A stretch of 64,000 nucleotides of DNA, taken from contig CAZGVO010000003.1 in assembly GCA_964529175.1 (NCBI GenBank), positions 195,120 to 259,119 of the forward strand. The letters run 5' to 3'. A program made the position numbers and the translations under genes. This DNA is from an uncultured Bifidobacterium sp. GTDB taxonomy: Bacteria; Bacteroidota; Bacteroidia; UKL13-3. The notes under the pieces were generated by a model. The model was not told the origin of the DNA. It saw only the letters and a list, made by a program, of their open reading frames with translations, and made no database searches. Positions within the stretch are counted from its first letter, which is position 1, and each line of letters begins with the position of its first letter. This document shows positions 1-64,000 of this stretch, piece by piece.

Positions 1-11
1 TTGTTATAAAA

Positions 12-1007
12 ATGAACATATACGACATACTAAAGAAAAAAATTGTGATTTTGGATGGTGCAATGGGTACCATGATTCAACGACATAAATTGGAAGAAGC
101 TGATTTTAGGAATGAAGCTTTGGCAAATCACGCGCATCCTTTAAAAGGAAATAATGATCTACTTTCAATTACTCGTCCTGAAATTATTAAAGGCATTCAT
201 CGTTTGTATTTTGAAGCAGGCGCAGATATTGTTGAAACCAATACTTTTAGTGGAACCACTATTGCGCAAGCCGATTATCATTTAGAACATTTGGTAGATG
301 ACATCAATTATTACTCAGCAAAAATAGCCAAAGAGGTAGCCGATGAAATGACTGCCAAAGAACCACATAAACCAAGATTTGTGGCTGGTGCTATGGGACC
401 AACTAACAGAACTTTATCTATAAGCCCAGATGTAAACGACCCAGGTTATAGAGCTACTACTTTTGACGAATTGGTAAAAGCATATAAACAACAAGCTATC
501 AAATTAATTGAAGGTGGTGTAGATATTTTATTGATTGAAACCATTTTTGATACCTTAAATGCAAAGGCTGCCTTATTTGCTGTTGATGAAGTTTTTGAAG
601 AACTTGGAAAACATTATCCAGTAATGATTTCAGGAACTATTACGGATGCATCTGGCAGAACATTATCGGGTCAAACAACGGAGGCATTTTTAATTAGTAT
701 GCAACATGCGCCATTGATGAGTATTGGCTTAAATTGTGCATTAGGAGCAAGTGCTTTACGTCCTTATTTACAAGTAATGTCAACACATTCGCCATTTTAT
801 GTAAGTGCGTATCCAAATGCAGGATTGCCTAATGAGTTTGGACAATACGATGAAAGCCCTGCTGCTATGGCAAAACAAGTGGAAGAATTCTGCAAAGAAG
901 GATTGGTAAATATTTTAGGTGGCTGTTGCGGAACTACTCCTGATCACATCAAAGCTATTGCAGAAATGGCAGCGAAGTATGAACCGAGGATTATAGTTAA
1001 TAGTTAA
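12..1007 (+). CDS. Homocysteine S-methyltransferase domain protein, the N-terminal homocysteine-binding module of a split cobalamin-dependent methionine synthase
   Basis: The 331-aa ORF starts with ATG at 12. Its sequence matches the Hcy-binding barrel of MetH/MmuM, with motifs DGAMGT and [11 protein letters not shown]. It lies immediately upstream of the remaining MetH domains. Confidence 0.85.
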
Positions 1008-1075
1008 TAGACCATGGACCATAGAAAGTTTATGGTTAAGAGACCTTGGACCATAGAAGATTTATGGACAATAGT
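1008..1075. repeat. Palindromic repeat cluster (family GACCATGG/CCATAG) left of the four-helix-bundle gene
   Basis: The sequence is tagaccatggaccatagaa...gaccttggaccatagaa. It overlaps the last codons (IVNS, stop) of the upstream ORF. Confidence 0.55.
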
Positions 1076-1113
1076 TTGAATAATTACTTATACTAAAACA
1101 AGGAAACTATAGC

Positions 1114-1464
1114 ATGTTTAAGTTCGAAAATTTAGAAGTTTGGAAAAAGTCGATTGAGTTAGTTGTAAAGGTTGAAAGCGTAGTAAAAAAATTCCCAAAA
1201 GAAGAAATTTATGTGCTTACATCTCAAATGAAAAGAGCTTGTGATTCAATTTCTTTAAACATAGCTGAAGGCTCTCAAGGACAGTCTAATCCTGAATTTT
1301 CTAGATTTTTAGGTTATGCAATGCGCTCTTGCATAGAGGTTGTAGGCTGTATTTACATTGCTCAAGCAAGAAAAATAATTGATGAAGAAGATTTTAAAGA
1401 TATTTATAATGATTGTGAAACATTAGTAAAAATGATCCAATCGCTGAGAAACAAAATTAAGTGA
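1114..1464 (+). CDS. Four-helix-bundle protein (23S rRNA intervening-sequence protein family, TIGR02436-like)
   Basis: The 116-aa protein carries the characteristic N-terminus FENLEVWKKSIELVV...ISLNIAEGS. It is flanked on both sides by short palindromic repeats. Confidence 0.75.
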   Translation: MFKFENLEVWKKSIELVVKVESVVKKFPKEEIYVLTSQMKRACDSISLNIAEGSQGQSNPEFSRFLGYAMRSCIEVVGCIYIAQARKIIDEEDFKDIYNDCETLVKMIQSLRNKIK

Positions 1465-1467
1465 GTA

Positions 1468-1604
1468 GTTTATGGACGATAGTCAATGGTAGATGGACGA
1501 TAGACCATAGACTATGGTCCAATATAATAAAACAAAAAATACCATTGTCTATCGACTATAGTCTATAAACTATTGTCTATCGTCCATGGTCTATCAACAA
1601 AAAT
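1468..1604. repeat. Palindromic repeat cluster right of the four-helix-bundle gene
   Basis: The motifs are ggacgatagaccatagactatggtc and ctatcgtccatggtctatc. These are mutually inverted and enclose a nested palindrome, ccattgtctatcgactatagtc. Confidence 0.55.
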
Positions 1605-1606
1605 AA

Positions 1607-4279
1607 ATGATCAAAGATTATACATTACGCCTTTCGGGCTTGGAGCCATTGGTAATTACTAAAGATACCAATTTTGTAAATGTGGGAGAAAGAACCAATG
1701 TAACGGGTTCTAAAATGTTTTTACGCCTTATACGTGAAGGTAATTTTGAAGAAGCTTTGGCTGTTGCTCGTCAGCAGGTAGAAGGCGGTGCGCAAATTAT
1801 CGACATCAATATGGATGAAGGAATGATTGATGGTGTGGAATCAATGGTTCGTTTTTTAAATTTGATTGCATCTGAACCAGATATTTCTCGCGTTCCTATC
1901 ATGATTGATTCTTCTAAATGGGAAATTATAGAAGCAGGATTAAAATGTGTGCAAGGTAAATGTGTGGTAAATTCTATTTCGCTAAAAGGTGGCGAAGAAG
2001 AATTTATCCGCCAAGCAAAAATTGTAAAACGTTTTGGAGCAGCAGTAATTGTAATGCTTTTTGACGAACAAGGACAAGCAGATAACTACGAACGTAGAAT
2101 AGAAATTGCAGAAAGAGCTTATCGAATCTTAACGGAAAAAGTTCATTTCCCTGCGGGTGATATTATTTTTGACCCTAATATTTTTCCAGTGGCTACCGGC
2201 ATGGAAGAGCACAGAAAAAATGCTTTAGATTTCTTTAACGGAACAAAATGGATTAAAGAAAATTTGCCAGGTGCAAAAGTTAGTGGTGGCGTTTCAAACG
2301 TTTCTTTTTCATTCAGAGGAAACGATAAAGTGCGCGAAGCCATGCACTCAGCATTTTTATTTCATGCCATCAATAACGGAATGGATATGGGTATTGTAAA
2401 TCCAAGTCAATTGGAAGTTTACGATCAAATAGATAAAGAATTATTAGAACATGTAGAGGATGTTTTATTAGATAGAAGAGACGATGCAACGGAACGTTTA
2501 TTGGAACTAGCCGAACGTGTTAAAGGAAAAGGAAAAGAAACTGCGGTTGACAACGAATGGCGCAAAGGAACAGTTCAAGAGCGTTTGAGTCATGCTTTAA
2601 TAAAAGGAATTGTTGAGTTTGTAGAAGCAGATACCGAAGAGGCAAGGTTAATTTACGACAAACCACTTGAAGTGATTGAAGGCCCTTTAATGGCCGGAAT
2701 GAACATTGTGGGTGATTTGTTTGGTGCTGGAAAAATGTTTTTACCGCAGGTAGTTAAAAGTGCACGTGTAATGAAAAAAGCCGTGGCTGTTTTGATGCCT
2801 TACATGGAAGAAGAAAAACGCAAAAATGGCAACATGACTACCAACCAAGGTAAAATATTGATGGCAACTGTTAAAGGCGATGTGCATGATATTGGAAAAA
2901 ATATTGTAGGTGTGGTTTTGGCTTGTAATAACTACGAAATTATTGACATTGGTGTAATGGTTCCTGCCGATAAAATTTTGGAAACTGCCATTAAAGAAAA
3001 TGTAGATGTAATTGGTTTAAGTGGATTAATTACACCAAGCTTGGACGAAATGGTGCATGTTGCCAAAGAAATGGAACGTTTAGGAATGAAAATACCATTA
3101 TTAATTGGAGGTGCTACCACCAGCCGTGCGCACACAGCAGTAAAAATTGACCCTGTTTACAGCGGACCAGTTGTACATGTGTTAGATGCAAGTAAAAGCG
3201 TGCCTGTGGCGGCAAGTTTAATTAGTCCTGACCAGCGACCAGCTTCGGAAAAGAAATTTAAAGACGAGTATGAACAATTTAGAATTGATTATAAAAACCG
3301 TAAAAAAGATAAAAACTCGGTTGATTTAGCAAAAGCAAGAACCAATAAAATTCCTGTAAGTTTTGATAATATAGTTGCACCTAAATTTTTAGGAACAAAA
3401 GTGTTTGATAATTTCCCCTTGGAAGAATTGCGCCAACGCATTGATTGGACTCCTTTCTTTTTAACATGGGAATTAGTAGGTCGTTATCCTGCCATTTTTG
3501 ATGATGAAATAGTTGGTGTAGAAGCCAAAAAATTATTTGACGATGCCAATAAAATGCTCGATAAAGTAATTAACGAAAAACTACTTACCGCACGCGGTGT
3601 AATTGGTTTTTATGAAGCAAATTCTGAAGGTGATGATATAATTATTTCCAACAACGGACAACCAACAACTTTCAACTATTTGCGCCAACAAGGCGAAAAA
3701 GCTGATGGACAACCTTACTTATGTTTGGCAGATTTTGTTGCTCCGAAAGAAAGTGGCAAAAAAGATTATTTAGGCATGTTTGCCGTAACAGCAGGAATTG
3801 GAATTGAGCCTTTGGTAGAAGCTTACGAAAAAGACCATGACGATTACAATAGCATTATGATTAAAGCCATTGCCGATAGATTGGCCGAGGCTTTTGCTGA
3901 AAAAATGCACGAATTGGTGAGAAAAGAATATTGGGGTTTTGCACCTAACGAGCAATTAACCGATGATGAAATAATCAGAGAAAAATACAATAGCATTCGC
4001 CCTGCGCCAGGTTACCCTGCCTGCCCAGACCATACCGAAAAACGTAAGTTGTTTGACATTTTGCAAGCTGAAACCAATGCAGGAATTACCTTAACGGAAA
4101 ACTTTGCCATGTATCCGGCTTCGGCAGTAAGTGGTTTTTATTTTGCCAATGAGGCAAGTAAATATTTTGCGGTAGGTAAAATTCAAAAAGACCAAGTTGA
4201 AGAATATGCCAAACGCAAAAACGTAAGCATTGACTACGTTGAAAAATGGTTAGCTCCTAATTTGGGATATGATAATTAG
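1607..4279 (+). CDS. metH: Methionine synthase (B12-dependent) carrying the pterin-binding, cobalamin-binding and AdoMet-activation domains
   Basis: The 890-aa protein begins RLSGLEPL...[12 protein letters not shown], which is colinear with E. coli MetH from the Hcy/pterin interdomain linker onwards. It contains the DxHDIGK B12-binding motif and the C-terminal activation domain. Confidence 0.9.
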
Positions 4280-4372
4280 TTGATAGTTGGTAGTTAATGG
4301 TTGTTAGAAATTACCGTCAGACGGTTATCACATTAACAACACATTTGGAATTTAATCATTAATTATAAAAAT

Positions 4373-4410
4373 AAAAACCGCTTTAGTGTAAAACTAAGCG
4401 GTTTTTTTTA
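4373..4410. terminator. Rho-independent terminator hairpin downstream of metH
   Basis: The hairpin is an A-run, then ccgctttag, a loop, ctaagcgg, and a T-run. Confidence 0.6.
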
Positions 4411-4478
4411 TTCTTTGGCTAAAGGAAATCAGAAGATGCTCGCACCAGCGGAGTGCAAACTACCTTAATTGCGGGGTA

Positions 4479-4653
4479 CTAAGCAATCTCAAGTTATGTT
4501 TGATAATTGCTACTCGCTTGAGATTGCTTCACTATGATCACAATGACGTTTGTTGCTGATTGATGAAAACTTTGACATAGTTTATGTTAATTTATTAAAG
4601 GAAGATGCTTACAGCATAACCTAGTGTGAAGTTTGGAGTGTTGATTGCGAAAT
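4479..4653. repeat. Copy 1 of a conserved intergenic element; a second copy lies at 14801-15059
   Basis: The core starts with cttgagattgcttc and ends with ggaagatgcttacagcatRaccWagtgYgaagttYggagtRttgattgYgaaat. It is roughly 80% identical to copy 2 over about 150 nt. The core is preceded by a perfect 13-bp inverted-repeat stem, ctaagcaatctcaag...cttgagattgctt. Confidence 0.6.
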
Positions 4654-4692
4654 GAAAATACAGCTACAATTTGCTTTTATACATTCAAAAGA

Positions 4693-5442
4693 TTATTTCA
4701 CTTTACGGCTAATTAAATTCAATAATGTATCCAACTTATCTGTTGATACTGATATTTGGTGATGTTTATTTACCAATGCATATCCCCCATCATTTCTTAC
4801 ATATTCAGTTATATAATTTATATTAACTATATACGATTTATGACTTCTGAAAAAGAATGGAGTATCAGCTAAAATATCCTCATAAGTTTTAAGGCTTTTA
4901 CTGGCTAAAACTTCGGTTTCATTGTTTAAAATAATGCGTGTATAAGCACCATCGGCTTTAAAAAACAATATATCGTTTATATCAATAAATTTTATAGACC
5001 CTGTAGTATAAATAGCTAATTTCCTTTGTTGTGTGGTGTTTGATAAGTTATCTTTTAAAATGCCAAAATTTTGCTTGTGATTTTGTTTTCTAAAACGTTC
5101 CAGTGCAGTTTCTAAATCAGCAATTTCAATAGGCTTTAGTAAATAATCGATGGCCGAAAACTTAAACGCTTGAATGGCATATTGGTTATAAGCTGTGGTA
5201 AAAATTACTGAAAAATTTATTTCCTCATCGTTAAAAAACTCCAATAACTCCAAACCGCTGTGTCCTGGCATTTCTATGTCTAAAAACACCAAATCAGGAT
5301 TGAGCTTTCGAATTGCTTTTACACCAGTAGGTAAATCTTTACAGCTTTCTACAATGGTTATATCGTTACAATATTCATTAAGCATGCCTTCCAATAAGGT
5401 GCGAGCCATTTTTTCATCATCTATAATTACAGCTTTGTACAT
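4693..5442 (-). CDS. LytTR-family two-component response regulator
   Basis: The 249-aa protein has an N-terminal receiver domain (IIDDE...FLDIEMPG) and a C-terminal LytTR DNA-binding domain. The start codon is ATG. Confidence 0.85.
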   Translation of the reverse strand: MYKAVIIDDEKMARTLLEGMLNEYCNDITIVESCKDLPTGVKAIRKLNPDLVFLDIEMPGHSGLELLEFFNDEEINFSVIFTTAYNQYAIQAFKFSAIDYLLKPIEIADLETALERFRKQNHKQNFGILKDNLSNTTQQRKLAIYTTGSIKFIDINDILFFKADGAYTRIILNNETEVLASKSLKTYEDILADTPFFFRSHKSYIVNINYITEYVRNDGGYALVNKHHQISVSTDKLDTLLNLISRKVK

Positions 5443-5451
5443 GTGTTAGTT

Positions 5452-8340
5452 TTAAGTTAGGGGTATGGTTAGTGTTACGGTAGTTCCTGTTGCATTTCCA
5501 ATTTCGTTGTAATTATCGGTAATAATTACGGCTACAGGCTTGTTTTTACTTTGATTTAAAATTTCTAAACGTTTTTTATTGGCTTGGGTAGAAAAAGACT
5601 GATGCTTACTATCTTTTATTTTATTCAATTGTTCGGAACGTTTACGGCCCACTCCATTATCGTTAATAGTTACTATCAAATTATTTTCAATACAATCAAA
5701 TACAACAGATAAATTTTTCTTTCCTTCCTTGTGAAGCAAGCCATGTTTAATAGCATTTTCTACATATGGCTGCACCAACATGGGTGGTATTTTATCCATT
5801 TCTTTATCTAAATCTACACAAATTTTTATTTCAAAGTAAAAGTCGTCCTCAAAACGCATTTGTTCCAAAGCAAGGTATAGATTAAGTGCTTCTATTTCTT
5901 CGCCTATGGTTATGGTATCTTTTTCACTCATTTCAAGTATCATACGTGTTAGTTTCGAAAACTTTGACAGGTAATTGCTTGCATTTTTTTTATCGTTAAT
6001 AAAAATATATGATTGAATGGTATTGAGCGCATTGTAAAAAAAATGAGGATTCATTTGCGACTTGATAGAAGTTAATTTTGATTTATTTAACTCATTTTCC
6101 AAAGTCATTTTTTCGGTTATTAGTTTATTCTTTTTTATTAACAAACTAATTTGCCATTTATAATATCCTAGTCCTGATATAGTTAAAACTGCAACTATTA
6201 ATAACAAAAACCACCATTGTAACCAAAAAGGTTTATTAATTTTAAAATTTACAATAGCATTGGTAAGTAAGGTGTTATTAATTTTAAACTGAATGGTATA
6301 ATTACCTGGCGAGAGCGAGGCAAACTGAAGAGAACGCATATTGGGCATGGTACTAACCCAGTTTTCGTTGTTTATTTTGTAAGCAATATTTTGGTGCTGA
6401 AATTGAGCATAATTAAGCAAAGCATAATTAATAATAATATTGTTTTCTTGGTACGATAACGACTCGCTTATGGAGGCATACTGCTTGCCGTTTATTTGAA
6501 AATTTTCTATTACAAAATTAGGCTTAACTTCCAATTTATTTATTCCATTTATTGTTACACTTATTATGTTATTATGTGTTAAAATATGAAGTTGATTCCC
6601 CTCTAAAATAAAATCATTTATTTCGCTTGTTTTTAGCTGTATTGATAATTGATAAATGGTTTTATAGATGTTTTCTGTATCAATAATTATAAATTTATCA
6701 TTACCCAAAATACACAAGTAATTACCAAAAGCTTTTATTTTTTTCACTTCTTTTATATCAATATTTGGTAAGTTATTAAGTGTATTAAATAAAGTATCGT
6801 TTGTAATGGTAATTAACTCACCTTTAGTAGTTAGTGCCAATATAAACGATTTAAAAGCTATTAACTTCGAAACAAAAACACTTTGGTTGTTTTGCTTTAT
6901 TTCAGTTTGATTATAAATGGTTTGTTTATGTAGACCAATATTTGAACCGCAATAAATAGCATTTTCAATTGGACTATATGCTACTGTTTTGGCCCTGATA
7001 CTATTTATAAACCTGGCCACCAAATCATTCCCTGCTTTTAGTTTTTTGTTATAAAAATCATCCCATTTTGATGGAATATTTTTATTGGCAATTGGCGAAA
7101 TAACCAAATTAGCGGAACCACTTGTGGCCATTGCATAATATTTATGATCAATTTTTACTATTGATTTTAAAGCAAAATCATCATGTTTAATAAAACCAAA
7201 TGGATTTGATTTAAAAATACTAGTACCTAACGAAGAAGTAAACAATACATCTAAACTCGAATCGTAATAAGTATAATAAATTGATGCATTGCTAGGATTG
7301 GTAAATAGTTTTCTAAGAGGTTCAAAGTTGTTATTCAATGACACTACCTCGTTATTCTGAGTAAAAAGTACATAGCCTCCTTTTGTTTTTTCAAACAAAC
7401 TTGGTTCATAATTTTCTATGGCAACAAATGTGGTTTGAAGCGAAGGAATAATGAATATACCCTTATTAACCGATGATACCCAATAATTATTATCTCTATC
7501 TTTTATAACGCATGAAAGACTTTGATTTTTAAAATAATGTTTAAATCCATTTTTACCAAATACGTGAGCACCATTAGGGGCTAAAATCCAATAATCATTA
7601 TCAATTAAATGCAAATTTTGAATAAGTTTTGGCCCTCTTATTTTAAAAGCAGGTTGCGACTTATCTTTTTCAGTAAAATACAGTTGTTCGTTTTCATTTT
7701 CTCGAGCAGTTAAAACCAAGTTTTTATTGGTAGCATATATTTGATTGTTTTTTTCATTGCTTGCAATTTGTACCCGAGTAGCTTCTAATTTTAAATTAGA
7801 AGTAGTTTTATAAAGCACCTTATTGGCTGTAAAATAATAGTTGTTGTTAAAACAAGCAGTATTATTTATATCTTTAATAGTAGAAAAAAAAATGGGTATT
7901 GTTTTAATTAATTGTAGGGTATTTATATTGTAAACATCAATTCCATTGTATTGTAATAAGAATAAATGATTATTGGTTATTCCATAAGCAAAAAAGCCAA
8001 TTGGTTTGTTTTGTTTTAATGCATGTAGCGAATCATTTTCAATGTAGTAACAGTAACCATCAAAATTTTGGTACCAAATTCTGCCTAAAACATCTTCTTT
8101 TAAATTACTACCAGCTGCTGAGGTTTGATTTGGGTTTTTGTAGGTTTTAAAATTATACCCATCGTACCTGCTTATACCCTCTTGGCTTGCTATCCAAATA
8201 TACCCTTTTTTATCTTGTAAAATATTATATACATTATTTGATGGTAAACCTTTTGTATCGTTCAATAGGGTAAAATACGGCTGTTGAGCCTTAACTAAAA
8301 TGGGCAGTACAAATGATAAAATAATTACAATCGCTCTCAA
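5452..8340 (-). CDS. Sensor histidine kinase of the LytS/YehU type with a periplasmic two-component-regulator beta-propeller and a Y_Y_Y domain
   Basis: The 962-aa protein has a signal peptide, repeated propeller-like blades, a Y_Y_Y domain and one transmembrane segment. These are followed by a His_kinase domain (NPHFFYNALN) and an HATPase_c domain. The start codon is TTG. The gene is adjacent to the LytTR regulator. Confidence 0.8.
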   Translation of the reverse strand: MRAIVIILSFVLPILVKAQQPYFTLLNDTKGLPSNNVYNILQDKKGYIWIASQEGISRYDGYNFKTYKNPNQTSAAGSNLKEDVLGRIWYQNFDGYCYYIENDSLHALKQNKPIGFFAYGITNNHLFLLQYNGIDVYNINTLQLIKTIPIFFSTIKDINNTACFNNNYYFTANKVLYKTTSNLKLEATRVQIASNEKNNQIYATNKNLVLTARENENEQLYFTEKDKSQPAFKIRGPKLIQNLHLIDNDYWILAPNGAHVFGKNGFKHYFKNQSLSCVIKDRDNNYWVSSVNKGIFIIPSLQTTFVAIENYEPSLFEKTKGGYVLFTQNNEVVSLNNNFEPLRKLFTNPSNASIYYTYYDSSLDVLFTSSLGTSIFKSNPFGFIKHDDFALKSIVKIDHKYYAMATSGSANLVISPIANKNIPSKWDDFYNKKLKAGNDLVARFINSIRAKTVAYSPIENAIYCGSNIGLHKQTIYNQTEIKQNNQSVFVSKLIAFKSFILALTTKGELITITNDTLFNTLNNLPNIDIKEVKKIKAFGNYLCILGNDKFIIIDTENIYKTIYQLSIQLKTSEINDFILEGNQLHILTHNNIISVTINGINKLEVKPNFVIENFQINGKQYASISESLSYQENNIIINYALLNYAQFQHQNIAYKINNENWVSTMPNMRSLQFASLSPGNYTIQFKINNTLLTNAIVNFKINKPFWLQWWFLLLIVAVLTISGLGYYKWQISLLIKKNKLITEKMTLENELNKSKLTSIKSQMNPHFFYNALNTIQSYIFINDKKNASNYLSKFSKLTRMILEMSEKDTITIGEEIEALNLYLALEQMRFEDDFYFEIKICVDLDKEMDKIPPMLVQPYVENAIKHGLLHKEGKKNLSVVFDCIENNLIVTINDNGVGRKRSEQLNKIKDSKHQSFSTQANKKRLEILNQSKNKPVAVIITDNYNEIGNATGTTVTLTIPLT

Positions 8341-8697
8341 ATCGTGGTTTTAATGGTTAACAAATATAGATTGATGTAATAAAAAGATAATTGGTATTTT
8401 ACCAAACCTTAAAAAACACCAATCAAATTGCCAATGTAGTTAATAAAGCAAAAATCTCAAAAATATTAAAAATAACATACTCCAAAACAGAAAGAAAGCG
8501 CCAAATTGTAAATAATTGATAATAAGTATATTACATTAGCATCAAAAGCTAAATTCATAATAATTGTAAAGCAACTGTGTTAATAAAACTTCACCAACTC
8601 AAATAGCTTTTTCATTTTAAAAACAATCGGTTTTATAAACTTACAAAATTTTAAACCACTCCTTGTTTCATTTTTGATCCGATAAAAAAATCACATA

Positions 8698-11600
8698 ATG
8701 AAAAAAATACTATTATTATTTTATTGCTTATGCACCATTTATGGATTGCAAGCACAAACACCCATTACCAATTGGGAGTATTCAATTGGCGATAATGGAG
8801 GAATTGAGCAAATTAAATCCTCGGCTTACGATGAAGCCGGAAACTTGTATGTAGCAGGCCATTTTTATGGAACGGTAGATTTAGACCACGGAACTGGAGC
8901 CTATTTACTAAGCGCTGCCGGAAGTTACGATGCTTTTGTGGCCAAATACAATTCGTTTGGTCAAATTTTATGGGCAGTACGTCTGGGAGGAACCATGGCC
9001 GAGTCAGTTAATCATTTATCGGTAGCAAATGGCTATGTGCTTTTAACAGGTTTTTTTCAAGGAACCATGAATGTATATGCTCCAAATTTTACAGCACCTT
9101 TAACCTCAGTTTCCAGTTCGTCCGATATTTTTATAGTACGTTTAGGAACAGATGGTTTATTTTATGCTAATGGCGCTTTTAAAATTGGTATGGGTGGAAA
9201 CGATGATGGAAAATGTGTAAAATCTGATGCTGCTGGAAACATTTATTTATCAGGCTTGTACTCAAGTCCTAATAATAATACCAATGTAAACTTTAACGTA
9301 CTTGGTGGTACCAATAATTTATTGGCTGCTGGTAGTGAAGATGGTTTTATAGTAAAATACAATAGCAATTTTGTATTACAATGGGTAAAATCGTACGGTG
9401 GAGGTTCTTTTAATGATGCAGTATTAACCATGGATATAGATAATAACCAAAATGTATATGCAGCTGGTTATTTTAATGGTACAAATGCAAGTTTTAACAA
9501 TAGTATATTCCTTACATCAGTTGGAGGTGCCGATGCTTTTATTTCAAAAATTGCAGCTAATGGAAATACCATATGGGCTAAACGAATAGGTGGTGGAAAT
9601 GGCGATGTAATTTCTACCATTAAACTTAATGGAAAAGGTGTAATATATGCTGGCGGTAACTTTAATGGATTAGCGAATTTAAACCCAAATGGAACCGCAC
9701 AAAACTTTACCGCTGTAGGTGGCGATGCCTTTATAAGTAAACTTGATACCAACCAAGCAACCGCTTTATGGATTAAACAATTTGGGGGAAGCGGGCCTGA
9801 TAATTTAAATGGACTTGATTTAGATACATTAGGAAATGTGTATACAACTGGCTCTTTTATAGGTTCGGCTGAGTTTCCTATTGGCATTTCAGCATCGGCA
9901 TTAAATAGTGGCAGTTGGAAAGATATTTTTGTAAGTAAACTAAATACCAATGGTGGTTTTGTTTGGTCCAAATCAATGGGTACTATCTTAGAAGATGATG
10001 GCTACAGTATTTCAGTTACTGCAAATGGTAACTATGCTTATATTACAGGAAGCAATCCTACATTTGGGCATGGTTACATGGCCAAAATTGGTGCTTGTGG
10101 CGAGTTAAAACCCATAATTGGTCTAACAAAATTATGTTCAAATACACAAAGGATTTATGCTGTAGATTCAGTTATAGGAGCTACTTCGTATGTTTGGACT
10201 TTACCTGCTGGTTGGGTTGGTACATCTAATACACGCAGCATTACAGTTACTCCAAGTGCTAACAGCGGAAATATTACTGTTAATGCCATTACTGCTTGTG
10301 GAGCTGGTTTTTCTCGTTCATTAAATATTAATTATGGAACTACAAATTTAGATAATAACTTAGTAAGGTATTGGCTTGCCAATGAAAACGACAACAATAA
10401 AGACATTAAGAATAACTTTGGCTTAACTTTGGTAAACACAGTTAAAGATACTGCTATGCACGGAACAGTTAATGGGGCTTATCGTATTTCAAATAATGCT
10501 GGTTTTATTCAATTGCAACCCACTGCCAATTTACCAACAGGCGCTACTTCTATTTCGTTATGGTATTATTACCAAAGTAATGGTGGAGGTGCAAATGTGG
10601 TATTAGGAAGTAACGGAACTGCTTTACCTGCATCGCATCCACTTATGTTAATTGATAATGCTTCGGCTACTTTATTCCCTTGGTCTAATACAGGTGCTGC
10701 CATAGGTAGTGGTGTTACCATAGCTCAAAATACTTGGCATCATATAGTATTAACGCGCAATGGAGCCAACTTTACTTTTTATGTAAATGGTGTTTTGGCC
10801 TACAGTGGCAATAATTTATCTGCTTCTAATTTTGATAGAATTGGAAACAATCGTCCTGGATTTGAAATACAAGGCGCTACAGGTAAGTTTGACGATATTA
10901 AAATTTATAATACCATTATCACCGAAGCACAGGTCAAATCGCTTTACGACTTTGGAAGCATTAAATCTGTTGATTTACTGACATCAGGTTGTAAAAATAA
11001 AACCATTTCATTTCAAGCTTTTTCAAGTAATAACAATGTCACTTACGGATGGAAGTTAAATGGAACGGTAGTAGGAAGTAGTTTACCAACTTTTGTTAAA
11101 ACGGCTGCATTAACCGATTCAGCAATTTCTGTTAGCGTAAATAGCCAATGTTTTGAAGAAACTATTTCTAAAAGTTTTAAAATTAATAGTATAGATAGTG
11201 TACAAATTATTAGCACTGATTGTGGCATTAAAGTTGGTAATAAAACATATATTGCTTCAGGCAATTATATTGATACTTTAGTTAATCAATTTGGCTGCGA
11301 TAGTATTGTATTTTTAAACCTAACTATTAGTAATAATCAACTTACCAATTTAAGCACTAATTTAATTAGGTATTGGACCTTAAATGCACAAGATTCAGCC
11401 AAGGATTTAACCAATAATTTTGTATTAAACAAATCATCGGGAATACTTTTTACCTCCGATAGGTTTGGAAACCCAAATACAGCCCAATTTATTCCGGCAT
11501 CGCCAAGCCAACAATTTACACCGGCAGTAAATATTCCAGCCAATGATTTTACCATTTCATTTTGGTATCAATTTACTTCCTCCACTTCAACCAATACCAG

Positions 11601-14600
11601 AGGTTTATTAACCAATACATTAGGAACCAATGCAGGTTATTATTTATATGCCGATGCCAATGGTAATTTATTATCAAACAATAATTTGGGAACAAGCACA
11701 AGTGCTAATTTTCAGTTTCAAAATAATAATTGGTATCATTTAACTTTTTCGTTAAATAATTTTGGAGTAGCTAAAATATACGTTAATGGCGAGTTGAAAC
11801 TTACCAACAATAATATGAGTTTGACTGGTATTGTTAGAATTGGACGAGGAGTTGGTACTTCAAATACTCCTGGTGTGGGTAGTTACGATGATATTAAAGT
11901 TTATAATACCGTTATTTCTGATGCCGATGTTTTAAAAATTTATGATAGACCAAGTATTATTAGTCGTCCTTTTTTGACTAATTTTTGTCAAAATAATTCA
12001 ACCAATTTTGCTTATAAAGTAAGCAGTTCAAACAATTCTTCTTATCAGTTTTTAAAAAATAATACAAGTGTAAGTAACGATACTTTTTATGTTGCAAATA
12101 ACCTAACCACAACCGATACTTTGGTAACATTTAAAGTGTTTTCAAAATGTGGTTATGAGGAGTTTAAAACACGTTTAAATGTTCAACCTACTAATATAAA
12201 TGTAATTGATTCATTTTGTGGTAGTTATGCTTACAATGGTAAAACTTACACAAATGCAGGAACCTATTACGACACCTTAGCTAATTTAAATGGATGTGCT
12301 GTAAATGTTCAATTAAATTTAACTTTTAAAGCTGGGGTAAATTTAAGTAATAATTTAACCCATCATTTTACACTAAACAATACTGAAAACATCAATTTAG
12401 TAAACTCAACCGCAGGTATAACAATATCTTCAACAGCTTTATCAATTGCTGGTAGAACAAATATTACAGCTACAGGTCGCTCTATTAATGCAGTAGCACA
12501 AAGTATGCAAATAGCTAGTTTACCTAACAGTAATTTAACGGTATCATTATGGTATCAGCGAACTACAAATAGTTATACTGGTGCAAGAACAATTATAGCC
12601 AATACTCAAGCCAATGGTAATATTGCAAAAATGGTTTATGCCAATTCTACTGGGGGAGTGCTTTTAGGTAATAGCACTACTACAGTTGGTGTTCCAACAG
12701 GTTTTACACTTAGCATTGGTGTTTGGTATCATATTGTTTATCAAGTAGCCAGTAATGGCGATGCAAAACTTTTTATCAACGGAAATTTAGTAAGTAGTAT
12801 TACAGGATTGCCATTAAATACCATCGCAATAATTGGTAATAGAAACGATGGAAATGAGCCTGGTATTGGGAACTATGATGATATTAAAATATATAACAAA
12901 ATTTTATCAGCAGATGAAATTTCTAAATTATACAAAATACCTTCTTTGATTGCTAAACCATCTCTTATGCAAGTTTGCGAAGGCAGTAGTGCACTACTAA
13001 CTTACCATTTTAGTGGAAATACGGGTACTAGATATGAATATAAAAAGAATGGAGTAACTTTATCTGCCGATTCGTTTTTACAAATAAATAATACCAACTT
13101 AAACGATACTTTATTTGAGTTTACAATCAATAATAGTTGCGGTTTTGAGCAATATACAACTAAAGTAAATGTTGCCCCTGCTGCTGGTGTTGGACAAAGT
13201 TTAGCTTATAGCAAAACAACCAATAGAATTACTGCCACAACAAGTTTTACTAGATACAAATTATTTAGAAATGGTGTTGTTATTGATTCTAGTAATACAA
13301 CAGGCAATATAAATTTCTTAACTACTTTATGTGGTAATTATGTTGCCCATTACAGTAATATTGGTTCTGCTAATTGCCCAGCAATTTCGCCTGTTCTAAA
13401 AATAGATTTAGATACATTAACCTTAAATACTAAAATATGTGCTGGTAAAATTTATGTATTTGGAAGCCAACAATTGAATACACCTGGCACTTATTACAGA
13501 ACAACTACTAGCACTAACGGCTGCGATAGCATAATAAAACTTAACCTTACTTTGGCTAATTCAAGCACGGCTAGTGTTAATAGAGTAAGTTGTGGTAGTT
13601 TAGTAATTTATGGTAAGACTTACACTCAAACAGGTCAATATAAAGATACATTAATAAATACTGCTGGTTGCGATAGTATTGTAACTTTAAACTTAACTAT
13701 AAACACTGGCGGACCTGCTATTAATAATATTGTTCAATCAACTTGTAACAACTTTGTTTTAAATGGAAAAACATACACCAATACTGGCATATACCGCGAT
13801 ACCTTATTTGCAGCAAGTATTACTGGTTGCGATAGCATTTTGGTACTTAATTTAACCAATTTAAAAAATGGGTTTAATCAAAATATAATTGCTTGCAAAA
13901 GCTATGTCTTTAAGGGAGTAACCATTACACAAAGTGGCACATATCGTGATACTTTAACCAATACAGCAGGTTGCGATAGTATTGTGGTTTATAACATAAA
14001 CATAACTACGGTAAATAAAATAGTAACCAAAACCGGAAATATATTAACGGCATCTGCTACAAATGCCATATACCAATGGATAAATTGTACTACCAATTTG
14101 CCAATAGCCAATGCTAATATGCAAAGTTATACGCCAACGGTTTCGGGTAGCTACAAAGTAATAATTACTCAAAATGGTTGTATTGATACATCAGCTTGTA
14201 CCAATGTAATCATCATTAATTGTAATTTACAGCTAACTCATAATGTACTGAATCCAACCGATACCATTCGTTGTAAGCAAGTTAAAGTAAATATAACCAA
14301 TGGTTCATTGCCAATTGCTTTAAAACTAACTTGGAGCACCAATATAATTGGCTTGAATTTAAACATAACCGATTCAGCTTATACCTTTAACGATGCATGC
14401 CCTGAAACTTACAAATTGGTTGCAACTGATAATAATGGTTGCAAAGATTCTATTAATTTCACTATCAATGAGCCAACAATTGGTGTAAATGATATCAATG
14501 AAAATACATTTAGCATGTATCCAAATCCTGCAAATAAAATTTTGATTATTAACAATTTAAGCAAAGAGTCTCAAATCAATATTTTTGATATAACAGGTAG

Positions 14601-14733
14601 AATAATTTATGCTGAAAATATATTGACCTCAAATACTAAGCTTGATATTGAAAATTGGAAAGATGGAATTTATACTGTGCAAGTAATAACCGAAGGTAAA
14701 ATTGCCAACAGAAAGCTTGTTATAGCTAAATAA
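8698..14733 (+). CDS. T9SS type-A C-terminal-sorting-domain cargo protein with an SBBP beta-propeller, three LamG/concanavalin-like modules and a ~42-aa two-Cys repeat
   Basis: The 2011-aa protein has a signal peptide. N-terminal SBBP-like repeats recur (DAFVAKYNSFGQILWAVRLGG and similar). Three copies of a LamG-like module each end ...YDDIK(I/V)YN.(I/V)(I/L)S..(E/D)(V/I)..LY. At least six repeats follow the pattern C...NGKTYT..G.Y.DTL.N..GCDSIV.LNLT. The C-terminus is a Por_Secre_tail (YPNPANKILII...GIYTVQV). Confidence 0.8.
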   Translation: MKKILLLFYCLCTIYGLQAQTPITNWEYSIGDNGGIEQIKSSAYDEAGNLYVAGHFYGTVDLDHGTGAYLLSAAGSYDAFVAKYNSFGQILWAVRLGGTMAESVNHLSVANGYVLLTGFFQGTMNVYAPNFTAPLTSVSSSSDIFIVRLGTDGLFYANGAFKIGMGGNDDGKCVKSDAAGNIYLSGLYSSPNNNTNVNFNVLGGTNNLLAAGSEDGFIVKYNSNFVLQWVKSYGGGSFNDAVLTMDIDNNQNVYAAGYFNGTNASFNNSIFLTSVGGADAFISKIAANGNTIWAKRIGGGNGDVISTIKLNGKGVIYAGGNFNGLANLNPNGTAQNFTAVGGDAFISKLDTNQATALWIKQFGGSGPDNLNGLDLDTLGNVYTTGSFIGSAEFPIGISASALNSGSWKDIFVSKLNTNGGFVWSKSMGTILEDDGYSISVTANGNYAYITGSNPTFGHGYMAKIGACGELKPIIGLTKLCSNTQRIYAVDSVIGATSYVWTLPAGWVGTSNTRSITVTPSANSGNITVNAITACGAGFSRSLNINYGTTNLDNNLVRYWLANENDNNKDIKNNFGLTLVNTVKDTAMHGTVNGAYRISNNAGFIQLQPTANLPTGATSISLWYYYQSNGGGANVVLGSNGTALPASHPLMLIDNASATLFPWSNTGAAIGSGVTIAQNTWHHIVLTRNGANFTFYVNGVLAYSGNNLSASNFDRIGNNRPGFEIQGATGKFDDIKIYNTIITEAQVKSLYDFGSIKSVDLLTSGCKNKTISFQAFSSNNNVTYGWKLNGTVVGSSLPTFVKTAALTDSAISVSVNSQCFEETISKSFKINSIDSVQIISTDCGIKVGNKTYIASGNYIDTLVNQFGCDSIVFLNLTISNNQLTNLSTNLIRYWTLNAQDSAKDLTNNFVLNKSSGILFTSDRFGNPNTAQFIPASPSQQFTPAVNIPANDFTISFWYQFTSSTSTNTRGLLTNTLGTNAGYYLYADANGNLLSNNNLGTSTSANFQFQNNNWYHLTFSLNNFGVAKIYVNGELKLTNNNMSLTGIVRIGRGVGTSNTPGVGSYDDIKVYNTVISDADVLKIYDRPSIISRPFLTNFCQNNSTNFAYKVSSSNNSSYQFLKNNTSVSNDTFYVANNLTTTDTLVTFKVFSKCGYEEFKTRLNVQPTNINVIDSFCGSYAYNGKTYTNAGTYYDTLANLNGCAVNVQLNLTFKAGVNLSNNLTHHFTLNNTENINLVNSTAGITISSTALSIAGRTNITATGRSINAVAQSMQIASLPNSNLTVSLWYQRTTNSYTGARTIIANTQANGNIAKMVYANSTGGVLLGNSTTTVGVPTGFTLSIGVWYHIVYQVASNGDAKLFINGNLVSSITGLPLNTIAIIGNRNDGNEPGIGNYDDIKIYNKILSADEISKLYKIPSLIAKPSLMQVCEGSSALLTYHFSGNTGTRYEYKKNGVTLSADSFLQINNTNLNDTLFEFTINNSCGFEQYTTKVNVAPAAGVGQSLAYSKTTNRITATTSFTRYKLFRNGVVIDSSNTTGNINFLTTLCGNYVAHYSNIGSANCPAISPVLKIDLDTLTLNTKICAGKIYVFGSQQLNTPGTYYRTTTSTNGCDSIIKLNLTLANSSTASVNRVSCGSLVIYGKTYTQTGQYKDTLINTAGCDSIVTLNLTINTGGPAINNIVQSTCNNFVLNGKTYTNTGIYRDTLFAASITGCDSILVLNLTNLKNGFNQNIIACKSYVFKGVTITQSGTYRDTLTNTAGCDSIVVYNINITTVNKIVTKTGNILTASATNAIYQWINCTTNLPIANANMQSYTPTVSGSYKVIITQNGCIDTSACTNVIIINCNLQLTHNVLNPTDTIRCKQVKVNITNGSLPIALKLTWSTNIIGLNLNITDSAYTFNDACPETYKLVATDNNGCKDSINFTINEPTIGVNDINENTFSMYPNPANKILIINNLSKESQINIFDITGRIIYAENILTSNTKLDIENWKDGIYTVQVITEGKIANRKLVIAK

Positions 14734-14751
14734 GCTAATCAATTAAAAATT

Positions 14752-14793
14752 AACAGCCTCCATAAAATAAAATTTATGGAGGCTGTTTTGTTT
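14752..14793. terminator. Rho-independent terminator after the T9SS cargo gene
   Basis: The stem is acagcctccat...atggaggctgt, followed by a T-run. Confidence 0.6.
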
Positions 14794-14800
14794 ACTATGC

Positions 14801-15059
14801 TAAGCAATCGCTAGCGTCCCGCTAGTGAGGTTTTAGCGAAGCCTCAGGCAACAATCTAGCTTCGTAAAGACGTTTAATTAAACGTCTCTACCAAATACAA
14901 AACTTGCTTGAGATTGCTTCTCTGCATTCTACATGACCTTTGCTGTTGATTCAAAAAAAACTTTGTCAAAGTTAAGTATAATGGAAAACAATAAGTTAAT
15001 GCAAGGAAGATGCTTACAGCATGACCAAGTGCGAAGTTCGGAGTATTGATTGTGAAATT
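14801..15059. repeat. Copy 2 of the conserved intergenic element; copy 1 lies at 4479-4653
   Basis: The same cttgagattgcttc...ggaagatgcttacagcat...ttgattgtgaaat core is present. The left stem is split by an insertion of about 100 nt that has its own hairpins, gacgtttaattaaacgtc and ctagcg..cgctag. Confidence 0.6.
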
Positions 15060-15154
15060 TTATCACTCTTTGCATGACAACTAATCTCCAAATCTAAAAA
15101 TCAACAACTCTCTAAATTCAATCTATGGTCTATTAACCATAAACCAACTAAAAA

Positions 15155-17272
15155 TTACTTCAAACTTCTAGCCAACCAATCAAAGAAAACTCGTTGCCAA
15201 AGCACACTGTTTTGAGGTTTGGTTACCCAATGGTTTTCGTCAGGAAAGTATAAAAACCTACTTGGAATCCCTTTAATTTGAGCTGCGGTAAAAGCTTCCA
15301 TTCCTTGGCCTAGTGGTACTCTAAAATCTTTTTCGTTATGAATAACTAACATAGGTGCATCCCAATTTTGTACAAATTTATGTGGCGATGCATCAAAGTT
15401 ATTTGGATGTGAGGTTTGGCTCCAATACGGACCTTTATTATCGTGGTTGGCAAAAAACATTTCTTCGGTAGTGCCATACCAACTTTCCATATTAAACATA
15501 CCACAATGAGCTATAAAAGTTTTAAAACGCTTGTTATGATTGCCTGCTAACCAATAAACCGAAAATCCGCCAAAGCTTGCCCCTACTGCGCCAAGCTTAT
15601 CTTTATCTACATAACTTTCTTTGCATAAATCGTCAATAGCGCTTAAATAATCGCGCATACATTGTCCACCATAATCGCCTGTAATTTGGTTATTCCAATC
15701 GCTTCCATGGCCTGGCATTCCACGTCTGTTTGGTGCAATTACTATATAACCATTTGCAGCCATTAGTTCAAAATTCCATCTATAACTAAAAAACTGTGTT
15801 AATGCACTTTGTGGACCACCTTGACAATACAATAAAGTTGGGTATTTTTTGGTAGGATCGAAATTTGGCGGATAAATTACCCAAGCTAACATATCGGCAC
15901 TATCGGTAGTTTTTACCATGCGTTTGCGCACCTCGCCCATGGCTACATTGTTTAAAACATCTTTATTAGTAAAAGTAATTTGTTTTTCTTTACCTGTTTG
16001 CAAGTCAATTTCAAACAACTCGGCAGGCATTGAAATACTCATTTTATTAATAACTACCTTACCCGATTTTAAACTTCCATTTACGCTAAATGCACCATAA
16101 TCCCAATCGCCTACAGTTATAATTTTAATACGTTCAGTTTCCTTTTTTACATCAAAGTTATAGGCAAACAATTGTTTGGTGCCTTGGTAAGGAGCTGTAA
16201 AATAAACTACTTTTCCATCGCTACTGATTGAAAAATTTTCAATTGGGTAATCAAAATTAGCTCTGCTAGTTAATACAGTAAAGGGTTTAAGGGTAACTGG
16301 TTTGTCTTTAGCCGAAATAATAAAATCAATGTTTAAATAAACCAATCTATTCAAATCACTTTCGTTGCCTTCGCCTTCCATGCTTTGCCAAAATATTTTT
16401 TTTCCGTCAGGTGTAAACTGAGGATTTTTATCATAACCTTTATTGCTAACCGAAATATTAATAGTTTGTTTGGTAGCAAAATTGTATAAATAAATATCGC
16501 TATTGGTAGAAATGGCCTCGGCTGTTCCTGTTTGTTTACGGCTGTTGTAAGCTATTCGGGTTCCATCAGGACTCCAGTTAAACTCATCATCATCGCCATG
16601 AGGTTGAAGCGGACAATCAAATTTTTCGTCTTGCATTAAATCCTTTCCATCGCCCATTACACCATAAGTTAAATCGGCTACAAAAAGATGGCTGTAAGCA
16701 TAATCGTGCCAACTATCCCAATGACGGTAAAATAATCCATCAATAATTCTGGCATTACATTTATCTAAATCAGGATATAAATCTTTTACCTCATTATCCA
16801 ATTTAACATCGGCCGTGTAGGCTATTTTATTCATAGCTGGCGAGTATTTATAACCACTTACACCACCTCTTACAAAACTTAATTGGGTAATTTCAGTTCC
16901 ATCTATGTTCATTTCCCAAATTTGCGCATCGCCACTTTTGGTACACAAATAACTTATTTTTTTGCCATCGGGCGTAAAGCGTGCACTAAAGGCATTTACC
17001 TCTGGTGTGGTTATTTGTTTCTTTTGGCCGGTGGCTAAAGTTAGCAAATAATAAATATTGGTGCTTTTATTGGTTTTTACATCGTAATGCCTCACGCTGT
17101 AAAGTACTGTTTTGCCATCGGCCGAAAGTTGAGGCTCGCTTACACGGCCTAGTTGCCAAAGTTTTTCAATGGTTAAAGTTTGCACTGGCTGAGCTTTTAC
17201 GGTATTATTTACAAAAAATAAATTGGCTGCAATACCTGCAAATACACAAATTGATTTTAAATTTAATTTCAT
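15155..17272 (-). CDS. S9-family serine peptidase (prolyl oligopeptidase or dipeptidyl aminopeptidase-like) with an N-terminal beta-propeller
   Basis: The 705-aa protein has a signal peptide and TolB/WD40-like repeats. It carries the GxSxGG catalytic motif (GASFGGF) and C-terminal Asp/His. Confidence 0.8.
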   Translation of the reverse strand: MKLNLKSICVFAGIAANLFFVNNTVKAQPVQTLTIEKLWQLGRVSEPQLSADGKTVLYSVRHYDVKTNKSTNIYYLLTLATGQKKQITTPEVNAFSARFTPDGKKISYLCTKSGDAQIWEMNIDGTEITQLSFVRGGVSGYKYSPAMNKIAYTADVKLDNEVKDLYPDLDKCNARIIDGLFYRHWDSWHDYAYSHLFVADLTYGVMGDGKDLMQDEKFDCPLQPHGDDDEFNWSPDGTRIAYNSRKQTGTAEAISTNSDIYLYNFATKQTINISVSNKGYDKNPQFTPDGKKIFWQSMEGEGNESDLNRLVYLNIDFIISAKDKPVTLKPFTVLTSRANFDYPIENFSISSDGKVVYFTAPYQGTKQLFAYNFDVKKETERIKIITVGDWDYGAFSVNGSLKSGKVVINKMSISMPAELFEIDLQTGKEKQITFTNKDVLNNVAMGEVRKRMVKTTDSADMLAWVIYPPNFDPTKKYPTLLYCQGGPQSALTQFFSYRWNFELMAANGYIVIAPNRRGMPGHGSDWNNQITGDYGGQCMRDYLSAIDDLCKESYVDKDKLGAVGASFGGFSVYWLAGNHNKRFKTFIAHCGMFNMESWYGTTEEMFFANHDNKGPYWSQTSHPNNFDASPHKFVQNWDAPMLVIHNEKDFRVPLGQGMEAFTAAQIKGIPSRFLYFPDENHWVTKPQNSVLWQRVFFDWLARSLK

Positions 17273-17341
17273 AGTTTAATAGCAATCACTATTATAATTA
17301 TCTGATTATAAATTGTTTATATTTATTTAATTATCAATTAA

Positions 17342-17758
17342 TTACCAAACATACTGTAACTTATTCATTAATAAGGCTTCTCCCACCAAGGTATCTGATC
17401 CTGTAGCTACATCCACTACTTTAGTTTCATATAATACACGGTTTTTTTCAGGAAAAATTTCCTTAACAGTAATTACAGCTTGGTATTCGGTATCTACAAA
17501 CATGGGTTTTAAAAAGGTATTGTTTTGTTTCATATAAATATGTCCTTCGGCATAATACAATGCACCAAAAATTTTGGTAAATACACTGGCACTAAAATGG
17601 CCATGAATAATGTTTCTGCCAAAAATACTGGCTTTACCAGCCTCAGGATTAGTATGCAGTGGATTGGTATCGCCACTAATTTGTGCATATAAATTTACTT
17701 GTTCTTGAGTGAACTTAATGTTGTGTGTAAACACATCGCCTACTTGTGGTGCTGCCAT
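17342..17758 (-). CDS. MaoC-like (R)-specific enoyl-CoA hydratase with a hot-dog fold, PhaJ-like
   Basis: The 138-aa protein has the DxNPLH....IxHG hydratase motif. Its size and architecture match PhaJ. Confidence 0.7.
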   Translation of the reverse strand: MAAPQVGDVFTHNIKFTQEQVNLYAQISGDTNPLHTNPEAGKASIFGRNIIHGHFSASVFTKIFGALYYAEGHIYMKQNNTFLKPMFVDTEYQAVITVKEIFPEKNRVLYETKVVDVATGSDTLVGEALLMNKLQYVW

Positions 17759-18007
17759 TTTTTTAATAATTAGTTTTTATTGTTAAACATTTTATAAATT
17801 ACTACAAGGATATTTATTTTTTTGAATTTTATGGTACAATATTTAAACACTATCAATTAATATTTTATACCAATTACAAAGCCAAACAGCTGGCAAAAAA
17901 TTTAAACAATTTAACCTCCTTTAAATCAGTATGACAAAAATCAAGTACCATGAATTGAAGCCACTGCAAAGCGATTACAAATGTTTAATGTTTTGATAAT
18001 AAACCTT

Positions 18008-18041
18008 TTGATTGACTTATTTTTACAAAAGCCTACTTTTG
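18008..18041 (+). promoter_or_regulatory. Candidate Bacteroidetes sigma-A promoter for the Met-rich protein gene: TTG at -33 and TAnnTTTG at -7
   Basis: TTG lies at 18008-18010 and tacttttg at 18034-18041, about 60 nt upstream of the start codon at 18101. Confidence 0.35.
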
Positions 18042-18100
18042 CGGCCGATTTTAGACACTAAATAGTTAAAAATCAACCACAAAAGTATAAAACTACAATA

Positions 18101-19408
18101 ATGGAAAACACCACAAAAAACATGTTTGAAACCATGGCTGATATGCAAAAACAAGCTATGGAAACTATGACAAATGCTGCTAAAACTATGCAACAAACTA
18201 TGACTAATGGATCAACCATGAGCATGGATTCTGAAAACTTTAAAAAATGGTACGACAGTCAAATGAATTGGTTTAACCAACTAAACAACGAAAACAATAA
18301 CATGCAAAATGGTATGGAGTTTTTTACCAATTATTTTAACAAACAAAATGAAATGGCAAAGCAATGGATGGAAATGAGCATGAATATGGTTCCAAACATG
18401 AACAATGGCTTTGACATGAAAAACATGAATATGGATGGTATGATGAATGCTTTCAACTCATGGAAAAACGCTATGACTGATAGTTATAACGAAATGATGA
18501 AAAATTTTAATAATGGTGAAACCAAAAACTATTTTGCCGATATGTTTAACAATTCAGATATGTATATGAAAACTTTTCAGTTTTTTATGCCTATGATGAA
18601 AAGCTTAAACGATAAAACTTTTACTCCTGAAATGTTTAAAAGCATGTTTAATACTGCTGCTTACAAAGATATGATGGACAAAATGTTTAACATGAACCCT
18701 GACATGATGAAAAACTTAATGGATAACACCATGATGACATCAATGAAAGAGAACATGTACAAAATGATGGATAATGGTAAAACAAATTACGACAACATGA
18801 AAAACAACATGAGTAATATGTTTAACTCAAACCCAATTATGGATAGCATGATGAACAATTACAACCAAATGTACGCTCAAATGCAAACCTCAATGGCGCC
18901 ATTAACCAAACTTTTTGGTAGCAACCCTAGCATGGCTAACATGGAAACTATGAAAGAATTAGTAGAAATGATGACTGCTTACAATACCAAAAATAACCAA
19001 ATGCAATACATGATGTACACCACAGGTATGAAAGCTATGGACGAAGTAGCTGAAAACATGTATGCTAAAATTAGAAATGGTGAAGATGTAAAAGAATTTG
19101 CTGATGTTTACAAAAACTGGTTAAATACCAACGATAAACACTTTGTTCAATTATTTGAAACTCCTGAGTATTCAAAATTAATGAGCGAGGTAAGTTCATT
19201 ACAATTAAACCTTAAAGGTAAAATTGAAAAGCAAATGGAAAAAGCAATGGATAAATTGCCAATTATTAATCGCTCAGAAATGGACGAGTTATATAAAACC
19301 ATTCAAGATTTGAAAAAACGCATTAGCACCTTAGAAAAAGAAAATTCTAAACTAACTGCTGAAGTTGGCGAAGAAGCTCCAAAAGCAGCTAAAAAAGCTA
19401 GTAAATAA
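18101..19408 (+). CDS. Methionine/asparagine-rich low-complexity protein with a phasin-like coiled-coil C-terminus
   Basis: The 435-aa protein has no signal peptide. About 19 of the first 100 residues are Met, and NM and MN dipeptides are frequent. The C-terminus LPIINRSEMDELYKTIQDLKKRISTLEKENSKL resembles phasin/PHA-granule-protein tails. Confidence 0.6.
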   Translation: MENTTKNMFETMADMQKQAMETMTNAAKTMQQTMTNGSTMSMDSENFKKWYDSQMNWFNQLNNENNNMQNGMEFFTNYFNKQNEMAKQWMEMSMNMVPNMNNGFDMKNMNMDGMMNAFNSWKNAMTDSYNEMMKNFNNGETKNYFADMFNNSDMYMKTFQFFMPMMKSLNDKTFTPEMFKSMFNTAAYKDMMDKMFNMNPDMMKNLMDNTMMTSMKENMYKMMDNGKTNYDNMKNNMSNMFNSNPIMDSMMNNYNQMYAQMQTSMAPLTKLFGSNPSMANMETMKELVEMMTAYNTKNNQMQYMMYTTGMKAMDEVAENMYAKIRNGEDVKEFADVYKNWLNTNDKHFVQLFETPEYSKLMSEVSSLQLNLKGKIEKQMEKAMDKLPIINRSEMDELYKTIQDLKKRISTLEKENSKLTAEVGEEAPKAAKKASK

Positions 19409-19441
19409 TTGTAAATTTTTTTGTAAATTAATTATAACCAA

Positions 19442-19478
19442 AAGCCTTGCTTATTAACTTAAGTAAGGCTTTTTGCAT
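19442..19478. terminator. Rho-independent terminator after the Met-rich protein gene
   Basis: The stem is agccttgctta...taagtaaggct with one G.U pair, followed by a T-run. Confidence 0.55.
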
Positions 19479-19796
19479 TTATGTTTAACTATTTTTCATT
19501 TAAGCAGATTTATAAATTTTGTTATTTAGTATTGTATCTCACCCTTAAAAAAGTTGGCTTCAAATTGGCAGTATATATTTAGGCAATTGTTTGAAAACAC
19601 CCAATATTAGCTGTAACTAGCTGATTTTGGGAACATAAACAAAACACACAAGTATCATTTTGGGAAAAATCTTACAACTTTGGGAAAATTTGATTTATTC
19701 AGAAATATAATATCAATTAAAAACCAGAAGTGATTTTTTTTTATTAAAACAAACTTGTTATGCCAAACACAAAACAAAAACTAACAACCTTTAGCA

Positions 19797-20189
19797 TTGG
19801 AAAACAGTAATAACATATTGAATTATAAAAAAATCTGCCTGATTGATGATGATAAAATGCAGCATTGGTTAAACGGAAAAATTATTCATAATATTGATCA
19901 AACAATAGAAATTTATAATTATTCGAATGCAGAGGCCGCCCTAAACGACCTGAAAAATAATGCCATAAAACCTGATATTATATTTTTAGATATTAATATG
20001 CCAATGATGGATGGATGGGAATTTTTAGAAGAAGCAAGCACCCAAAACCTTGAAATTCCTATTCAGATGTTAACTTCATCAATTGATAAAAACGATTATG
20101 AAAAGGCCAGAAAATATGAAGTTGTTAAAGGATTTTTACATAAACCTTTAAAGCAAGAAACACTAGAATCTATATTGATTGTTCAATAA
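19797..20189 (+). CDS. Stand-alone response-regulator receiver domain protein (CheY-like)
   Basis: The 130-aa protein has the conserved DDD and FLDINMP receiver residues. The start codon is TTG, and no in-frame ATG lies upstream of the receiver fold. Confidence 0.7.
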   Translation: MENSNNILNYKKICLIDDDKMQHWLNGKIIHNIDQTIEIYNYSNAEAALNDLKNNAIKPDIIFLDINMPMMDGWEFLEEASTQNLEIPIQMLTSSIDKNDYEKARKYEVVKGFLHKPLKQETLESILIVQ

Positions 20190-20194
20190 AAAAT

Positions 20195-20881
20195 TTAGAC
20201 TTTATTTTTATTCAATAAATATTCCATAACCGTTATTGGAATTAATAAACAGGTTAATGCATAAATGGTATCTTCAATTGGAATGGTAACTATTCGTAAG
20301 CCAATAATTTCGTTAGAGTTATAAAATACTACAGGCTCAGGAGTTGCAGCACCGGTTAACACGCCATTTACCACTAAAAAAGGTATTAAGTGAACCAAGT
20401 AAGCAAACCAAAAATAGCCCATATATGTTTTCTTTAAATAAAACTGATGCCAAAGCAATAATATCAACGCTAAGGAACAGTTTACCAAAGTGTAAGTTTT
20501 TTGATAAAACAAAAGGCAAGCCAATGCTAAAATTACTATAAAAAAATAATTTATATAAGTTATCAATGGCTTAATAAAGTTATCAGAAAAATAAGCTTTT
20601 AAGCAAGCATAAATAAACACACTTGCAAATGGAACTACTACAAAAAAACTCCATTCTTCAATAGGTAAATCGTTAAGACGATAATGCCAAACATACTGAT
20701 TATTAAAGCCCCAAACACCTGCTCGGGTAAACCAACCGTCCCACAAAATAAAGAGTAAAGCATTTATGGCAATGCCAATAAAAAGTGGTTTAAACCATTT
20801 GTAAAAAGCTACCTTTTTATCGAAACTTAAAGCAAAAGGCCCAACAAATGATGCCACCATTAACCAAGCATATAAACTCAT
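20195..20881 (-). CDS. Lycopene cyclase domain-containing membrane protein (CrtYcd-type)
   Basis: The 228-aa polytopic membrane protein has lycopene-cyclase-domain-like helices and lies in a carotenoid gene neighbourhood. Confidence 0.6.
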   Translation of the reverse strand: MSLYAWLMVASFVGPFALSFDKKVAFYKWFKPLFIGIAINALLFILWDGWFTRAGVWGFNNQYVWHYRLNDLPIEEWSFFVVVPFASVFIYACLKAYFSDNFIKPLITYINYFFIVILALACLLFYQKTYTLVNCSLALILLLWHQFYLKKTYMGYFWFAYLVHLIPFLVVNGVLTGAATPEPVVFYNSNEIIGLRIVTIPIEDTIYALTCLLIPITVMEYLLNKNKV

Positions 20882-20884
20882 GGC

Positions 20885-21337
20885 TTAGTTTGACGAGTTA
20901 GGGTTTTTCCAATATTTAAGCGGAACTATAAGCATTCCAAAATTTTCGCCATGCTCTTTTGCCAAATATTTATGATGGATTTTATGCGCCCTGCGAATTG
21001 CTTTTACATAACGATTGTTCCAATGAGTAAAAATTTTGAACCTTTGATGAATGATAATATCATGCACAATGAAATAAGCTAAACCATATAACGAAATTCC
21101 AATGCCAATGTATAATCTAAAATCGTTGTACATAAGGCCTGTCATGTAACAATAAGCACTTGGAATGGCAAAAATTAAAAAGAAACTATCGTTTTTTTCG
21201 AAAAAACCAGGTTCTACTTGATGGTGGTCTTTATGCAAATACCAAAGTAAACCATGCATAATAAACTTGTGAGTAAACCAAGCCATAAACTCCATAAACC
21301 AAAAAGTAAGAAACACTACTAAAATATTAAACCACAT
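20885..21337 (-). CDS. crtZ: Beta-carotene hydroxylase
   Basis: The 150-aa protein has the histidine boxes HKFIMHG, HKDHH and HKIHH typical of CrtZ sterol-desaturase-family enzymes. Confidence 0.8.
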   Translation of the reverse strand: MWFNILVVFLTFWFMEFMAWFTHKFIMHGLLWYLHKDHHQVEPGFFEKNDSFFLIFAIPSAYCYMTGLMYNDFRLYIGIGISLYGLAYFIVHDIIIHQRFKIFTHWNNRYVKAIRRAHKIHHKYLAKEHGENFGMLIVPLKYWKNPNSSN

Positions 21338-21400
21338 ATATTTTTAAAATCGTTTTATTATACTAAACACTTTAATTGGAAATTGTTTTTAGAAAAAAAT

Positions 21401-22045
21401 CTAATACCACCAATTCATTCCTGCAAAAAACACCAATTGGAAAACATATAACCAAGGTGCAATTTTATTGGTTAATGGCAACTCTAATTTTTGGTAAACA
21501 AACATAAAAGCAAAGGCAAAAATATACCAAGCTGTGTAGTTTTGAATAGGAATACTGCCATTTTTCCAATACCAAAAATCTAATTGCGGAGCCACATGTT
21601 CAATTAAAAAATCAACACACAACATGAACAAGGCACTTAAAGCAATTTTTATGATTGGGTTAACTGTATTTAGTTTGCCAATTTTACTGAAAAACAGTTC
21701 GGCCACATGCATAGAAACATAACATAGCATTACCCAGTTTAAACCAATAATTACAGGCACATCAGCCATTTTTAAGCCAAGGTTATTTCCATAAAAATAC
21801 TGACCAAAAATTCTACCAGTAGTAACTCCTAAAAGTTCTAAAATATAACCTGCTTGAAAAACACCAATGGCCCAAATCCAGAAAAAAGTGTTTTTAGGTT
21901 GATGGAAATAAAACAACACAACTGCACTAATTATCAAATTGATAGGAGAAAGTGATAATAAATCTAACTTAAAAATAGCAGAGCCAAAAAGCCCCACAGC
22001 ATATAAAATGGCTAAAATTATAATGGCAATATTTTCTTTTTTCAT
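21401..22045 (-). CDS. Carotenoid biosynthesis membrane protein (PF04240/DUF422-like)
   Basis: The 214-aa multi-transmembrane protein sits between crtZ and the desaturase. The family assignment is from memory of the fold and is not verified. Confidence 0.45.
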   Translation of the reverse strand: MKKENIAIIILAILYAVGLFGSAIFKLDLLSLSPINLIISAVVLFYFHQPKNTFFWIWAIGVFQAGYILELLGVTTGRIFGQYFYGNNLGLKMADVPVIIGLNWVMLCYVSMHVAELFFSKIGKLNTVNPIIKIALSALFMLCVDFLIEHVAPQLDFWYWKNGSIPIQNYTAWYIFAFAFMFVYQKLELPLTNKIAPWLYVFQLVFFAGMNWWY

Positions 22046-22124
22046 TTCATTTTACTTATACTTTTTTTCAAAATTCGTTTCGACAAGCTCAACGACCACG
22101 GGCATTGAGCTTGTCGAAATGCAA

Positions 22125-23603
22125 TTACTTTCCATAATCATCCTTAATTAAACCAGCGGCAATTTTAGCTGAATTTAAACACAAAGGAATTCCTCCACCA
22201 GGATGCACCGAACCGCCACAAAAGTACAATCCTTTTATATCAGAACTAAAATTTTTATGCCTTAAAAATGCTGCATACCTATTATTACTTGCATTGCCAT
22301 AGAGCGCACCAAGGTGGCTGCTGGTTTTGCTTTCAATACTTCGTGGATCTAATATATTTTCGGTTACAATGTACTTTTCAATATCAGTTTTCAACAAACG
22401 ATTTAATTTTGAAACAATATTTTTTCGTGCTTCAGCAATTAATTCATCCCAATTTTGCCCTTGGTTATTGGGTGTATTTATCATCAAGAACCAATTTTCG
22501 CAACACGCAGGTGCATCATCTGGCTTATATTTAGAGGTAATGTTAATGTAAATAGTTGGGTCTGCGTAAATGTTTTTTTTACTAAAAATATGCTCAAATT
22601 CTTCTTGGTAATTTTCGGTAAAAAGTATATTATGTAAATCTAACTCGGCAAATTGTTTATTAATTCCCCAATAAAAAATTAAAGCTGACGAAGACTTTTC
22701 TTGCACTAAAATTTTTTCAGGATGTTTTACCTTTGGCAATAACTTTTTGTAAGTAGGGTAAATATCCATGTTCGATAACACAATATCTGCCTCATAAAAC
22801 TGCTCTCCTGCTTTTACGCCTTTTACCTGCTTGTTACTTTGGTTTAAAACTATTTCAGAAACCTTTTTATTAAACTCAAAATTTACTCCTAAATCCAAAG
22901 CCAATTGGTAAATACTTTGGCTAATTTGATGCATGCCATTTTTAGGAAAAAAAGTTCCAATATTGCTTTCTAAATGCGGAATCATATTCAATAAAGCTGG
23001 CGATTGATATGGGTTACTGCCATTGTAAGTAGCAAATCTGTTAAAGTACTGAACCAATCTTTTATCAGCAAAAATTTGCTCATTTTCGTGGTTCATACTG
23101 TTAAACAAATTAAGTTTTAAAATACTTAAAATGCCTTTAAGCGTAGCTAAATTTAAAAAGTTCTTTACTTTATGTAAACTACTTTCTATAAAAATAGGTG
23201 TGGTGGTTTTATACCTAAACTCAGCATTTTTAAGGTATTGAAAAAATGGTTTTGGATTGGTTAATCCTAACTTTTGGTTTAGTTCATTGGCCATTTTTTC
23301 TGGCTGATGGTAAGCTGTAAAACGGGTTCCATCTTCGTAAAAATAATTGCAAGTTTTTTCTAACTGCAAGTATTCAAAACTGTTTTTATTTTGCTTTGCA
23401 ATATCATACAGTTCAAGCACTAACTGAGGCAACGTAAAAAGCGAAGGACCAGCATCAAATCTAAAACCTTGTTGAGTAAACTCGGTTAATTTTCCGCCAA
23501 AATAAGCATTGGCTTCCAAAACTGTTACTTTAAAGCCCATTGATTGAAGCCTAACAGCACTGGCTAAGCCAGCTATTCCAGAGCCAATTATTACTATTTT
23601 CAT
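22125..23603 (-). CDS. Phytoene desaturase-family FAD oxidoreductase (CrtI/CrtD-like)
   Basis: The 492-aa protein has an N-terminal GSGIAGL Rossmann motif and is carotene-desaturase-like throughout. Confidence 0.7.
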   Translation of the reverse strand: MKIVIIGSGIAGLASAVRLQSMGFKVTVLEANAYFGGKLTEFTQQGFRFDAGPSLFTLPQLVLELYDIAKQNKNSFEYLQLEKTCNYFYEDGTRFTAYHQPEKMANELNQKLGLTNPKPFFQYLKNAEFRYKTTTPIFIESSLHKVKNFLNLATLKGILSILKLNLFNSMNHENEQIFADKRLVQYFNRFATYNGSNPYQSPALLNMIPHLESNIGTFFPKNGMHQISQSIYQLALDLGVNFEFNKKVSEIVLNQSNKQVKGVKAGEQFYEADIVLSNMDIYPTYKKLLPKVKHPEKILVQEKSSSALIFYWGINKQFAELDLHNILFTENYQEEFEHIFSKKNIYADPTIYINITSKYKPDDAPACCENWFLMINTPNNQGQNWDELIAEARKNIVSKLNRLLKTDIEKYIVTENILDPRSIESKTSSHLGALYGNASNNRYAAFLRHKNFSSDIKGLYFCGGSVHPGGGIPLCLNSAKIAAGLIKDDYGK

Positions 23604-23711
23604 CTTTGATTTATAACCCCAAATGTAACATTGGGTTTTTAATTGTTACAAAAAAATAAAAAATAGCTTTTTCTATTCTTTCACTTATTTTATTTTTAGT
23701 AATTTGCGCCC

Positions 23712-24746
23712 ATGTTTAATGAACCTGAAATAACAAAATTAGAAACAATTGGCGAGTTTGGCTTAATTAAACAACTTACGCAACACATTGAATTAAAGAA
23801 TAATACACTTAAAGGTGTAGGCGATGATGCTGCAGTAATTAATCCTACTAACGGAAAAGTTACTTTGGTTTCAACCGATATGTTGCTTGAAGGAATTCAT
23901 TTTGATTTAAGTTACTTTCCTTTAAAACATTTGGGTTACAAGGCCGTGAGCGTAAATGCAAGCGATATTTATGCTATGAACGGAACGCCCAAACAAATTA
24001 CAGTTTCGTTAGGAATTAGCAGCAAATTTAGCGTAGAAGCAATTCAAGAAATTTACGAAGGCATTCATTTAGCCTGCGAAAAATATAAAATTGATATTAT
24101 TGGTGGCGATACCACCTCAAGCAAACAAGGTTTGGTAATTAGTGTAACCGTAATTGGTGAAGCTGCTGAAAACGAAGTGGTTTACCGAAATGGTGCAATG
24201 GAATATGATTTGGTTTGTGTAACAGGCGATTTAGGCGGTGCTTATGCTGGTTTTCAGTTATTAGAACGTGAAAAACGTGTGTTTATTAACAATCCAGATT
24301 TGCAGCCTGATTTAGCAGGACATGATTATATTTTGGAACGTCAGTTAAAGCCCGAAGCTAGAAAAGATATTATTGATATGTTTAAGGCTTTGGAAATTGT
24401 ACCAACAGCTATGATTGATGTAAGTGATGGTTTGGCTTCTGAAATTTTTCATTTGGCCGACCAATCAAAAATGGGAATTACTATTTACGAAGAAAAAATT
24501 CCAATTGATGCCACCACTTATAACATGGCGCGCGAGTTAGATTTAGATCCAACTTTAACGGCTTTAAGCGGTGGAGAAGATTATGAATTGTTATTTACCA
24601 TCAAACAAAGTGATTATAAAAAAATAGAAAACCATCCTGATTTTACCGTAATTGGTCATGTAACCAAACCCGATGAAGGTGTTAACATGATCAGCAAAGG
24701 CGGTCAAAAACACGAGTTAAAAGCTCAAGGTTGGAAAGCATTTTAG
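23712..24746 (+). CDS. thiL: Thiamine-monophosphate kinase
   Basis: The 344-aa protein has the AIR-synthase-related fold. Its N-terminus is GEFGLI...GDDAAV. Confidence 0.8.
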   Translation: MFNEPEITKLETIGEFGLIKQLTQHIELKNNTLKGVGDDAAVINPTNGKVTLVSTDMLLEGIHFDLSYFPLKHLGYKAVSVNASDIYAMNGTPKQITVSLGISSKFSVEAIQEIYEGIHLACEKYKIDIIGGDTTSSKQGLVISVTVIGEAAENEVVYRNGAMEYDLVCVTGDLGGAYAGFQLLEREKRVFINNPDLQPDLAGHDYILERQLKPEARKDIIDMFKALEIVPTAMIDVSDGLASEIFHLADQSKMGITIYEEKIPIDATTYNMARELDLDPTLTALSGGEDYELLFTIKQSDYKKIENHPDFTVIGHVTKPDEGVNMISKGGQKHELKAQGWKAF

Positions 24747-24905
24747 AGAATAATGCATGAACGTCATGCTGAGGCACGAAGCATCTTTATAAGGTGTAAT
24801 AAAGTTCCTTCTTCCGCTTTGGCGGAATCAGGATGACGATCCCGCACAAAAAAACAAAGAAACAAACGGCCAGAGGCTAACAACCAAAAGCCAGAAGCAA
24901 AAAAT

Positions 24906-25598
24906 ATGAAAATAGGTGTATTAATATTTCCGGGAAGTAATTGCGATAAAGACGCAGTTTGGGCATTTCAAAACATGTTTGGCCAAGAAGTAGTAGAACT
25001 TTGGCATAAAGATACTGATTTACAAAATGTAGATTTGGTGTTTTTACCAGGTGGTTTTAGCTATGGCGATTATTTACGCAGCGGTGCAATTGCCCGTTTT
25101 TCGCCTATTATGCAAAGTGTAATTGAATTTGCCAATAATGGCGGATTGGTTTGGGGCGTTTGTAATGGTTTTCAAATTTTATGCGAAAGCGGTTTATTGC
25201 CTGGCGCATTGATGCATAACGACCATCAAAAGTTTAATTGCAAAAATGTGTTTATAAAAACCGAAACCAATAACAGTAAAATTACCAGTTTAAATGAAGT
25301 AGGAAAAGCTTTGAAAATTCCAATTGCACATGGAGAAGGAAGATTCTATTGCAACGATGAATTATTGCAAGATTTAAAAGCAAACGATCAAATTTTATTT
25401 AGATACTGCGATGAAAATGGAAACGTTTCTGCTGAAACCAATCCTAATGGCGCATTGGATAATATAGCTGGAATTTGTAATAAAAACCGCAATGTGTTTG
25501 GCATGATGCCTCACCCAGAACGTGCGGTAGATGGTGATATTTACAATACTGACGGACGCATTATGTTCGAAAGTTTGTTGCAGTTGGTTAATAGTTAA
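24906..25598 (+). CDS. purQ: Phosphoribosylformylglycinamidine synthase subunit PurQ (glutaminase)
   Basis: The 230-aa protein is a class-I glutamine amidotransferase with GVCNGFQ and HPE motifs. Confidence 0.85.
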
Positions 25599-25640
25599 TA
25601 GACGATAGACCATGGTCAATTAACTATGGACTATTATCTA
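25590..25640. repeat. Third locus of the palindromic GACCATGGTC/GACGATAG repeat family, wedged between the convergent purQ and dtd stop codons
   Basis: The sequence gttaatagttaatagacgatagaccatggtc...ctatggacta shares its first 17 nt with the copy at 1001-1017. The repeat supplies the codons VNS and a TAA-TAG double stop to purQ. Confidence 0.6.
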
Positions 25641-26090
25641 TTCCTTCAACTTACTATCAATCATTATAGTCACAGGGCCATTATTGGTTAAGCTGATTTG
25701 CATATCGGCACCAAATGATCCTGTGGCTATTTTTTTGCCCAAAAGCTCTTCCAGTTTTGCAATCATTTTTTCGTACAAAGGAATTGCAAATTCGGGCCTA
25801 CTAGCTTTGATATAAGATGGGCGGTTTCCTTTTTTAGTAGAGGCAAAAAGTGTAAATTGACTTACCAATAAAATATCGAAATTGGCATCAATAAGTGAAA
25901 TATTCATCACGCCATTTTCATCGTTAAACACCCTGAGATTTACTATTTTCTGTGCCAACCAATTGATATCTTCTTCCGAATCAGCATCCTCAATTCCTAA
26001 TAAAATCAATAAACCATTTCCGATTTCAGAAAATAGTTTGTTATCAATACGGACTTGGGCTTTTGTAACTCGTTGAATAATAATGCGCAT
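25638..26090 (-). CDS. dtd: D-aminoacyl-tRNA deacylase
   Basis: The 150-aa protein begins MRIIIQRV and carries the SQFTL and NGPVT motifs. Confidence 0.85.
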   Translation of the reverse strand: MRIIIQRVTKAQVRIDNKLFSEIGNGLLILLGIEDADSEEDINWLAQKIVNLRVFNDENGVMNISLIDANFDILLVSQFTLFASTKKGNRPSYIKASRPEFAIPLYEKMIAKLEELLGKKIATGSFGADMQISLTNNGPVTIMIDSKLKE

Positions 26091-26093
26091 GGG

Positions 26094-27002
26094 TTAGTTA
26101 TTATATGTCTTTTTCGTTTCTTCAATTACAATAATAATTTTTTGAAAATGTAAAAAATCATCATAAGTAAAAATCTTATTTTTATTTAACTCAAACCAAT
26201 AAATTATTGGATGGAAATTACCTATTTTATAATTGTATATGTTATTTGGTATGGTTTTAAAAAACTGCTCTTGTGAAAATTGTTCGGGAACAAAATTCCC
26301 TTCCGAAGGAGGGGTGTGCCGATAATTATCGCTAGAAGACCGGGGTGGCAAAATCAATGTATTTCCATCAAAATGATTAGCATAATTTTCAATAAAAAAA
26401 TTCTCTAACTCTTGCATCACATAAGTTAAACGTTTAAAAACATCAATTACTTTGATTCTAAAAACCCTTAACCCCAACTGCTTAAAATATGCTTCTCTTT
26501 CATTATCGTACTCTACTTTACTATCGTGGCTAGAACCATCTATTTCAATAACCAACCCAAATCTTTTAACATAAAAATCGACTATATAGTTACCTATAAC
26601 TCGTTGCCTATCAAAGTCAATATTATGAAAACCACCTTTGGTTACTTGTTTCCAAAACAATACTTCCGATAAATTTCTAGCTTGCCTTAACTGCTTTGCT
26701 TTTTCTTTCAAATTAGGGTTAAAAGGCAGTTCTGTAATTGGATTTTGAGTTAAAATAATATCATTGATAGCAATAACTCTATATGGCTTTTTTAACTCCC
26801 CGGTCTTCGACCACCCCTCTTTTTGAGGGGAATTTGACAGCCCGCACTTTTTGAATCCAATAATTGAAGAGCTAGTTTTATTATCAATAAATGCTTTCAA
26901 AAGTATTATCAAATTTTCAGAAAATGATTTACTCTGAATATTTTCAACTTTTACAAGTTGGTTTAAATAGGTAAAATATTCTTCAAAAGTCATTTCATAC
27001 AA
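26094..27002 (-). CDS. DUF559 (Vsr/Mrr-like endonuclease) domain-containing protein with unusual N- and C-terminal extensions
   Basis: The 302-aa protein has a central DUF559 core around residues 92-199 (LSEVLFWKQV...YIVDFYV...LVIEIDGSSHD...RVFRI). The flanking sequence is unrecognised. Two GC-rich islands in the coding DNA are inverted repeats of each other. Confidence 0.6.
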   Translation of the reverse strand: MYEMTFEEYFTYLNQLVKVENIQSKSFSENLIILLKAFIDNKTSSSIIGFKKCGLSNSPQKEGWSKTGELKKPYRVIAINDIILTQNPITELPFNPNLKEKAKQLRQARNLSEVLFWKQVTKGGFHNIDFDRQRVIGNYIVDFYVKRFGLVIEIDGSSHDSKVEYDNEREAYFKQLGLRVFRIKVIDVFKRLTYVMQELENFFIENYANHFDGNTLILPPRSSSDNYRHTPPSEGNFVPEQFSQEQFFKTIPNNIYNYKIGNFHPIIYWFELNKNKIFTYDDFLHFQKIIIVIEETKKTYNN

Positions 27003-27004
27003 CC

Positions 27005-27928
27005 CTAATTAAACACATCTTCGTTAGCCATAATGCTGAGGTAACTTTGATAACGTTCGGCAGGAATTATGCCTTGTTCAATGGCTTCTAAAACCGCGCA
27101 TTGAGGTTCGTTCATGTGTTTGCAATTATTGAATCTGCATTTACCTATATAGGGTTTCATTTCTTTAAAATAATGCGATAGTTCTGCATTGTTTAAATCC
27201 ACTACTCCAAACTCTCTAATTCCAGGTGTATCAATAATAAATCCGCCAAAACTTAAAGGATGCATTTGAGCAAAAGTGGTGGTATGTTGTCCATTAAAAC
27301 TCGATTTTGAAATTTCGCCCGTTTTTAAATTTAAGTTAGGCTCAATTCCGTTTAATAACGATGATTTTCCTACACCCGAATGACCAGCAACTAAAGTGGT
27401 TTTATCTTTCAATAAAGCCTTTACTTCATCTAACCCAATTTGGTCATTAACGGAAGTTTTTATGTAATTGTATCCAACCTGATTATGGTATAAATGAATG
27501 GTATCGTTCAATACATCTTCCAATCCATCGGTACATAAATCTACTTTATTAAAAATAATAGTAGTTGGAATATGATAAGCCTCGGCTGTAGCCAAAAATC
27601 TATCAATAAAACCTAGCGAAGTAGTAGGAAAAGCAATGGTTACCATTAATATAGCTTGGTCAATATTACTGGCTATAATATGCGTTTGTTTTGAAAGATT
27701 ACTGGCCTTACGAATGATGTAGTTTTTTCTGTTTTCAATTGAAAAAATCACCCCATTTTCGCTATTGGGTTCCATTTCAAAATTTACTTTATCGCCAACG
27801 GTTACAGGATTGGTGTGTTTTAAACCTTGTAATCTAAACTTACCTTTTAACCTGCAATTTACAATTTGCAAATCGGGTTTCATTACCTCGTACCAACTCC
27901 CAGTTGATTTTACAACAATTCCTTCCAT
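27005..27928 (-). CDS. rsgA: Ribosome small-subunit-dependent GTPase A
   Basis: The 307-aa protein has the GHSGVGKSSLLN P-loop and a C-terminal zinc-finger cysteine cluster. Confidence 0.85.
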   Translation of the reverse strand: MEGIVVKSTGSWYEVMKPDLQIVNCRLKGKFRLQGLKHTNPVTVGDKVNFEMEPNSENGVIFSIENRKNYIIRKASNLSKQTHIIASNIDQAILMVTIAFPTTSLGFIDRFLATAEAYHIPTTIIFNKVDLCTDGLEDVLNDTIHLYHNQVGYNYIKTSVNDQIGLDEVKALLKDKTTLVAGHSGVGKSSLLNGIEPNLNLKTGEISKSSFNGQHTTTFAQMHPLSFGGFIIDTPGIREFGVVDLNNAELSHYFKEMKPYIGKCRFNNCKHMNEPQCAVLEAIEQGIIPAERYQSYLSIMANEDVFN

Positions 27929-28323
27929 TAGCTTTTAATTGAAAATCCTAAATATGCAAACCCAATGCACACCAAATTGGTTAATAAAATATAAGTAAAA
28001 GCTTGTTTAAAAAGCTGTTGTTTAAACATGGTAATGGTTTCAAATGCGAATGATGAATAAGTGGTAAAACCACCTAAAACACCTACGATAAGAAGCAATT
28101 TGATAGTATCGAAATGATTTGGGTTGCTGAGCTGAGTCGAAGCATTTAAAAGCAAAGCATAACACAAACCAATACAAAAGCAGCCAATAGCATTTACCAA
28201 AAAGGTATTTATTGGAAACTGTACTTGGGTGTAATCTTTTAACAATACAGAAAACAAATAGCGCAAAACCGCTCCCAAAGCACCTCCAAGGGCTACAAAA
28301 ATTATTGATTTCATGAAAGGCAA
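27928..28323 (-). CDS. crcB: Fluoride ion channel
   Basis: The 131-aa protein has four transmembrane segments and is CrcB/Fluc-like. Its stop overlaps the rsgA start by 1 nt. Confidence 0.8.
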   Translation of the reverse strand: MPFMKSIIFVALGGALGAVLRYLFSVLLKDYTQVQFPINTFLVNAIGCFCIGLCYALLLNASTQLSNPNHFDTIKLLLIVGVLGGFTTYSSFAFETITMFKQQLFKQAFTYILLTNLVCIGFAYLGFSIKS

Positions 28324-28495
28324 ATATAAGATAGATAATTACAATTAGCCACAGATTGCACGGATTACACAGAAATTTTTAAAAAGAGGATTAATTATGA
28401 AACAACACTTCGACAAGCTCAGTGTTCACCATTCAAAATTCATCATTCAACATTCATAATTTTACCCTACTTTCGCCTTCTTTTTTTTGAAAAAT

Positions 28496-29368
28496 ATGAT
28501 AAAATCAATGACGGGTTTTGGGCAAGCTGAAACCGATACAGACCAATTTTTATGCAAAGTAGATATTAAAGCTTTAAATGGTAAGTTTTTAGATATTAAT
28601 ATTCGTATGCCTCGCAATTTGCAAAACAAGGAGTTGGAGCTGCGCAATGATTTATCGAAAAAGCTAGAAAGAGGTAGTATTAGCATAAGTATCAATATTA
28701 CAAGTAAAAACACCAACGATTCATATTTACCTATCAATCAAGATGTTGCAAAATTTTATTTAACCCAAATAAACATTCTTGCCGCTGAAAGCAATATGCC
28801 TAGTAATCACCTATTTAAATCAATTTTTGATTTCCCTGGAATTATTCAGAGTAAAGAAGATGAAGGCACCAATGAAGATGATTGGAAAATAATTGTGAAT
28901 ACTGTTAACAATGCCTTAGTTGAGTTTAATAAATTTAGAACACGTGAAGGTGAAATTTTAGCCACTGAATTGACTAATTTATGCCAAAGTATTCAAAACA
29001 AGTTGATTGCTTTAGCACCTTTTGAAACTGCAAGAATTGAAAATGTAAGGGCTAAAATAGCTAAAGAGTTAAGTAGCTTACAAACCGATTTGATTGATAA
29101 AAACCGTTTTGAACAAGAGCTGATTTATTATATTGAAAAACTAGATATTAACGAGGAAAAATCGAGGTTAACAGAGCATTGCACTTTCTTTTTAGAAACT
29201 TTAAAACAAGAAACCAATGGTAAAAAATTAGGTTTTATTGCTCAGGAAATGGGCCGCGAAATCAATACCATTGGTAGCAAAAGTAACGATAGTAATATGC
29301 AGCGATTGGTGGTAGAAATGAAAGATGAATTAGAAAAAATTAAGGAACAAATCAATAATATTTGCTAA
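28496..29368 (+). CDS. yicC: YicC/YloC-family protein
   Basis: The protein's N-terminus is MIKSMTGFG. The ORF track starts at a TTG at 28487, but the ATG at 28496 gives the canonical YicC N-terminus. Confidence 0.8.
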   Translation: MIKSMTGFGQAETDTDQFLCKVDIKALNGKFLDINIRMPRNLQNKELELRNDLSKKLERGSISISINITSKNTNDSYLPINQDVAKFYLTQINILAAESNMPSNHLFKSIFDFPGIIQSKEDEGTNEDDWKIIVNTVNNALVEFNKFRTREGEILATELTNLCQSIQNKLIALAPFETARIENVRAKIAKELSSLQTDLIDKNRFEQELIYYIEKLDINEEKSRLTEHCTFFLETLKQETNGKKLGFIAQEMGREINTIGSKSNDSNMQRLVVEMKDELEKIKEQINNIC

Positions 29369-29462
29369 TTAGATCAGCCACTGATTATACAGATTTCACA
29401 GAAATTAATTATAAAGATTTCTGCGATTATCAGCGAAATCTGCGGGAAATAAAAAGAATAAA

Positions 29463-30026
29463 ATGAATAAAGTAATTATATTTTGTGCGCCAAGTGGCAG
29501 CGGAAAAACCACCATTGTAAAACATTTATTAAGTGTAAATAAGCAATTGGCCTTTTCGGTATCGGCTTGTACACGCGCACAAAGAGCCAATGAGGTGCAT
29601 GGTAAAGATTATTATTTTTTAACACACGAAGATTTTAAAAACAAACTGGTTCATGGTGAGTTTTTAGAATACGAAGAAGTTTATGGAGGTAATTTTTACG
29701 GTACTTTAAAATCGGAAATTGACAGGATTTGGGCAGAAGGTAAAGTGGTGATTTTTGATGTAGATGTAGTGGGTGGATTAAACCTAAAAAAACACTTTGA
29801 AGAAAAAGCCTTGGCCATTTTTGTAAAACCACCAAGTGTGGAAATTTTAGCACAAAGGTTAAAAGAACGCTCTACCGAAACGGAAGAAACCTTGCAAGTT
29901 AGAATTGGTAAAGCTGTTTTGGAATTGGCTTACGAAAATAAGTTTGAAACTGTGTTATTAAACGAAAACCTACCTGAAGCATTGCGAAAAGCAGAGCAAT
30001 TAGTAAATGATTTTATAGCAAAATAA
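29463..30026 (+). CDS. gmk: Guanylate kinase
   Basis: The 187-aa protein has the GPSGSGK-type P-loop (APSGSGKTT). Confidence 0.85.
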   Translation: MNKVIIFCAPSGSGKTTIVKHLLSVNKQLAFSVSACTRAQRANEVHGKDYYFLTHEDFKNKLVHGEFLEYEEVYGGNFYGTLKSEIDRIWAEGKVVIFDVDVVGGLNLKKHFEEKALAIFVKPPSVEILAQRLKERSTETEETLQVRIGKAVLELAYENKFETVLLNENLPEALRKAEQLVNDFIAK

Positions 30027-30029
30027 AAA

Positions 30030-30605
30030 ATGAAAATAGGTTTGTTATTTGGGTCGTTTAATCCCATTCATACAGGGCATTTATTAATAGCCAATTACAT
30101 GGTAGAATATACCGAGTTGGATAAAATTTGGTTTGTGGTAAGTCCGCAAAATCCATTTAAAGTAAACGATGAATTGCTTGATGAAAATTTGCGGTTAAAA
30201 ATGATAGAAATGGCCATAGCCGATGATAACAGATTTGAAGCATGCGATATTGAATTTGGAATGCCCAAACCTAATTACACTTATTTGACCCTAACAACGC
30301 TTGCCGAAAAATATTCTGAACACCAATTTACACCTATTATTGGTGGCGATAATTTGCAGAGTTTTCATTTATGGAAAAACTACGAAAGCATTTTAGAAAA
30401 CTATCAGCTATTCGTTTACCGTAGGGCTGGATTTCATGAAAATCCATTATTAGCCAACCACAAAAAAATTAGTTTATACGAAGTTCCTTTGCTCAATATT
30501 TCATCTACTTATATTAGAGAAACTTTACAAGCAGGTAAATCAATCAGGTATTTGGTACCAAAAGTTGTTAAAGAATTTATAGACGAACACCATTTATACC
30601 AATAA
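30030..30605 (+). CDS. nadD: Nicotinate-nucleotide adenylyltransferase
   Basis: The 191-aa protein has the GGSFNPIHTGH nucleotidyltransferase motif. Confidence 0.85.
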   Translation: MKIGLLFGSFNPIHTGHLLIANYMVEYTELDKIWFVVSPQNPFKVNDELLDENLRLKMIEMAIADDNRFEACDIEFGMPKPNYTYLTLTTLAEKYSEHQFTPIIGGDNLQSFHLWKNYESILENYQLFVYRRAGFHENPLLANHKKISLYEVPLLNISSTYIRETLQAGKSIRYLVPKVVKEFIDEHHLYQ

Positions 30606-30624
30606 TTTTATTTCTTTATCATAA

Positions 30625-30662
30625 AAAAGGGGCTGTTTCAATTGAAACAGCCCCTTTTTATT
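30625..30662. terminator. Bidirectional rho-independent terminator between nadD and the giant T9SS gene
   Basis: The hairpin aaaaaaggggctgtttc...gaaacagcccctttttt has an A-run on one side and a T-run on the other. Confidence 0.7.
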
Positions 30663-30678
30663 ATGCTTACAGCTAATA

Positions 30679-33600
30679 TTAGTTTTTAACTAATTTATGA
30701 ACAAATGTTTGTCCATTAACTGTAACTTTAACTACGTAAATACCTGCATTTAAATTAGGTAAATCATTCATATTTAAAGTATTTAAACCATTAACAGTAT
30801 TAAAGCTTTTGCTTACTAATACTTTACCTTGTAAATCAATAGTTTCAACAGCAGCATTACCTGCTTCTGTAGCGTTAACTACGATGTTAAACTCTGTATT
30901 AAATGGATTAGGGAAAACCTCAAATACGTTTTCAGTTTTGCTATCATTATTAACAGACACCACTTTTGAATAAGTGAATTGACCATCTAAGTCCAATTGT
31001 TTTAGTCTATAGTAAATTACATTGCTAGCATTGTTTACAAAAGCATTGGCATCTACTAAATTATAGTTTGATATAGTATTGCTATTAACAGCACCTTTAA
31101 CAAAACCTAAGTATTTAAAGTTTTTACCATCAATTGAACTTTCTACTTCAAAACCTTTATTGTTTTCTTCGCTAGCGGTAGTCCATGAAACTAAAACATT
31201 GTTATTTTTAGCTGAAGCAGTTAATGCAATTAACTTAACAGGCAAAGGATTAGAAGCACCATTGGTACCTGTAAATATTCCAAACACATTTTGATTGGCA
31301 CTTACCGATTGCATAGTCCCAGTAATAGCACTTGAATTAGAAGCTGTAATTAAATTCCAGTTTATTCCTGTATAACGAGCTATTCTAGTATTATTATTGC
31401 CTGAAACAGTGCCAAACTGTGCTGAATCTGCAATTAATGAAATACCATAATTGAACCCTGAACCACCATTAGGTACAATATTATAATAAGAGTTGTATCT
31501 GGTACTTCCACTTATTAAATTTGGCGCATTGATGCCTGAATAATACAATACATTTAAAGCACTAGGAACCGTTCCAACTGAACCCCAGTTAATACTTGCA
31601 ACTTGACGGCCTGCAAATGTGTATGTAGTAGTGGTATTTAATGCAGGAGCTGCATTGGCGGTTGCTGCTATTGGAGTGGTTGATGTTGTAAATTCAACTG
31701 AACCTATATCAACAGCGCCACCTAAAATAGTTGTTGAACGTGTGGTATTGTTATAATCGTTGGTAACATTACTTAATGCCAAACCTTTTCCATGCACATA
31801 CCACGAGGCAGAATTGGTAGTTACTATTCCTAAATTACCGACTAAAGTATCTATAAATAAATTTTGTGCAGGTAAATTTGAGGTAAGCTCATACCAATTT
31901 GATGAATAAGTATTTGCACCAGTATACAAAGTATTAAAAATAGAAACACTATTTGGAAAACCAGTTGGTCCTTCCGCTAATTTAGTTGTATCATTAGCCA
32001 AATACAAATTATAATTGGTAGTATTAGGTGCAATTCCTGTTAATGAATTAGAACCTGTGGTGTAATTGCTTCCTGTTCCTGTGGTTGTTCTTTTATTGAA
32101 AAACACATTATTAAAACTACTTATGTTTACCAATCCAGTGCGTTGTAAGCAATAAGAATTGTTTGAACCACCTACAGTGGTACCATTTATAAAAATAGTA
32201 TTATTCAAATAACTATTTGTGCCACTAGCAGCCACATCTTGAATACCATAAACACGGGTTTCGCCAATGGTATTATTGCCAATGCTAATTTGGTTATTGC
32301 GAACAATTGAATTTCCTGTTGTTGAATTATAAATCCCGTAAACTTGATTTGAACTTGCACCAGTACCTGTTCCAATTCCCCAAACATTATAAATTCTATT
32401 TCTTTGAATGGTTACATTTGTTCCACTAAGAATAGTTATTCCAGCAGCTGGATAAGCAGTTGTTCCAGTATTTGTACTTACAATATTATAAATGGTATTA
32501 TTCTCAAAATTATGGTTAATACCACCGTTAATCCAAACACCCATTGGTAGATACAAAAATCCAGTACTTGTTGAATTGGAACGAATATCTCGAATAGTAT
32601 TGTTTATTGCATTTACCGTTCCTCCTGTAACCGTGATTCCACAATTTCTATCCCCTGAATTGTCATAATAATTCACGTTTCCAATTAAATTATTGGTAAT
32701 ATTTACTGTTCCACCAGAAACATTAATTATTCCGTTATCAAATCCATTTTGAATTGTATCGTACGGTTGAGCAGCACCACCAAAAGTATTGTTATTTATA
32801 TTTACCGTTCCTGCCGAAACGGCTATTAAATTAACTGAACCAACGCTAGCAAAATTTGAAAAAATATTATTATTAATTTGTGTATTGGTAACTGTATTAT
32901 TAATTCTAAAACCAGTCAATGATGATGATGATGTAAATGGAGTTCCACTTCTAATCGCATTTGAACCACCAAAATTATTTCCAGTAAAATTATGACCTGT
33001 ACCACCATCAATTTGCATAACAATCATTCCTTGATTTTTGGTAATAGTTTGATAAAAACTATTATTTGAAATATTCCAAAAATCGCCTGCGGTTGTACTT
33101 AAATTTACACCATTATATCCAAAATTAAAAATTTCATTATTACTAAAAGTATTGTAATCATTACCTATGCCTGTGGTACCTTGACTAAATAATCCAGTGT
33201 TTGGAATATTGCTTGTTGCAATGGTGCCTAGCGTGTCTCTAATGATACAATTCACGATAGCGTTCGAATCATTTCCAAATCCACCAACTACATTTGAAGT
33301 AGAAAAAGTAATTGTACCTACTGTATTATTTACACTCTCCACATTACAGAATGAAATGGTATCTAATTTAGCATCATTTAACAAAGTAATTGCATGTCCA
33401 GCTAATGATCTGTTTCTAATTCTTAAGTATCTTCCACTTCCGGCAAATCTTCCATCAATTTTAACCCTATCAGCACCATTTAATCGAATCAATCCACCAG
33501 CAAATGAACCTGCAATTAGTCTTTCTGTTGCGGTATCAGGAATTATCGAAAAAGTATAATTGCCTACACCCGTTTCATTGATTTGATTAATTCCATTAAC

Positions 33601-36600
33601 ACCTGTTTCTAATAAATCGCTAGTAATTGTTGCTGTTAAATTTCCGTTTAAAGAACCATTATTTATTGCTTCAAATAAACCTCCAACTCCTGTTAATGAA
33701 GTATAGGTTTGTCCGTTACCAACATTAACGGTTCCGCTTAAACCTGGTACAATTCTGTATGAGAACAAAGTTGTAGGTGGCGTAGTGATACTATTTACAT
33801 TACTACCTATAGCACCAGCAGGCAATGATGATAAATTATTACCAAATGAAGAATCTTGAGCTACCAAGTAAAAATATACAGAATCCCCAATAGATAAACC
33901 ACCCATAGTTGAAGCTGCAATAGTAAAATTCCATTGTCCATTTTGTGCATTACCACTTATTCTTGCAGCACTAGCTGAATTATAAGTTCCTATAAACGAT
34001 TTTTTAAAATAAACTTTAGGCTCATTTCCTAGCGTATTTGGAATTCCAGTTGCATCAGAAATATTTATACTTAATATTCTATCACCTGTAGAAGATGTAT
34101 TGCTAGCTACAGGAGCACTGATTACTGGTGCAAAAATATCTAATGAAATAAAGTTTCCAGCATCTGCACCTATATCTGTTGGCGAAAGCCCACTTCTTAA
34201 GTCGCCATCAATATCATCGGTAATACTTGAAATAAGTGCACCGTTAGCTTCAATAGGAGTTGCCAACGATGAGCTAATATGCAAATCACCTGTTTGAGCC
34301 GACCCTCCTGCATTAACAAACTGTGGATCAGCCACTCCACTGCTAAGGTCAGATGAAACCCATCCTAAAGAATAGTTAAGCACATCAGAAGTTCCATTAT
34401 TTAATGTACCAAAAACAGATCCAGTTCCACCACCAAAATAAATATTATTATTTAGGGTGATAGTGGTATTATTAATTAAAAAGACTTGATAATGTTTTCC
34501 TCCAGTAGATGAGTTAGACCTAGCATTTACGAAAATATTATTTCTTACATCATCAGAAGTTGCCGAAGCTGTGCGTTGAAAAGCAAATGTGTTTGTAGCT
34601 GTTGTTCCAACTCCTGTTCCTCCTATATAAATGCTATTAAAATATACATTGGTAATAGCTACATTTTTTGAAATACCTCTAAAAACACATGGTGCTGAAA
34701 TAGAGTTGCCCAATGAATCATAACCCAAACGAATCATATTATTAGAAATGGTAACTAAGCCTGAACCAATATCCATCGCTGTTAAAAATACAGCTGGATT
34801 TACCGCATTTAATGATAAACTATGAATATTGTTTTTACTTATAATGTTGGTACCTGATGTTGGTCCGCCATAAAACAAGCCTTCACATTGAACAGCAGCA
34901 CTTGTTGAAGTACCTGTTAAAACTAAGTTATTGATACTATTTCCACTAATTAAAGCTGGCGCTGTGGTAGAAGTATAAGCTATTCCAACAATAGCACTTG
35001 TGCTTCCACCCGCTGTTGTTTGCGTGGCAGTAGTTAAGTTTCTAATAATATTACCTGTAACTGTGCTAGTTCCTGTTGTTACTGCTATCCCAACCAATGA
35101 GGTAGCTTGAGTTCCAGTAGCAGAGTAGTTGGTATTTAAATTCGCCACAATATTATTAGTTATGGTATTTACTACACCAGTAGTTGTACTGTTACAAATA
35201 ATTCCTCTGAAAGCAGATGCTACAGTAGCCGTTGCAGATGAAGTTGTAATATTAATACTGTTTGCTAAGGTAGTACTACCAATTGTATTGTTATTAATAA
35301 TAATATTTGACCCTCCAGAACCTGCTATTCCATTAAATCCGCTTGAAACAGTAGTAGCATTACCAATTAAATCAATTCCAGATATAGTATTATTTGAAAA
35401 ATTAATAGTTCCACCTGCTCCTGAACGTAATGCTATCATAGACCCATTAGCCGCTGTGGTAGTAAACGTAATTGCACCATTAGTAGTAGTTGATCCAATT
35501 AAGTTTCCTGTAATAGTACCAACATTTACATTACCATTTGCTACATTTATACCGTAAACATTATTACCTGTAAAGCCTCCTGTAATAGCCATATTGGTAA
35601 TGGTGTTATTCTGAACGGATGTAGCTGTTCCAATACCTACTGAAATATCCATTCCCATAAATTGGTAAAGTGTAGTACCAGTCATGGTATACGTTCCAGT
35701 ACCTGCAGATGAATTGCCCCCAATAAAATTATTAGTAATTACAAAACCACTTGCTGATGTTAATGAAGCAGTGTTTGGGGTAATCCACATTGCACGATGT
35801 GTTTGGGTTCCAGTTGTGGTTATAGTAGCTGTTTGGTACATTCTGTTGGCATTAATTATCCATGAACCATTATTTGCACCAACATAAATTCCCGCTGTAG
35901 CAATGGTTGGGTGAAAATAATTATAAATATTACAACTATCAATGATATTGCCATCATTATTAGCTGCAACTGTGGTTGCTGAACCAATAGATGAAATTCC
36001 AATAGTAGGATTTCCAACTCCATCTTCATGAATATCGCAGTAACGAATAATATTATTGTCGTTTCCATTAACACCTGTAGTTGTTCCAAAATTTACAACA
36101 CCGGCTCCAATTGTTCCTGGAGCAACAATATTATTTGAACGTAAATCAGTATATAAAATGCGATTTGAAGAAGCTTCGTTAATAAAGCGAATTACCGGTC
36201 CATTAACATTTGTATTAGCTATAGTTAAATTGTTACCAGAAGTAAATATTCCAGTTCCCCCTTGTCTACCATCGATAGTTAAATTTGATATACCGTTCAA
36301 ATCAAAAGTTGCAGTACTATTTGAACTTTCAATACGTGAAATAATACCAATATCAGGACGGATAGTTACAGTATTAATACTTGAAGAGTTGTTATAATTA
36401 TTAAATACAATTGGAAATACCTCACCGGAAGCTGTGTTATACAAGGCATCCTTTAACACAAAAGTAATTGGGCCAGAAACACCTAAAGATGATAAATCAT
36501 TTACAGCAGCAGTAATGGTTGGGTAAGTTTGTCCAACACCAATATTATAGTTACCTGCTAAAGGTCCTAATATCTTTCTTGATCCAACCGGATCACCATT

Positions 36601-39600
36601 TACTGGTGCTGTATTATTTCCACCAATCACCAAACTATCTACCCTAACATCCATAAAATTGTTAGTTGTAGCAGTACTTTTTACATCATAAGTAACCCAA
36701 AAGTAATTCACTCCTGTGTTCAATAATCTTGAACCAGAAACATAAAAAGTACCATTAGGCGCGGCTATTGTTGATCCAAATTGATTAGTAGCTGCAAAAA
36801 CAGGATTATTTCCTGTAAAATACACCCTTGCATTTTGTATATCATTAACATTAGTTGTTCCTGAAGTATTTAATTTTAAAGATGTTAAATTTAAAGCATT
36901 GAAGCTATTTGAAGTGTAAACTCTTACAGCTACAATGTTCTGGTTAGTTGAATTTAAAGGTGCAGCAGCAGTAATTTGATCAACCATTATTGAATCTATT
37001 ACCATAGGAATACCTATAAATTCACCTTCATCAGCACCAATATCTGGAGCTGATCCAGTTCCCCCATAACCTACATTTCCTTGACGGATTACATTATCAG
37101 CATCAGTGGCAAAGCCAGCAATGTTAGCCGCACCACTTTCACAACGTGTTGGTGTTAATAAATCTAAATGCAAATAATCAGGAGAAGCACCATTTAAACT
37201 AATAAATGTAGGATTCTCTGTAATAGATGCTTGTTCAAAAGTAGCTAACCTAGTTTTAAATGCAGTAATAGTTTGGTCTCCAGTTGTTCCATCATGGTAA
37301 ATTAAATTAGCTGCACTTGGTACACCGGCATAAAATAAATTATTATTTGATGTACTTGCATAATTACTAATTCCTGTTGTTGAATTTCTTAAAGCTACAG
37401 CATTTCCTGTTCCGTTAGGAATACAATTATTAATTAAAATATTATTTCTTAAATCAAGGGCAGCTGTGGTAGCTGTAGTACCCCCTGTAAAAAATACTGC
37501 TGATGAAGAGAAATTAGCTCCACTAGAAGTGGCGCTTAACCTAATGGTATTGTAATAAATTCTTAAATTTGAGGTAGAGGTTGTAATAGTTGAACTAATA
37601 CCCCTAATAGCATCGGTAGTTCCACTATAGTTAGGTGCTACTAAACTATCAATTAAATTATTAGCAATATTAGCAAAACCAGATGTTCCTAACGATGTAA
37701 GCGAAATACCAAATACAGTTCCTGTGGTTGTTCCATTACTTCTTAAGCTGTAAATTCTATTTCTAGTAATGGTTGGGGAACTAGTTGTCATGGTCATTCC
37801 TGTAATATTACCACCATTACCTACTAAAGAATAAATAACATTATTATTAACTAACCTTGTACCTGTTACGGTATTAGTAATTAATCCAGATACAACACCT
37901 GTTCCAAAATGAGTTAGATTGTAAATTTTATTATTAGAGTAAGTTTCTACCGTTGGAGAAGAAACATCATAAATTCCATATAGTGCGCCTGTTCCAGTTG
38001 TTTTTAAACACGACAAATTAAACACATTATTACTATCACAAATTATAGTTCCGGTACTAACTTGAATACCATACAAGGTAGAGGCTGTTCCACTTCCGCT
38101 AATACTCATGTTTCTTACAACATTTCTTCTGACATTAACTGTTGTAGTTCCACTTGTTCCGCCAGTATGATAAATACCAATAGTAGTTCCTCCTGAGGTT
38201 CCGTTACGAGTAACGCTATCCACCAAATTATCATTTAAATTAATGGTAGGTGTGGCTGCTGAGCAATAAATATTATACAAGGTTTTGGTTCCTGTTCCTG
38301 TCGCGTTTAAATTAGTTCTAGTAACCGTATTGCCATTTATATTTAATGCAGTAGCTGGAGCAGTAGTTATTCCTATATTATAATGTGTTCCAGTGCCTGC
38401 TCCTCCTAAAACTGTGGAATCGATTATATTATTATTAATGTTTAACGTACTTATACCTGCTAATTGACTTAAAATACAATTAGAAATTTGAGTACCATTG
38501 TATGTAAAACCATATATATAGTTATTGTTAACATTAACAGTACTTGCAGCTGTATTTAACCAAATAGCCGTATATGGAACGGTGGTAGTACTAGCTACAA
38601 GATGTGTACAGTTTATTAATCTATTATTATTTACATTGATTACATTTCCATTAGCACCGCTCTGTGCCATTTCTAAATCAATATTCCAATTATTTGCAGT
38701 GGTTGAACTTCCAGTGGCAATTGTAATTGTATTGTTATTAATATTAGCACTTGCTCCAACCGATGAAGCAAACAACCAGATACCTCTGTTAGTAGCAGGA
38801 TGATTAACACCTATTCCTGTATTATTATTTACAATGTTATACGAAATATTGAAACTCCATTGGTTATTAATTAACACAGCCCCACACTGAGAAGTAGCTC
38901 CTACCCCACCTCCAAAATTAATAATATTATTACCTGTAGCATTAGAAGAACCCCCAATATCGTTATTTAAATCGGCTAAAGTGTATGGACTTGGAGCGGC
39001 ATAACCACTTAAAACTATTCCAAAATTAACATTTTGAATGGTATTGGTATAAAACTTATTATTTGAACTTGCTCCCGAAGCAGCAGTAACTGTAATTGCT
39101 GTTCCAACTGCGGTGTTGGTAGAATTAATAACTTCAATTCCAACTGAACCTGTAGCATTTGCTCTTGGCCCAGAGGCAACTGCTGTTACATTATTTCTGT
39201 TTAATGTAATCACACAATTTTGTACGGTATTGTTGTTAGCTCCATTGGTTGCGCTAACTTTGTAAAAACCATAACCAACTTCCATTTGTGTAGTTGCTGT
39301 TGTGTTTGTAGCAGGATCCAATAAATCAATTCCATCAATAGTTACATAATCAGATCCAGAAAAACTCCATATTGCATCTATGCTTGCAGTTGAAGATGCT
39401 AATAACGTACCTGTATATGCCGTAATTAAAGGATTAGCGCCAGTAAACAAAGGATCTTTTTGAAAAATGATTTGATTTAATGCAGTACCTGTAGCTGTTA
39501 ATACTATTGGTGTAGTTAAAGTTTCTGTGTAACCAGCTGTAATGTTAAAAATTACGCCACCAGTTCCAACACCATTGGTGTTTAAATCGGCCACTGCGGC

Positions 39601-39831
39601 TTGAATAGAAGAATACGAACCAGGAATTGTTTTAGTACCAGTAAGTGCTTGGGCATTTACCTCACTAAAATTACTAACTCCCGTTAGAACCATTACTAAG
39701 CATATTGCTTTAGTAAATAGTTTTTTAAGTTGATGTAGTTGTTTTACCATATATGAATTTATTTTTTTGTTTACAAGTCTATTAATTTTAATAATTAGTT
39801 GCAGGCTTTTAAAACCAATTTTCACAACCAA
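30679..39831 (-). CDS. Giant secreted right-handed parallel beta-helix repeat protein with a T9SS type-A C-terminal sorting domain (putative adhesin)
   Basis: The ORF is Thr/Asn/Gly/Ser-rich with hundreds of NNxI/V beta-helix rungs. The C-terminus is a Por_Secre_tail (FPNPFNTEFNI...GIYVVKV). The 3050-aa ORF starts at a TTG. The likely true start is the ATG at 39750 (MVKQLHQLKK plus a hydrophobic signal peptide), which gives about 3023 aa. Confidence 0.8.
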   Translation of the reverse strand: MVVKIGFKSLQLIIKINRLVNKKINSYMVKQLHQLKKLFTKAICLVMVLTGVSNFSEVNAQALTGTKTIPGSYSSIQAAVADLNTNGVGTGGVIFNITAGYTETLTTPIVLTATGTALNQIIFQKDPLFTGANPLITAYTGTLLASSTASIDAIWSFSGSDYVTIDGIDLLDPATNTTATTQMEVGYGFYKVSATNGANNNTVQNCVITLNRNNVTAVASGPRANATGSVGIEVINSTNTAVGTAITVTAASGASSNNKFYTNTIQNVNFGIVLSGYAAPSPYTLADLNNDIGGSSNATGNNIINFGGGVGATSQCGAVLINNQWSFNISYNIVNNNTGIGVNHPATNRGIWLFASSVGASANINNNTITIATGSSTTANNWNIDLEMAQSGANGNVINVNNNRLINCTHLVASTTTVPYTAIWLNTAASTVNVNNNYIYGFTYNGTQISNCILSQLAGISTLNINNNIIDSTVLGGAGTGTHYNIGITTAPATALNINGNTVTRTNLNATGTGTKTLYNIYCSAATPTINLNDNLVDSVTRNGTSGGTTIGIYHTGGTSGTTTVNVRRNVVRNMSISGSGTASTLYGIQVSTGTIICDSNNVFNLSCLKTTGTGALYGIYDVSSPTVETYSNNKIYNLTHFGTGVVSGLITNTVTGTRLVNNNVIYSLVGNGGNITGMTMTTSSPTITRNRIYSLRSNGTTTGTVFGISLTSLGTSGFANIANNLIDSLVAPNYSGTTDAIRGISSTITTSTSNLRIYYNTIRLSATSSGANFSSSAVFFTGGTTATTAALDLRNNILINNCIPNGTGNAVALRNSTTGISNYASTSNNNLFYAGVPSAANLIYHDGTTGDQTITAFKTRLATFEQASITENPTFISLNGASPDYLHLDLLTPTRCESGAANIAGFATDADNVIRQGNVGYGGTGSAPDIGADEGEFIGIPMVIDSIMVDQITAAAPLNSTNQNIVAVRVYTSNSFNALNLTSLKLNTSGTTNVNDIQNARVYFTGNNPVFAATNQFGSTIAAPNGTFYVSGSRLLNTGVNYFWVTYDVKSTATTNNFMDVRVDSLVIGGNNTAPVNGDPVGSRKILGPLAGNYNIGVGQTYPTITAAVNDLSSLGVSGPITFVLKDALYNTASGEVFPIVFNNYNNSSSINTVTIRPDIGIISRIESSNSTATFDLNGISNLTIDGRQGGTGIFTSGNNLTIANTNVNGPVIRFINEASSNRILYTDLRSNNIVAPGTIGAGVVNFGTTTGVNGNDNNIIRYCDIHEDGVGNPTIGISSIGSATTVAANNDGNIIDSCNIYNYFHPTIATAGIYVGANNGSWIINANRMYQTATITTTGTQTHRAMWITPNTASLTSASGFVITNNFIGGNSSAGTGTYTMTGTTLYQFMGMDISVGIGTATSVQNNTITNMAITGGFTGNNVYGINVANGNVNVGTITGNLIGSTTTNGAITFTTTAANGSMIALRSGAGGTINFSNNTISGIDLIGNATTVSSGFNGIAGSGGSNIIINNNTIGSTTLANSINITTSSATATVASAFRGIICNSTTTGVVNTITNNIVANLNTNYSATGTQATSLVGIAVTTGTSTVTGNIIRNLTTATQTTAGGSTSAIVGIAYTSTTAPALISGNSINNLVLTGTSTSAAVQCEGLFYGGPTSGTNIISKNNIHSLSLNAVNPAVFLTAMDIGSGLVTISNNMIRLGYDSLGNSISAPCVFRGISKNVAITNVYFNSIYIGGTGVGTTATNTFAFQRTASATSDDVRNNIFVNARSNSSTGGKHYQVFLINNTTITLNNNIYFGGGTGSVFGTLNNGTSDVLNYSLGWVSSDLSSGVADPQFVNAGGSAQTGDLHISSSLATPIEANGALISSITDDIDGDLRSGLSPTDIGADAGNFISLDIFAPVISAPVASNTSSTGDRILSINISDATGIPNTLGNEPKVYFKKSFIGTYNSASAARISGNAQNGQWNFTIAASTMGGLSIGDSVYFYLVAQDSSFGNNLSSLPAGAIGSNVNSITTPPTTLFSYRIVPGLSGTVNVGNGQTYTSLTGVGGLFEAINNGSLNGNLTATITSDLLETGVNGINQINETGVGNYTFSIIPDTATERLIAGSFAGGLIRLNGADRVKIDGRFAGSGRYLRIRNRSLAGHAITLLNDAKLDTISFCNVESVNNTVGTITFSTSNVVGGFGNDSNAIVNCIIRDTLGTIATSNIPNTGLFSQGTTGIGNDYNTFSNNEIFNFGYNGVNLSTTAGDFWNISNNSFYQTITKNQGMIVMQIDGGTGHNFTGNNFGGSNAIRSGTPFTSSSSLTGFRINNTVTNTQINNNIFSNFASVGSVNLIAVSAGTVNINNNTFGGAAQPYDTIQNGFDNGIINVSGGTVNITNNLIGNVNYYDNSGDRNCGITVTGGTVNAINNTIRDIRSNSTSTGFLYLPMGVWINGGINHNFENNTIYNIVSTNTGTTAYPAAGITILSGTNVTIQRNRIYNVWGIGTGTGASSNQVYGIYNSTTGNSIVRNNQISIGNNTIGETRVYGIQDVAASGTNSYLNNTIFINGTTVGGSNNSYCLQRTGLVNISSFNNVFFNKRTTTGTGSNYTTGSNSLTGIAPNTTNYNLYLANDTTKLAEGPTGFPNSVSIFNTLYTGANTYSSNWYELTSNLPAQNLFIDTLVGNLGIVTTNSASWYVHGKGLALSNVTNDYNNTTRSTTILGGAVDIGSVEFTTSTTPIAATANAAPALNTTTTYTFAGRQVASINWGSVGTVPSALNVLYYSGINAPNLISGSTRYNSYYNIVPNGGSGFNYGISLIADSAQFGTVSGNNNTRIARYTGINWNLITASNSSAITGTMQSVSANQNVFGIFTGTNGASNPLPVKLIALTASAKNNNVLVSWTTASEENNKGFEVESSIDGKNFKYLGFVKGAVNSNTISNYNLVDANAFVNNASNVIYYRLKQLDLDGQFTYSKVVSVNNDSKTENVFEVFPNPFNTEFNIVVNATEAGNAAVETIDLQGKVLVSKSFNTVNGLNTLNMNDLPNLNAGIYVVKVTVNGQTFVHKLVKN

Positions 39832-39880
39832 CTTTAAATCAAATATATACTATTTTATTTATTTTTAAGTTTTTACAATT

Positions 39881-41299
39881 TTAAAAGCCTTTCATTACCA
39901 CTTTTAAATTTCCTTGGGTTATAATATTTATATTTAACGAATTTGGTAATATATAAATATTTGCTGGTTCAATATTTTTTATAACACCATTTACATCAAT
40001 TGATGTAGACCATTGTTTATTAATGGCCTCGTTCGATGTTTTGATGGCTTGGTTTAATTGATCGGCTATTGAAAACACCATTTGCTTTTCCATGTTTTCT
40101 CTAAATTTTTTTGAGTTAACCAACCAAGCTGCACTTTTAACCAAAATATCGCGGGTTTTTAAATCAAAGTCAAATTGCCTTATTTCTATTGACTTATTAC
40201 TTGGATTATAAACTGGAACACCTGTAGCATAAACTATTCCTTTTATGTTTTTCCCTAATTTCCCTTTTTGCACTTTACCATCTAAATCAATGGCTATCAT
40301 TATTTTATTACCATACGGAAAGGCTTTAGCCTCATTTATATTTATTTTATACTCGCTGCCCTCTAATACCATTGGTTTATCGGCAAATTGTTTGGTAAGC
40401 GTTTCGTTTATTTGATCAAAAGCAATGGCAGCATTTAAATTTATTTTTACATCATCGCTAAAGTTACTTACTTGGCGCAATGGGGGTAAATTTACATTAA
40501 ACGAATCGTTTTTAGGCTTATAACCCGATATTACTTCTACAATACTTGATACACCAAGCTTTATTTGCATTTCATCTGGAGTATAAGTAATTGGAGTTAT
40601 AAAAATATTTTTAGGATTTAGTAACAACCACGCTTTGTAAGCCGAGTCGATTAAAAATGGTTCTGCCAAGGTTTTCCATGAGTCGCCAACCATTTTTTTA
40701 ATATCTACATTTTTAGGAACTTCTTGGTCAATTTTAGTAGCCATTTTATTAACCTGCCCTTGAATAATAGCGCCAAAAAGTTTAGGCAAATCTAAAGTTG
40801 TTAGCCCAAGGTTAATTACAGGTAAATCGTCCCATAAAATTTTTCCTTTGCTGTTTAAGTTTAAATTCCAATCGCGGTCAATAACTGGCGAAGTATTAAA
40901 TACTACTGTTAAATTTAACGATTGACTAATAGGTTTTTCAAAACCACCAAATACTTTTATATTGTACACAAAATCAATGTGTAAGGGTGCAGTAATACTT
41001 AAACCATTATTGGCAGTACTTACCGTAAAGGGTGTTCGTTTTAAAACAGTTAGCTTTAAATTATCGTTTCCATTGTCTTCAAACTTATCATCTTTATAAA
41101 CTTCTAATGGAAATTTTTTATTAACTGACGCTGCCAAACCAGCTACATTAATATGAATTGGCAAACCAATTATAGATGTAGGCTTAGGAGGAATAACTAC
41201 TGGCACATTAGGCGGTTTGGGTGCTGTAATTTTTTGTGTTTTACATGCATTAACCATTATTGCCACCAATGCCATTATATAAAATAATATTTTTTTCAT
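39881..41299 (-). CDS. Putative lipoprotein (DUF4403-like)
   Basis: The 472-aa protein has a signal peptide with a lipobox Cys (MVNAC). The family assignment is tentative. Confidence 0.45.
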   Translation of the reverse strand: MKKILFYIMALVAIMVNACKTQKITAPKPPNVPVVIPPKPTSIIGLPIHINVAGLAASVNKKFPLEVYKDDKFEDNGNDNLKLTVLKRTPFTVSTANNGLSITAPLHIDFVYNIKVFGGFEKPISQSLNLTVVFNTSPVIDRDWNLNLNSKGKILWDDLPVINLGLTTLDLPKLFGAIIQGQVNKMATKIDQEVPKNVDIKKMVGDSWKTLAEPFLIDSAYKAWLLLNPKNIFITPITYTPDEMQIKLGVSSIVEVISGYKPKNDSFNVNLPPLRQVSNFSDDVKINLNAAIAFDQINETLTKQFADKPMVLEGSEYKININEAKAFPYGNKIMIAIDLDGKVQKGKLGKNIKGIVYATGVPVYNPSNKSIEIRQFDFDLKTRDILVKSAAWLVNSKKFRENMEKQMVFSIADQLNQAIKTSNEAINKQWSTSIDVNGVIKNIEPANIYILPNSLNINIITQGNLKVVMKGF

Positions 41300-41320
41300 A
41301 AATACTTGAATAATAAATTT

Positions 41321-41704
41321 TCACCTCGCGCTTACCATTACCTTTTCAGTTAACAAAACTAATAACATTCCAGCTAAATAGGCTAAAAAATCAACCCACG
41401 CAAACGAATTGCCCAAAATTATTTTTGCTAAAAAATTATTTTGTAATCCTAATAGTTCAATAAAGTGAATGTATTGTAAAGCTTCAATTAAAAAAGAAAA
41501 AGACAGTACAAATACAACACCTTGATTAACAGATACTTTTAAAAACGATTTACAGCAAGTATAAATTAATATAACTACCAATAAATCACCTACATAAGGT
41601 CTAATAAATTTATAGTGAACATAAAAGGCTATTAGTAATTCAATAAATAGTAAAACAAATGTAACTACCAAATAGTTTTTATTGAAAGTTAGGTATTTAA
41701 GCAT
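41321..41704 (-). CDS. Small integral membrane protein (DUF2809-like)
   Basis: The 127-aa protein has three or four transmembrane helices. Its stop overlaps the start of the upstream DinB-like gene by 8 nt. Confidence 0.4.
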   Translation of the reverse strand: MLKYLTFNKNYLVVTFVLLFIELLIAFYVHYKFIRPYVGDLLVVILIYTCCKSFLKVSVNQGVVFVLSFSFLIEALQYIHFIELLGLQNNFLAKIILGNSFAWVDFLAYLAGMLLVLLTEKVMVSAR

Positions 41705-42146
41705 TAATATCTAACAATCGTCTGTGGTAATTAATTTGCCCCAAATGATAACTTAAATGACACAAAAAGCGAGTAAGGTAAAAACCAGTGGTATTAACAC
41801 CCATAAAATCAAAAGGGAAAGTTTTTTGTAGATCTTCTTCTGTTATTTTATCAAACTCATTTGCAATTAATGCTTGGGTAGCTTTTACCATTTCGGCTAA
41901 CTCTTGTTTCGAAATATTTTTACTATCAAATTCAGCATCTCTATTACGTACATAATTGGTTTTAAGCATAACAGAACCAATAAAATGGTTGATATTTCCA
42001 ATTAAATGTAAACATAAATTCCCACCTGAGTTTTTTATATTTTTATCAATAATCCAAAGATTTTCGGTATTTGAATAAGCGTTTATTTCGTTTAATAAAT
42101 TTTCTAGTTCAAAACTATAAAGTTGTTTTAAAACTTGTATTTGCAT
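41697..42146 (-). CDS. DinB/YfiT-like (DUF1572) four-helix metal-binding protein
   Basis: The 149-aa protein has conserved His triads (HLIGNINH and HLSYHLGQINYH). Confidence 0.55.
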   Translation of the reverse strand: MQIQVLKQLYSFELENLLNEINAYSNTENLWIIDKNIKNSGGNLCLHLIGNINHFIGSVMLKTNYVRNRDAEFDSKNISKQELAEMVKATQALIANEFDKITEEDLQKTFPFDFMGVNTTGFYLTRFLCHLSYHLGQINYHRRLLDINA

Positions 42147-42379
42147 GGTTCAATATTAATCAAAATATTTTAATGCCAATTGTAAAATTGTTTAGTGGAT
42201 TTGGTGCAATTTGATTGGTTATTATAAAAATGAATTTAAACAAAACTAGTTTAACAAAAAAATAAAAATTCACTATTTTCCCTTTTCCAAATCCCAACTC
42301 TCATTTCCAAACACTCCTCTCACAAATCATCCATCAAAAATCAAAAATCATTATTACATTCGCGCCTCGATTAATAATT

Positions 42380-43864
42380 ATGGCAGAATTTAAAAAAGTA
42401 AAACGCAGCGAAAACTATTCAGCGTGGTATAATAATTTAGTAGAACAAGCAGATTTAGCGCAACACTCAGCAGTAAAAGGCTGTATGGTAATTAAGCCCT
42501 ATGGTTATGCCATTTGGGAAAAAATGCAAGCTGAGCTAGACAGAAGGTTTAAAGAAACTGGTCATCAAAATGCTTATTTTCCGCTATTTGTACCCAAAAG
42601 TTTATTCGAAGCTGAAGAAAAAAATGCAGAAGGTTTTGCTAAAGAATGTGCCATCGTAACCCATTATCGTTTAAAAACCGATCCTGATAATAAAGGAAAA
42701 TTAATAGTTGACCCTGAAGCAAAATTGGAAGAAGAATTGATAGTTCGCCCAACTAGTGAGGCTATAATTTGGAATACTTACCGCGATTGGATTCAAAGCT
42801 ACCGCGATTTACCAATTTTAATTAACCAATGGGCTAATGTGGTGCGTTGGGAAATGCGTACGCGTTTGTTTTTACGTACTGCTGAGTTTTTATGGCAAGA
42901 AGGTCACACAGCGCATGCCACCAAAGAAGAAGCATTGGCTGAAACTCGTCAGATGCTTGAGGTTTATGCCGATTTTGCTGAAAACATCATGGCAGTACCT
43001 GTGGTAAAAGGGGTAAAAACTGAAAACGAGCGTTTTGCGGGAGCTGATGAAACTTTTTGTATTGAAGGATTGATGCAAGATGGAAAAGCATTGCAAATGG
43101 GAACTAGTCACTTTTTAGGTCAAAACTTTGCCAAAGCTTTTGATGTAAAATTTGTAAGCAAAGAAAATGTAAAAGACTACGTTTGGGCTACAAGCTGGGG
43201 CGTTTCTACCCGTTTAATGGGTGCATTAATTATGAGCCATAGTGATGACGAAGGATTGGTATTACCTCCAAAATTAGCGCCAATTCAAGTTGTAATTGTT
43301 CCAATTACTGGTAAAAAAGAAGACGAAAAAGCATTGGTTTTAGATAAAGCCCGCGAATATTTTACAGCCTTAAAAGCCAAAGGCATTTTAGTAAAATTGG
43401 ATGATAGAGATAATATGTCGCCAGGTTATAAATTTGCAGATTACGAACTTAAAGGGGTGCCATTGCGCATAGCCATTGGTCCAAGAGATGTGGCTGCTGG
43501 CAATGTAGAACTTGCCAGACGCGATACCAAAACCAAAGAAATTATAAGCGCAGAAAATTTGCCTGAAACAATCAGCAATTTGTTAGAAGAAATTCAAAAT
43601 AGCGTTTATAACAAAGCATTGGAATATAGAGATTCACATATTCATACCGTAAATAATTGGGATGAATTTATGGATGCCATTGAAAATAAAACTGGTTTTG
43701 TAAGCGCGCATTGGGATGGAACGGGCGAAACCGAAGAAAAAATTAAAGAACTTAGCAAAGCTACTATTCGTTGTGTGCCTTTAAATAATGTGCAAGAAGA
43801 AGGAGTTTGTGTGTTAACTGGAAAACCTTCAACTCAAAGAGTTTTATTTGCAAAAGCTTATTAA
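42380..43864 (+). CDS. proS: Proline--tRNA ligase (archaeal/eukaryotic-like class II)
   Basis: The 494-aa protein begins [14 protein letters not shown], the typical type-II ProRS N-terminus. Confidence 0.9.
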
Positions 43865-43999
43865 AATTTAAACCACTTAATAAATAAAAATTGAAACACA
43901 TAGCAAATAGAAACATAGATTATAAACTATAATTCTATGTTCTATGTGGTTTATTTTTGTACCATAAGTTCATTTTCATTTTCCACAAATGAAGACACA

Positions 44000-44031
44000 A
44001 AAAAGCAGTTCAAATTGAACTGCTTTTTTGT
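44000..44031. terminator. Bidirectional terminator between proS and the SDR gene
   Basis: The hairpin is aaaaaagcagttcaaattgaactgctttttt. Confidence 0.65.
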
Positions 44032-44853
44032 TTACAAACCTCTTTCTACCACCAAGCGCACCATGGCTTTAAACCACCTTAATGGAATTATTCTGCGTAA
44101 AAAAATCAATATTGGAGCGCCACCTCCTACCGGGTATCGTAATTTAAAATTATGATCATTAGCTGCTTTAAAAATTACTTTAGCCACTACCTCTGGCCCA
44201 GGTGCATTAGCTCCTGCTTGTTGTGTATTTTTAAAGGCCACAGCTGCATAATTATCGTAATCGGTTAAACTATCTTTTTTTAATAAATCTTGCGAACGAC
44301 TGTAAAAATCGGTTTTTATAGCTCCTGGTTCCACATTTTTTACTTTGATATTAAATGGCTTTAGTTCAAACGATAACGATTCTGCAAAACCTTCCAAAGC
44401 CCATTTGGTGCCATGGTAAACACTGTAAATTGGAAAAGTAATAATGCCACCAACCGAAGTAATATTGATAATATGACCATTTTTATTTGCTCTAAAATGA
44501 GGCAAAATGGCTCTTATCACATTCATTACACCAAACACATTGGTATCAAATTGTTTTTTTATTTGTTCAGCAGTAGCAGCTTCAAAAATACCTACTGCTC
44601 CATAACCAGCATTATTTACAATTACATCTATTTTATCAAAATCGATAATAGCCTGATTAACAATATTTTGTATATTTGCCTCATTTAGAACATCTAGGGC
44701 ATAAGTTTTTATATTTGGTAAGTGTTTTAAAGTTTCATCTTTTTCAGGATTTCGCATGGTGGCAGCTACGTTCCAACCATTTTGAGCAAAATATTTTGCT
44801 GTAGCATTTCCTATTCCTGACGATGAGCCTGTAATTAATACTGTTTTTTTCAT
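44032..44853 (-). CDS. SDR-family NAD(P)-dependent oxidoreductase
   Basis: The 273-aa protein has the TGSSSGIG cofactor motif and the YxxxK catalytic motif. Confidence 0.8.
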   Translation of the reverse strand: MKKTVLITGSSSGIGNATAKYFAQNGWNVAATMRNPEKDETLKHLPNIKTYALDVLNEANIQNIVNQAIIDFDKIDVIVNNAGYGAVGIFEAATAEQIKKQFDTNVFGVMNVIRAILPHFRANKNGHIINITSVGGIITFPIYSVYHGTKWALEGFAESLSFELKPFNIKVKNVEPGAIKTDFYSRSQDLLKKDSLTDYDNYAAVAFKNTQQAGANAPGPEVVAKVIFKAANDHNFKLRYPVGGGAPILIFLRRIIPLRWFKAMVRLVVERGL

Positions 44854-44996
44854 AATTTAGTAAATGAGCTAATTTTTTTTACAAAATAAGCTGGTAAGTT
44901 AATAAAAACTATTTATTACCTCTATTGTAAAAACAATTAACTATTATTTTATATACCCAATTTTAAATTATGTTTGCGTTTTAAACCCCAATAAAA

Positions 44997-46220
44997 ATGA
45001 CAGTAAAACGCAATGCAGCATTAGGCTTTATATTTATTACCATTTTGGTTGATGTAATTGGACTTGGAATTATTATTCCTGTGGTTCCAAAATTAATTGA
45101 AAAACTAACTGGTGAAGGTATTTCAGAAGCTTCTCGCTATGGCGGTTGGTTGGTGTTTTGCTTTGCAATTATGCAATTTTTGTTTTCGCCAATTTTGGGC
45201 GGATTAAGTGATAGATTTGGCAGACGACCTGTTTTGCTACTTTCGCTTTTAGGTTTAGGATTAGATTATATTTTACACGCCTATGCTCCATCTATTACAT
45301 GGTTATTTGTAGGCAGGCTAATAGCTGGTGTAATGGGAGCAAGTTTTACCACTGCTACTGCTTATATAGCCGATATTAGTACACCCGAAAAACGTGCTCA
45401 AAATTTTGGTTTAATTGGTGCTGCTTTTGGTTTAGGTTTTATTATAGGGCCAATAATTGGTGGGCTTTCAGCTAAATGGGGTCCAAGCATGCCTTTTTTA
45501 GTGGCCGCGAGCTTAACTTTGCTTAATTTACTTTATGGTTATTTTGTATTACCAGAATCGTTGTTAAAAGAAAACAGACGCAAGTTTGAATGGAAACGAG
45601 CTAATCCAATAGGGTCGTTGGCTCATCTAAAAAAATATCCTGTAGTTTCGGGTTTAATAGCATCGTTGGTGCTAATTTATATTGCTTCGCACGCTGTACA
45701 ATCAAACTGGAGCTATTTTACCATATACAAATTTAATTGGAACGAAGAAATGGTTGGCTATTCGCTAGCTGTGGTTGGTGTTTTGGTTTCCATTGTTCAA
45801 GGTTTTTTAATTAGGGTAATTAACCCAAAATTGGGTCAAAACAAGTCCATTTATTTAGGTTTATTATTGTATGCCATTGGTTTAATTTTGTTTGGCTTAG
45901 CTTGGAAGGATTGGATGATGTTTGCTTTTTTAATTCCATACTGCCTTGGTGGAATAGCTGGCCCAGCTATCCAAGGTTTAATATCGAACCAAGTTCCTCC
46001 AACTGAACAGGGTGAATTACAAGGAGCTTTAACCAGTTTAATAAGCCTTACGTCTATTATTGGCCCACTTATAATGAATAATTTATTTGCTTATGCCACG
46101 GCCAAAGATTCATTGTTCTTTTTACCAGGAGCACCTTTCTTTTTAGCTGCATTACTTATTTTTATAAGTGGCTTTTTAGCTTTAAAAACTTTATCGAAAC
46201 ATCGTTTCAAAAAAGCATAA
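44997..46220 (+). CDS. MFS transporter (TCR/Tet-family drug efflux pump-like)
   Basis: The 407-aa protein has 12 transmembrane segments and the GxLSDRxGRR motif. Confidence 0.8.
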
Positions 46221-46237
46221 CCAAAAAGTTCTTAAAT

Positions 46238-46273
46238 AAAGAAAGCTTGTTTTTTCTAAAACAAGCTTTCTTT
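46238..46273. terminator. Bidirectional terminator between the MFS gene and the rhodanese-thioredoxin gene
   Basis: The hairpin is aaagaaagcttgtttt...aaaacaagctttcttt. Confidence 0.65.
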
Positions 46274-46299
46274 ATATTATACTGATTATCAGCAATTTG

Positions 46300-47049
46300 C
46301 TATTTAACCATATTACTTTCAATAACCTTTAATAAATCGGCTTTGGTTATTAAACCAATATTGGTGTAAACACGTTTACCATTTTTATAAAGAATAAGAG
46401 TTGGTAACTCTTCTACATTTAAATTTTTTACTATTTCTTGGCTTTCATCAGCATTTACTTTTATAAATGTTAATTTATCTTTTTTCTCTTCGGCTATTTC
46501 GGCCAAGTACGGTGCCATTTTTTTGCAAGGTCCACACCATGGTGCATACACATCAACCAAAACCAATTGATTATCGGCAATTTGTTTATTTAGGTCAGCT
46601 AACGATAAGCCAGTAGTTGCAGGTTTTACTGGCTCATTTCCAGTAACTGAAATTGGTTTAGCTGCATTGCGCCAAGCATTCATACCTCCTTTTAAATCAT
46701 ATACTTGGGTAAAACCCATTTCTTTCAATTTATTGGCTGCACTTGCGCTTCGGCCTCCAGCTAAACAATATACATACACAGGTTTGGTTTTATCTAATTT
46801 GGCAGCTTCAGCGGCAAAGTTATCGCCATTCCAATCAATGTTTTTTGCAGTTCCAATAAAACCTTCGGCATATTCGCCTGGAGTTCTTACATCAATTAAT
46901 TGAATATTTTTATCCGCATTGATATTTTGCTCAAATGCATTTACATCTAGCTTTCCTCCAGCTCCACTGGCATTATTTTGACAAGATGATATATTGATAA
47001 CAAAAAACAGCGCTATAACGGCTGTGGTAAAAAATTTAATAATTTTCAT
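46300..47049 (-). CDS. Rhodanese-thioredoxin fusion lipoprotein
   Basis: The 249-aa protein has a lipobox (ISSC), a rhodanese active-site loop (CLAGGRS) and a thioredoxin WCGPC motif. Confidence 0.8.
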   Translation of the reverse strand: MKIIKFFTTAVIALFFVINISSCQNNASGAGGKLDVNAFEQNINADKNIQLIDVRTPGEYAEGFIGTAKNIDWNGDNFAAEAAKLDKTKPVYVYCLAGGRSASAANKLKEMGFTQVYDLKGGMNAWRNAAKPISVTGNEPVKPATTGLSLADLNKQIADNQLVLVDVYAPWCGPCKKMAPYLAEIAEEKKDKLTFIKVNADESQEIVKNLNVEELPTLILYKNGKRVYTNIGLITKADLLKVIESNMVK

Positions 47050-47051
47050 TT

Positions 47052-48467
47052 TTATAATAAAGTTAAAGGCGCAATATAATTGGTTTTGGGAACACTTGTT
47101 TTTGAAATTTCGCCAAATCCTCCTAATACATCCACAAAATTATTCCAACCACGTTGTTTTAAAATAGAAGCTGCTATCATGCTTCTATAACCACCAGCGC
47201 AGTATAAAATAAATGGTCTATCTTTAGGAAACTCAGCCAAATGGTTATTTATTTTAGCCAAAGGTGCATTAATTGCACCAATTACATGGCTTGATTCAAA
47301 CTCGCTTGCTTTTCTAACATCAATTACCAAAGTATCTTTTGTTTTATAAACTTGCTCAAATTCTTGTGCCGTAATTCGATTTATTACATCAAATTCATGC
47401 CCACTATTTTTCCAAATATTAAATCCTCCATCTAAAAAACCAATGGTTTTATCGTAACCAACGCGCGCTAATCTTATAATGGTTTCTTCTTCGCGGCCTT
47501 TATCAGTTACAAATATAATTTTTTGGTTTATATCGCTTATCAAATCGCCAACCCACATAGCAAAGTTGCTATCTAAGCCAATATTAATGCTTAAAGGCAC
47601 ACTTCCCTCACTGTAATCATTTGCGTTTCGTGTATCTAAAACCAGCACATCATCTTGCTTTGCCAATAATTCGAAAGCCGAAATAGTTAAAGGCTGCATA
47701 CCTCTTTTAATTACGTCATCTATACTTTCGTAGCCATTTATATTCAACAACACATTTTTAGGAAAATAAGCTGGGGGAGTGGTTAACCCTGTTAAAACTT
47801 CTTTTATAAACTCTTGCTTACTCATATCAGGCCTCAAAGCATAGTTAAATTTCTTTTGATTTCCTAAGGTGTCAACCGTTTCTTTACTCATCATTTTACC
47901 GCAGGCACTGCCAGCACCATGGTTTGGATAAATTACCAAATCATCGCTCAATGGCATAATTTTATTCCTTAACGAATCGTATAAATGACCCGCTAAAATT
48001 TCTTCAGTTAAATCAGCAATAACGTGTTGCGCCAAATCAGGCCTGCCCACATCGCCTATAAATAAAGTATCACCAGTTATTAAACCTTTTTCTTGGTTAT
48101 TTTCATCAATCAATAAATAGCAAGTACTTTCCAAAGTATGTCCAGGAGTATGAATTACTTTTATTTTACACCCACCTACTTCAAACACTTGGTTATCTAA
48201 GGCCACAATGGCACCAAAATTAGGTTTTGCTGTTGGTCCATAAACTATTATAGCATTGGCTTTTTTAGCTAAATCAATATGTCCCGATACAAAATCGGCA
48301 TGAAAATGTGTTTCGAAAATATATTTTATTTTGGCGTTATCGTGTTTAGCTCTATCCAAGTAAGGAGTAACTTCACGCAATGGATCAAAAATAGCTGCTT
48401 CTCCGTTACTTTCAATATAATAAGCTGCATGAGCCAAACATCCTGTATATATTTGATTAATAATCAT
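47052..48467 (-). CDS. Persulfide dioxygenase-like protein: an MBL-fold metallohydrolase fused to tandem rhodanese domains (CstB/ETHE1-like)
   Basis: The 471-aa protein has the HFHADFVSGH metal-binding motif and a C-terminal rhodanese active site (CAGGYRS). Confidence 0.75.
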   Translation of the reverse strand: MIINQIYTGCLAHAAYYIESNGEAAIFDPLREVTPYLDRAKHDNAKIKYIFETHFHADFVSGHIDLAKKANAIIVYGPTAKPNFGAIVALDNQVFEVGGCKIKVIHTPGHTLESTCYLLIDENNQEKGLITGDTLFIGDVGRPDLAQHVIADLTEEILAGHLYDSLRNKIMPLSDDLVIYPNHGAGSACGKMMSKETVDTLGNQKKFNYALRPDMSKQEFIKEVLTGLTTPPAYFPKNVLLNINGYESIDDVIKRGMQPLTISAFELLAKQDDVLVLDTRNANDYSEGSVPLSINIGLDSNFAMWVGDLISDINQKIIFVTDKGREEETIIRLARVGYDKTIGFLDGGFNIWKNSGHEFDVINRITAQEFEQVYKTKDTLVIDVRKASEFESSHVIGAINAPLAKINNHLAEFPKDRPFILYCAGGYRSMIAASILKQRGWNNFVDVLGGFGEISKTSVPKTNYIAPLTLL

Positions 48468-48564
48468 TTTATGTAAATTTTAGTTCACACAAATTTGAAT
48501 TCAAATAATTGAATAACAATTGACTAGAATCAAGTATTTTAATAAATTATGCTATCAAAAAAAC

Positions 48565-50307
48565 TTATTTACCTGTAAATTGAATATAAAATGTTGTGCC
48601 TACTCCTACTTCACTTTCTACATGTATTTTGCCACCTGTTTTATTTAAAAAATCTTTACAAAGCAATAAACCCAAACCTGTTCCTTTTTCATTATCAGTG
48701 CCAAGCGTAGTAAAAGTTTCCCCACCAAATAGTTTTTTTACCTTATCGGCACTCATACCTATGCCTGTATCTTTAAAAACAACAGTTTCTTCGCCATTAA
48801 TTACTTGCGTTGAAACCATAATTGAATCGTTAGATTTACAAAACTTAATTGCATTTGAAAATAAATTCCTAAACACCAATTGCACAGTATTTTTATCAGC
48901 ATTTAATAAATAATCGCTTGCTATATTATTAATTATTTGTATGTTCTTTTCAGATGATAATTTGTTAAAAAAAGTTATTTCAGCATCAACCAAATCCTTT
49001 AATAATATTGGTTCCACAACTATTTTAACAGCATCAATTTGGCTTTTTGACCAATTAAGCAAATTTTCTAATAAGGTAGATGTGTAATCAACATTTTCTG
49101 TCAACTTGGGTAAATATTGCTTAAATTCCTCAGGCGAAAGTCCATCTTCACTTACAATTCGAAGCATGCTTACTAAACTAGCAAATGGCGCTTTTAAATC
49201 GTGAGCTATAATTGAAAACAATTTATCTTTCAGTTTATTAAGTTCCTCTAACTGCTGTGTTTGTTTTTCTAATTTTTCTTTGGCTAACTCACTTTCTGTT
49301 ATATCTCTAAATATTAGTAAATTACCTTTATAAACACCTTTCATTGGGTTAATTTCACTCACAGTAATATCAAACACACGGTTATGTGTATTTAATATAA
49401 AATGCTTACCATTAGCCAATTGTAACTTATCTTTCAATAGGTTACTGTCTTCAATAATTTCTAATATATTTTTTCCAATTATAGCAGTGTCTATTGTATT
49501 TAAAAACTTTAAAACTATAGCATTCACATCTAAAATTCGATACTGCCAATCAATAACAATAACACCTTCACTCATATTCTCAATCACTTTTTCTCTAGCT
49601 ATTGGAATTAGGTTAAATAAACTGTGTCTTAATAAAGAAAATGCAATAGTAGATGATGTAATGATAAAAGCATAAGGAGTTAAATCAATGTGACCAAAAG
49701 GCCTATACCCTAAAAGATAAACCAAATTGGCTAGCCAAGGTATTAAAGCAGCAAAAATGATGGAGATATATTGTTTCTTATAAATTAAATAGCCTTTTCT
49801 TAAAGTATTTACCAAAAGATAAATTCCTAGAATAAGCATAAAATAAAAGAATACTGTGTGAATGATATAAGCTATACCAGGCGTTATGGAAAGTAAAGGA
49901 AATGCACCAGAATTATCGAGTTCAATCGTTTTATAATGTAAAAAATGATAATTATTGGTAACAACTAACAAAAAATCAATAATAGGAAAAAGTAATATTA
50001 GAAATAAATTACCTTTCAATAACCATTCATTTTTATTGATAAATTTTATTACAAAAATAATCCAAATTGCTGGTAAAAATGAAATACCCAAGTATTCGAT
50101 TTTTATAAAAAATAGCATTTGCTCAAGAGCAGAACTTGCCAATTCAAACCCATACGCTATACTCCAAATGGATATAAAAAACATTAAAGTGGAGAACCAC
50201 TTTACAACCCCACCAATACGTTGAAAAAGTACAACTGCTAAAAACAAGTTAGCACTTCCAATTATTAATAAAACTAAAGCAAAAATGTTAAATTCAAAAC
50301 TCATCAC
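48565..50307 (-). CDS. Sensor histidine kinase with an N-terminal 7TM sensor, a PAS domain, a HisKA domain and an HATPase domain
   Basis: The 580-aa protein has seven N-terminal transmembrane helices. It then carries the SIIAHDLKAPF H-box and the G1/G2 boxes. Confidence 0.8.
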   Translation of the reverse strand: MMSFEFNIFALVLLIIGSANLFLAVVLFQRIGGVVKWFSTLMFFISIWSIAYGFELASSALEQMLFFIKIEYLGISFLPAIWIIFVIKFINKNEWLLKGNLFLILLFPIIDFLLVVTNNYHFLHYKTIELDNSGAFPLLSITPGIAYIIHTVFFYFMLILGIYLLVNTLRKGYLIYKKQYISIIFAALIPWLANLVYLLGYRPFGHIDLTPYAFIITSSTIAFSLLRHSLFNLIPIAREKVIENMSEGVIVIDWQYRILDVNAIVLKFLNTIDTAIIGKNILEIIEDSNLLKDKLQLANGKHFILNTHNRVFDITVSEINPMKGVYKGNLLIFRDITESELAKEKLEKQTQQLEELNKLKDKLFSIIAHDLKAPFASLVSMLRIVSEDGLSPEEFKQYLPKLTENVDYTSTLLENLLNWSKSQIDAVKIVVEPILLKDLVDAEITFFNKLSSEKNIQIINNIASDYLLNADKNTVQLVFRNLFSNAIKFCKSNDSIMVSTQVINGEETVVFKDTGIGMSADKVKKLFGGETFTTLGTDNEKGTGLGLLLCKDFLNKTGGKIHVESEVGVGTTFYIQFTGK

Positions 50308-50341
50308 TCACCCATCTATCAAACAAAGATAAATATTAAAT

Positions 50342-51448
50342 CTATTTATTTTGCTTACCTAATAACTCTTCTATTTCTTGTTCAATTTCGTTTGCATCGG
50401 CATCAATATCTGTAATAATGTGGCGATAAATATAAACTGGTAATTGGCCTAAAATAATAGCCATACCAACAATTACTGAACCCAATAATAAAATATCATT
50501 CTTACGCAATACAAAAGCCACAGTAATGAATAATACGTTGGTAGCATATAGAGTAAAACTTACTTGAGCGTGAGAAAGACCTATTTTTATCAACCAGTGA
50601 TGGATGTGGTTTCTATCAGCTTTAAAAGGAGATTGTTTATTTAAAATTCGAATAATAAAAACACGTAGTGTATCGTACAAAGGAACTATAAGTACTGCTA
50701 TAGCTAAAACTGGTGCGGTATTTAAGGTTAAATCAGCCGAATGAGGAATATTACCAAATTCAATGAACTTAATGGTAAATACAGAAATTAAAAATCCAAT
50801 GGTAAGGGAACCTGCATCACCCATAAAAATTTTTGCAGGAGCAAAATTATAAAATAGAAACCCAAAAATAGAACCAGCAAGAGCAAAACTAATAGAAGCC
50901 CAAGCATACTCACCAATTAAATAAAACCAAATAGAATACGATAAAGAAATAATAAATCCTAATCCCCCAGCCAAACCATCTACCCCGTCAATTAAATTGA
51001 AGGCATTTGTTATTACAATTAAAGTAAACATACTTACTGGAATACTAACAAGAACTGGCACATCATAAATACCAAATATACCTTGAAAATTAGTTATACG
51101 CAACCCCTCAACTGCACATACCAAAGTAGCTGAAAAAATTTGCATAATCAACTTATTAATAGGCGAAAGCATGATTATATCATCTTTCAAACCAGAGAAA
51201 AACAAAATGATTAAACCTGCAGAAAGATATTGCAATCGTGGCATATCTGCCCCACCCCATAGACAAATAGAAATAGCAAATGAAGCAAAAATAGCTAAAC
51301 CACCAAGCCTTGGAATTTTACTTGTATGCAATTTTCTATCACTATGTGAGTCATACAAACCCTTTAGTTTTGCTATCGTTATAATGGAAGGAATACCAAA
51401 TAAAACAATAAAAAAGGCTGTAATAAAAATGAGTGTAGTATTTAACAT
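50342..51448 (-). CDS. Glycosyltransferase family 4 (MraY/WecA-like undecaprenyl-phosphate HexNAc-1-phosphate transferase)
   Basis: The 368-aa polytopic protein has the NAFNLIDGVDGLA motif. Confidence 0.8.
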   Translation of the reverse strand: MLNTTLIFITAFFIVLFGIPSIITIAKLKGLYDSHSDRKLHTSKIPRLGGLAIFASFAISICLWGGADMPRLQYLSAGLIILFFSGLKDDIIMLSPINKLIMQIFSATLVCAVEGLRITNFQGIFGIYDVPVLVSIPVSMFTLIVITNAFNLIDGVDGLAGGLGFIISLSYSIWFYLIGEYAWASISFALAGSIFGFLFYNFAPAKIFMGDAGSLTIGFLISVFTIKFIEFGNIPHSADLTLNTAPVLAIAVLIVPLYDTLRVFIIRILNKQSPFKADRNHIHHWLIKIGLSHAQVSFTLYATNVLFITVAFVLRKNDILLLGSVIVGMAIILGQLPVYIYRHIITDIDADANEIEQEIEELLGKQNK

Positions 51449-51486
51449 ATGCTATGAATATGAAAAACAAATAACAATAAATTTCT

Positions 51487-51545
51487 GAAAAAAAAAAGAA
51501 AAAAAAAAAGTCCTAACTATCAAACTGATAATTAGGACTTAAATT
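51487..51545. terminator. Terminator at the end of the ribosomal operon, downstream of rplQ
   Basis: On the minus strand the hairpin is aagtcctaattatcagtttgatagttaggactt, followed by a long T-run. Confidence 0.7.
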
Positions 51546-51558
51546 TCGTTAATTAAAA

Positions 51559-52026
51559 CTATTCTGCAGAAGGAGCAGTTTCTGTTGCAACTGTATCTTC
51601 TTTTTTAGTTCTACCACGTCTAGTTTTCTTAGCAGTAGATTTAGCAGCTTTCATTGATAACATTGCTTCATTGAAATCAACTAATTCAATAATTGCCATT
51701 TCAGCGTTATCACCTTGGCGATTCATTAATTTTAAAATTCTTAAGTATCCTCCTGGTCTGTCAGCAATTTTTGCAGCAACTGGTCCAAATAATTCTTTTA
51801 CAGCTTCAGCTTGTTTTAAGTATGAAAATACTGTTCTACGGCTGTGAGTAGAGTCATTTTTAGATTTAGTTATTAAAGGCTCAGCATATAATCTTAATGC
51901 TTTAGCTTTAGCTAAAGTTGTAGTAATTCTTTTATGCAAAATCAATGATGAAGCCATATTAGCCAACATTGCTTTTCTGTGAGGTGCAGTTCTACCTAAA
52001 TGATTAAGTTTGTTTCCGTGTCTCAT
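51559..52026 (-). CDS. rplQ: 50S ribosomal protein L17
   Basis: The 155-aa protein begins [13 protein letters not shown]. It has a basic C-terminal extension. Confidence 0.95.
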
Positions 52027-52056
52027 TTTTTTAATATTTATATCGTATCCCTACGA

Positions 52057-53049
52057 TTAGTCTTCGTTTAATTTAAATTTTGCTACGTCCATTCCAAAGG
52101 TTAAACCTTTATCACGAACTAATTCTTCTAATTCAGATAATGATTTCTTACCGAAATTTCTAAATTTCAATAAATCAGCAATATCAAAACTAACTAATTC
52201 AGAAAGAGATTTAATATCAGCAGCCTTTAAACAATTATAAGCACGAACTGACAAATCTAAATCAGATAATGGAGTTTTTAAAATCTTTCTGATATGTAAA
52301 AGGTTTTCATCAACTTCTTGAGGAACTTCTTTAACTTGAGTGTCTAAAGTTATTAATTCGTCACTGAATAACATAAAATGTTGAATTAATATTTTAGCAG
52401 CTTCTTTTAAAGCTTCCTCTGGATGAATTGAACCATCGGTACTGATCTCAATATTTAATTTCTCGTAATCAGTTTTTTGTTCAACACGATAATCTTCTAC
52501 AGAAAATTTTACATTTATAATAGGAGTAAAAATTGCGTCAATTGGAATTACACCAACAACTGAATCTTTATTTCTATTTTCATCAGCAGGTAAGTATCCA
52601 CGACCTTTTTCTACAACTAATTCAATTTCTAAATGAACAAAACTTTCCATGTTGCAAATTACTAACTCAGGGTTAAGTATTTTGTAAGCATTGGTATGCT
52701 TTGCTATATCACCAGCTGTAAATTGTTCTTGTCCTTTAATGTTAATGTAAATTTTTTCGTTATCTACACCATCCATAGTACGTTTAAAACGAACTCGTTT
52801 TAAATTTAGAACTATCTCGGTTACATCTTCAATAACACCTTTTATAGTAGAAAATTCATGATCAACACCGGTAATTTTAACTGAAGTTATAGCGTAACCT
52901 TCGAGTGAAGACAATAAAATTCTTCTTAAAGAGTTACCAATAGTAACTCCGTATCCTTTTTCAAGAGGACGGAATTCGAACTGACCAAAAAAGTCAGTAT
53001 CTTTATGCATGATAACCTTGTCAGGCTTTTGAAAAGCAAGTATTGCCAT
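52057..53049 (-). CDS. rpoA: DNA-directed RNA polymerase alpha subunit
   Basis: The 330-aa protein has the conserved N-terminal domain and the alpha C-terminal domain. Confidence 0.95.
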
Positions 53050-53073
53050 TTATAATATTCTTTTTTTAATTTA

Positions 53074-53685
53074 CTATTTAGAGTATAACTCTACAATTAA
53101 TTGTTCTTTGATATTTTCTGGAACTTGATCACGCTCAGGTAAAGCTAAGAAAGTACCTGACATTGAAGCACTATCCCATGATAACCAATTGAAACGTTTT
53201 GCATTAGAATTAGCTAAACTAGAAGAAATAACTTCTACAGATTTAGATTTTTCTCTAACAGCAATTACATCACCTGGTTTTAAAGTATAAGAAGAAATAT
53301 TAACAACTTTACCATTTACCGTAACATGTCTGTGACCAACAATTTGACGAGCAGCAGCTCTAGTTGGAGCAATACCTAAACGATAAACTGTATTATCTAA
53401 ACGTGCTTCTAAGAATTTAATCAAATTCTCACCAGTAACACCTTTACGTCTAACAGCCTCTTCAAATATTTTATAGAACTGACGTTCTAAAACACCATAA
53501 GTATATTTTACTTTTTGTTTTTCGCCTAACTGAATAGCATACTCAGTTTGTTTAGTTCTTCTTCTAGCATTACCATGCTGTCCAGGAGGTACAGTACTAC
53601 GTTTTTCGTAATATTTGTCGCTTCCAAAAATCGGATCTTTAAAGCGTCTTGCTATTTTGGTTTTTGGACCTATATATCTTGCCAT
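53074..53685 (-). CDS. rpsD: 30S ribosomal protein S4
   Basis: The protein begins [15 protein letters not shown]. Confidence 0.95.
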
Positions 53686-53706
53686 TTTGTATTCTTATTT
53701 AAATGA

Positions 53707-54099
53707 TTATACTCTTCTGCTTTTTGGAGGACGACAACCGTTGTGAGGTAGAGGAGTAATATCTTTAATAGATAAAACTTCTAACCCACTAGCTTGTAAA
53801 GTACGAATAGCACTTTCTCTTCCACTTCCAGGTCCTTTAACAAAAACATCAATTTTTTTCATACCAGCATCTACAGCAACTTTAGCACATTCTGAAGCAG
53901 CAGTTTGAGCAGCGTATGGAGTATTTTTCTTAGAACCTCTAAATCCCATTTTACCGGCAGAACCCCACGATACAACTTGACCAGTTGCATTGGTAATAGA
54001 GATAATTATATTATTAAAAGAAGCTTTAATATGAGCTTGACCATGCGTGTCAATCACAACAACTCTTTTTTTACTAACTTTTTTATTATTTGTAGCCAT
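53707..54099 (-). CDS. rpsK: 30S ribosomal protein S11
   Basis: The 130-aa protein has the conserved S11 core. Confidence 0.95.
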
Positions 54100-54120
54100 T
54101 ATTTCTTATTATGCTATTTA

Positions 54121-54498
54121 TTATTTAGTAACTTTCTTTTTACCTGCTACTGTTTTACGTTTACCTTTTCTAGTACGTGAATTAGTTTTAGTTCTTTGTC
54201 CACGAACTGGTAAACCTTTACGATGGCGAAGACCACGGTAACAACCAATATCCAACAAACGTTTAATATTCAATTGTTTTTCTGATCTTAACTCACCCTC
54301 AACTGTAATGAAGTCAGTGATGTGTTTACGAATAGCACTTAATTCGTCATCACTCCATTCACTTACTTTTTTATTGACGTCAATATTGTTAGAATTTAAT
54401 ATTAACGTAGCAGTTGAACGTCCAATTCCGTAAATATAGGTTAAACCTATTTCACCTCTTTTATTTTTTGGTAAATCTATACCTGATATACGAGCCAT
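54121..54498 (-). CDS. rpsM: 30S ribosomal protein S13
   Basis: The protein begins [10 protein letters not shown]. Confidence 0.95.
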
Positions 54499-54507
54499 AT
54501 TCTATTA

Positions 54508-54624
54508 TTATCCTTGACGTTGTTTAAACTTTGGGTTCTTTTTGTTAATTACGTAAACTCTACCTTTACGTTTTACAATTACACAATCCTCGCTGCGTTT
54601 CTTTACAGAAGCTCTTACTTTCAT
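54508..54624 (-). CDS. rpmJ: 50S ribosomal protein L36 (missing from the supplied ORF track)
   Basis: Manual translation of the minus strand gives [38 protein letters not shown]. The gene lies between rpsM and infA. Confidence 0.9.
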
Positions 54625-54641
54625 TTCTTCTATTTATTTTT

Positions 54642-54860
54642 TTATTTGTATCTATAAATAATTCTTCCTTTTGTCAAATCGTATGGACTCATCTCACATG
54701 CAATTTTATCACCAGGTAAAATTTTAATGTAATGCATTCTCATTTTGCCAGAAATATGTGCAATGATTTGATGTCCATTTTCTAATTGAACACGAAACAT
54801 TGCATTACTTAAAGCTTCAACAATAATACCGTCTTGTTTTATAACTGATTGTTTTGACAT
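54642..54860 (-). CDS. infA: Translation initiation factor IF-1
   Basis: The 72-aa protein has an S1-like fold. Confidence 0.95.
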
Positions 54861-54912
54861 TTTTTATTGGGGCTGCGAAAATAATATTTTATTTGAATTT
54901 ATCAACAACTAA

Positions 54913-56256
54913 TTAAGCCGCTGTATTACTTCCACTTCTACCTTTTATTTTACCACTTTTCATTAATCCATCATACTGACGCATTAATAAATGACTTTCT
55001 ATTTGTTGTAAAGTATCTAGCACTACTCCTACTAAAATTAGTAAAGAAGTTCCTCCATAGAATTGAGCAAATTGACTATTGATATTAAATGCACCAGCAA
55101 ATGAAGGTAACACAGCAACAAAAGCTAAGAATATTGCACCCGGTAAAGTAATTCTACTCATAACATTATCAATAAAGTCAGCAGTAGATTTACCTGGCTT
55201 CACACCCGGAATAAAACCATTATTCTTTTTCATATCATCCGAAATTTGATTCGCATTAACTGAAATGGCAGTATAGAAATACGTAAACAAAACAATTAAT
55301 AAACCAAAAGTCATATTATAAGCAAATGATAACGGATTAGCAAAAGACGATAAGAAACTATTTGCCTCAACATTTGAAACAAATTGAGCAATATATCCGG
55401 GAATAAACATCAATGCTTGAGCGAAAATTATAGGCATAACGCCAGCTGCATTTATCTTTAAAGGAATGTATTGTCTTACACCACCAAATTGTCTATTTCC
55501 AACTATACGCTTAGCATATTGAACAGGAATTCTTCTTGTACCTTGCACTAATAAAATAGTGATCATAATTACAGCAAATAAAGCAGCTAGCTCTATCACA
55601 AAAATAACCAATCCACCACCACCAGTTGATAATTTAAAGTTAAATTCATCCCAGAAAGCTATTGGTAAACGAGCTATAATACCAATCATAATGATTAGTG
55701 AAATACCATTTCCAATACCTTTGTCAGTTATTCTTTCACCTAACCACATAACAAACATAGTGCTAGCGGTTAAAATAATCATAGAACTAAAAGTAAACAT
55801 GAAATCTGATACCACATCTGGAGAGATGATAGCATTTGGATTTGTATTCTTAAGGTTGATGATAAAACCGTAAGATTGAACAACTGTAATTGCAATAGTT
55901 AAGTAGCGAGTAATTTGATTAATTTTTCTTCTACCATCTTCACCCTCTTTTTGCATTCTTTGGAAAGAAGGCAAAGCTAAGGATAACAATTGAACCACAA
56001 TTGAAGCACTGATGTATGGCATAATACCTAGAGCGAAAATTGACGCTCTACCAAAAGCCCCACCAGCAAACATATTTATGATACCAAATAAACCACCATC
56101 TGCTTGCTTTGTATCTAAAGAATTAGGATCAATGCCAGGTAAAGTTACGTAGCTACCAATTCGATAAACAAGTAATAACCAAAAAGTGATTTGAAGTTTG
56201 TACCTTAAATCATCAATTTTCCAAATGTTTTTTAATGTATCAAGTAATTTTTTCAT
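54913..56256 (-). CDS. secY: Preprotein translocase subunit SecY
   Basis: The 447-aa protein has 10 transmembrane segments. Confidence 0.95.
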   Translation of the reverse strand: MKKLLDTLKNIWKIDDLRYKLQITFWLLLVYRIGSYVTLPGIDPNSLDTKQADGGLFGIINMFAGGAFGRASIFALGIMPYISASIVVQLLSLALPSFQRMQKEGEDGRRKINQITRYLTIAITVVQSYGFIINLKNTNPNAIISPDVVSDFMFTFSSMIILTASTMFVMWLGERITDKGIGNGISLIIMIGIIARLPIAFWDEFNFKLSTGGGGLVIFVIELAALFAVIMITILLVQGTRRIPVQYAKRIVGNRQFGGVRQYIPLKINAAGVMPIIFAQALMFIPGYIAQFVSNVEANSFLSSFANPLSFAYNMTFGLLIVLFTYFYTAISVNANQISDDMKKNNGFIPGVKPGKSTADFIDNVMSRITLPGAIFLAFVAVLPSFAGAFNINSQFAQFYGGTSLLILVGVVLDTLQQIESHLLMRQYDGLMKSGKIKGRSGSNTAA

Positions 56257-56259
56257 GCG

Positions 56260-56709
56260 TTAGATTTTAGCTATTGAACCCCCAACTGCTTCTATAGCTT
56301 TTTGAGCAGATGCTGAAAAAGCGTGAGCTTTAACTTCTACTGCAATGCTAATTTCTCCTCTACCTAATATTTTTACTAGGTCGTTTTTACTTACAACACC
56401 ATTTGCTACTAAAACATCAAAATCAATAGATTTTAAGTTTTTTTCCGAAGCAATGATTTGTAATCTATCTAAGTTGATACCAACGTATTCAACTCTGTTT
56501 AAACTTTTAAATCCTATTTTAGGTAAACGTCTGTATAAAGGCATTTGACCACCTTCAAAACCACGTTTAGTGCTAGTACCGCTTCTAGAACCAGCACCCT
56601 TATGACCACGTGCAGCAGTTCCACCTTTTCCACTACCTTCACCTCTACCTACTCTTTTACCTTCTTTATGAACTGAACCAGCTGCTGGTTTTAAGTTATG
56701 TAAATTCAT
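56260..56709 (-). CDS. rplO: 50S ribosomal protein L15
   Basis: The 149-aa protein has a Gly-rich N-terminus. Confidence 0.95.
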
Positions 56710-56721
56710 CGATTAATTTTT

Positions 56722-56901
56722 TTAAATGTTTTCAACTTTTAATAAATGAGCAACTTTATTGATCATACCTAATACAGCAGGAGTTCCTTCAACCTCACGA
56801 GATTGATTTAATTTAGAAAAACCTAAAGCTTTAATAGTACGTTTTTGACCTTCAGGTCTATCAATGATGCTTTTTACGTATGTTATTTTTACCTTAGCCA
56901 T
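56722..56901 (-). CDS. rpmD: 50S ribosomal protein L30 (missing from the supplied ORF track)
   Basis: Manual translation gives [59 protein letters not shown]. Its start overlaps the rpsE stop by 8 nt. Confidence 0.9.
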
Positions 56902-57430
56902 TGTTCACTTCTCCTCCATTAAAAACTTTTTTCATTGAAATACCACGAGTATTAGCAATAGTAAATGCATCACGCATATTTAATAAAGCATCAACTGTAG
57001 CTTTTACCACGTTGTGAGGGTTAGATGAACCTTTTGATTTTGCTAACACGTCAGTTACACCAGCACTTTCTAGAACAGCACGCATAGCACCACCAGCAAT
57101 TACACCAGTACCATGAGCAGCAGGTTTTAAAAATACTCTACCTCCACCGTATTTTCCAGTTTGTTCGTGAGGAATAGTACCTTTTAACACTGGAACTTTC
57201 ATTAAATTCTTTTTTGCGTCTTCTACACCTTTGCTGATAGAATCAGTTACCTCATTAGCTTTACCTAAACCATAACCAATAACACCATTTCCATCTCCAA
57301 CTACAACTAAAGCTGAAAAGCTAAAAGTACGTCCACCTTTTGTAACTTTTGCTACACGGTTTATTGCCACTACTCTTTCTTTAAGCTCTATGTCGCTTGA
57401 TTTTACTCTTTTTATATTTTCTGTAGACAT
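56894..57430 (-). CDS. rpsE: 30S ribosomal protein S5
   Basis: The 178-aa protein is recognisable as S5. Confidence 0.95.
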
Positions 57431-57483
57431 AATATTTATTGTTTTACTTTATGCTGTTAACAACATAAAATGATAAAAGCAAT

Positions 57484-57831
57484 TTAAAACTTTAAACCTC
57501 CTTCGCGTGCACCTTCAGCTAAACTTTTGATTCTACCATGGTATAAGTAACCATTTCTATCAAAAACAACTTCGGTAATGCCAGATGATATTGCTTTTTG
57601 TGCTATTTCTTTACCAACTCTAATTGATAATTCAACTTTACAAACTTTCTCAGTAATTGAACGTGAAGAAGAAGACACTAAAGTCTTTCCTGCTACATCA
57701 TCAATAATTTGAGCATATATAGCTTTATTGCTACGGAATACAGATAAACGTGGTTTAACAGGAGTACCTTTGATACGACCACGAATTCCTCTTTTTATTC
57801 TAGATCTGCGTAATTCTTTTTTGGTTGCCAT
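57484..57831 (-). CDS. rplR: 50S ribosomal protein L18
   Basis: The 115-aa protein is recognisable as L18. Confidence 0.95.
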
Positions 57832-57839
57832 AACTTTTA

Positions 57840-58394
57840 TTATTTAGATGCTGTTTTACCCGCTTTTCTTCTTAGAACTTCACCAACGAACTTGATACCT
57901 TTACCTTTGTAAGGCTCTGGAGTACGTAATGAACGAATTTTTGCAGCTACTTGACCAATCAATTGTTTATCGGCACTTTCTAAGGTAATGATTGGGTTTT
58001 TACCTTTTTCAGTTTCAGTTTTCACAGTAATTTCTTTTGGAACTTCAAAGTAAATATGATGTGAGAAACCTAATATTAAATCAAGAATGTTTCCTTCGTT
58101 AGTTGCTTTGTAACCAACACCTACTAATTCTTGTTTTTTAGTGTAACCTTGAGTTACACCAACTATCATATTATTTATTAATGATCTGTAAAGACCATGT
58201 AACGCTCTATGTCTTTTGTGATCGGTTGGTCTAGTAACCAATATCTCACCTTCATTTAGAGTAATTGTAATATCTGCATCAACTTGTTGATGTAATTCGC
58301 CTTTAGGACCTTTAACGGTTACTAAATTGCTGTTGCTAATTTTAAAATCAACACCAGCTGGTAATTTTATTGGGGCTTTTCCTATACGTGACAT
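57840..58394 (-). CDS. rplF: 50S ribosomal protein L6
   Basis: The 184-aa protein is recognisable as L6. Confidence 0.95.
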
Positions 58395-58413
58395 GAAATT
58401 GTTCTCCTATTGA

Positions 58414-58812
58414 TTAATAAATGTAACATAAAACTTCGCCACCAACATTTAGTTTTCTAGCTTCTTTGTCTGTCATTACACCTTTAGAAGTTGTTAAAAC
58501 AGCAATACCCAAGCCATTAATAACTCTAGGCATATTTTCAATACCTGCATATCTTCTTAAACCAGGACGACTAACACGTTCTAGTTTTTTAATAGCAGAT
58601 GATTTAGTAATAGGATGATATTTTAAGGCAATTTTTATTGAACCTTGATGATTTGCTACGTCCTCAAATTTGTAATTTAAGATGTAACCTTTTTCAAAAA
58701 GAACTCTTGTAATTTCTTTTTTCAAGTTAGACGCAGGAATTTCTACGATGCGATGATTTGCTTTAATAGCATTACGCAACCTTGTTAAGTAATCTGATAT
58801 TGGATCTGTCAT
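58414..58812 (-). CDS. rpsH: 30S ribosomal protein S8
   Basis: The 132-aa protein is recognisable as S8. Confidence 0.95.
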   Translation of the reverse strand: MTDPISDYLTRLRNAIKANHRIVEIPASNLKKEITRVLFEKGYILNYKFEDVANHQGSIKIALKYHPITKSSAIKKLERVSRPGLRRYAGIENMPRVINGLGIAVLTTSKGVMTDKEARKLNVGGEVLCYIY

Positions 58813-58933
58813 TATGTTTTTTGTTGTACTTGTTAGCAGTAAGCCAAGGGCACTCTTACTAACTAAGTTAATTATAATTTATAAAGGGGTGCAAATATAA
58901 TTATTTATACACCTTTAGCAAATTTATTTTAAA

Positions 58934-59203
58934 TTACCAAGAAGCCTTAGTAACTCCAGGTATTTTTCCCATAGAAGCAAGTTCACGGAATTGATTACGG
59001 CAAATACCGAAATCACTCATGTAACCTTTTGGTCTTCCTGTTAATTTACATCTGTTTTTTAAACGAACTGGAGAGGAATTACGAGGTAATTTTTGTAAAC
59101 CTGCATAATCACCAGCTTCTTTAAGAGCTTTACGTTTTTCAGCGAACTGAGCGTTCAACTTTTCTCTTTTACGTTGACGAGCTTTTACTGATTCTTTAGC
59201 CAT
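58934..59203 (-). CDS. rpsN: 30S ribosomal protein S14
   Basis: The 89-aa protein is recognisable as S14. Confidence 0.95.
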
Positions 59204-59210
59204 TTGTTAA

Positions 59211-59774
59211 TTATTTATTTTGATTTTTGAAAGGTAAACCAAATTCTTTCAATAATGAAAGACATTCTTCATCTGTTGAAGCGGTAGTTACAAAGGTAAT
59301 ATCCATACCGTTGATTCTATTCACTTTTTCAATTACAATTTCAGGGAAAATGATTTGTTCTGTAATACCCATTGTATAATTACCACGGCTATCAAAACCT
59401 TTTTCATTTAAACCAGCGAAATCTCTAACACGAGGTAAAGAAACTGAAATTAATCTATCTAAAAACTCATACATTTTTACACCTCTTAATGTTACGCGTG
59501 CCCCAATTGGAATATTTTTACGTAATTTAAAATTAGAAATATCTTTTTTAGATTTTGTACCAACAGCTTTTTGACCTGCAATAGCAGTCATTTCAAGTAA
59601 AGCTTGATCAACTATTTTTTTATCTGATACTGCAGCACCCACACCTTGGTTTAAACAAATTTTTACCAATTTAGGTACTTGCATTACATTTTTATATCCA
59701 AACTTTTCTATCATGGCAGGTCTTACCTTGGCATCATAGTCTTGTTTTAATCTAGGAACGTATGTTGTTGTCAT
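59211..59774 (-). CDS. rplE: 50S ribosomal protein L5
   Basis: The 187-aa protein is recognisable as L5. Confidence 0.95.
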
Positions 59775-59778
59775 GTTC

Positions 59779-60117
59779 TTAATTAATTATATCTTGCGAT
59801 TTTTTTGAAAATCTAACAGTTTTTCCTTCAGCATCTTTCTTACGACCGATTTTTGAAGCAACACCATTATTATCTAACACAGCTAAATTACTTATACTGA
59901 TAGGTGATTCTTTTTTAATGATACCACCTTGTTGATTTTGAGCATTAGGCTTAGTATGACGGCTAACTATGTTAATACCTTCAACTATAGCTTTATTTTT
60001 TGCAGTAATAATTTCTAAAACTTTACCTGTTTTACCTTTATCATCACCAGCAATAACTTTTACGCGATCATCTTTCTTGATACGTAACTTAATTTTGTTG
60101 TTTACGTTTTTTTCCAT
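59779..60117 (-). CDS. rplX: 50S ribosomal protein L24
   Basis: The 112-aa protein has a KOW domain. Confidence 0.95.
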
Positions 60118-60119
60118 GA

Positions 60120-60488
60120 TTATAATACCTCCGGTGCTAATGAAACAATTTTCATGAATTGTTTTTCTCTTAACTCACGTGCAACTGGGCCAAATATACG
60201 AGTAGCACGAGGTTCATCTTGCGCATTTAATAATACACATGAATTATCGTCAAAACGAATGTAAGAACCATCAGCTCTACGAACTTCTTTTTTAGTTCTA
60301 ACAACAACAGCTTTAGAAACTGCACCTTTTTTAACTCCTCCTGAAGGTAAAGCTGACTTAACTGTAACTACAATTTTATCGCCTACAGAAGCATATCTTC
60401 TACCAGTACCACCAAGAACTCGGATACATAATACCTCGCGAGCTCCACTATTATCGGCTACTTTTAGTCTTGATTCCTGTTGTATCAT
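60120..60488 (-). CDS. rplN: 50S ribosomal protein L14
   Basis: The 122-aa protein begins [16 protein letters not shown]. Confidence 0.95.
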
Positions 60489-60492
60489 TTTA

Positions 60493-60762
60493 TTATTTAG
60501 CTTTTTCTACTATTTCTACTAATCTCCAACGTTTATCTTTACTTAATGGTCTAGTTTCCATTAATTTAACGATATCGTTCATGCTACTTTCATTTTTCTC
60601 ATCATGAGCTTTAAAAGTAGAAGTCATTTTTATGAATTTCCCGTATTTTGGGTGCATAACTTTACGTTCTACAGAAACAACAATTGTTTTTTGCATTTTG
60701 TTGCTTACTACTTTCCCAATAATAACTTTACGTGAATTTCTATTCTCTGCTGTTATTTCCAT
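60493..60762 (-). CDS. rpsQ: 30S ribosomal protein S17
   Basis: The 89-aa protein is recognisable as S17. Confidence 0.95.
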
Positions 60763-60777
60763 TTTGTTACAGTATAA

Positions 60778-60975
60778 TTAAGCAGTAGCTAACTGACGAG
60801 CTCTTTTTTCAGTAAGAATTCGTGCAATAGTTTTTTTGCTTTCGTTTATCAATCTTGGATTTTCGATAGGTGAAACTGCATTTTGCAAAGATAGTTTTGA
60901 TAAATTCAAACGCTCATCTTTTAAAGCAATATTCAATTCTTTTTCCGATAATTCTTTAATTTCTTTATTATTCAT
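60778..60975 (-). CDS. rpmC: 50S ribosomal protein L29
   Basis: The 65-aa protein is recognisable as L29. Confidence 0.95.
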   Translation of the reverse strand: MNNKEIKELSEKELNIALKDERLNLSKLSLQNAVSPIENPRLINESKKTIARILTEKRARQLATA

Positions 60976-60977
60976 AA

Positions 60978-61400
60978 CTAGTTTCCGTTATAATCTGGTT
61001 TAACAATAAATTTGGTGATTACAGGTAACTTTTGAGCAGCTAAGCGCATTGCTTCTCTAGCTGTTTCCACTGGAACACCTTCTGCTTCAAATATAATTGT
61101 ACCAGGCTTACAAACAGCTACCCAAAATTCAGGAGCTCCTTTACCTTTCCCCATACGAACCTCTGCTGGTTTTCTAGTCATCGGTTTATCAGGGAAAACT
61201 CTAATCCAAACTTGACCTTCTCTTTTCATGAAGCGATTTAAAGCAACACGAGCAGCTTCAATTTGCTTAGAAGTTAAGAAGCAAGTATCAAGTGCTTTTA
61301 ATCCAAACGAACCAAAGGCAACAGTAAAACCTCTAGAGGCGTTACCTTTTACTTTACCTTTTTGTTGTTTCCTAAATTTTGTTTTTTTGGGCTGTAACAT
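60978..61400 (-). CDS. rplP: 50S ribosomal protein L16
   Basis: The 140-aa protein is recognisable as L16. Confidence 0.95.
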
Positions 61401-61435
61401 TTTTACAGTTATTTAATATTATTGATAAAACTAAT

Positions 61436-62212
61436 TTATTTTTTTTCTCTTTTTGGCTTTCTATCGCCACCTCTACCTGCACCGCCACGACTATCTCTTC
61501 TGTCATCTCTTCTATCACCTCTTCTGTCAGGACGTTGGTTTTGGCCTTTTGTATCAGCTACACCTTGGTTTGGAGATAAATCTCTTTTACCATAAACTTC
61601 GCCTTTGCAAATCCATACTTTGATACCAATTTTACCATACACAGTTAATGCTTCAGCAATTGTGTAATCAATATCAGAACGTAAAGTATGTAAAGGAGTT
61701 CTTCCTTCTTTGTATGATTCAGAACGAGCCATCTCTGCTCCACCTAAACGACCACTGATTGTAACTTTGATACCGTCAGCACCCATTTTCATTGTATTAG
61801 AAATAGCACCTTTTAATGCTCTTTTGTATGAAACACGAGCTTCAATTTGACTGGCAATTTGCTCGCCAACTAAAACCGCATCTAACTCAGGACGTTTGAT
61901 TTCAAATATATTGATTGCAACGTCTTTTTTAGTTAATTTTTTGATTTCTTCCTTGATTTTATCAACCTCGGTTCCACCTTTTCCAATAATAATTCCTGGA
62001 CGTGAGGTGTGAATAGTAATGATAATACGTTTAATTGTACGCTCAATAACTATTTTAGACATACCTGCTTTTACTATACGAGCACGTAAGTATTTTCTAA
62101 TTTTCTCATCCTCAATTAATTTTTCGGCAAAATTTTTACCACCAAACCAATTGCTTTCCCAGCCTCTGATTATGCCTAAACGTAATGCTATCGGATTTAC
62201 CTTTTGTCCCAT
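61436..62212 (-). CDS. rpsC: 30S ribosomal protein S3 with an Arg/Gly/Asp-rich C-terminal tail
   Basis: The 258-aa protein has a KH domain. Its C-terminus is [32 protein letters not shown]. Confidence 0.95.
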
Positions 62213-62607
62213 TATACTTTAGAATTTTCTTTATCGTTTGTTGTTTCTACTGAATTATTAGCAACCATGCTATCAACTATTAAAGTTACATGGTTAGAAC
62301 GTTTACGGATTCTATGTGCACGTCCTTGAGGAGCAGGTAAAACACGTTTCATCATTGCACCACCATCAACAAAAATAGTTTTTACATATAATTCGTTGTT
62401 TTCAGCACGTGAACCTTCGTTTTTTTGTTCCCAATTTGCTATTGCACTGCGTAATAATTTTTCAACGCGGTGAGCACTTTCTTTTTTATTATTGAAACGT
62501 AAAGTATTGAAAGCTTCTTCAACTCTTTTACCACGTATCAAATCTACAACTAACCTCATTTTACGAGGTGATGTAGGACAATTATTTAATTTTGCTACTG
62601 CTTCCAT
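62212..62607 (-). CDS. rplV: 50S ribosomal protein L22
   Basis: The 131-aa protein is recognisable as L22. Confidence 0.95.
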
Positions 62608-62609
62608 TA

Positions 62610-62876
62610 TTAATCTTTCTTAACTGGATGTGATTTAAATGTACGTGTAGGAGCAAATTCACCTAGCTTATGACCAACCATATTTTCAGTAACATAAACA
62701 GGTATAAATTTATTGCCATTATGAACAGCAAATGTATGTCCTACAAATTCTGGAGATATCATTGATCTGCGACTCCAAGTTTTAATTACAGATTTTTTCT
62801 TTGCCTCATTCATAGCATCAACCTTTTTTTCAAGTTTGAAATCAATGAAAGGACCTTTTTTTAGTGAACGAGCCAT
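62610..62876 (-). CDS. rpsS: 30S ribosomal protein S19
   Basis: The 88-aa protein is recognisable as S19. Confidence 0.95.
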
Positions 62877-62882
62877 ATTCTA

Positions 62883-63704
62883 TTACTTCTTACGCTTTTC
62901 GATGATAAATCTATTTGAATATTTTTTAGGTGTGCGGGTTTTGTAACCTTTTGATTTCATACCGTTACGAGAACGAGGATGACCTCCTGAAGCTCTACCT
63001 TCACCACCACCCATTGGATGATCAACTGGATTCATAGCTACTGGACGAGTACGAGGGCGAACGCCTCTCCATCTGTTTGCACCAGCTTTACCTTTTCTTT
63101 CCAAGTTGTGATCTGGGTTTGAAACTTGACCGATTGTAGCTGAACAAGCAACTAAAATCATACGGGTTTCACCAGAAGCTAATTTGATGATAGCATAACG
63201 ACCATCTCTATTCAACAATTGAGCAAATGAACCAGCTGAGCGAACTAATTTTCCACCTCTACCAGGTAACATTTCAATATTATGAATTAAAGAACCTAAA
63301 GGAATTTCAGATAATGGTAAAGTATTACCAATTTCAGGAGGTGAACCAGCACCGCTCTGAACTATCTGACCAACTTGAAGGTTTTTGGGAGATAAAATAT
63401 AACTTTTTTCACCATCTGCATACTGAATTAAAGCAATACGAGCTGAACGATTTGGATCGTACTCAATTGTTAATACAGTAGCTTCACCTTGTTTGGTTCT
63501 TTTAAAATCAACTAATCTATATTTTCTTTTATGACCACCACCTACGTAGCGGATTGTCATTTTACCAGTGTTATTTCTACCACCAGATTTCATTAACGAA
63601 ACCGTTAAAGATTTTTCTGGACTTGAAGCAGTTACCTCCTCAAATGTATTAGCAGACTTAAAACGTGTGCCTGGTGTTATCGGGTTAAATTTTCTAATTC
63701 CCAT
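62883..63704 (-). CDS. rplB: 50S ribosomal protein L2
   Basis: The 273-aa protein is recognisable as L2. Confidence 0.95.
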
Positions 63705-63712
63705 TTTGTTTA

Positions 63713-64000
63713 TTAAACGTTTTGGAAGAAGTCAATTTTTTGATCTTCTTTAAGTGTAACAATAGCTTTTTTGAAAGCTGTTCTTCTGCCAGAGAATTGA
63801 CCTCTTTTAGTAGATCTTGTTTTATTTTTACCTGCGTAAACCATAGTACTGATTCCAGTAACATTTACGCTATAAATTTTTTCAATCTCGCTAATAATCT
63901 CAGGCTTTGTAGCTTTTTTCTCAACGATAAAAGCAAACTGATTCAATTTTTCGCTAAGACGACTAAACTTTTCAGTGATAAGTGGCTTTTTAAGAATGCT
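63713..64000 (-). CDS. rplW: 50S ribosomal protein L23, 5' end cut by the window edge
   Basis: The reading frame stays open to position 64000 (...[34 protein letters not shown]...). The M codon at 63946 in the ORF track is internal to the gene. Confidence 0.85.

Follow-up and report, generated by a model that had tools for sequence, protein, structure and literature searches.

An IVS-like four-helix-bundle gene cassette at the junction of a two-gene metH in a freshwater Bacteroidota bacterium

Introduction

Knowledge of IVS elements and their S23p proteins goes back to the early 1990s (PMC4990558). In Coxiella, the 23S IVS encodes S23p, three tandem heptamers (GACAGAT) precede the ORF, and RNase III excises the IVS at the first repeat; the ORF itself is reported as decaying and is probably untranslated (PMC4990558). 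Genes of the same four-helix-bundle (4HB) family, annotated as 23S_rRNA_IVP and characterized by the motif GxxRxxxSxxxNxxE, have been noted inside cas operons and were read there as having a possible Cas-associated function (PMC3936711). Meanwhile, a two-part cobalamin-dependent methionine synthase (MetH) has been described in Burkholderia phytofirmans and Sphingomonas koreensis, and is encoded in B. phytofirmans PsJN by BPHYT_RS02310 and RS02305 (10.1101/741918; PMC7857596). Both two-gene MetH and S23p in 23S IVSs are known; the locus described here shows such a cassette outside rRNA, between the two halves of metH.

Results

Organization of the locus

The locus lies in a 64-kb window (the whole stretch of DNA that was analysed), and its features are as follows.

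metH-N (ORF1): 12..1007, plus strand; homocysteine-binding (S-methyltransferase) subunit; PF02574, E = 5.5e-100
Left array: 993..1077, plus strand; ATAGTTA ATAGTTA ATAGACC ATGGACC and further units; TRF period 7, composite period 32
Cassette gene (ORF2): 1114..1464, plus strand; 116-aa 4HB protein (S23p / 23S_rRNA_IVP / TIGR02436); PF05635, TIGR02436
Right-proximal array: 1466..1521, plus strand; ATGGACG ATAGTCA ATGGTAG ATGGACG ATAGACC ATAGACT ATGGTCC; oriented as the left array
Right-distal array: 1541..1600, minus strand; reverse complement of the other two, stopping 6 nt before the metH-C ATG
metH-C (ORF3): 1607..4279, plus strand; pterin-binding, B12-cap, B12-binding and reactivation domains; PF00809, PF02607, PF02310, PF02965
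Relic array: 4277..4307, plus strand; TAGTTGA x 4.4, a 7-nt unit related to those above, beginning at the metH-C stop codon; TRF

On the full-length MetH model PRK09490, the product of ORF1 covers positions 12-337 and that of ORF3 positions 343-1232 (1524.7 bits; cutoff 1497 bits). All five MetH modules are found, in the order of the full-length protein, with about five linker positions unmatched. Zn-ligand motifs (GLNCALG and GGCCGTTP) were seen in the ORF1 translation and the DxHxxG motif of the B12 domain in that of ORF3; we take these to match the corresponding residues of E. coli MetH. ORF1 and ORF3 are thereby predicted to form a two-subunit cobalamin-dependent MetH. An earlier reading of this DNA, made from the sequence alone, had assigned the homocysteine (Hcy) domain to ORF1 and placed the beginning of ORF3 in the MetH linker region, the two together making a complete MetH; the three ORFs are present as it placed them, and the profile matches agree with this.

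The split among relatives

Among the best 120 homologues of ORF1, every length falls within 328-364 aa. As a comparison set for the split we used 65 related loci in which metH-N and metH-C are adjacent, and the Hcy|pterin split is identical in all 65; it is conserved from one order to another. A 4HB cassette is present at 21 of these junctions and a GxxExxY cassette at ten, while 18 are free of both insert and repeats (gap <=60 nt), 12 have short or relic gaps and four carry other inserts. At several of the insert-free loci the stop and start codons overlap (for instance ATGTCTAA or AATGCCTGA), implying translational coupling of the two metH halves. In at least six genomes the halves are unlinked, metH-N having no metH-C in the 3-6 kb downstream. 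The Hcy and pterin domains are still fused in Bacteroides thetaiotaomicron (10.1101/741918), indicating that the split came about in the phylum or was brought into it.

The sequence-only reading had proposed that the split was created, or is maintained, by insertion of the cassette, and had named relatives with the identical split but neither insert nor repeats as evidence to the contrary. Such relatives were looked for and found (the 18 insert-free loci); together with the unlinked halves and the split published for Burkholderia and Sphingomonas, they leave the proposal without support. The cassette is not the cause of the metH split, and the junction existed before it. An ancient cassette-mediated origin of the split may be imagined, although nothing in the data calls for one.

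The cassette gene and its repeat arrays

ORF2 matches PF05635 (E = 6.6e-36, 123.2 bits; cutoff 33.8) and TIGR02436 (E = 1.6e-33, 115.2 bits; cutoff 24) well above the cutoffs, bearing out the 4HB gene that had been noticed in the gap. Its relatives in the PDB by sequence are 2GSC (E = 1.5e-14) and 2RLD. Proteins of this family form homopentameric toroids of four-helix bundles, to which ORF2 is tied by sequence homology with these two structures. The motif core R41-x3-S45-x3-N49-x2-E52 (KRACDSISLNIAEG) is invariant over 20 homologues. The leading G of the family motif is replaced by Q38, likewise invariant, so that the quoted motif fits only from R onward. No match of the ORF2 protein to a nuclease family was obtained. 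The dN/dS of ORF2 against orthologous cassettes is 0.06-0.16, and the range across all three types of cassette gene found at metH (below) is 0.02-0.16; the cassette genes are under purifying selection.

The repeats flanking ORF2 had been described as palindromic GACCATGG/GACGATAG; they are real and non-random, but that description falls short, since the repeats form arrays in which 7-nt units (ATRGACC/ATAGTYN type) follow one another in tandem. Together, the right arrays make a hairpin whose 47-nt arms (1472-1518 with 1541-1587) are 81% complementary. In addition, the left array pairs at 1003-1025 with the distal right array at 1576-1598 (23 nt, 91%), and in the RNA MFE fold of the window cassette the ends are paired (z = -4.6). 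The left array has stop codons in all three frames at 994-1008 and contains the last five codons of ORF1 (with I-V-N-S) as well as its TAA-TAG double stop; the VNS codons and the double stop had been noticed before. Within the 64-kb window there is no second 4HB gene, and there are no further array units except the short relic 3' of ORF3. The inverted partner of this relic is weak; its site, metH-C|metF, is a second cassette site in relatives. No rRNA match was found in positions 1-6000.

Exchange and decay of cassettes at metH

Hosts whose MetH-N proteins are 95-99% identical carry three types of cassette at one site. Type A, a 4HB cassette, is found in the window, L001 and L008; type B (L002, L003, L006 and L016) encodes a 4HB protein just 35% identical to that of type A; type C (L005, L007, L009, L010 and L011) carries a GxxExxY gene (TIGR04256/PF13366) for a PD-(D/E)XK nuclease whose D...ExK motif is intact. 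The flanking repeat unit is specific to each type, and both host sub-clades contain all three. Among L009, L010 and L011 the cassettes differ by 1.3-1.9% versus 6-8% for the metH-N genes. Between the two host sub-clades, cassettes of one type diverge by 12-23%, as much as the hosts or more. The distribution of types could partly reflect an old polymorphism sorted by recombination, rather than recent transfer.

Decayed forms are present as well: the 4HB gene of L008 has a premature stop, L042 has a truncated cassette gene between arrays, and arrays without a gene remain in L076 and probably in L038, L049 and L057. Cassettes at metH loci occur only at the metH-N|metH-C or metH-C|metF junctions; all 43 strong matches are on the operon strand, and there was none in the remaining flank of about 9 kb per locus. 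The start of MetH-C lies before or inside the right array in eight relatives, where the array is translated as ..STIDHRP.., and in L045, L046 and L074 it overlaps or abuts the 4HB stop. The overlap in some genomes takes the form ATGA, consistent with translational coupling.

Cassettes at other operon junctions

Clade-A 4HB genes with the same arrays, of the GTCNAYRG type, are also found at BatA|DHOase, cysD|cysN, ftsI|murE, DHFR|lactamase_B, DUF1599|MauE and CN_hydrolase|PAD_porph (aguB|aguA-like). The upstream neighbours at 51 metagenome loci belong to 40 Pfam families, with recurring hot spots. The 4HB gene is co-directional with both neighbours in 8/8 contexts on contigs encoding homologues of the cassette 4HB protein and in 44/56 metagenome contexts. 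Relative to the upstream stop, the first unit of the left array starts at a median position of -1 nt; the right array ends at a median of 13 nt 5' of the downstream ATG. In 39/43 and 63/70 cassettes the inverted arrays are above the null, and the array dialect is that of the nearest protein neighbour in all 87 cases, a linkage that could come from common descent alone and not from recognition. Only two cargo families were seen in more than 110 cassettes. These observations, with the exchange of cassettes between near-identical hosts, agree with the idea of a small mobile cassette in the gap, which is discrete and recurs in unrelated operons.

No cassette was found in the phage collections searched. 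Neither a transposase or recombinase nor a target-site duplication was identified, so that mobility is deduced from how the cassettes are distributed and not from a mechanism. Where the left array mismatches the right one, the sense strand shows no G-U bias (GU 31, AC 49, other 127), which gives no positive support for selection on a sense-RNA stem; the arrays may work as DNA. At cas6|cas4 in Pseudanabaena, a 4HB gene has 9-14 tandem heptamers on each side; these arrays are direct on both sides with one inverted upstream, so that the orientation pattern is not uniform. The 4HB copies on Calothrix and Nostoc plasmids are heptamer-flanked as well.

Discussion

Origin and nature of the cassette

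The locus is probably best explained as an anciently split metH whose junction was colonised by a selfish mini-cassette of the IVS kind, which did not create the split. The cassette would be self-contained and co-oriented with the host operon, and it lacks an evident promoter. Read-through from the operon would transcribe it, and in some relatives its translation may be coupled to that of the host genes. The repeat arrays would be the ends of the element, able to pair in the transcript so that the whole cassette becomes a long stem-loop; in the Coxiella IVS, RNase III cuts a stem of this sort. Spread among relatives may proceed by homologous recombination through the conserved metH flanks. Moves to new junctions would be occasional, and the mechanism that we favour, as a guess, is recognition of the arrays by the protein encoded between them. 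A wider proposal, which we put forward tentatively and consider possible but not probable, is that the S23p/4HB and GxxExxY PD-(D/E)XK cassettes form a single class, so far unrecognised, of autonomous mini mobile elements; in these a small protein would recognise its own tandem-repeat termini, and the elements would invade transcribed junctions such as rRNA helices, translationally coupled gene pairs and cas operons.

Other explanations assign the cassette a different role. It might be non-autonomous cargo, with the arrays serving, as in an integron, as sites for a trans-acting recombinase and the 4HB and GxxExxY genes as frequent passengers. One architecture is common to these two unrelated protein families, no catalytic activity is known for the 4HB fold, and arrays persist without a gene; however, a repeat unit that tracks the protein clade in 87/87 cases is unexpected for a single trans-acting enzyme, the cassettes stand singly at scattered junctions instead of being arrayed beside an integrase, and just two cargo families are represented. 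We regard this explanation as unlikely. Somewhat more doubtful still is that a cassette inserted into a fused metH, in the linker between the Hcy and pterin domains, gave it a stop and a start and so made, or maintains, the two ORFs. The left array does contain stops in all three frames and the right array provides the MetH-C start and N-terminal residues in several relatives, so a cassette could in principle split a gene cleanly, and the fused form exists in B. thetaiotaomicron. Yet the split occurs with coupled stop/start overlaps at insert-free loci, persists where the halves are unlinked and is shared by Proteobacteria, while all other contexts found are junctions of normally separate genes. 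Moreover, unrelated cassettes occupy the site interchangeably, and being replaceable in this way, none of them is ancestral to the split. Fission by the present cassette is largely refuted.

A benefit to the host, in which the 4HB protein and the hairpins would serve the metH operon through subunit stoichiometry, mRNA stability or B12 handling, would account for the strong purifying selection on the cassette gene, for the restriction of cassettes at the surveyed metH loci to two junctions, and for the ATGA overlaps with the MetH-C start. We nevertheless think it quite improbable, because the same protein clade and arrays are hosted by unrelated operons, an unrelated nuclease-fold protein replaces the 4HB protein in near-identical hosts, and many relatives are cassette-free, some with pseudogenes or empty arrays. 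Least credible of all, and rejected here, is that the repeats serve metH-N as plain intrinsic terminators or attenuators and are conserved with metH. Despite the long hairpin between two genes, there is no U-tract after it and no terminator-like site in 900-1700, the true operon terminator is at 4367-4412, insert-free relatives lack the repeats, and the repeats vary with the cassette type, following the cassette gene and not metH.

Returning to a split metH colonised by a selfish cassette, the locus would be an IVS-kind element outside rRNA whose gene is under purifying selection. In natural freshwater Bacteroidota populations the site has three alternative cassettes as well as decayed and empty states, which makes mobility, protein-repeat recognition and RNA processing testable. 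As a caution, 4HB or GxxExxY genes in operons (cas, metH, cysDN, dcw) should not be taken as functional partners, and odd C-terminal tails or N-terminal extensions in annotations (..STIDHRP.. on MetH-C) are translated repeat arrays. Were the wider proposal of a class of mini mobile elements true, the origin of ORF-bearing rRNA IVSs and of part of the cyanobacterial STRR repeats would be explained; such elements could also now and then split multidomain genes such as metH, because their arrays can give stops upstream and a start codon downstream.

Comparison with known systems

Free-standing homing endonuclease genes, such as seg and mob of phage T4 with their intronless homing, are small selfish genes between conserved ones. 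The cassettes resemble them in that one site can have alternative occupants, in passing through invasion, decay and loss, and in the PD-(D/E)XK fold of the type C alternative. In contrast, the window 4HB protein has no nuclease match, we know of no nuclease activity of 4HB proteins, and homing endonuclease genes lack flanking tandem-repeat arrays; what is compatible with homing is the population pattern at the metH site, with its alternative occupants and relics. In REP/RAYT (REPIN) systems, an IS200/IS605-like Y1 transposase gene is associated with REP palindromes of about 35 nt. The cassettes are similar in having a single gene between inverted copies of a cognate short repeat, in gene-less hairpins and in a repeat dialect that tracks the protein clade, but their protein is PF05635 and not a Y1 transposase, and their repeats are tandem 7-9-mers that are not dispersed in the 64-kb window. 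Integron cassettes, which carry attC sites with R''/L''/L'/R' cores and are arrayed beside attI/intI, share with them a single co-oriented ORF that lacks a promoter and precedes an imperfect hairpin, as well as the exchange at a fixed site. Unlike these, the metH-type cassettes have tandem 7-mers on both flanks, no attC-type site was recognised in them by eye, and they are single insertions at many operon junctions. The DGR accessory protein Avd, a nucleic-acid-binding pentamer with the four-helix-bundle fold, is distantly related, and PF22296 is co-annotated on some of the cassette-protein matches; however, the cassette protein matches the IVS-protein family and not Avd specifically, and no reverse transcriptase, template repeat or variable repeat was found near the cassette.

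The break point of MetH is the same as in B. phytofirmans and S. koreensis, with the S-methyltransferase domain alone on one side and the pterin, B12 and reactivation domains on the other, although these belong to another phylum and the reports on them give no junction cassette. Cyanobacterial STRR heptanucleotide repeats are alike in that the 4HB genes of Pseudanabaena, Calothrix and Nostoc are flanked by heptamers; we did not find this link in the literature searched, and it is our own.

The closest counterparts are the S23p-encoding 23S rRNA IVSs of Coxiella burnetii, Leptospira and Xanthomonas. They have in common with the metH cassette the PF05635 protein family, an ORF that reads in the same sense as the host transcript, tandem heptamers adjoining the ORF (directly upstream in Coxiella), complementary termini that close the element into a stem, and a sporadic distribution suggesting horizontal spread. 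The differences are that the metH cassette sits at a protein-coding operon junction and not in an rRNA helix (9, 25 or 45), that its ORF is under strong purifying selection whereas the Coxiella IVS ORF is reported to be decaying, and that its arrays are longer and on both sides. Given its site between protein-coding genes and the absence of an rRNA match, the cassette is IVS-like and related to these elements, not itself an rRNA IVS; by its protein family and repeats, it appears to be the same kind of element as the ORF-bearing 23S IVSs.

The metH locus and the structure of the cassette

Positions 12-4279 are occupied by three ORFs, all in the same direction, and the locus is laid out as follows.

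12-1007, + strand: ORF1 (metH-N), 331 aa, homocysteine S-methyltransferase domain (PF02574, E = 5.5e-100)
993-1077: left array of 7-nt tandem units
1114-1464, + strand: ORF2, the cassette gene
1466-1521: right-proximal array of 7-nt tandem units, in the orientation of the left array
1541-1600: right-distal array of 7-nt tandem units, reverse complement
1607-4279, + strand: ORF3 (metH-C), 890 aa, pterin-binding, B12-cap, B12-binding and reactivation domains
4367-4412: intrinsic terminator of the classical type, AAAAACCGCTT...AAGCGGTTTTTTTT, at the end of the metH operon

ORF1 aligns with positions 12-337 and ORF3 with positions 343-1232 of the full-length MetH model PRK09490, so the break lies in the linker between the homocysteine and pterin domains, in agreement with a sequence-only reading that metH is encoded here as two ORFs. 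That reading also placed a four-helix-bundle (4HB) gene in the gap, and ORF2 indeed matches PF05635 (E = 6.6e-36), TIGR02436 (E = 1.6e-33) and the PDB structures 2GSC and 2RLD. Repeats do flank this gene as was described; what that reading called palindromic repeats are arrays of 7-nt tandem units. The left array provides the final codons and the stop of ORF1, as had been noted, encoding I-V-N-S and then TAA-TAG. Within a stretch of 15 nt it has a stop in every frame. A three-frame stop array as a general rule was dropped, since by inspection the arrays built of the 8-mer GWCNGRAA lack it; in units of the CTAG type, TAG is present on both sides.

The predicted fold of the cassette RNA pairs both ends (MFE -155 kcal/mol, z = -4.6 versus shuffles). 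A role of the repeats as terminator or promoter was rejected, because the cassette region contains no terminator-like site and its promoter-like matches are not clearly above shuffles. No known RNA family was matched by Rfam in positions 1-6000 of the window. Neither a second 4HB gene nor further cassette heptamers were found in the 64-kb window, except for a short relic after ORF3. A 7-periodic array (TAGTTGA TAGTTGG TAGTTAA TGGTTGT) extends from the metH-C stop codon onward at 4277-4307; its dialect is related to that of the left array, and its only inverted partner is a weak one at 4331-4340. It may be the scar of a second cassette, since relatives carry 4HB or GxxExxY cassettes between metH-C and metF. 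In contrast to many relatives, the window has no metF after metH-C. Between the terminator and a LytTR response-regulator gene of convergent orientation (4693-5442, minus strand) lie about 260 bp of non-coding sequence (4430-4690), with an inverted repeat CAATCTCAAG / CTTGAGATTG and no Rfam match.

Age and spread of the metH split

The best 120 homologues of ORF1, drawn from a collection of 5.8 billion proteins, are every one 328-364 aa long. The comparison covered 80 loci in genomes of Bacteroidota (MAGs with the labels Chitinophagales, Cytophagales, Sphingobacteriales and similar groups), and the two metH halves are adjacent in 65 of them.

Table. Content of the gap between metH-N and metH-C in the 65 loci with adjacent halves
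4HB gene: 21
GxxExxY gene: 10
Empty, 60 nt or less: 18
61-260 nt: 12
Other inserts: 4

At insert-free junctions stop/start overlaps such as ATGTCTAA or AATGCCTGA are frequent, a signature of translational coupling of the two halves. In at least six genomes, whose metH-N is 74-83% identical to that of the window, no metH-C was found in the 3-6 kb downstream of metH-N. MetH broken at the same boundary has been published for Burkholderia phytofirmans and Sphingomonas koreensis (10.1101/741918; PMC7857596). The arrangement had been read as compatible with fission of metH by insertion of a small mobile cassette. The identical split in relatives without insert or repeats (18/65), which that reading had itself named as counter-evidence, together with the unlinked halves and the published cases, argues against insertion-driven fission; the split is long-standing, occurs widely and does not depend on the insert. 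The mobile cassette itself is supported by alternative occupants of the gap, by relics and by copies in many operons.

Other occupants of the gap were also seen. In two relatives' loci (L015 and L030, ~6985-7450) the gap is taken up by a gene for a stand-alone response-regulator receiver domain (PF00072, E = 8e-28), an occupant of another kind that has no arrays around it. The gaps of two others (L048, 352 bp; L056, 1325 bp) contain copies of another palindromic element, AATTTGGCAGACAGTGTCTGCCAAATT, and that of L056 has an additional ORF as well; neither contains a 4HB or GxxExxY cassette. Downstream of an unlinked metH-N (relative L018, 7300-10320) there are six tandem paralogues encoding proteins of ~134 aa with signal-peptide-like N-termini (MKKPLLI..CLIGLSAFNQVSAQ..).

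Shared architecture of the cassettes

An HMM scan of the 80 loci and the window detected 43 strong 4HB or GxxExxY ORFs, all 43 on the metH strand and all either in the gap or directly after metH-C, before metF (confirmed as MTHFR); the other ~9 kb of flank per locus yielded none. For array pairing, 51 cassette ORFs from the metH loci, the window and four extra context loci were reduced to 43 without near-duplicates, and in 39 of these the arrays on the two sides of the gene are reverse complements of each other to a degree beyond a cross-pairing null. Lag-7 autocorrelation is 0.36-0.39 in the arrays versus 0.28 within genes. The period is 7 in most 4HB cassettes, 8 in some and ~9 in GxxExxY cassettes, and array length varies strongly, from 2 to ~38 units. 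In the Tenuifilaceae locus L088 (~2696-3000), cysD and the 4HB gene are separated by an unusually long left array of ~38 heptamer units. The sequence of the repeat unit follows the protein clade, and the dialect (7-mer GTCNAYRG versus 8-mer GWCNGRAA) is that of the nearest protein neighbour in 87/87 cases, which shows that array dialect and protein clade are linked.

Relative to the upstream stop codon, the first unit of the left array begins at a median position of -1 nt, and the right array ends at a median of 13 nt ahead of the downstream ATG. In eight relatives (L045, L046, L065, L071, L073, L074, L059 and L083) MetH-C starts before or inside the right array, and in several (L045, L046 and L074) its start codon overlaps the stop of the 4HB gene or lies directly next to it. 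The right array is there translated as ..STIDHRP.. at the MetH-C N-terminus, which accounts for gene-caller lengths of MetH-C up to 937 aa. The dN/dS values of 0.02-0.16 across all three cassette genes show that these genes are under purifying selection.

Exchange of cassettes at the metH gap

Among the closest relatives, whose MetH-N proteins are 95-99% identical, one and the same gap has three different occupants.

Table. Alternative cassettes in the metH gap (L numbers, relatives' loci)
Type A: the window's 4HB gene, ATRGACC-type heptamers; window, L001, L008
Type B: 4HB gene only ~35% identical to that of type A, CTRGCNN heptamers; L002, L003, L006, L016
Type C: 124-aa GxxExxY protein, CACAGAG-type repeats; L005, L007, L009, L010, L011

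In L008, codon 12 of the type A gene is a premature stop. The type C protein matches TIGR04256 (E = 1.4e-40) and PF13366 (PDDEXK_3), with the D...ExK motif intact. All three types start two or three codons past the conserved ..YEPR.., and MetH-N therefore has a different C-terminal tail and stop with each cassette type; the cassettes end at a constant ~10 nt ahead of the metH-C ATG.

By metH DNA distances the hosts fall into two sub-clades, and all three types are present in each, so the distribution of types is out of step with host relationships. Among three type C loci (L009, L010 and L011) the cassettes differ by 1.3-1.9% and the metH-N genes by 6-8%. Part of the pattern may be old polymorphism reshuffled by recombination, since same-type cassettes from different sub-clades have diverged at least as much as their hosts. 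In a test for co-conversion tracts, the last 75 nt of metH-N diverge by 15-24% between cassette types versus 3-7% within clade I (types A and B), and this divergence follows host sub-clade no less than cassette type. In addition, one relative (L042) retains a truncated 4HB gene between arrays, and gene-less array pairs or relics are found in L076 and probably in L038, L049 and L057.

The cassette in other operons

The homologues of the window's 4HB protein at 86% and 74% identity again lie in a metH gap. Those at 58-69% lie between BatA and dihydroorotase, cysD and cysN, ftsI and murE, DUF1599 and MauE, CN_hydrolase and PAD_porph, and DHFR and lactamase_B, each co-directional with both neighbours and surrounded by arrays of the same family. 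We also inspected 80 metagenome loci; both neighbours are co-directional with the cassette gene in 44 of the 56 loci with two callable neighbours, and inverted arrays exceed the null in 63 of 70 cassettes. Among the upstream neighbours 40 Pfam families are represented, and some contexts recur as hot spots: CN_hydrolase|PAD_porph (16), metH (6-7) and LiaF-like upstream (5) with His_kinase downstream (4). A functional link specific to metH was rejected because the same protein clade occurs beside ~40 other neighbour families.

Cassettes of this general layout are present on cyanobacterial plasmids, too. On the Pseudanabaena plasmid pPg_01 (L177, 2270-3000), a type I-D CRISPR-Cas operon has a 4HB gene between cas6 and cas4, with 14 AAAAGCT units upstream and nine AAAAGCC units downstream in direct orientation and an inverted array farther upstream, an orientation pattern unlike that of the Bacteroidota cassettes. 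The 4HB copies on Calothrix and Nostoc plasmids have heptamer flanks, too.

Possible mechanism

Expression of the cassette would depend on read-through from the host operon and on coupling, as suggested by the ATGA overlaps and the lack of a terminator. By analogy, the array stem might form in the transcript and be processed by RNase III. Comparison of left with reverse-complemented right arrays in 43 cassettes gave 31 G-U-type mismatches versus 49 of A-C type, along with 127 transversions; selection on a sense-strand RNA stem was rejected on these counts, and an RNA-level function of the arrays stays an analogy because they carry no RNA signature. Homologous recombination via the metH flanks may carry cassettes from relative to relative, the encoded protein may recognize the arrays of its cassette, and some further step would set cassettes at new junctions. 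No phage vector was identified: IMG/VR gave one marginal match and INPHARED none. Membership in a defence system was rejected, since PADLOC gave no match for the 4HB protein and, in the case of GxxExxY, no more than a weak similarity of the Cas4-like kind.

Comparison with known elements

The metH split and the 4HB family are both already known. What appears to be new is a class of cassettes that consist of a 4HB or GxxExxY gene flanked by inverted arrays of short tandem repeats, ride on operon junctions and replace one another at a single site. We found no papers on GxxExxY, TIGR02436 or STRR in such cassettes, although curated TIGRFAMs notes may mention them, and none on operon-junction cassettes, parallel GxxExxY cassettes or alternating occupancy. 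ORFs of the 23S_rRNA_IVP family are known in rRNA insertions of CPR bacteria, and those inside cas operons have been interpreted as possibly Cas-associated (PMC3936711). The intervening sequence (IVS) of the Coxiella burnetii 23S rRNA gene is a 428-nt selfish element with an S23p ORF after three tandem heptamers, excised by RNase III at the first repeat (PMC4990558). Like these rRNA IVSs, the window's cassette encodes a protein of the same family in sense orientation and has heptamers and a closing stem; it differs in its host, which is an mRNA instead of an rRNA. Because of this location we regard it as an IVS-type cassette, not as an rRNA IVS.

What the first reader, a model, noticed from the sequence alone, without database searches (positions are those of the whole stretch)
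1008..1604. Four-helix-bundle (rRNA-IVS-type) gene behaves like cargo of a palindromic repeat element; the same repeat family recurs at 25590-25640
The three loci share gttaatagttaatagac(c/g)at.gac and palindromic cores (gaccatggtc; ccatagactatgg). At two loci the element starts inside the last codons of the upstream gene (metH-N and purQ both end ...VNS then TAA TAG). Only the metH locus carries the 4HB ORF between two inverted copies. This suggests a MITE/REP-like family that can mobilise or nucleate 4HB genes. These genes are known to be multicopy in Bacteroidota but their mobility mechanism is unclear.
Basis: seen in the sequence. Interest (0 to 1): 0.55.

Follow-up and report, generated by a model that had tools for sequence, protein, structure and literature searches.

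The report
Four-helix gene in heptamer-repeat cassette
A small four-helix-bundle gene sits in the middle of a split methionine-synthase gene, bracketed by inverted runs of its own 7-base repeat; close relatives swap this gene-plus-repeats unit for other such units at the same spot, and it resembles the old, unexplained intervening sequences of 23S rRNA, here in a protein-coding operon.

Summary
The "palindromic repeat" is arrays of a degenerate 7-nt unit (GAC/GTC-N-A-Y-R). One array lies left of the four-helix-bundle (4HB) ORF. A 47-nt-arm hairpin lies right of it. ORF-less copies follow purQ, dpp5 and metH-C.

The architecture is general. In 80 related genome loci, 59% of 4HB genes have inverted flanks stronger than 99% of control genes. 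Repeat type follows the 4HB protein clade, not the genome or site: GTC heptamers, GTC octamers or AGC heptamers.

At the same metH-N|metH-C junction, near relatives carry one of:
- this 4HB
- a 30%-identical 4HB with different repeats
- a GxxExxY gene with CACAGAG repeats
- 4HB remnants
- bare hairpins
- nothing
- an unsplit metH (in more distant relatives)

So gene and repeats behave as one exchangeable cassette, and they also persist vertically for long periods. The ORF is under purifying selection (dN/dS 0.09-0.14).

The closest known relative is the 23S rRNA intervening sequence, which has an S23p ORF, heptamer repeats, and a terminal stem cut by RNase III. I found no transposase, no target duplication and no defined MITE ends, so the mobility mechanism is unknown. 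I rate it a new variant of a known kind, interest about 0.7.

The parts
12..1007 (+). metH-N, the homocysteine S-methyltransferase module of a split methionine synthase. The conserved part ends at 989 (...YEPR). Codons 990-1004 (IIVNS) and the stops TAA TAG lie inside the repeat array.
   Evidence: Pfam PF02574, E 5.5e-100. Tails differ among orthologues right after EPR.
993..1080 (+). Left array of GAC-type heptamers: ATAGTTA x2, ATAGACC, ATGGACC, ATAGAAA and so on. They are organised as 2.5 copies of a 32-nt unit (4 heptamers plus 4 nt).
   Evidence: TRF period 7 at 993-1010 and period 32 at 995-1074. Direct-repeat family D2.
1003..1025 (+). Outer inverted-repeat arm, left. It pairs with 1576-1598 and so encloses the ORF.
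   Evidence: Pair I6: 23 nt, 91% complementary. The pair forms in the minimum-energy fold of 990-1612, z -5.35.
1081..1113 (+). A/T-rich leader between the left array and the 4HB start codon.
   Evidence: Read from the sequence. In relatives the upstream arm ends a median 39 nt before the ATG.
1114..1464 (+). Four-helix-bundle protein gene, 116 aa (PF05635 / TIGR02436, the S23p/Avd-like fold), under purifying selection.
   Evidence: Family matches. AF2 model pLDDT 95.6. Foldseek TM-score 0.96 to 2gsc, 0.83 to 2rld, 0.79 to Avd 4dwl. dN/dS 0.09-0.14.
1466..1520 (+). Proximal right array of GAC-type heptamers. It is the 5' arm of the downstream hairpin.
   Evidence: Pair I1, arm 1472-1518. Fold energy -53.5 kcal/mol, z -8.5.
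1521..1540 (+). A-rich loop of the downstream hairpin.
1541..1598 (+). Distal right array of GTC-type heptamers (the reverse complement of the GAC type). It is the 3' arm of the downstream hairpin and also the right outer inverted-repeat arm (1576-1598).
   Evidence: TRF periods 7, 14 and 28 at 1544-1598. Pairs I1 and I6.
1599..4279 (+). A-rich leader followed by metH-C (ATG at 1607), which holds the pterin-binding, B12-binding and activation modules. The conserved part begins at RLSGLEPL (1628). The cassette therefore occupies 990-1627, where unsplit relatives have 27-30 nt.
   Evidence: Pfam. Junction census of relatives.
4277..4307 (+). Weak, degenerate heptamer array (TAGTTGA, TAGTTGG, TAGTTAA, TGGTTGT) starting at the metH-C stop codon. 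A canonical terminator hairpin with a T-run follows at 4374-4410.
   Evidence: TRF. Sequence.
15119..15149 (-). Small ORF-less hairpin of the same unit (GGTTTATGGTTAATAGACCATAGATT), 6 nt after the stop of the dpp5-like gene (15155-17272, - strand).
   Evidence: Match with 3 mismatches. Sequence. Fold z -3.85. NCBIfam Dpp5.
25587..25636 (.). ORF-less hairpin of the same heptamers between the convergent genes purQ and dtd. It overlaps the last codons of purQ. It is absent at this site in a relative with 96% identical PurQ.
   Evidence: Exact motif match. Pair I7: arms 25589-25615 and 25610-25636, 78% complementary. Fold z -3.9 (+ strand) and -3.6 (- strand). Relatives L292 and L293.

Best explanation
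The region 990-1627 is a 'gene-in-hairpin' cassette of the same kind as the ORF-bearing intervening sequences (IVS) of 23S rRNA. Here it is lodged in a protein-coding operon.

Shown here:
1. A 4HB gene with no detectable promoter or terminator is bracketed by inverted arrays of a short tandem repeat.
2. The repeat type is specific to the 4HB protein clade, not to the site or the genome.
3. Gene and repeats are exchanged as one unit at a fixed site among close relatives.
4. The unit can stay in place long enough for its protein to diverge to about 70% identity.
5. It decays by internal deletion, leaving arrays plus ORF remnants or bare hairpins.
6. ORF-less hairpins of the same repeat occur elsewhere and turn over quickly.
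7. The protein is under purifying selection.
8. The cassette sits exactly in the linker between the homocysteine and pterin modules of MetH. More distant relatives have an unsplit gene at this position.

Inferred:
- The cassette is co-transcribed with the SAM-riboswitch-controlled metH operon.
- The arrays supply stop codons. A 7-nt unit containing TAG rotates through all three reading frames within 21 nt.
- The inverted arrays pair into a long imperfect stem, in RNA or in single-stranded DNA. As in rRNA IVSs, this stem may be a processing site for RNase III.
- The pentameric Avd-like 4HB protein recognises its own repeat, roughly one unit per subunit. That recognition would underlie the maintenance or spread of the unit.

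How the unit inserts is not known.
For: Anatomy of the window element.

Generality:
- Inverted-flank score has median 20 for 4HB genes against 11 for 733 control ORFs. 59% exceed the control 99th percentile (p 8e-35).
- The bracket is seen in Bacteroidota, Omnitrophota, Planctomycetota and Ratteibacteria loci.
- It is also seen in two viral contigs, L084 and L122.

Clade-specific repeats:
- The heptamer clades score 39 heptamer to 0 octamer. The octamer clade scores 29 octamer to 1 heptamer.
- The repeat type follows the protein across different contexts and within one contig, L182.
- A third clade has AGC-type heptamers.
- The unrelated GxxExxY family has TTAACCRCAGAG/CACAGAG repeats in all 10 loci seen.

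Exchange as a unit: relatives with 87-97% identical MetH-N hold 4HB type A, 4HB type B (28-35% identical) or GxxExxY at the same junction. 4HB identity and MetH-N identity are uncorrelated (rho 0.07).

Persistence: orthologues of 69-97% identity are at the junction despite changed outer synteny. The nearest 4HB relative shares the genomic context in 59 of 62 cases.

Decay: L256, L258 and L266 keep the arrays plus the N- and/or C-terminal codons of a 4HB.

Solo hairpins: 16 sites per 1.1 Mb, for example around yajQ and around the SAM riboswitch. The purQ hairpin is lineage-specific.

Selection and rates:
- dN/dS is 0.09-0.14.
- The arrays are the fastest-changing segments, with whole-unit insertions and deletions.
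- Hairpin potential is kept in orthologues, z -4.2 to -7.3.

Split gene: 4 fused junctions of 27-30 nt, in frame, against 638 nt here.

No terminator-like site lies in the element, and promoter-like sites are at chance level.

Link to the rRNA IVS: the Coxiella IVS has an S23p ORF preceded by 2-3 tandem GACAGAT heptamers whose copy number varies between strains, a 28-bp terminal stem, and RNase III excision (PMC4990558).

Fold: TM-score 0.96 to the pentameric XCC0516 structure, and 0.76-0.80 to Avd in the DGR ribonucleoprotein.
Against: - The arms are only about 80% complementary.
- Their mismatches show no excess of G:U-compatible pairs on the sense strand (92 against 115, p 0.13). So nothing here favours an RNA stem over DNA-level symmetry.
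- In the window the left array has the same orientation as the proximal right array. Only the distal right array is inverted, so the simple 'ORF in the loop' picture is rearranged here.
- In Coxiella the S23p ORF is decaying and probably untranslated, whereas this ORF is clearly constrained.
- Heptamer arrays of this motif class are far commoner than 4HB genes in viral contigs: 2 of at least 120 array-bearing stretches have one.
- No binding, processing or transposition was observed or can be observed with these tools.
- No target-site duplication and no clean empty site were found.
- The 80 genome loci are close homologues (54-85% identity) and many are orthologous, so they are not independent samples.
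Confidence: 0.6

Rival explanations
1. The repeats are a MITE- or REP-like non-autonomous transposon family, moved in trans by a transposase encoded elsewhere. The family occasionally captures or nucleates 4HB genes as passive cargo.
For: - ORF-less copies occur at the 3' ends of genes.
- The purQ copy is present in the window and absent in a close relative.
- Cassettes are replaced at one site.
- Inverted ends are present.
Against: - Repeat type tracks the cargo protein clade across sites and genomes. Passive capture does not predict this.
- The ends are variable arrays of 7-8-nt units, with unit gain and loss, rather than fixed terminal inverted repeats.
- No target-site duplication was seen.
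- No transposase or RAYT gene lies next to any of about 130 cassettes inspected.
- The cargo is under purifying selection.
Confidence: 0.15
2. This is a REPIN-RAYT-like partnership. The 4HB protein is itself the trans-acting factor that binds the heptamer arrays and spreads or maintains them. The ORF-less hairpins would be its dependants. The gene is inherited mainly vertically, flanked by its own repeats.
For: - Each 4HB clade has its own repeat type.
- Solo hairpins in a genome use the same unit as the resident 4HB gene.
- The gene persists at one locus while the solo hairpins turn over.
- The family forms a pentameric toroid, and its structural relative Avd sits in a ribonucleoprotein (PMC4990558).
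Against: - A 116-aa helical bundle has no catalytic motif for DNA cleavage or joining.
- Solo hairpins are few in the flanks sampled, about 0.15 per 10 kb.
- Arrays are abundant in contigs that show no 4HB gene.
- The cassettes themselves are swapped between lineages, which differs from the strictly vertical inheritance of RAYT genes.
Confidence: 0.2
3. The arrays are host elements, and the small genes are bystanders. On this view the arrays are slippage-generated hairpins that act as mRNA stabilisers, processing sites or insulators at operon junctions. The small genes simply accumulate at such permissive junctions.
For: - Heptamer arrays and inverted pairs are common in intergenic DNA of several phyla with no known link to 4HB genes (PMC4692102; PMC4679880).
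- The arrays sit at gene boundaries, for example around the SAM riboswitch.
- The same junction also hosts unrelated genes: one QueF-like, one receiver domain.
Against: - The repeats change together with the cargo at one and the same junction in near relatives.
- Two different repeat types coexist in one contig, each with its own 4HB clade.
- Both facts tie the repeats to the cargo, not to the host site.
- Short split junctions and fused junctions have no arrays at all.
Confidence: 0.08

Closest known systems
ORF-bearing intervening sequences (IVS) of 23S rRNA (Leptospira, Coxiella, Xanthomonas, Brucella; S23p ORF)
   Same: - The ORF belongs to the same protein family (PF05635/TIGR02436).
- The ORF is enclosed by complementary termini that can form a long stem.
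- Tandem heptamers with a GAC core lie next to the ORF, and their copy number varies between strains (GACAGAT in Coxiella; PMC4990558).
- The element interrupts a functional unit, which keeps working in two pieces.
- Inheritance is mostly vertical, and the origin is unknown.
   Different: - The host site is the junction of two protein-coding ORFs in a riboswitch-controlled operon, not helix 25 or 45 of 23S rRNA.
- The arrays are longer and lie on both sides.
- The ORF is under purifying selection, rather than decaying as in Coxiella.
- RNase III excision is untested here.
REP/REPIN-RAYT systems
   Same: - A single gene is flanked by inverted copies of a short hairpin-forming repeat.
- ORF-less copies of that repeat are scattered at gene ends.
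- Each gene clade is matched to its own repeat type.
- The gene stays at one locus for long periods.
   Different: - The flanked gene is a 116-aa helical bundle, not an IS200/IS605-type Y1 transposase.
- The repeats are arrays of 7-8-nt units rather than a fixed palindrome of about 20-40 nt.
- Whole cassettes are swapped between lineages.
Intergenic heptamer tandem repeats (cyanobacterial STRR, TAACTGA repeats, Xanthomonas GGGAATC and Nostoc GGGGAYT arrays)
   Same: - Period-7 tandem arrays lie in intergenic DNA, often as convergent inverted pairs.
- Their length varies between close relatives.
- They occur within operons (PMC4679880, PMC4692102).
   Different: - The unit sequences differ.
- Those studies report no associated gene family.
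- Here the arrays bracket a specific gene and co-vary with its clade.
Avd, the accessory protein of diversity-generating retroelements
   Same: It has the same fold (TM-score 0.76-0.80) and overlapping Pfam annotation (PF22296 on some homologues). It is a pentamer that works in a nucleic-acid-protein complex.
   Different: There is no reverse transcriptase and no template or variable repeat next to the gene, whose neighbours are metH-N and metH-C. Sequence identity to Avd is only 7-9%.
Integron gene cassettes (ORF plus attC hairpin)
   Same: Both have a small promoterless ORF followed by an imperfect hairpin. Different cargos are exchanged at one site and are expressed from an upstream promoter.
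   Different: - There is no integrase, attI or cassette array.
- The hairpin is built of tandem 7-mers and lacks the R''/L''-L'/R' organisation of attC.
- The repeats lie on both sides and are cargo-specific.

Membership tests
PF05635 / TIGR02436 four-helix-bundle (S23p) protein family | Profile match above the curated cut-off. | tested here: met
   Pfam 123.2 bits against a cut-off of 33.8. TIGR02436 115.2 bits against 24.
PF05635 / TIGR02436 four-helix-bundle (S23p) protein family | Four-helix-bundle fold like XCC0516 and BT_0352. | tested here: met
   AF2 model pLDDT 95.6 with four long helices. TM-score 0.96 to 2gsc and 0.83 to 2rld. Sequence match to 2gsc, E 8e-20.
PF05635 / TIGR02436 four-helix-bundle (S23p) protein family | Homopentameric toroid. 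| not tested
   Only inferred. The entries 2gsc and 2rld hold five chains each, and PMC4990558 cites the pentamer.
23S rRNA intervening sequence (IVS) | Inserted in a helix of the 23S rRNA gene. | tested here: not met
   The element lies between metH-N and metH-C. No rRNA or other Rfam family is found in the window.
23S rRNA intervening sequence (IVS) | Complementary termini that form a stem enclosing the insert. | tested here: met
   1003-1025 pairs with 1576-1598, 91% complementary. The pair is present in the minimum-energy fold, z -5.35.
23S rRNA intervening sequence (IVS) | S23p-family ORF, with tandem heptamers next to it (Coxiella type). | tested here: met
   Compared with PMC4990558.
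23S rRNA intervening sequence (IVS) | Excision from the transcript by RNase III. | not testable with these tools
   This needs RNA-end mapping or an in-vitro cleavage assay. The G:U mismatch test was neutral.
MITE | Defined terminal inverted repeats shared by all copies. | tested here: not met
   The ends are variable arrays. Copies differ in the number and sequence of units, even between loci whose 4HB proteins are 97% identical.
MITE | Target-site duplication flanking the insert. | tested here: inconclusive
   No direct repeat is seen at the boundaries 989/990 and 1598/1599, or around 25587-25636. No clean empty site was available for comparison.
REP/REPIN-RAYT | The flanked gene encodes a Y1 (IS200/IS605-like) transposase. 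| tested here: not met
   The flanked gene is PF05635. No other domain is present.
REP/REPIN-RAYT | Dispersed extragenic copies of the same repeat in the same genome. | tested here: inconclusive
   There are 3 ORF-less sites in 64 kb here, and 16 sites in 1.1 Mb of relatives' flanks. The whole source genome was not available.
Diversity-generating retroelement (Avd component) | Adjacent reverse transcriptase and template/variable repeat pair. | tested here: not met
   The neighbours are metH-N and metH-C in the window and in every orthologous locus inspected.
Integron cassette | attC site with R''/L''-L'/R' organisation and a GTTRRRY core, plus an integrase or cassette array. | tested here: not met
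   The hairpin is a tandem 7-mer array. It is a single cassette between housekeeping genes. The attC structure was judged by eye only.
Anti-phage defence systems (PADLOC) | Match to a defence-system protein model. | tested here: not met
   No PADLOC family matches at E <= 0.01.

The most novel reading that the evidence does not exclude
TIGR02436 four-helix-bundle genes, and in parallel the TIGR04256 GxxExxY nuclease-fold genes, define a class of self-contained 'gene-in-hairpin' cassettes that has not been described. On this reading:
- Each protein clade recognises its own flanking 7-8-nt tandem repeat.
- The units colonise transcribed junctions: rRNA helices, operon spacers and interdomain linkers.
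- They replace one another at such sites and seed the ORF-less heptamer hairpins long noted in Bacteroidota, Cyanobacteria and Xanthomonas.
- They can split genes, as with metH into metH-N and metH-C.

If so, the 23S rRNA IVS would be one special case of this class.
Probability: 0.3. Interest if true: 0.85.

Novelty: new variant of a known kind. Interest (0 to 1): 0.7.

Why it matters
- **An old open question.** The origin and function of rRNA intervening sequences and of their S23p ORFs have been open for about 30 years (PMC4990558).
- **A very large family with no known function.** The 4HB profile finds 23,867 clusters at 50% identity.
- **An unexplained repeat class.** Heptamer arrays are over-represented in bacterial intergenic DNA, and no gene family has been linked to them (PMC4692102, PMC4679880).
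- **What this locus adds.** The three belong together. The gene and its clade-specific repeats form one exchangeable unit.
- **A tractable test system.** One conserved junction occurs in nature in many states: unsplit, split, bare hairpin, remnant, and at least three alternative cassettes.
- **A testable route to gene fission.** Insertion into the MetH interdomain linker could have split the gene.
- **Concrete experiments.** Protein-repeat binding, RNase III mapping and cassette transfer can all be tested directly.

Tried and rejected
- **Rfam.** No family matches in the window at gathering thresholds. Only sub-threshold miRNA-like hairpin hits fall in 950-1650. It is not a known RNA family.
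- **Terminator or promoter.** No terminator-like site lies in the element. Sigma-70-like promoter sites are at chance level, 16 found against 11.9 +/- 3.7 in shuffles. That scan does not model Bacteroidota promoters. The operon's real terminator is at 4374-4410.
- **G:U bias test for a sense-strand RNA stem.** Neutral, 92 against 115.
- **Going from arrays to 4HB genes.** At least 120 viral stretches carry four consecutive ATNGWCN units. Only 2 have a PF05635 gene next to the array. The other adjacent ORFs are mostly phage structural proteins.
- **Protein-based scans of viral contigs.** Scans for 4HB and for GxxExxY gave nothing usable.
- **A separate history for the cassette.** dS between the window and L124 is lower for the 4HB gene (0.13) than for metH-N (0.44). 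Sliding-window identity shows a general mosaic, so I draw no conclusion.
- **Strict co-divergence of 4HB and MetH-N.** Rejected, rho 0.07.
- **Defence-system membership.** None.
- **Literature.** Eight full-text searches found no paper that links PF05635/TIGR02436 or GxxExxY genes to flanking tandem repeats outside the Coxiella IVS. The library lacks most subscription journals.
- **Source genome.** The exact 4HB protein is found only on three short Logan contigs.
- **Wasted or faulty calls.** One search printed nothing. The last sequence folded used wrong coordinates.
Full report
**1. What is in the window**

The window has 33% G+C. Three ORFs matter here.
- ORF 12-1007 is the homocysteine S-methyltransferase module of methionine synthase, here called metH-N (PF02574).
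- ORF 1607-4279 carries the pterin-binding, B12-binding and activation modules, here called metH-C.
- Between them, ORF 1114-1464 encodes a 116-aa PF05635/TIGR02436 four-helix-bundle (4HB) protein.

An AlphaFold model of the 4HB protein has pLDDT 95.6 and four long helices. It superposes on XCC0516 (2gsc, TM-score 0.96), BT_0352 (2rld, 0.83) and the DGR protein Avd (0.76-0.80). It is the only such gene in the 64 kb.

**2. The observation**

None is expected by chance. The palindromic cores are present. Both metH-N and purQ end VNS-TAA-TAG.

The repeat is better described as arrays of a degenerate 7-nt unit. The unit reads ATRGWCN in one register and GAC/GTC-N-A-Y-R in another. The GAC form and the GTC form are reverse complements.

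The order of parts is:
- left array 993-1080 (GAC type, 2.5 copies of a 32-nt unit made of four heptamers plus 4 nt)
- a 33-nt leader
- the ORF
- proximal right array 1466-1520 (GAC type)
- an A-rich loop
- distal array 1541-1598 (GTC type)
- an A-rich leader and the metH-C start codon

The two right arrays form a hairpin with 47-nt arms, 81% complementary, -53.5 kcal/mol, z -8.5. The distal array also pairs with the left array (1003-1025 with 1576-1598, 91%). This pairing encloses the ORF in the minimum-energy fold of the whole segment, z -5.35.

ORF-less copies of the unit lie at three places:
- 25587-25636, between the convergent genes purQ and dtd
- 15119-15149 (minus strand), after a dpp5-like gene
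- weakly at 4277-4307, after metH-C

All of them share the unit.

**3. Is the bracket a general property of these genes?**

A scan of one genome per species with a 4HB alignment gave 80 loci. They are mostly Bacteroidota, with some Omnitrophota, Planctomycetota and Ratteibacteria.

I aligned 200 nt upstream of each 4HB gene against the reverse complement of 200 nt downstream. The median score was 20, against 11 for 733 control ORFs in the same loci. 59% of 4HB genes exceed the control 99th percentile and 76% exceed the 95th (Mann-Whitney p 8e-35). The upstream arm ends a median 39 nt before the start codon. The downstream arm starts a median 20 nt after the stop. By eye, the flanks are short tandem units upstream and their complement downstream.

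These loci are close homologues and many are orthologous, so the effective sample is smaller than 80. Even so, the pattern recurs in at least 34 distinct genomic contexts. It also appears in two viral contigs, where a 4HB gene is bracketed by ATTGACA and ATTGTCA arrays.

The converse does not hold. Only two have a PF05635 gene beside the array.

**4. The repeats belong to the cargo, not to the site**

On a tree of the 4HB proteins, one set of clades has heptamers of the GTC/GAC-N-A-Y-R type (39 loci heptamer, 0 octamer). Another clade has octamers of the GTCNGNAA type (29 octamer, 1 heptamer).

The repeat type follows the protein across different neighbourhoods. It also separates two 4HB genes within one contig, L182. 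A third, deeply divergent clade has AGC-type heptamers: TAGCCAT and similar upstream, GCCAATAGCCAACAGC downstream.

An unrelated small-gene family shows the same architecture with its own repeats. All ten GxxExxY loci seen (TIGR04256, E about 1e-41) carry CACAGAG- or CGCAAAG-type units in inverted orientation around or beside the gene. Most show TTAACCRCAGAG and related units upstream and CTCTGYGGTTAA downstream. One locus, L134, has only a downstream hairpin.

**5. The metH junction in relatives**

Sixty-five metagenome loci show both sides of the junction, with MetH-N 66-97% identical to the window's. Between the conserved ...EPR and RLSGLEPL they hold:

| Junction state | Loci |
|---|---|
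| Unsplit gene, 27-30 nt in frame (the most distant relatives) | 4 |
| Short split, no repeats | 22 |
| Intermediate spacer | 20 |
| Intact 4HB | 12 (plus 4 on truncated contigs) |
| GxxExxY gene | 5 |
| QueF-like gene | 1 |
| Receiver-domain gene | 1 |

Several intermediate spacers are bare hairpins. Three (L256, L258, L266) keep the arrays plus the first and/or last codons of a 4HB, namely MAFTFENLKVWQRA... and ...IQALRNSIR*.

In the window the same interval is 638 nt (990-1627). The MetH-N tail IIVNS* is array-encoded, and orthologues end differently right after EPR. From my own knowledge of the E. coli MetH sequence, the split lies in the linker [20 protein letters not shown] between the first two modules.

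**6. Resident or mobile? Both**

Evidence for long residence:
- Orthologues of the window's 4HB (69-97% identical) sit at this junction in relatives whose outer synteny differs.
- Across all contexts, the nearest 4HB relative shares the context in 59 of 62 cases.
- At the junction, the nearest 4HB relative is among the three nearest MetH-N relatives in 24 of 31 loci.

Evidence for exchange:
- Over the whole set, 4HB identity and MetH-N identity are uncorrelated (rho 0.07).
- Relatives with 87-93% identical MetH-N carry a 4HB that is only 28-35% identical, with AGC-type repeats.
- Relatives with 96-97% identical MetH-N carry GxxExxY with CACAGAG repeats.

So complete units are exchanged at a fixed site. 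Whether this happens by a site-specific process or by homologous recombination in the flanking metH genes cannot be told here.

The solo hairpin after purQ is absent in a relative with 96% identical PurQ. That relative has two other ORFs at the site and a PurQ ending LVAAK instead of LVNS.

Other recurrent homes of 4HB cassettes are:
- the spacer between a carbon-nitrogen hydrolase gene and a gene whose product I read as agmatine deiminase, labelled aguB|aguA from the protein sequences and not checked against a profile
- the spacer that I read as purK|purE, also labelled from the protein sequences

**7. Constraint and rates**

dN/dS for the 4HB gene is 0.09-0.14, against 0.014-0.04 for metH-N. 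The protein is therefore functional.

The arrays are the least conserved segments between the window and its closest relatives, and they differ by whole-unit gains and losses. Hairpin potential is nevertheless kept, z -4.2 to -7.3.

**8. How it probably works**

Neither scan gives evidence for a terminator or a promoter inside the element: there is no terminator-like site, and promoter-like sites are at chance level. A SAM riboswitch precedes metH-N in all five related loci scanned with Rfam. The window starts just after that position. I therefore infer that the cassette is co-transcribed with the operon.

A 7-nt unit containing TAG puts a stop codon in every reading frame within 21 nt. That would explain why the upstream ORF always ends inside the array.

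The closest documented system is the ORF-bearing IVS of 23S rRNA. In Coxiella, an S23p ORF is preceded by two or three tandem GACAGAT heptamers whose number varies between strains. It is enclosed by a 28-bp terminal stem and is excised by RNase III (PMC4990558). By analogy, the inverted arrays here may form a processing stem.

My one test of this was neutral. Mismatches between the arms show no excess of G:U-compatible pairs on the sense strand (92 against 115). The arms are only about 80% complementary.

The clade-specific repeats suggest that the protein recognises its own repeat. The family forms a pentameric toroid (PMC4990558), and its structural relative Avd is part of a DGR ribonucleoprotein. 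Recognition remains an inference. How the unit inserts is unknown: I saw no transposase, integrase or target duplication.

**9. Comparison with what is known, and novelty**

The element fails the defining site criterion of an rRNA IVS. It fails the MITE criterion of fixed terminal repeats, the RAYT criterion of REP systems, the reverse transcriptase and repeat criteria of DGRs, and the attC and integrase criteria of integrons. It shares the working anatomy of the IVS and, at the level of logic, of REPIN-RAYT pairs.

Heptamer arrays and their inverted pairs have been described in Xanthomonas, Nostoc, Beggiatoaceae and Bacteroidetes without any associated gene (PMC4692102; PMC4679880). Eight full-text searches found no paper connecting 4HB or GxxExxY genes to flanking repeats beyond the Coxiella IVS. 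The library does not cover most subscription journals.

I therefore rate this a new variant of a known kind. There is about a 0.3 chance that it represents a broader undescribed class of cassettes.

**10. Limits**

- The source genome is not available; the exact protein is found only on three short contigs. Genome-wide copy number and target preference could not be tabulated.
- The related loci are phylogenetically clustered.
- All functional statements are inferences from sequence.

Noticed in passing
L211:3979-4640 and L212:3979-4583 (also L227, L263/L289, L134:4391-4774, L296-L299 around 10001-10400): GxxExxY (TIGR04256/PF13366) genes carry their own inverted repeats. Most are bracketed by TTAACC(A/G)CAGAG and CACAGAG or CGCAAAG units upstream and CTCTG(T/C)GGTTAA downstream; L134 has only a downstream hairpin. 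In L211 and L212 this cassette replaces the 4HB cassette at the metH junction of organisms whose MetH-N is 96-97% identical to the window's.
   Followed up: partly
L213-L216, L223, L286 (metH junction): A second 4HB clade, only 28-35% identical to the window's protein, occupies the same junction in relatives with 87-93% identical MetH-N. It has AGC-core heptamers (TAGCCAT or TGGCTTT types) instead of GAC-core ones.
   Followed up: partly
L282, L284, L287, L290 (fused); L230, L250, L254 and others (31-nt split): metH occurs unsplit (27-30 nt in-frame linker) in the most distant relatives. In many others it is minimally split, with overlapping ATGnnTAA and no repeats. The order of events (split first, or cassette first) is open.
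   Followed up: partly
L256, L258, L266 (metH junction, 142-205 nt): These are internally deleted 4HB pseudogene remnants. The arrays are kept together with the first and/or last codons of the ORF.
   Followed up: yes
L129:8260-8860 and L132:1700-2045: The SAM riboswitch (RF00162) upstream of metH-N is itself flanked on both sides by hairpins built from the same heptamers. L129 also has three tandem copies of a roughly 80-nt unit, each containing an array.
   Followed up: partly
L187:5040-5145 and about 5660-5790: A yajQ-like gene is flanked on both sides by complete ORF-less hairpins of the octamer type (AGTCCGAAAG and CTTTCGGACT). The same contig has a 4HB gene with that repeat type.
   Followed up: no
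L283 and L228 (metH junction): Unrelated small genes occupy the same junction: a QueF-type preQ1 synthase homologue preceded by a TGTTGAC array, and a receiver-domain ORF without arrays.
   Followed up: no
L189, L210 and 29-37 other loci of L131-L210: 4HB cassettes recur between genes that I read, from the protein sequences only, as purK|purE and as N-carbamoylputrescine amidase|agmatine deiminase. These are spacers inside functionally linked gene pairs. The downstream gene is co-directional in 28 of 34 distinct contexts.
   Followed up: partly
L062, L005, L008, L114, L122 and other viral contigs: Some viral contigs carry the same heptamer array (for example ATTGACA or ATCGTCY) in many intergenic regions within 10 kb, often beside structural genes such as scaffold proteins. 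This suggests a wider role for such arrays in phages.
   Followed up: no
L292:2197-3006: In a relative with 96% identical PurQ, two ORFs without Pfam matches (53 and 189 aa, the latter lipoprotein-like by eye) lie between purQ and dtd. The window has only the 39-nt hairpin spacer there.
   Followed up: no
window 30624-30659 and 46236-46275: Two perfect palindromes (20-nt and 18-nt arms) lie in intergenic DNA next to ORF ends. They look like ordinary bidirectional terminators and are unrelated to the heptamer family.
   Followed up: no
P0421: A 1277-aa protein in the representative library matches the 4HB profile in 18 separate stretches. It may be a tandem fusion or an assembly or gene-calling artefact across repeated cassettes.
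   Followed up: no

What the first reader, a model, noticed from the sequence alone, without database searches (positions are those of the whole stretch)
4479..4653. Conserved ~150-nt intergenic element present twice (4479-4653 and 14801-15059), each in a convergent-gene spacer just past a terminator
The two copies are about 80% identical. The core runs cttgagattgcttc ... ggaagatgcttacagcatRaccWagtgYgaagttYggagtRttgattgYgaaat. Both sit 3' of large genes (metH; the T9SS cargo) and after an intrinsic terminator. Copy 1 begins with a perfect 13-bp stem. Copy 2 has the stem split by a 100-nt hairpin-rich insertion. The element could be a small ncRNA gene, a MITE, or a 3'-UTR-derived sRNA family.
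Basis: seen in the sequence. Interest (0 to 1): 0.5.

Follow-up and report, generated by a model that had tools for sequence, protein, structure and literature searches.

The report
Hairpin repeats tied to Ssn nuclease
The twice-occurring 150-base element is not an RNA gene: it is a worn mosaic of short DNA hairpin repeats that, in related bacteria, flank a tiny nuclease gene known in Neisseria to cut single-stranded DNA, so it is a Bacteroidota version of a recently described system.

Summary
Window 4512-4653 and 14902-15058 match at 111 of 142 aligned bases (BLAST E 2e-19), and both lie between convergent genes next to a terminator.

The element is a mosaic of short hairpin modules, not one unit. 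All modules share the frame (C/T)GTCAT-stem-loop-stem-ATC. This is the frame of CGTC-tagged REPs and of the Neisseria NTS/"Ssn-related motifs". The "13-bp stem" is the tails of two such modules facing each other.

- In a relative's syntenic locus (L042) and in six other loci, these modules flank a ~98-aa single-domain GIY-YIG gene on both sides. One further locus had them downstream only.
- That protein is 48% identical to the NTS-flanked 94-aa GIY-YIG ORF of Neisseria gonorrhoeae, which I take to be its SsnA.
- Other Bacteroidota carry the same unit in tandem arrays of 179-187 nt.
- There is no Rfam hit, no conserved fold and no covariation within the element. An RNA gene is not supported.

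The window copies have damaged tags and stems, and the copy-2 orthologue has decayed differently. They are probably ageing relics of Ssn-target repeats.

The modules differ from published ones: stems are 5 bp, and the published search pattern gives no hit. I rate this a new variant of a known kind, of modest interest.

The parts
4375..4410 (.). Bidirectional intrinsic terminator shared by metH (+) and the LytTR/histidine-kinase operon (-). It marks the left limit of locus 1.
   Evidence: Sequence (AAAAACCGCTTTAG...CTAAGCGGTTTTTTTT). It folds as the terminal hairpin of the minus-strand 3' region.
4432..4464 (+). Degenerate remnant of a neighbouring unit. It comprises a decayed SRM-B (GAAGATGCTCGCACCAGC) and the short conserved segment GGAGTGCAAACTACC, which in intact units reads AAGTGCGGAAACTACC.
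   Evidence: Compared by eye with the intact unit in L117 and L097.
4465..4493 (+). SRM-A module, forward on the + strand: TTAATTGCGGGGTACTAAGCAATCTCAAG. The stem ATTGC/GCAAT, the C after it and the tail TCAAG are intact. The tag is decayed (CTTA instead of CGTC). Its tail is the left arm of the 13-bp stem.
   Evidence: Consensus CGTCATTGCGAGGAACGAAGCAATCTCAAG.
4494..4516 (.). 23-nt spacer between the two facing SRM-A tails. In the relative L042 and in L128 this position holds the GIY-YIG (ssn-like) gene.
4517..4548 (-). SRM-A module, forward on the - strand: CGTCATTGTGATCATAGTGAAGCAATCTCAAG. The CGTC tag and tail are intact. The stem has one mismatch (ATTGT/GCAAT). It forms the right arm of the 13-bp stem.
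4549..4599 (-). Conserved linker of the composite unit. It includes the optional palindrome AAACTTTGACATAGTTT (about 4567-4583).
   Evidence: Alignment A2. The palindrome is absent from the L117, L121 and L129 copies.
4600..4621 (-). SRM-B module, forward on the - strand: GGTTATGCTGTAAGCATCTTCC. The stem ATGCT/AGCAT and the following C are intact. The tag is mutated (GTT instead of GTC), as in the orthologues L042 and L044.
4622..4653 (+). Short conserved segment TAGTGTGAAGTTTGG followed by a 5' half of an SRM-A module (AGTGTTGATTGCGAAAT). This is the common right end of both window copies and of L042 and L044.
14752..14787 (.). Bidirectional intrinsic terminator between the T9SS cargo gene (+) and the S9 peptidase gene (-).
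   Evidence: One search detects it on both strands..
14800..14809 (+). 3' half of an SRM-A module (CTAAGCAATC). It is identical to window 4479-4488 and forms the left end of copy 2.
14810..14906 (.). 97-nt hairpin-rich spacer variant. L044 shares its 3' two-thirds (14839-14906). It contains the hairpin GTAAAGACGTTTAATTAAACGTCTCTAC (14864-14891), which in L159 is duplicated around a 680-nt ORF-bearing insertion.
14907..14938 (-). Decayed SRM-A module, forward on the - strand: GGTCATGTAGAATGCAGAGAAGCAATCTCAAG. The tail is intact, the 5' stem arm is destroyed and the tag reads GGTC.
14939..15004 (-). Conserved linker with the palindrome AACTTTGTCAAAGTT and the TAATGG segment.
15005..15026 (-). 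SRM-B module, forward on the - strand: GGTCATGCTGTAAGCATCTTCC. This is the best preserved module of the two copies.
15027..15058 (+). Short conserved segment AAGTGCGAAGTTCGG followed by a 5' half of an SRM-A module (AGTATTGATTGTGAAAT). This is the right end of copy 2.
24762..24838 (.). Third site of the family, in the 159-nt spacer between the AIR-synthase-like gene and the GATase gene. A canonical module CGTCATGCTGAGGCACGAAGCATCTTTAT (24762-24790, +) faces a near-canonical inverted partner (24804-24838, -). Together they fold as one long imperfect hairpin.
   Evidence: The DNA fold gives -19.5 kcal/mol, z -4.25.

Best explanation
The element is a Bacteroidota-type cluster of CGTC-tagged hairpin repeats. 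These are the REP-like "Ssn-related motifs" (SRM) described in Neisseria.

Each module has a 5' tag (C/T)GTC, a short palindrome that starts and ends with AT, a C directly after the palindrome, and a tail. Two module types occur here:
- SRM-A: CGTCAT-TGC-loop-GCA-ATCTCAAG
- SRM-B: (C/T)GTCAT-GCT-GTA-AGC-ATCTTCC

The two types are joined by a conserved linker into a unit of about 180 nt. Other Bacteroidota carry this unit in tandem arrays.

Most likely mechanism: when the DNA is single-stranded, during replication, conjugation or DNA uptake, a module folds into its hairpin. A cognate ~98-aa GIY-YIG Ssn nuclease encoded elsewhere in the genome binds it in one orientation and nicks a few bases 5' of the tag. 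This affects recombination of that DNA. The repeats also act as substrates for unequal recombination, which adds, removes and reshuffles modules and small gene cassettes.

Shown here: the module architecture, compensatory stems across the family, the arrays, the flanking of ssn genes, homology of that gene to the NTS-flanked Neisseria ORF, and locus rearrangements at the modules.

Inferred: that this genome has an active cognate Ssn, that it cuts these sites, and any effect on the host. Most window modules carry damaged tags or stems. They are probably ageing relics with little remaining activity.
For: 1. Frame identity with published motifs. NTS is CGTCAT|TCCCGCG|MAV|GCGGGA|ATC and NTSvar is CGTCAT|ACTCGGG|N5|CCCGAGT|ATC (PMC11893778). 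CGTC REPs have AT as the first stem pairs, and the tag can be TGTC (PMC3733652). The window modules have the same frame.

2. Family statistics.
- 271 modules occur in 836 kb of motif loci, against 49 in reversed-sequence controls.
- 85% have C after the palindrome, and the base before GTC is T or C in 90%.
- In GIY-YIG loci there are 1.55 modules per kb (102 against 15 in controls). Of these, 92% have the C, and the base before GTC is C or T in all 94 modules that carry it.

3. Hairpin kept by compensatory change. In the frame GTCAT-N3-loop-N3-ATC, leaving out the module used for the search, 70 of 155 are fully complementary. Chance predicts 1 in 64. Nine stem types occur.

4. Gene association.
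- The syntenic locus L042 carries a GIY-YIG ORF exactly in the spacer between the two facing SRM-A tails.
- L128, L129, L134, L139, L148 and L092 have modules near the gene; all but L139 have them on both sides (L139 downstream only).
- The flanks of L129 are the window-type composite itself.

5. Family membership of the gene. P0004 is 48% identical (E 6e-27) to a 94-aa N. gonorrhoeae ORF flanked by canonical NTS. I take that ORF to be its SsnA.

6. Tandem arrays of period 179, 187 and 109 nt occur in other genomes.

7. Dynamics at the modules.
- L042 has about 500 extra bases (two more SRM-A dimers and ssn) bounded by a ~100-bp direct repeat.
- L044 loses synteny exactly at 4512 and carries a copy-2-type left part.
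- L159 has a 680-nt insertion bounded by a duplicated hairpin.

8. P0004 occurs in the same sequencing-run series as the window's own genes.
Against: - No ssn gene lies in the 64-kb window. Whether this genome encodes one is unproven.
- The published SRM search pattern gives no hit in the window. Stems are only 5 bp (-2.4 to -2.7 kcal/mol as DNA, against -8.9 for NTS). Loops are 3 or 9-14 nt, unlike the described CGTC families.
- Most window modules have altered tags (GGTC, GGTT, CTTA) or broken stems. The copy-2 orthologue in L159 has decayed at different positions. This argues against present selection on nuclease recognition at that locus.
- Starting from the motif, ssn is rarely nearby: 2 of 117 loci and 1 of 39. 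This is expected if repeats far outnumber genes, but it gives no support.
- The linker is conserved across genomes for no reason I can explain.
- Copy 1 is better conserved than the adjacent spacer: 84-90% against 44-49%. An RNA-level role could also explain that.
Confidence: 0.75

Rival explanations
1. The element is now a functionless relic. It arose as a duplicated piece of a hairpin-repeat array and is slowly decaying. It persists only because deletion is slow. This accepts the same origin as the best explanation but denies any present activity.
For: - Tags and stems are damaged in most window modules.
- The two lineages carrying copy 2 (the window and L159) have decayed at different module positions.
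- Both copies end in a half module.
- Conservation of copy 1 (84-90%) is close to third-codon-position identity of the neighbouring genes, 75-88%.
- The shared block has no more structure than shuffled sequence.
Against: - Copy 1 is far better conserved than the 39 bases next to it (44-49%).
- SRM-B keeps a perfect stem and the key C in both copies and in L042 and L044.
- The third site at 24762-24838 is nearly canonical.
Confidence: 0.35
2. The element acts at the RNA level as part of the 3' untranslated region of the minus-strand genes (the LytTR regulator operon and the S9 peptidase). Like classical REPs, its hairpins would slow 3' exonucleases or modulate termination. A small RNA might be processed from it.
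For: - On the minus strand both copies lie between a stop codon (4693; 15155) and a bidirectional terminator (4375-4410; 14752-14787), so they should be transcribed.
- The whole 3' regions fold better than shuffles, with z of -2.8 and -5.0.
- REPs in general sit downstream of genes and between convergent genes (PMC3733652).
Against: - No Rfam match appears.
- The consensus fold of 16 copies is a single 4-bp hairpin at -1.5 kcal/mol with no compensatory pair.
- The extra structure of the 3' regions comes from the terminators, the facing SRM-A tails and the copy-2 spacer, not from the shared block.
- Modules occur in both orientations and in many contexts, including directly upstream of genes.
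- Neisseria SsnA does not bind RNA (PMC11893778).
Confidence: 0.15
3. The element is a MITE or REPIN moved by a transposase, either a RAYT/IS200-IS605 tyrosine transposase or another IS enzyme, and has nothing to do with the GIY-YIG gene.
For: - The family is dispersed and multi-copy.
- Inverted doublets 24 nt apart in one MAG resemble REPINs.
- A copy-2-type variant sits at the copy-1 locus in another genome (L044).
Against: - The tag is CGTC/TGTC, not the GTAG of RAYT-associated REPs. CGTC REPs have no known dedicated transposase (PMC3733652).
- No protein family recurs next to the motif in 117 loci apart from common regulators and kinases.
- tblastn with IS608 TnpA and an E. coli RAYT found nothing in 1.34 Mb.
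- On inspection of the flanks, the two window copies show no target-site duplication or shared terminal inverted repeats.
- Array ends differ from locus to locus.
Confidence: 0.08

Closest known systems
NTS / Ssn-related motifs (SRM) and the SsnA GIY-YIG single-strand nuclease of Neisseria (Chenal et al. 2025, PMC11893778)
   Same: - The invariant frame CGTCAT-stem-loop-stem-ATC is the same, with a C after the palindrome and a directional tag.
- Modules flank a single-domain ~94-100-aa GIY-YIG gene on both sides.
- The Bacteroidota protein is 48% identical to the NTS-flanked Neisseria ORF.
- Repeats far outnumber genes, and they are intergenic and clustered.
   Different: - Stems are 5 bp instead of 8.
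- Loops are 3 or 9-14 nt.
- Tails are CTTCC or CTCAAG.
- The published degenerate pattern does not match.
- Modules are built into a ~180-nt two-module unit with a conserved linker.
- No biochemical or genetic data exist for this lineage.
- The window has no ssn gene, and most of its modules are degenerate.
CGTC-tagged REP families CGTC-1 to CGTC-4 (Di Nocera et al. 2013, PMC3733652)
   Same: - The unpaired CGTC tag can also read TGTC.
- AT forms the first stem pairs.
- A short unpaired tail follows the stem.
- Copies are often paired in opposite orientation.
- They sit downstream of genes and between convergent genes.
- The family was reported in Bacteroidetes among five phyla.
   Different: - The described families have 8-9-bp stems, 4-5-nt loops and a CCA-like tail.
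- Head-to-head dimers predominate there. Here tail-to-tail SRM-A pairs and same-orientation SRM-B plus SRM-A units are prominent.
BIMEs of E. coli and NIMEs of Neisseria (intergenic mosaic arrays of REP or dRS3 hairpins with linkers). The NIME description is from my own knowledge (Parkhill et al. 2000), not from a tool.
   Same: Intergenic arrays alternate short hairpins with 50-150-nt linkers. Copy number varies between relatives. The arrays sit at operon ends.
   Different: E. coli BIMEs use GTAG-type REPs tied to a RAYT transposase. Here the hairpins are CGTC-type and tied to a GIY-YIG nuclease.
REPIN / RAYT system
   Same: Inverted doublets of a short hairpin repeat form a longer hairpin (the third site at 24762-24838, and the doublets in M3-S_metawrap_bin.56). 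A single-copy gene is flanked by its own repeats.
   Different: The tag differs, the enzyme family differs (GIY-YIG rather than HUH/Y1), and no evidence of transposition was obtained here.

Membership tests
CGTC-tagged REP / Ssn-related motif (SRM) | An unpaired 5' tag CGTC (TGTC tolerated) directly before the palindrome | tested here: met
   Family level: the base before GTC is T or C in 90% of motif-locus modules, and in all 94 C-tailed modules of the ssn loci. In the window the tag is intact at 4517-4548(-) and 24762-24790(+). It is altered at 4600-4621 (GTT), 15005-15026 and 14907-14938 (GGTC), and 4465-4493 (CTTA).
CGTC-tagged REP / Ssn-related motif (SRM) | The palindrome starts and ends with AT and is followed directly by C, the base most critical for SsnA binding in Neisseria | tested here: met
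   229 of 271 modules (85%) and 94 of 102 (92%) have the C. It is present in all window modules that keep a 3' arm.
CGTC-tagged REP / Ssn-related motif (SRM) | The hairpin is maintained, so stems covary across the family | tested here: met
   70 of 155 frames are fully complementary against 1/64 expected, with 9 stem types. Within the window-type subfamily the stems are invariant, so they give no information.
CGTC-tagged REP / Ssn-related motif (SRM) | Fits the published dimensions: 8-9-bp stem and 4-5-nt loop, or the pattern HGTCWYN(0-2)YYVSBRHN(0-5)WNVSBRGN(0-2)RNCYNB | tested here: not met
   The pattern gives 0 hits in the window although it matches NTS controls. Stems are 5 bp and loops 3 or 9-14 nt. 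For this reason I file the element as a variant, not a plain member.
CGTC-tagged REP / Ssn-related motif (SRM) | Modules flank a single-domain ~94-100-aa GIY-YIG (Ssn) gene | tested here: met
   Both sides in L042, L128, L129, L134, L148 and L092; downstream only in L139. Pfam PF01541 only. Not met inside the window itself, which has no GIY-YIG ORF.
CGTC-tagged REP / Ssn-related motif (SRM) | The associated protein is homologous to characterised SsnA (CDD cd10448) | tested here: met
   P0004 against the NTS-flanked 94-aa N. gonorrhoeae ORF gives 48% identity, E 6e-27. Similarity to UPF0213 (1ZG2) is only weak, E 0.004. The CDD assignment itself could not be run.
CGTC-tagged REP / Ssn-related motif (SRM) | High copy number in the host genome | tested here: inconclusive
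   Individual MAGs (M3-S_metawrap_bin.56, Ca. Zhuqueibacter) yield many loci each, about 15 to 50. The window has only three sites in 64 kb, and the rest of the source genome was not available.
CGTC-tagged REP / Ssn-related motif (SRM) | Strand-specific binding and cleavage of single-stranded DNA by the cognate Ssn | not testable with these tools
   This needs purified protein and oligonucleotides.
REP/REPIN mobilised by a RAYT (IS200/IS605-type Y1 transposase) | GTAG tag and a RAYT gene flanked by the repeats | tested here: not met
   The tag is CGTC/TGTC. No recurrent transposase-like ORF cluster was found.
MITE | Defined terminal inverted repeats and a target-site duplication | tested here: not met
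   Judged by inspection only. The flanks of the two window copies share no duplication. Array ends differ among loci. The extra segments in L042 and L159 are bounded by 40-100-bp direct repeats of modules, which points to recombination.
Structured small RNA (Rfam-type family) | A match to a known family, or a conserved secondary structure with covariation | tested here: not met
   Rfam gives no hit at gathering scores and only chance-level hits at E up to 10. RNAalifold finds 4 pairs at -1.5 kcal/mol with 0 compensatory pairs. Fold z-scores are -0.2 and +0.6.

The most novel reading that the evidence does not exclude
The hairpin modules may act as cassette boundaries of a mobile system driven by the GIY-YIG single-strand nuclease. 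In this reading, SRM-ssn-SRM is an autonomous element, and gene-less units such as the two window copies are its non-autonomous derivatives.

Hints:
- The ssn gene is present or absent exactly between two facing SRM-A tails at one syntenic locus (window against L042).
- A 155-aa ORF in L159 is bracketed by a duplicated hairpin.
- The two ends of copy 2 (a 3' half module at 14800-14809 and a 5' half module at 15042-15058) would together rebuild one complete SRM-A hairpin. That is what one would expect if a one-period circle had been opened in the hairpin loop and inserted, loosely like integron cassettes split at attC.

The published Ssn work raises the resemblance to insertion sequences but did not test it.
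Probability: 0.15. Interest if true: 0.7.

Novelty: new variant of a known kind. Interest (0 to 1): 0.3.

Why it matters
It settles what the feature is. Annotators meeting this conserved intergenic block in Bacteroidota should not call it an sRNA gene.

It extends the Ssn/SRM repeat system, characterised experimentally only in Neisseria and Wolbachia, to freshwater and soil Bacteroidota. The variant found here has hairpins too short for the published search pattern, so censuses based on that pattern may undercount it.

The cross-phylum identity of one 22-base module, and the gain and loss of small genes exactly at module boundaries, give concrete test cases. They bear on whether these nuclease-and-repeat pairs are mobile elements or domesticated recombination controls.

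The paired sequences (nuclease P0004 with SRM-A, and the L092 nuclease with SRM-B) are ready candidates for new single-strand-DNA cutting specificities.

Tried and rejected
- Rfam at gathering and permissive thresholds: nothing relevant.
- Viral-contig scan with the 18-mer: four hits, all in one unrelated coding sequence.
- Two metagenome-contig scans with composite-specific patterns (CAGYAACRAACGTCATTGCGA and AACAAACGTCATTGCGATC): 0 hits. JGI-derived loci fetched by protein look-up do contain the second pattern, so that collection is simply not exhaustive.
- Published SRM degenerate pattern: 0 hits in the window.
- Search for a recurrent neighbouring gene in 117 motif loci by all-against-all BLASTP of ORFs: only common regulator, kinase and receptor families.
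- IS200/IS605 TnpA and RAYT tblastn: no hits. The queries were from memory, so this is weak.
- Ssn genes near an exact SRM-A 24-mer in 39 viral-collection loci: only 1 of 39 within 1 kb. The motif-to-gene direction is therefore uninformative.
- Literature search for the literal sequences: only chance primer matches.
- GC skew of the window, used to try to place the modules on the leading or lagging strand: not interpretable.
- Group II intron 5' end, suggested by GTGYG in the 3' block: dropped, because similarity ends 30 nt later and no intron domains or reverse transcriptase are present.
- tRNA-fragment or att-site idea: dropped once the module structure was clear.
- sigma-70-type promoter scan: no more sites than in shuffles.
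Full report
**Observation.** The two copies are real. Window 4512-4653 and 14902-15058 share 111 of 142 aligned bases (78%), with BLAST E 2e-19 inside the window. The 18-mer GGAAGATGCTTACAGCAT occurs exactly twice against 0.03 expected. The 13-bp inverted repeat at 4481-4493 / 4517-4529 is perfect.

Locus 1 has metH (1607-4279, +) and a LytTR response regulator (4693-5442, -). Locus 2 has a 2011-aa T9SS cargo protein (8698-14733, +) and an S9 peptidase (15155-17272, -).

Both terminators (4375-4410 and 14752-14787) work in both directions. On the minus strand the elements therefore sit between a stop codon and the terminator.

- About eight hits are chance matches in coding sequence.
- The rest are intergenic repeats, with many copies per genome in MAGs labelled Bacteroidota, Calditrichia, Ca. 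Zhuqueibacter and others.
- Everywhere the 18-mer is part of GGAAGAT-GCT-TAC-AGC-ATGAC(A/G). Read on the other strand this is (C/T)GTCAT-GCT-GTA-AGC-ATCTTCC.
- It is usually paired with a second hairpin of the same frame but a different stem, for example TGTCAT-TCC-GCA-GGA-ATCTTCC.

The other conserved piece of the window element, CTTGAGATTGCTTC...CAATGACG, has the same frame on the minus strand: CGTCAT-TGC-loop-GCA-ATCTCAAG. I call the two types SRM-A (TGC/GCA stem, tail CTCAAG) and SRM-B (GCT/AGC stem, tail CTTCC).

**Anatomy.** Several Bacteroidota carry the window-type sequence in tandem arrays of period 179 nt (L097), 187 nt (L121) and 109 nt (L092). The 179-nt unit has six parts:
1. AAGTGCGGAAACTA
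2. SRM-A, forward
3. a ~16-23-nt spacer
4. SRM-A, reverse
5. a ~65-nt linker
6. SRM-B, reverse

Window locus 1 (4432-4653) reads as a decayed part 6, then parts 1 to 6, then part 1 and the 5' half of part 2. Locus 2 (14800-15058) reads as the 3' half of part 2, a 97-nt spacer variant, then parts 4, 5, 6 and 1 and the same 5' half of part 2.

The "100-nt insertion" is an alternative spacer, most of which L044 also carries. A third, nearly canonical pair of modules lies at 24762-24838, between an AIR-synthase-like gene and a glutamine amidotransferase gene.

**What the modules are.** A full-text search led to two papers.
- Di Nocera et al. 2013 (PMC3733652) defined CGTC-tagged REPs. These have an unpaired CGTC tag (sometimes TGTC), AT as the first stem pairs and a short tail. 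They occur in five phyla including Bacteroidetes and have no known transposase.
- Chenal et al. 2025 (PMC11893778) showed that the Neisseria member, NTS = CGTCATTCCCGCGMAVGCGGGAATCYRG, is bound as single-stranded DNA by SsnA, a 94-aa single-domain GIY-YIG nuclease. SsnA cuts a few bases upstream. The C after the palindrome is critical for binding, and the bases before it are critical for cutting. In their survey 71% of ssn homologues had such "Ssn-related motifs" nearby.

The frame CGTCAT...ATC is identical in NTS, NTSvar and the modules here.

**Tests of that link.**
- *Module statistics.* 271 modules occur in the motif loci against 49 in reversed-sequence controls, and 85% have the C. In ssn loci there are 1.55 modules per kb (102 against 15), 92% have the C, and the tag base is C (86%) or T (14%).
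- *Compensatory stems.* Leaving out the module used for the search, 70 of 155 frames are perfectly complementary against 1/64 expected, with nine stem types.
- *Gene association at the syntenic locus.* L042 is the metH-LytTR locus of a relative (86% DNA identity). It has about 500 extra bases containing two more SRM-A pairs and a GIY-YIG ORF. The ORF sits exactly in the spacer between two facing SRM-A tails.
- *Gene association elsewhere.* The protein has more than 1000 relatives of about 98 aa in Bacteroidota. Five distinct homologue loci were fetched (L128, L129, L134, L139, L148). All have CGTCATTGCGA...GAAGCAATC modules next to the gene, on both sides in four and downstream only in L139. 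The flanks of L129 are the window-type composite itself. L092 has a more distant homologue embedded in an SRM-B array.
- *Homology to SsnA.* P0004 matches a 94-aa ORF on a N. gonorrhoeae chromosome (filed among plasmids) at 48% identity, E 6e-27. That ORF is flanked by canonical NTS. Because of its length and NTS flanks I take it to be the gonococcal SsnA.
- *Same sample series.* P0004 was found in the same sequencing-run series as the window's own genes, and on a 306,789-bp NCBI contig. The window's genes lie on a 363,546-bp contig. This suggests, but does not prove, that the source organism has an ssn gene.

**Against an RNA gene.**
- Rfam gives nothing.
- A 16-copy alignment from eight loci (seven distinct genomes plus the window) gives a consensus structure of four base pairs at -1.5 kcal/mol, with no compensatory pair.
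- The shared block folds no better than shuffles, as DNA z -0.2 and +0.6.
- The excess structure of the whole 3' regions (z -2.8 and -5.0) comes from the terminators, the facing tails and the copy-2 spacer.

**State of the window copies.** Copy 1 is 90% identical to its L042 orthologue and 84% identical to its L044 orthologue. Third-codon positions in the neighbouring genes are 75-88% identical, and the adjacent 39-nt spacer 44-49%.

Copy 2 has an orthologue in L159 (GCA_027484685.1; peptidase 98% identical). There SRM-B and SRM-A are damaged at positions different from those in the window. A 680-nt segment with a 155-aa ORF is also inserted between two copies of a spacer hairpin. A more distant relative (L160, 71%) lacks the element.

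In the window itself only 4517-4548, 15005-15026 and 24762-24790 keep most key positions. The copies look like ageing relics, with at most weak constraint.

**Dynamics.**
- The extra DNA in L042 is bounded by a ~100-bp direct repeat of modules.
- L044 loses synteny with the window exactly at 4512 and carries a copy-2-type left part.
- The L159 insertion is bounded by a 40-nt duplicated hairpin.

These are the marks of recombination at repeated modules. Site-specific mobility is not excluded.

**Other checks.**
- No transposase recurs near the repeats.
- Starting from the motif, ssn is rarely close by (2 of 117 loci; 1 of 39). This is expected when repeats far outnumber genes.
- An exact SRM-A 24-mer occurs in 39 contigs of the viral collection, in very varied flanks. 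The minimal dispersed unit is therefore the single ~30-nt hairpin.

**Verdict.** The finding is a genuine repeat, and its nature is now clear. It is a Bacteroidota variant of the CGTC-REP / Ssn-related-motif family, arranged as a BIME-like mosaic, gene-less and partly decayed in this window.

It differs from the published definitions in three ways: 5-bp stems, different loops and tails, and no match to the published search pattern. I therefore rate it a new variant of a known kind, with modest interest.

The more novel possibility is that the modules are boundaries of cassettes moved by the GIY-YIG nuclease. It is not excluded, but rests on a few suggestive junctions.

Noticed in passing
window 981-1074, 1467-1608, 4277-4307, about 15095-15140, 25558-25641: A second intergenic repeat family has a 7-nt period (TATGGAC / GATAGAC / CATAGAC / TAGTTAA). 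At 995-1074 and 1467-1598 it brackets a 116-aa ORF (1114-1464, Pfam 23S_rRNA_IVP, E 7e-36). That ORF is inserted between the homocysteine S-methyltransferase gene and the rest of metH, and looks like a small gene cassette flanked by repeats. The same repeat type lies next to SRM modules in L090, L124 and L159.
   Followed up: partly
window 24762-24838: A third, nearly canonical inverted pair of CGTC-tagged modules lies between two co-directional genes. It folds as one long hairpin (-19.5 kcal/mol, z -4.25).
   Followed up: yes
L159 3914-4594 (GCA_027484685.1, JAIXSO010000046.1): In a close relative, the copy-2 spacer hairpin GGTATTTGGTAGAGACGTTTAATTAAACGTCTTTAC is duplicated around a 680-nt insertion. 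The insertion carries a 155-aa ORF with no Pfam match. It resembles a cassette gained at a hairpin.
   Followed up: partly
L011-L127 (genome scan): The exact 22-mer GGAAGATGCTTACAGCATGACA is shared by MAGs labelled Bacteroidota, Calditrichia and Ca. Zhuqueibacter, and by unclassified bacteria. In M3-S_metawrap_bin.56 it forms REPIN-like inverted doublets 24 nt apart in dozens of loci. Such identity across phyla suggests horizontal spread of one nuclease-and-repeat pair.
   Followed up: no
L044, L021, L038 (JBGSBN01..., labelled Candidatus Methylacidiphilales): L044 is 87% identical to this window over 7.2 kb, including the LytTR regulator, the kinase and the T9SS cargo gene. Those genes are Bacteroidota-like, so the contig's taxonomic label (Verrucomicrobiota) is probably a binning error.
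   Followed up: no
L042 about 2065-2071 (minus strand): The ssn-like ORF at the syntenic locus has ACG where close homologues have the ATG start (MTKGG...). That copy may be a pseudogene.
   Followed up: no
L161-L199 (IMG/VR contigs): An exact 24-nt SRM-A module occurs in 39 predicted viral contigs. It is often directly upstream of a divergently oriented start codon, or forms tail-to-tail pairs 35-45 nt apart. Whether these are true phage sequences or host flanks was not checked.
   Followed up: no
window 4567-4583 and 14958-14973; L097 3462-3492; L099; L159 3783-3816: The palindrome AACTTTGTCAAAGTT inside the linker is an optional sub-module. It is absent from the L117, L121 and L129 copies and tandemly doubled in L097, L099 and L159. 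Its role is unknown.
   Followed up: no

What the first reader, a model, noticed from the sequence alone, without database searches (positions are those of the whole stretch)
4693..14733. A propeller/Y_Y_Y LytS-type kinase and LytTR regulator lie divergently next to a 2011-aa T9SS SBBP/LamG cargo gene
The kinase has the periplasmic beta-propeller plus Y_Y_Y sensor typical of Bacteroides hybrid two-component glycan sensors. Here it is fused to a LytS-type His_kinase core and paired with a separate LytTR regulator rather than an AraC output. The only plausible target nearby is the divergently transcribed giant secreted protein. Its 357-bp upstream region contains spaced aattgtaaa direct repeats. 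This could be a surface-polymer sensing circuit that controls an adhesin.
Basis: inference. Interest (0 to 1): 0.5.

Follow-up and report, generated by a model that had tools for sequence, protein, structure and literature searches.

The report
Sensor system controlling a secreted surface protein
A two-component sensor, built from a Bacteroides-type sugar-sensor head on a LytS/LytTR signalling core, sits back to back with a giant secreted surface protein, and conserved DNA repeats between them suggest that it switches on both that protein and itself, an arrangement found across Bacteroidota and apparently unstudied.

Summary
The three genes and their domains are as described. The regulator (4693-5442, -) has REC and LytTR domains. 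The kinase (5452-8340, -) has an HTCS-type double-propeller/Y_Y_Y periplasmic domain, one TM helix and a LytS-type core. The 2011-aa cargo (8698-14733, +) has SBBP, PKD, three LamG domains and a T9SS tail.

The 'aattgtaaa' repeats are chance: 90% of shuffles give a repeated 9-mer, and one copy is lost in close relatives.

Eighty related loci show a different operator. Units resembling GTTTAYGAAAC repeat every 21 bp (z=23 in 35 independent intergenic regions). The proximal unit lies 30-32 nt upstream of the Bacteroidota -7 box (TAnnTTTG). This geometry occurs mirrored in front of both divergent genes. In the window the sites are 8586-8641 (cargo side) and 8396-8451 (kinase side, weaker).

The neighbour upstream of the kinase carries a T9SS tail in 36 of 73 loci, against 7% of other genes (p=1e-19).

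Best reading: an agr-like circuit in which the phosphorylated LytTR regulator activates the cargo gene and its own operon. The signal is unknown. Two close relatives have lost the cargo but keep an intact kinase and regulator, so other targets may exist.

This is a new variant of known kinds, and I found no paper describing it. Interest 0.6.

The parts
4693..5442 (-). Response regulator: REC plus LytTR DNA-binding domain, 249 aa. Starts 9 nt after the kinase stop, so the two probably form an operon.
   Evidence: Pfam Response_reg 76.8 bits and LytTR 62.6 bits. Best NCBIfam match is BtsR at 157.7 bits, below its 246-bit cut-off. D54 and the acidic pocket are present. A homolog follows the kinase in 74 of 77 assessable loci.
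5452..8340 (-). Sensor histidine kinase, 962 aa, TTG start. N-terminal signal or anchor helix; periplasmic double beta-propeller plus Y_Y_Y (about aa 20-703, nt 6232-8283); TM helix (about aa 705-728, nt 6157-6228); long coiled helix; LytS-type DHp with H766 and CA domain (aa 761-962, nt 5455-6060).
   Evidence: Pfam; model secondary structure; Foldseek match to BT4663, BT3049 and BT4673; profile against PDB; invariant QMNPHFFYNALN motif. No 5TM-Lyt or GAF hit.
8361..8368 (-). Predicted -7 promoter box of the kinase-regulator operon: TATATTTG on the minus strand, a perfect match to the Bacteroidota TAnnTTTG consensus. It lies 20 nt upstream of the TTG start.
   Evidence: TTTG lies 31 nt downstream of the kinase-proximal operator unit. 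The same 30-31 nt offset occurs in 21 of 34 related loci.
8396..8451 (+). Kinase-side candidate LytTR operator (autoregulation). Three units at 21-bp period, read on the + strand: ATTTTACCAAACCT (8396-8409), CACCAATCAAATTG (8417-8430), AGTTAATAAAGCAA (8438-8451).
   Evidence: Unit scores 9.9 and 7.5 bits. The pair scores 7.9 bits, above the 95th percentile (4.9) but just under the 99th (8.26) of shuffles. It sits 55 nt from the start codon, as in the family. 29 of 50 related intergenic regions have a significant mirrored site here. This is weaker than the cargo-side site.
8586..8641 (-). Cargo-side candidate LytTR operator. Three direct repeats at 21-bp period, read on the minus strand: AGTTTATAAAACCG (8628-8641, proximal), TTAAAATGAAAAAG (8607-8620), AGTTGGTGAAGTTT (8586-8599).
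   Evidence: The pair scores 15.7 bits, above the 99th percentile of shuffles. Positionally conserved in L001, L002, L004-L010, L020 and L023. Family-wide offset-21 signal: z=21.9 in all regions, z=23.3 after de-duplication. 40 of 50 intergenic regions are significant, with the first unit 49-62 nt from the start codon.
8669..8676 (+). Predicted -7 promoter box of the cargo gene, CATTTTTG, 21 nt upstream of the ATG. No TTG-type -33 element is visible upstream, which suggests dependence on an activator.
   Evidence: TTTG begins 31 nt after the proximal operator unit. The same 31-32 nt offset occurs in 25 of 38 related loci.
8698..14733 (+). T9SS cargo, 2011 aa: signal peptide, SBBP beta-propeller, PKD_6, three tandem modules of about 331 aa each with a Laminin_G_3 domain, a repeat-rich C-terminal region, and a type A C-terminal sorting domain (aa 1940-2009, nt 14515-14724).
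   Evidence: Pfam and NCBIfam. Internal repeats spaced 990-999 nt. Full-length homologs lie divergent to the kinase in L001, L002, L005-L007, L010, L020 and L023.
14752..14787 (+). Intrinsic terminator hairpin (15-bp stem) just after the cargo stop codon, so the cargo gene is monocistronic.

Best explanation
This is a conventional, non-hybrid two-component system. Its kinase joins the periplasmic double-propeller/Y_Y_Y sensor of Bacteroides hybrid two-component systems to a LytS-type kinase core.

Proposed mechanism:
1. A periplasmic signal (unknown; a glycan fragment by analogy with BT4663) activates autophosphorylation at H766.
2. The phosphate passes to D54 of the LytTR regulator.
3. The regulator binds arrays of two to three direct repeats (units like GTTTAYGAAAC, 21-bp period). 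The proximal unit sits a fixed 30-32 nt upstream of a Bacteroidota -7 box.
4. One array (8586-8641) activates the promoter of the giant T9SS-secreted SBBP/LamG surface protein. A mirrored, weaker array (8396-8451) activates the kinase-regulator operon itself.

The result is positive feedback plus an output gene, the same logic as the agr P2/P3 divergent promoters.

Shown here: the genes and domains, the sensor fold, the conserved repeat and promoter geometry, and the enrichment of T9SS cargo as the divergent neighbour.

Inferred: that this regulator is the protein that binds the repeats, that binding activates rather than represses, the nature of the ligand, and that the cargo is an adhesin.
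For: Domains and fold.

Conserved pairing:
- The kinase is followed by a LytTR regulator in 74 of 77 assessable loci.
- The immediate upstream neighbour is divergent in 57 of 78 loci.
- 33 of 50 complete divergent neighbours carry Pfam Por_Secre_tail.
- 36 of 73 immediate upstream neighbours carry the tail, against 60 of 875 other genes (odds ratio 13, p=1e-19).
- Loci with the SBBP/LamG cargo form one clade of the kinase tree.

Operator:
- A model-free count of 5-mer self-matches peaks only at offset 21: 212 against 37.7±8.0 expected, z=21.9, with z=5.2 at offset 42.
- In 35 de-duplicated regions the count is 165 against 24.6, z=23.3. Control divergent intergenic regions give z=1.4.
- Site positions cluster 49-62 nt from the start codon.
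- TTTG of the -7 box lies 31-32 nt from the proximal unit in 25 of 38 cargo-side sites, and 30-31 nt in 21 of 34 kinase-side sites.
- Sites outside the training set precede second and third T9SS genes upstream in L013, L014, L016, L067 and L076.

Fit to LytTR rules: repeats of 9-11 nt with 11-13 nt spacers are the general rule for LytTR regulators, and YpdB binds GGCATTTCAT repeats, which share the TTTCAT core (PMC4847170).
Against: - There is no experimental evidence, and most comparison loci are metagenome bins.
- The PWM was trained on the same intergenic regions it scores, so its enrichment figures are partly circular. The offset-21 count and the -7 box spacing are independent of it.
- The window's sites are only moderate matches: 15.7 bits on the cargo side, and 7.9 bits on the kinase side, which is below the 99th percentile. 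Scores of that size occur by chance in 64 kb.
- L003 and L004 keep an intact kinase and regulator after losing the cargo. In L004 the cargo ATG has become ATA and the gene body is deleted.
- Several kinase clades have a co-directional upstream neighbour (21 of 78 loci), and 10 of 50 divergent regions lack a significant cargo-side site.
- The most conserved sensor part (aa 20-110, 59% identity) is shared across loci with unrelated cargos. This argues against a cargo-specific ligand.
Confidence: 0.68

Rival explanations
1. The kinase-regulator pair mainly controls genes elsewhere in the genome, and possibly itself. On this view the neighbouring cargo is only one dispensable member of the regulon, or a passenger in a variable spot.
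For: - L003 and L004 retain an intact kinase and regulator, with the regulator 96-97% identical, after losing the cargo.
- The L002 cargo is a mosaic: its middle part is replaced, giving 41% aa identity, while flanking genes are 98-100% identical.
- 21 of 78 loci have a co-directional upstream neighbour.
- A repeat of about 150 bp brackets the trio.
Against: - A cargo-side operator with fixed spacing to the -7 box is present in the window and in 40 of 50 divergent regions.
- The T9SS-tail enrichment has an odds ratio of 13.
- The only other PWM pairs in the 64-kb window lie inside ORFs.
- The cargo loss in L003 and L004 looks recent, because the promoter remnant is still alignable.
Confidence: 0.17
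2. The 21-bp-period repeats are bound by a different protein, or the LytTR regulator acts on them as a repressor rather than an activator.
For: No binding data exist. Bacteroidota genomes encode many LytTR regulators (PMC7440613). Control intergenic regions also show a small offset-21 excess (z=4.9).
Against: - The repeats co-occur with this regulator family across loci whose kinases are only 35-49% identical to the window's.
- The repeat architecture fits the LytTR rule.
- The sites lie upstream of the -7 box, where a -33 element would sit or further upstream. No TTG-type -33 element is visible. That is the position of an activator.
Confidence: 0.1
3. One reading: the regulator binds the spaced aattgtaaa repeats at 8504 and 8562.
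For: Both copies exist.
Against: - They are expected by chance: 90% of shuffles have a repeated 9-mer.
- The 58-bp spacing is not a LytTR spacing.
- The 8504 copy is not conserved in L001 or L002.
- Neither copy matches the family motif at 4 bits or more.
Confidence: 0.03

Closest known systems
Bacteroides hybrid two-component systems (HTCS), e.g. BT4663, BT3049, BT4673
   Same: The periplasmic sensor is homologous and has the same fold: two beta-propellers plus a Y_Y_Y domain, followed by a single TM helix.
   Different: - No fused REC or AraC output domain.
- The kinase core is LytS-type His_kinase (PF06580), not HisKA.
- The output is a separate LytTR regulator.
- The neighbour is a T9SS cargo gene, not a SusC/D polysaccharide-utilisation locus.
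LytS/LytTR two-component systems (LytSR, BtsSR/YehUT, YpdAB)
   Same: - PF06580 kinase core with a REC-LytTR regulator; BtsR is the best NCBIfam match.
- The operator consists of direct repeats with about 11-nt spacers.
- The repeats share a TTTCAT core with the YpdB site GGCATTTCAT.
   Different: - The input is a 680-aa periplasmic propeller domain, not a 5TM-Lyt/7TM membrane domain with GAF.
- The regulator scores below the BtsR and LytR equivalog cut-offs.
- The targets are secreted surface proteins, not transporters or holin-like genes.
agr-type LytTR circuits (AgrCA with P2/P3; ComDE, PlnCD)
   Same: The logic matches: a LytTR regulator has repeat pairs in a divergent intergenic region, driving its own operon on one side and an effector transcript on the other. 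The agr comparison itself comes from my own knowledge.
   Different: No peptide pheromone genes and no HPK10-type polytopic kinase. The organisms are Gram-negative Bacteroidota, and the promoters use the TAnnTTTG -7 box.
PorXY-SigP regulation of the T9SS
   Same: It is also a two-component link to type IX secretion. In that system a tail-bearing protein (PorA) is reported as a ligand of the sensor (PMC12152298, title and abstract).
   Different: PorXY controls genes for the secretion machinery through an ECF sigma factor. Its domains are unrelated (PorX carries PglZ). The target here is an individual cargo gene.

Membership tests
Hybrid two-component system (HTCS) of Bacteroides | Periplasmic double beta-propeller plus Y_Y_Y sensor domain | tested here: met
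   Profile against PDB E=2.6e-38 to 1.8e-23. Foldseek to 4A2L E=2e-29, target TM-score 0.70.
Hybrid two-component system (HTCS) of Bacteroides | Receiver domain and AraC-type HTH fused to the kinase in one polypeptide | tested here: not met
   The protein ends after HATPase_c at aa 962, with no Response_reg or HTH_18 hit. The regulator is a separate ORF.
Hybrid two-component system (HTCS) of Bacteroides | HisKA-type phosphoacceptor domain | tested here: not met
   The DHp region matches PF06580 His_kinase (80.8 bits). No HisKA hit.
LytS/LytTR two-component systems | PF06580 His_kinase plus HATPase_c core with the conserved NPHF histidine motif | tested here: met
   PF06580 80.8 bits. QMNPHFFYNALN is invariant in 30 homologs. 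HATPase_c is only weak (19.7 bits), but the fold is modelled and the profile matches 6SWJ.
LytS/LytTR two-component systems | 5TM-Lyt (PF07694) membrane input domain, often with GAF | tested here: not met
   No such Pfam hit. The model has one internal TM helix and a large periplasmic domain.
LytS/LytTR two-component systems | Cognate regulator with REC plus LytTR | tested here: met
   Conserved downstream of the kinase in 74 of 77 loci.
LytTR regulators | Operator of two or more 9-11 nt repeats separated by 11-13 nt, upstream of the target promoter | tested here: inconclusive
   A repeat architecture of this kind is strongly conserved in silico. The rule is taken from PMC4847170. Binding by this regulator is not testable with these tools.
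BtsR / LytR equivalogs (NCBIfam) | Score above the curated equivalog cut-off | tested here: not met
   BtsR 157.7 bits against a cut-off of 246. LytR 95.7 bits against 375.
T9SS type A cargo | N-terminal signal peptide plus C-terminal Por_Secre_tail / TIGR04183 domain | tested here: met
   PF18962 48.9 bits and TIGR04183 49.2 bits at aa 1940-2009. The N-terminus MKKILLLFYCLCTIYGLQAQ is read from the sequence.
T9SS type A cargo | Actual secretion by a T9SS present in the same genome | not testable with these tools
   No T9SS machinery genes were looked for in the window. A second tail-bearing ORF lies at 30679-39831.

The most novel reading that the evidence does not exclude
This kinase-regulator family may be a dedicated, phylum-wide layer of regulation for individual T9SS cargo genes. 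Each paralogous pair would sit next to its own secreted surface protein or proteins. Each would use an agr-like, self-amplifying divergent promoter pair with a fixed operator-to-promoter geometry. That would be a 'PUL-like' sensor-plus-output module for T9SS adhesins and enzymes, not for SusC/D loci. A stronger version is that the sensor reads the substrate bound or released by its cargo, or the cargo itself, as has been reported for PorA and PorY.
Probability: 0.45. Interest if true: 0.72.

Novelty: new variant of a known kind. Interest (0 to 1): 0.6.

Why it matters
How individual T9SS cargo genes are regulated is poorly understood. The papers my searches returned on T9SS regulation concern PorXY-SigP control of the secretion machinery in Porphyromonas.

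This family is widespread. It gave at least 494 loci among GTDB species representatives and 877 or more proteins in the protein search.

It offers:
- a concrete, testable operator sequence;
- a promoter geometry;
- cultured carrier strains for experiments.

If confirmed, it would show that the HTCS sugar-sensor head has been re-wired to a LytTR output that controls surface proteins in environmental Bacteroidota. It would also allow regulons to be predicted directly from genome sequence.

Tried and rejected
- The aattgtaaa repeats as operator: rejected. They are at chance level, not conserved, and wrongly spaced.
- PWM scan of the whole 64-kb window for further targets: only two pairs reached 14 bits or more (40720-40754 and 52302-52336). 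Both lie inside ORFs, and about 0.8 are expected by chance. No extra regulon member was found in the window.
- Rfam scan of the whole window: no hits. The flanking 150-bp repeat is therefore not a known RNA.
- Hypervariable sensor co-varying with the cargo: not supported. The kinase gene is uniformly about 86-90% identical in DNA to L001-L004. Only the cargo body is mosaic or lost.
- Small non-T9SS divergent ORFs as a conserved accessory family: only L012 and L021 are related. The others are singletons.
- Literature searches for this architecture or for a LytTR-T9SS cargo link found nothing relevant. The library lacks most subscription-journal papers, so this is not proof of absence.
- The sigma-70-type promoter scan is uninformative here: 63 hits against 61.5 expected. 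Bacteroidota use different promoter elements.

Full report
**1. The observation**

- The regulator (4693-5442, -) has Response_reg and LytTR domains. Its acidic pocket, D54, T82 and K103 are intact.
- The kinase (5452-8340, -, TTG start) has a strong LytS-type His_kinase domain (PF06580, 80.8 bits) and a Reg_prop repeat. Y_Y_Y and HATPase_c score below Pfam's cut-offs.
- I tested the sensor claim independently. A profile of 30 homologs (A1) hits the periplasmic domains of three Bacteroides thetaiotaomicron hybrid two-component systems: 3V9F at E=2.6e-38, 4A2L at 1.7e-33, and 3OTT at 1.8e-23. The 3OTT match covers the Y_Y_Y segment.
- An AlphaFold model (pLDDT 82.8) matches BT4663 (4A2L/4A2M) at E=2e-29, with target TM-score 0.70 over about 790 columns.
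- The model shows two propellers, a beta-sandwich (aa ~608-701), one long helix from aa 705 to 762 that spans the membrane, and the kinase core.
- The cargo (8698-14733, +) has a signal peptide, an SBBP propeller, PKD_6, three Laminin_G_3 domains in tandem modules of about 331 aa, and a type A T9SS sorting domain. A strong terminator follows at 14752-14787.

**2.

- AATTGTAAA occurs at 8504 and 8562. The window holds nine copies against 5.65 expected, and 11 of 100 shuffles reach nine.
- 90% of Markov shuffles of the 357-bp region contain some repeated 9-mer, and the region itself has three.
- The 8504 copy is absent from the close relatives L001 and L002.
- Neither copy resembles the family motif.

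**3. Relatives**

The kinase belongs to a large, uniform family.

- All of the best 120 of 877 or more protein hits are about 950-1010 aa, apart from two shorter hits, and nearly all carry Reg_prop plus His_kinase. Sources name them only generically.
- A scan of GTDB species representatives found at least 494 loci. I kept 80, each with 10-kb flanks.
- They come from Flavobacteriales, Chitinophagales, Sphingobacteriales, Cytophagales and unclassified Bacteroidia. A few bins carry obviously wrong taxon labels.
- A LytTR regulator follows the kinase in 74 of 77 assessable loci.
- The gene immediately upstream is divergent in 57 of 78 loci.
- 33 of 50 complete divergent neighbours end in Pfam Por_Secre_tail. 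My own iterated HMM gave the same count.
- Counted over gene-like ORFs, 36 of 73 immediate upstream neighbours carry the tail, against 60 of 875 other genes in the same loci. The odds ratio is 13 and p=1e-19. Genes downstream of the regulator give 23 of 360.
- The cargo types differ widely in size and domains.
- Full-length homologs of this SBBP/LamG protein lie divergent to kinases that form a single clade of the kinase tree: the window, L002, L005-L007, L010, L020 and L023. L001 belongs with them but was left out of the tree because its kinase ORF is frameshifted. Identity to the window's kinase falls to about 39%.
- The trio is therefore old and inherited vertically.

**4. The real operator**

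Reading the intergenic regions side by side showed three direct repeats next to the cargo promoter.

- A model-free test confirms them. In 50 intergenic regions, 5-mer self-matches at offset exactly 21 bp number 212 against 37.7±8.0 expected (z=21.9). Offset 42 gives z=5.2, and no other offset stands out.
- After removing related regions (35 left), the count is 165 against 24.6 (z=23.3). Divergent control regions from the same loci give z=1.4.
- An EM-refined 14-nt matrix has the consensus GGTTTAYGAAACCG, with variants GTTAGTGAAAC and GTTTTACGAAAC.
- 40 of 50 regions have a significant pair on the cargo side, with the first unit 49-62 nt from the start codon. 29 of 50 have a mirrored pair on the kinase side, and 24 have both.
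- The decisive feature is the spacing. The TTTG of a Bacteroidota -7 box (TAnnTTTG) begins 31-32 nt after the proximal unit in 25 of 38 cargo-side sites, and 30-31 nt after it in 21 of 34 kinase-side sites.
- Most of the exceptions are loci where my mechanical ORF start was called too far upstream.
- Sites that were not in the training set precede second and third T9SS genes further upstream in L013, L014, L016, L067 and L076.
- The architecture fits the published rule for LytTR regulators: 9-11 nt repeats with 11-13 nt spacers. It shares the TTTCAT core of the YpdB site GGCATTTCAT (PMC4847170).

**5. In the window**

| Feature | Cargo side | Kinase side |
|---|---|---|
| Units | 8628-8641, 8607-8620, 8586-8599 (read on the minus strand) | 8396-8409, 8417-8430, 8438-8451 (read on the plus strand) |
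| Pair score | 15.7 bits | 7.9 bits (99th percentile of shuffles is 8.26) |
| -7 box | CATTTTTG at 8669-8676 | TATATTTG, a perfect match, on the minus strand at 8361-8368 |
| Start codon | ATG at 8698 | TTG at 8340 |

- The kinase-side score alone is borderline. Its geometry is nevertheless the family's: 55 nt from the start codon, and 31 nt from the proximal unit to TTTG.
- I see no TTG-type -33 element at the cargo promoter, as expected for an activator-dependent promoter. This is read from the sequences and is an inference.

**6. Mechanism**

The best reading is a split two-component system. An HTCS-type periplasmic sensor drives a LytS-type kinase. The phosphorylated LytTR regulator then activates two divergent promoters: its own operon and the T9SS cargo gene. 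This is the logic of agr P2/P3 (that comparison is from my own knowledge).

The signal is unknown.

- By homology with BT4663 it could be an oligosaccharide.
- Among distant family members, the first two propeller blades (aa 20-110) are the best-conserved sensor part, at 59% identity. The remaining sensor segments are about 30-39% identical.
- These members sit next to unrelated cargos. This fits a shared ligand or a dimer interface better than a cargo-specific ligand.
- 'Adhesin' is a reasonable but untested label for a protein built of propeller, PKD and LamG domains.

**7. What cuts against a simple one-target model**

- In L004 the homology with the window runs through the regulator, the kinase, the whole intergenic region and 18 nt of the cargo ORF, and then stops. 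The cargo ATG has become ATA.
- In L003 the promoter region is duplicated around an insert of about 990 bp. The insert carries a 167-aa secreted ORF with its own motif pair.
- Both genomes keep an intact kinase and regulator (85-86% and 96-97% aa identity).
- In L002 the cargo is a mosaic. Only its ends are conserved, and overall aa identity is 41%, while flanking genes are 98-100% identical.
- So the cargo is a fast-changing, dispensable gene, and the regulator may have further targets. I could not search for them, because only flanks were available.
- The window itself shows no other credible site.

**8. Comparison with known systems, and novelty**

- It is not an HTCS. It has no fused REC or AraC domain, no HisKA domain, and no SusC/D neighbours.
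- It is not a typical LytS system, because it lacks the 5TM-Lyt/GAF input.
- The regulator scores below the BtsR and LytR equivalog cut-offs.
- It works like a LytTR circuit of the agr type.
- Four full-text searches found no paper on this architecture or on a LytTR link to T9SS cargo. The library lacks most subscription-journal papers, so this is weak negative evidence.
- I rate it a new variant of known kinds. The architecture is common in databases but apparently uncharacterised. The operator, the promoter geometry and the T9SS association are new predictions from this analysis.

**9. Caveats**

- ORFs in the loci were called mechanically.
- Most loci are metagenome bins.
- The motif matrix was trained on the regions it scores.
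- No binding or expression data exist.

**Scores.** Confidence in the regulatory link is about 0.68. Confidence in a glycan ligand is much lower. Interest is 0.6.

Noticed in passing
window 4512-4653 and 14902-15058: A direct repeat of about 150 bp (72% identity over 157 nt) brackets the whole regulator-kinase-cargo trio, 10.4 kb apart. The same element occurs in several copies in L003 (5258-6189, 13893-13934) and downstream of the regulator in L001, L002 and L004. It has no Rfam match. It may be a repetitive extragenic element that promotes rearrangement at this variable spot.
   Followed up: partly
window 30679-39831 (-): A second giant T9SS cargo ORF (3050 aa, TTG start) with BNR_assoc_N and Por_Secre_tail domains. 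No kinase-regulator pair lies next to it, and no motif pair was found near it in the window scan.
   Followed up: partly
L004 9657-9780; L003 8585-8724 and 9714-9795: Close relatives have lost the cargo but keep its promoter and operator. In L004 the ATG has become ATA and the gene body is deleted. L003 has an 82-bp duplication of the operator region around a ~990-bp insert that carries a 167-aa signal-peptide ORF with its own motif pair. It looks like cassette exchange at a regulated promoter.
   Followed up: partly
L002 1854-9677 compared with window 8698-14733: The cargo is a mosaic between near-identical genomes. The signal peptide and the C-terminal ~1.3 kb are 88-90% identical in DNA, while the middle is replaced (2607 aa against 2011 aa). 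Flanking MetH and S9 peptidase are 98-100% identical in aa. This suggests recombination or diversifying selection on the surface protein.
   Followed up: no
window 12-4279: Methionine synthase appears to be split. An S-methyl_trans ORF (12-1007) and a pterin/B12/activation-domain ORF (1607-4279) are separated by a 23S rRNA-intervening-sequence-family ORF (1114-1464). The insert is present in L003, divergent in L004, and undetected in L002.
   Followed up: no
L079 5505-5539; L029 3856-3890; L034 1735-1769: Strong motif pairs (26-27.5 bits) lie between the kinase and the regulator (L079), or just inside the mechanically called kinase start (L029, L034). The latter probably means those kinase starts were called too far upstream. 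The L079 site hints at an internal promoter for the regulator.
   Followed up: no
L064, L068, L078: One kinase clade has a co-directional upstream gene and no LytTR regulator within 10 kb downstream. These are orphan kinases of the family.
   Followed up: no
L001, L010, L039, L052, L062, L073 record titles: Several bins that carry this Bacteroidota locus are labelled Methylacidiphilales, Bifidobacteriaceae, Hydrocarboniphaga or Asaia. These are probably mis-binned or mis-labelled contigs in the public records.
   Followed up: no
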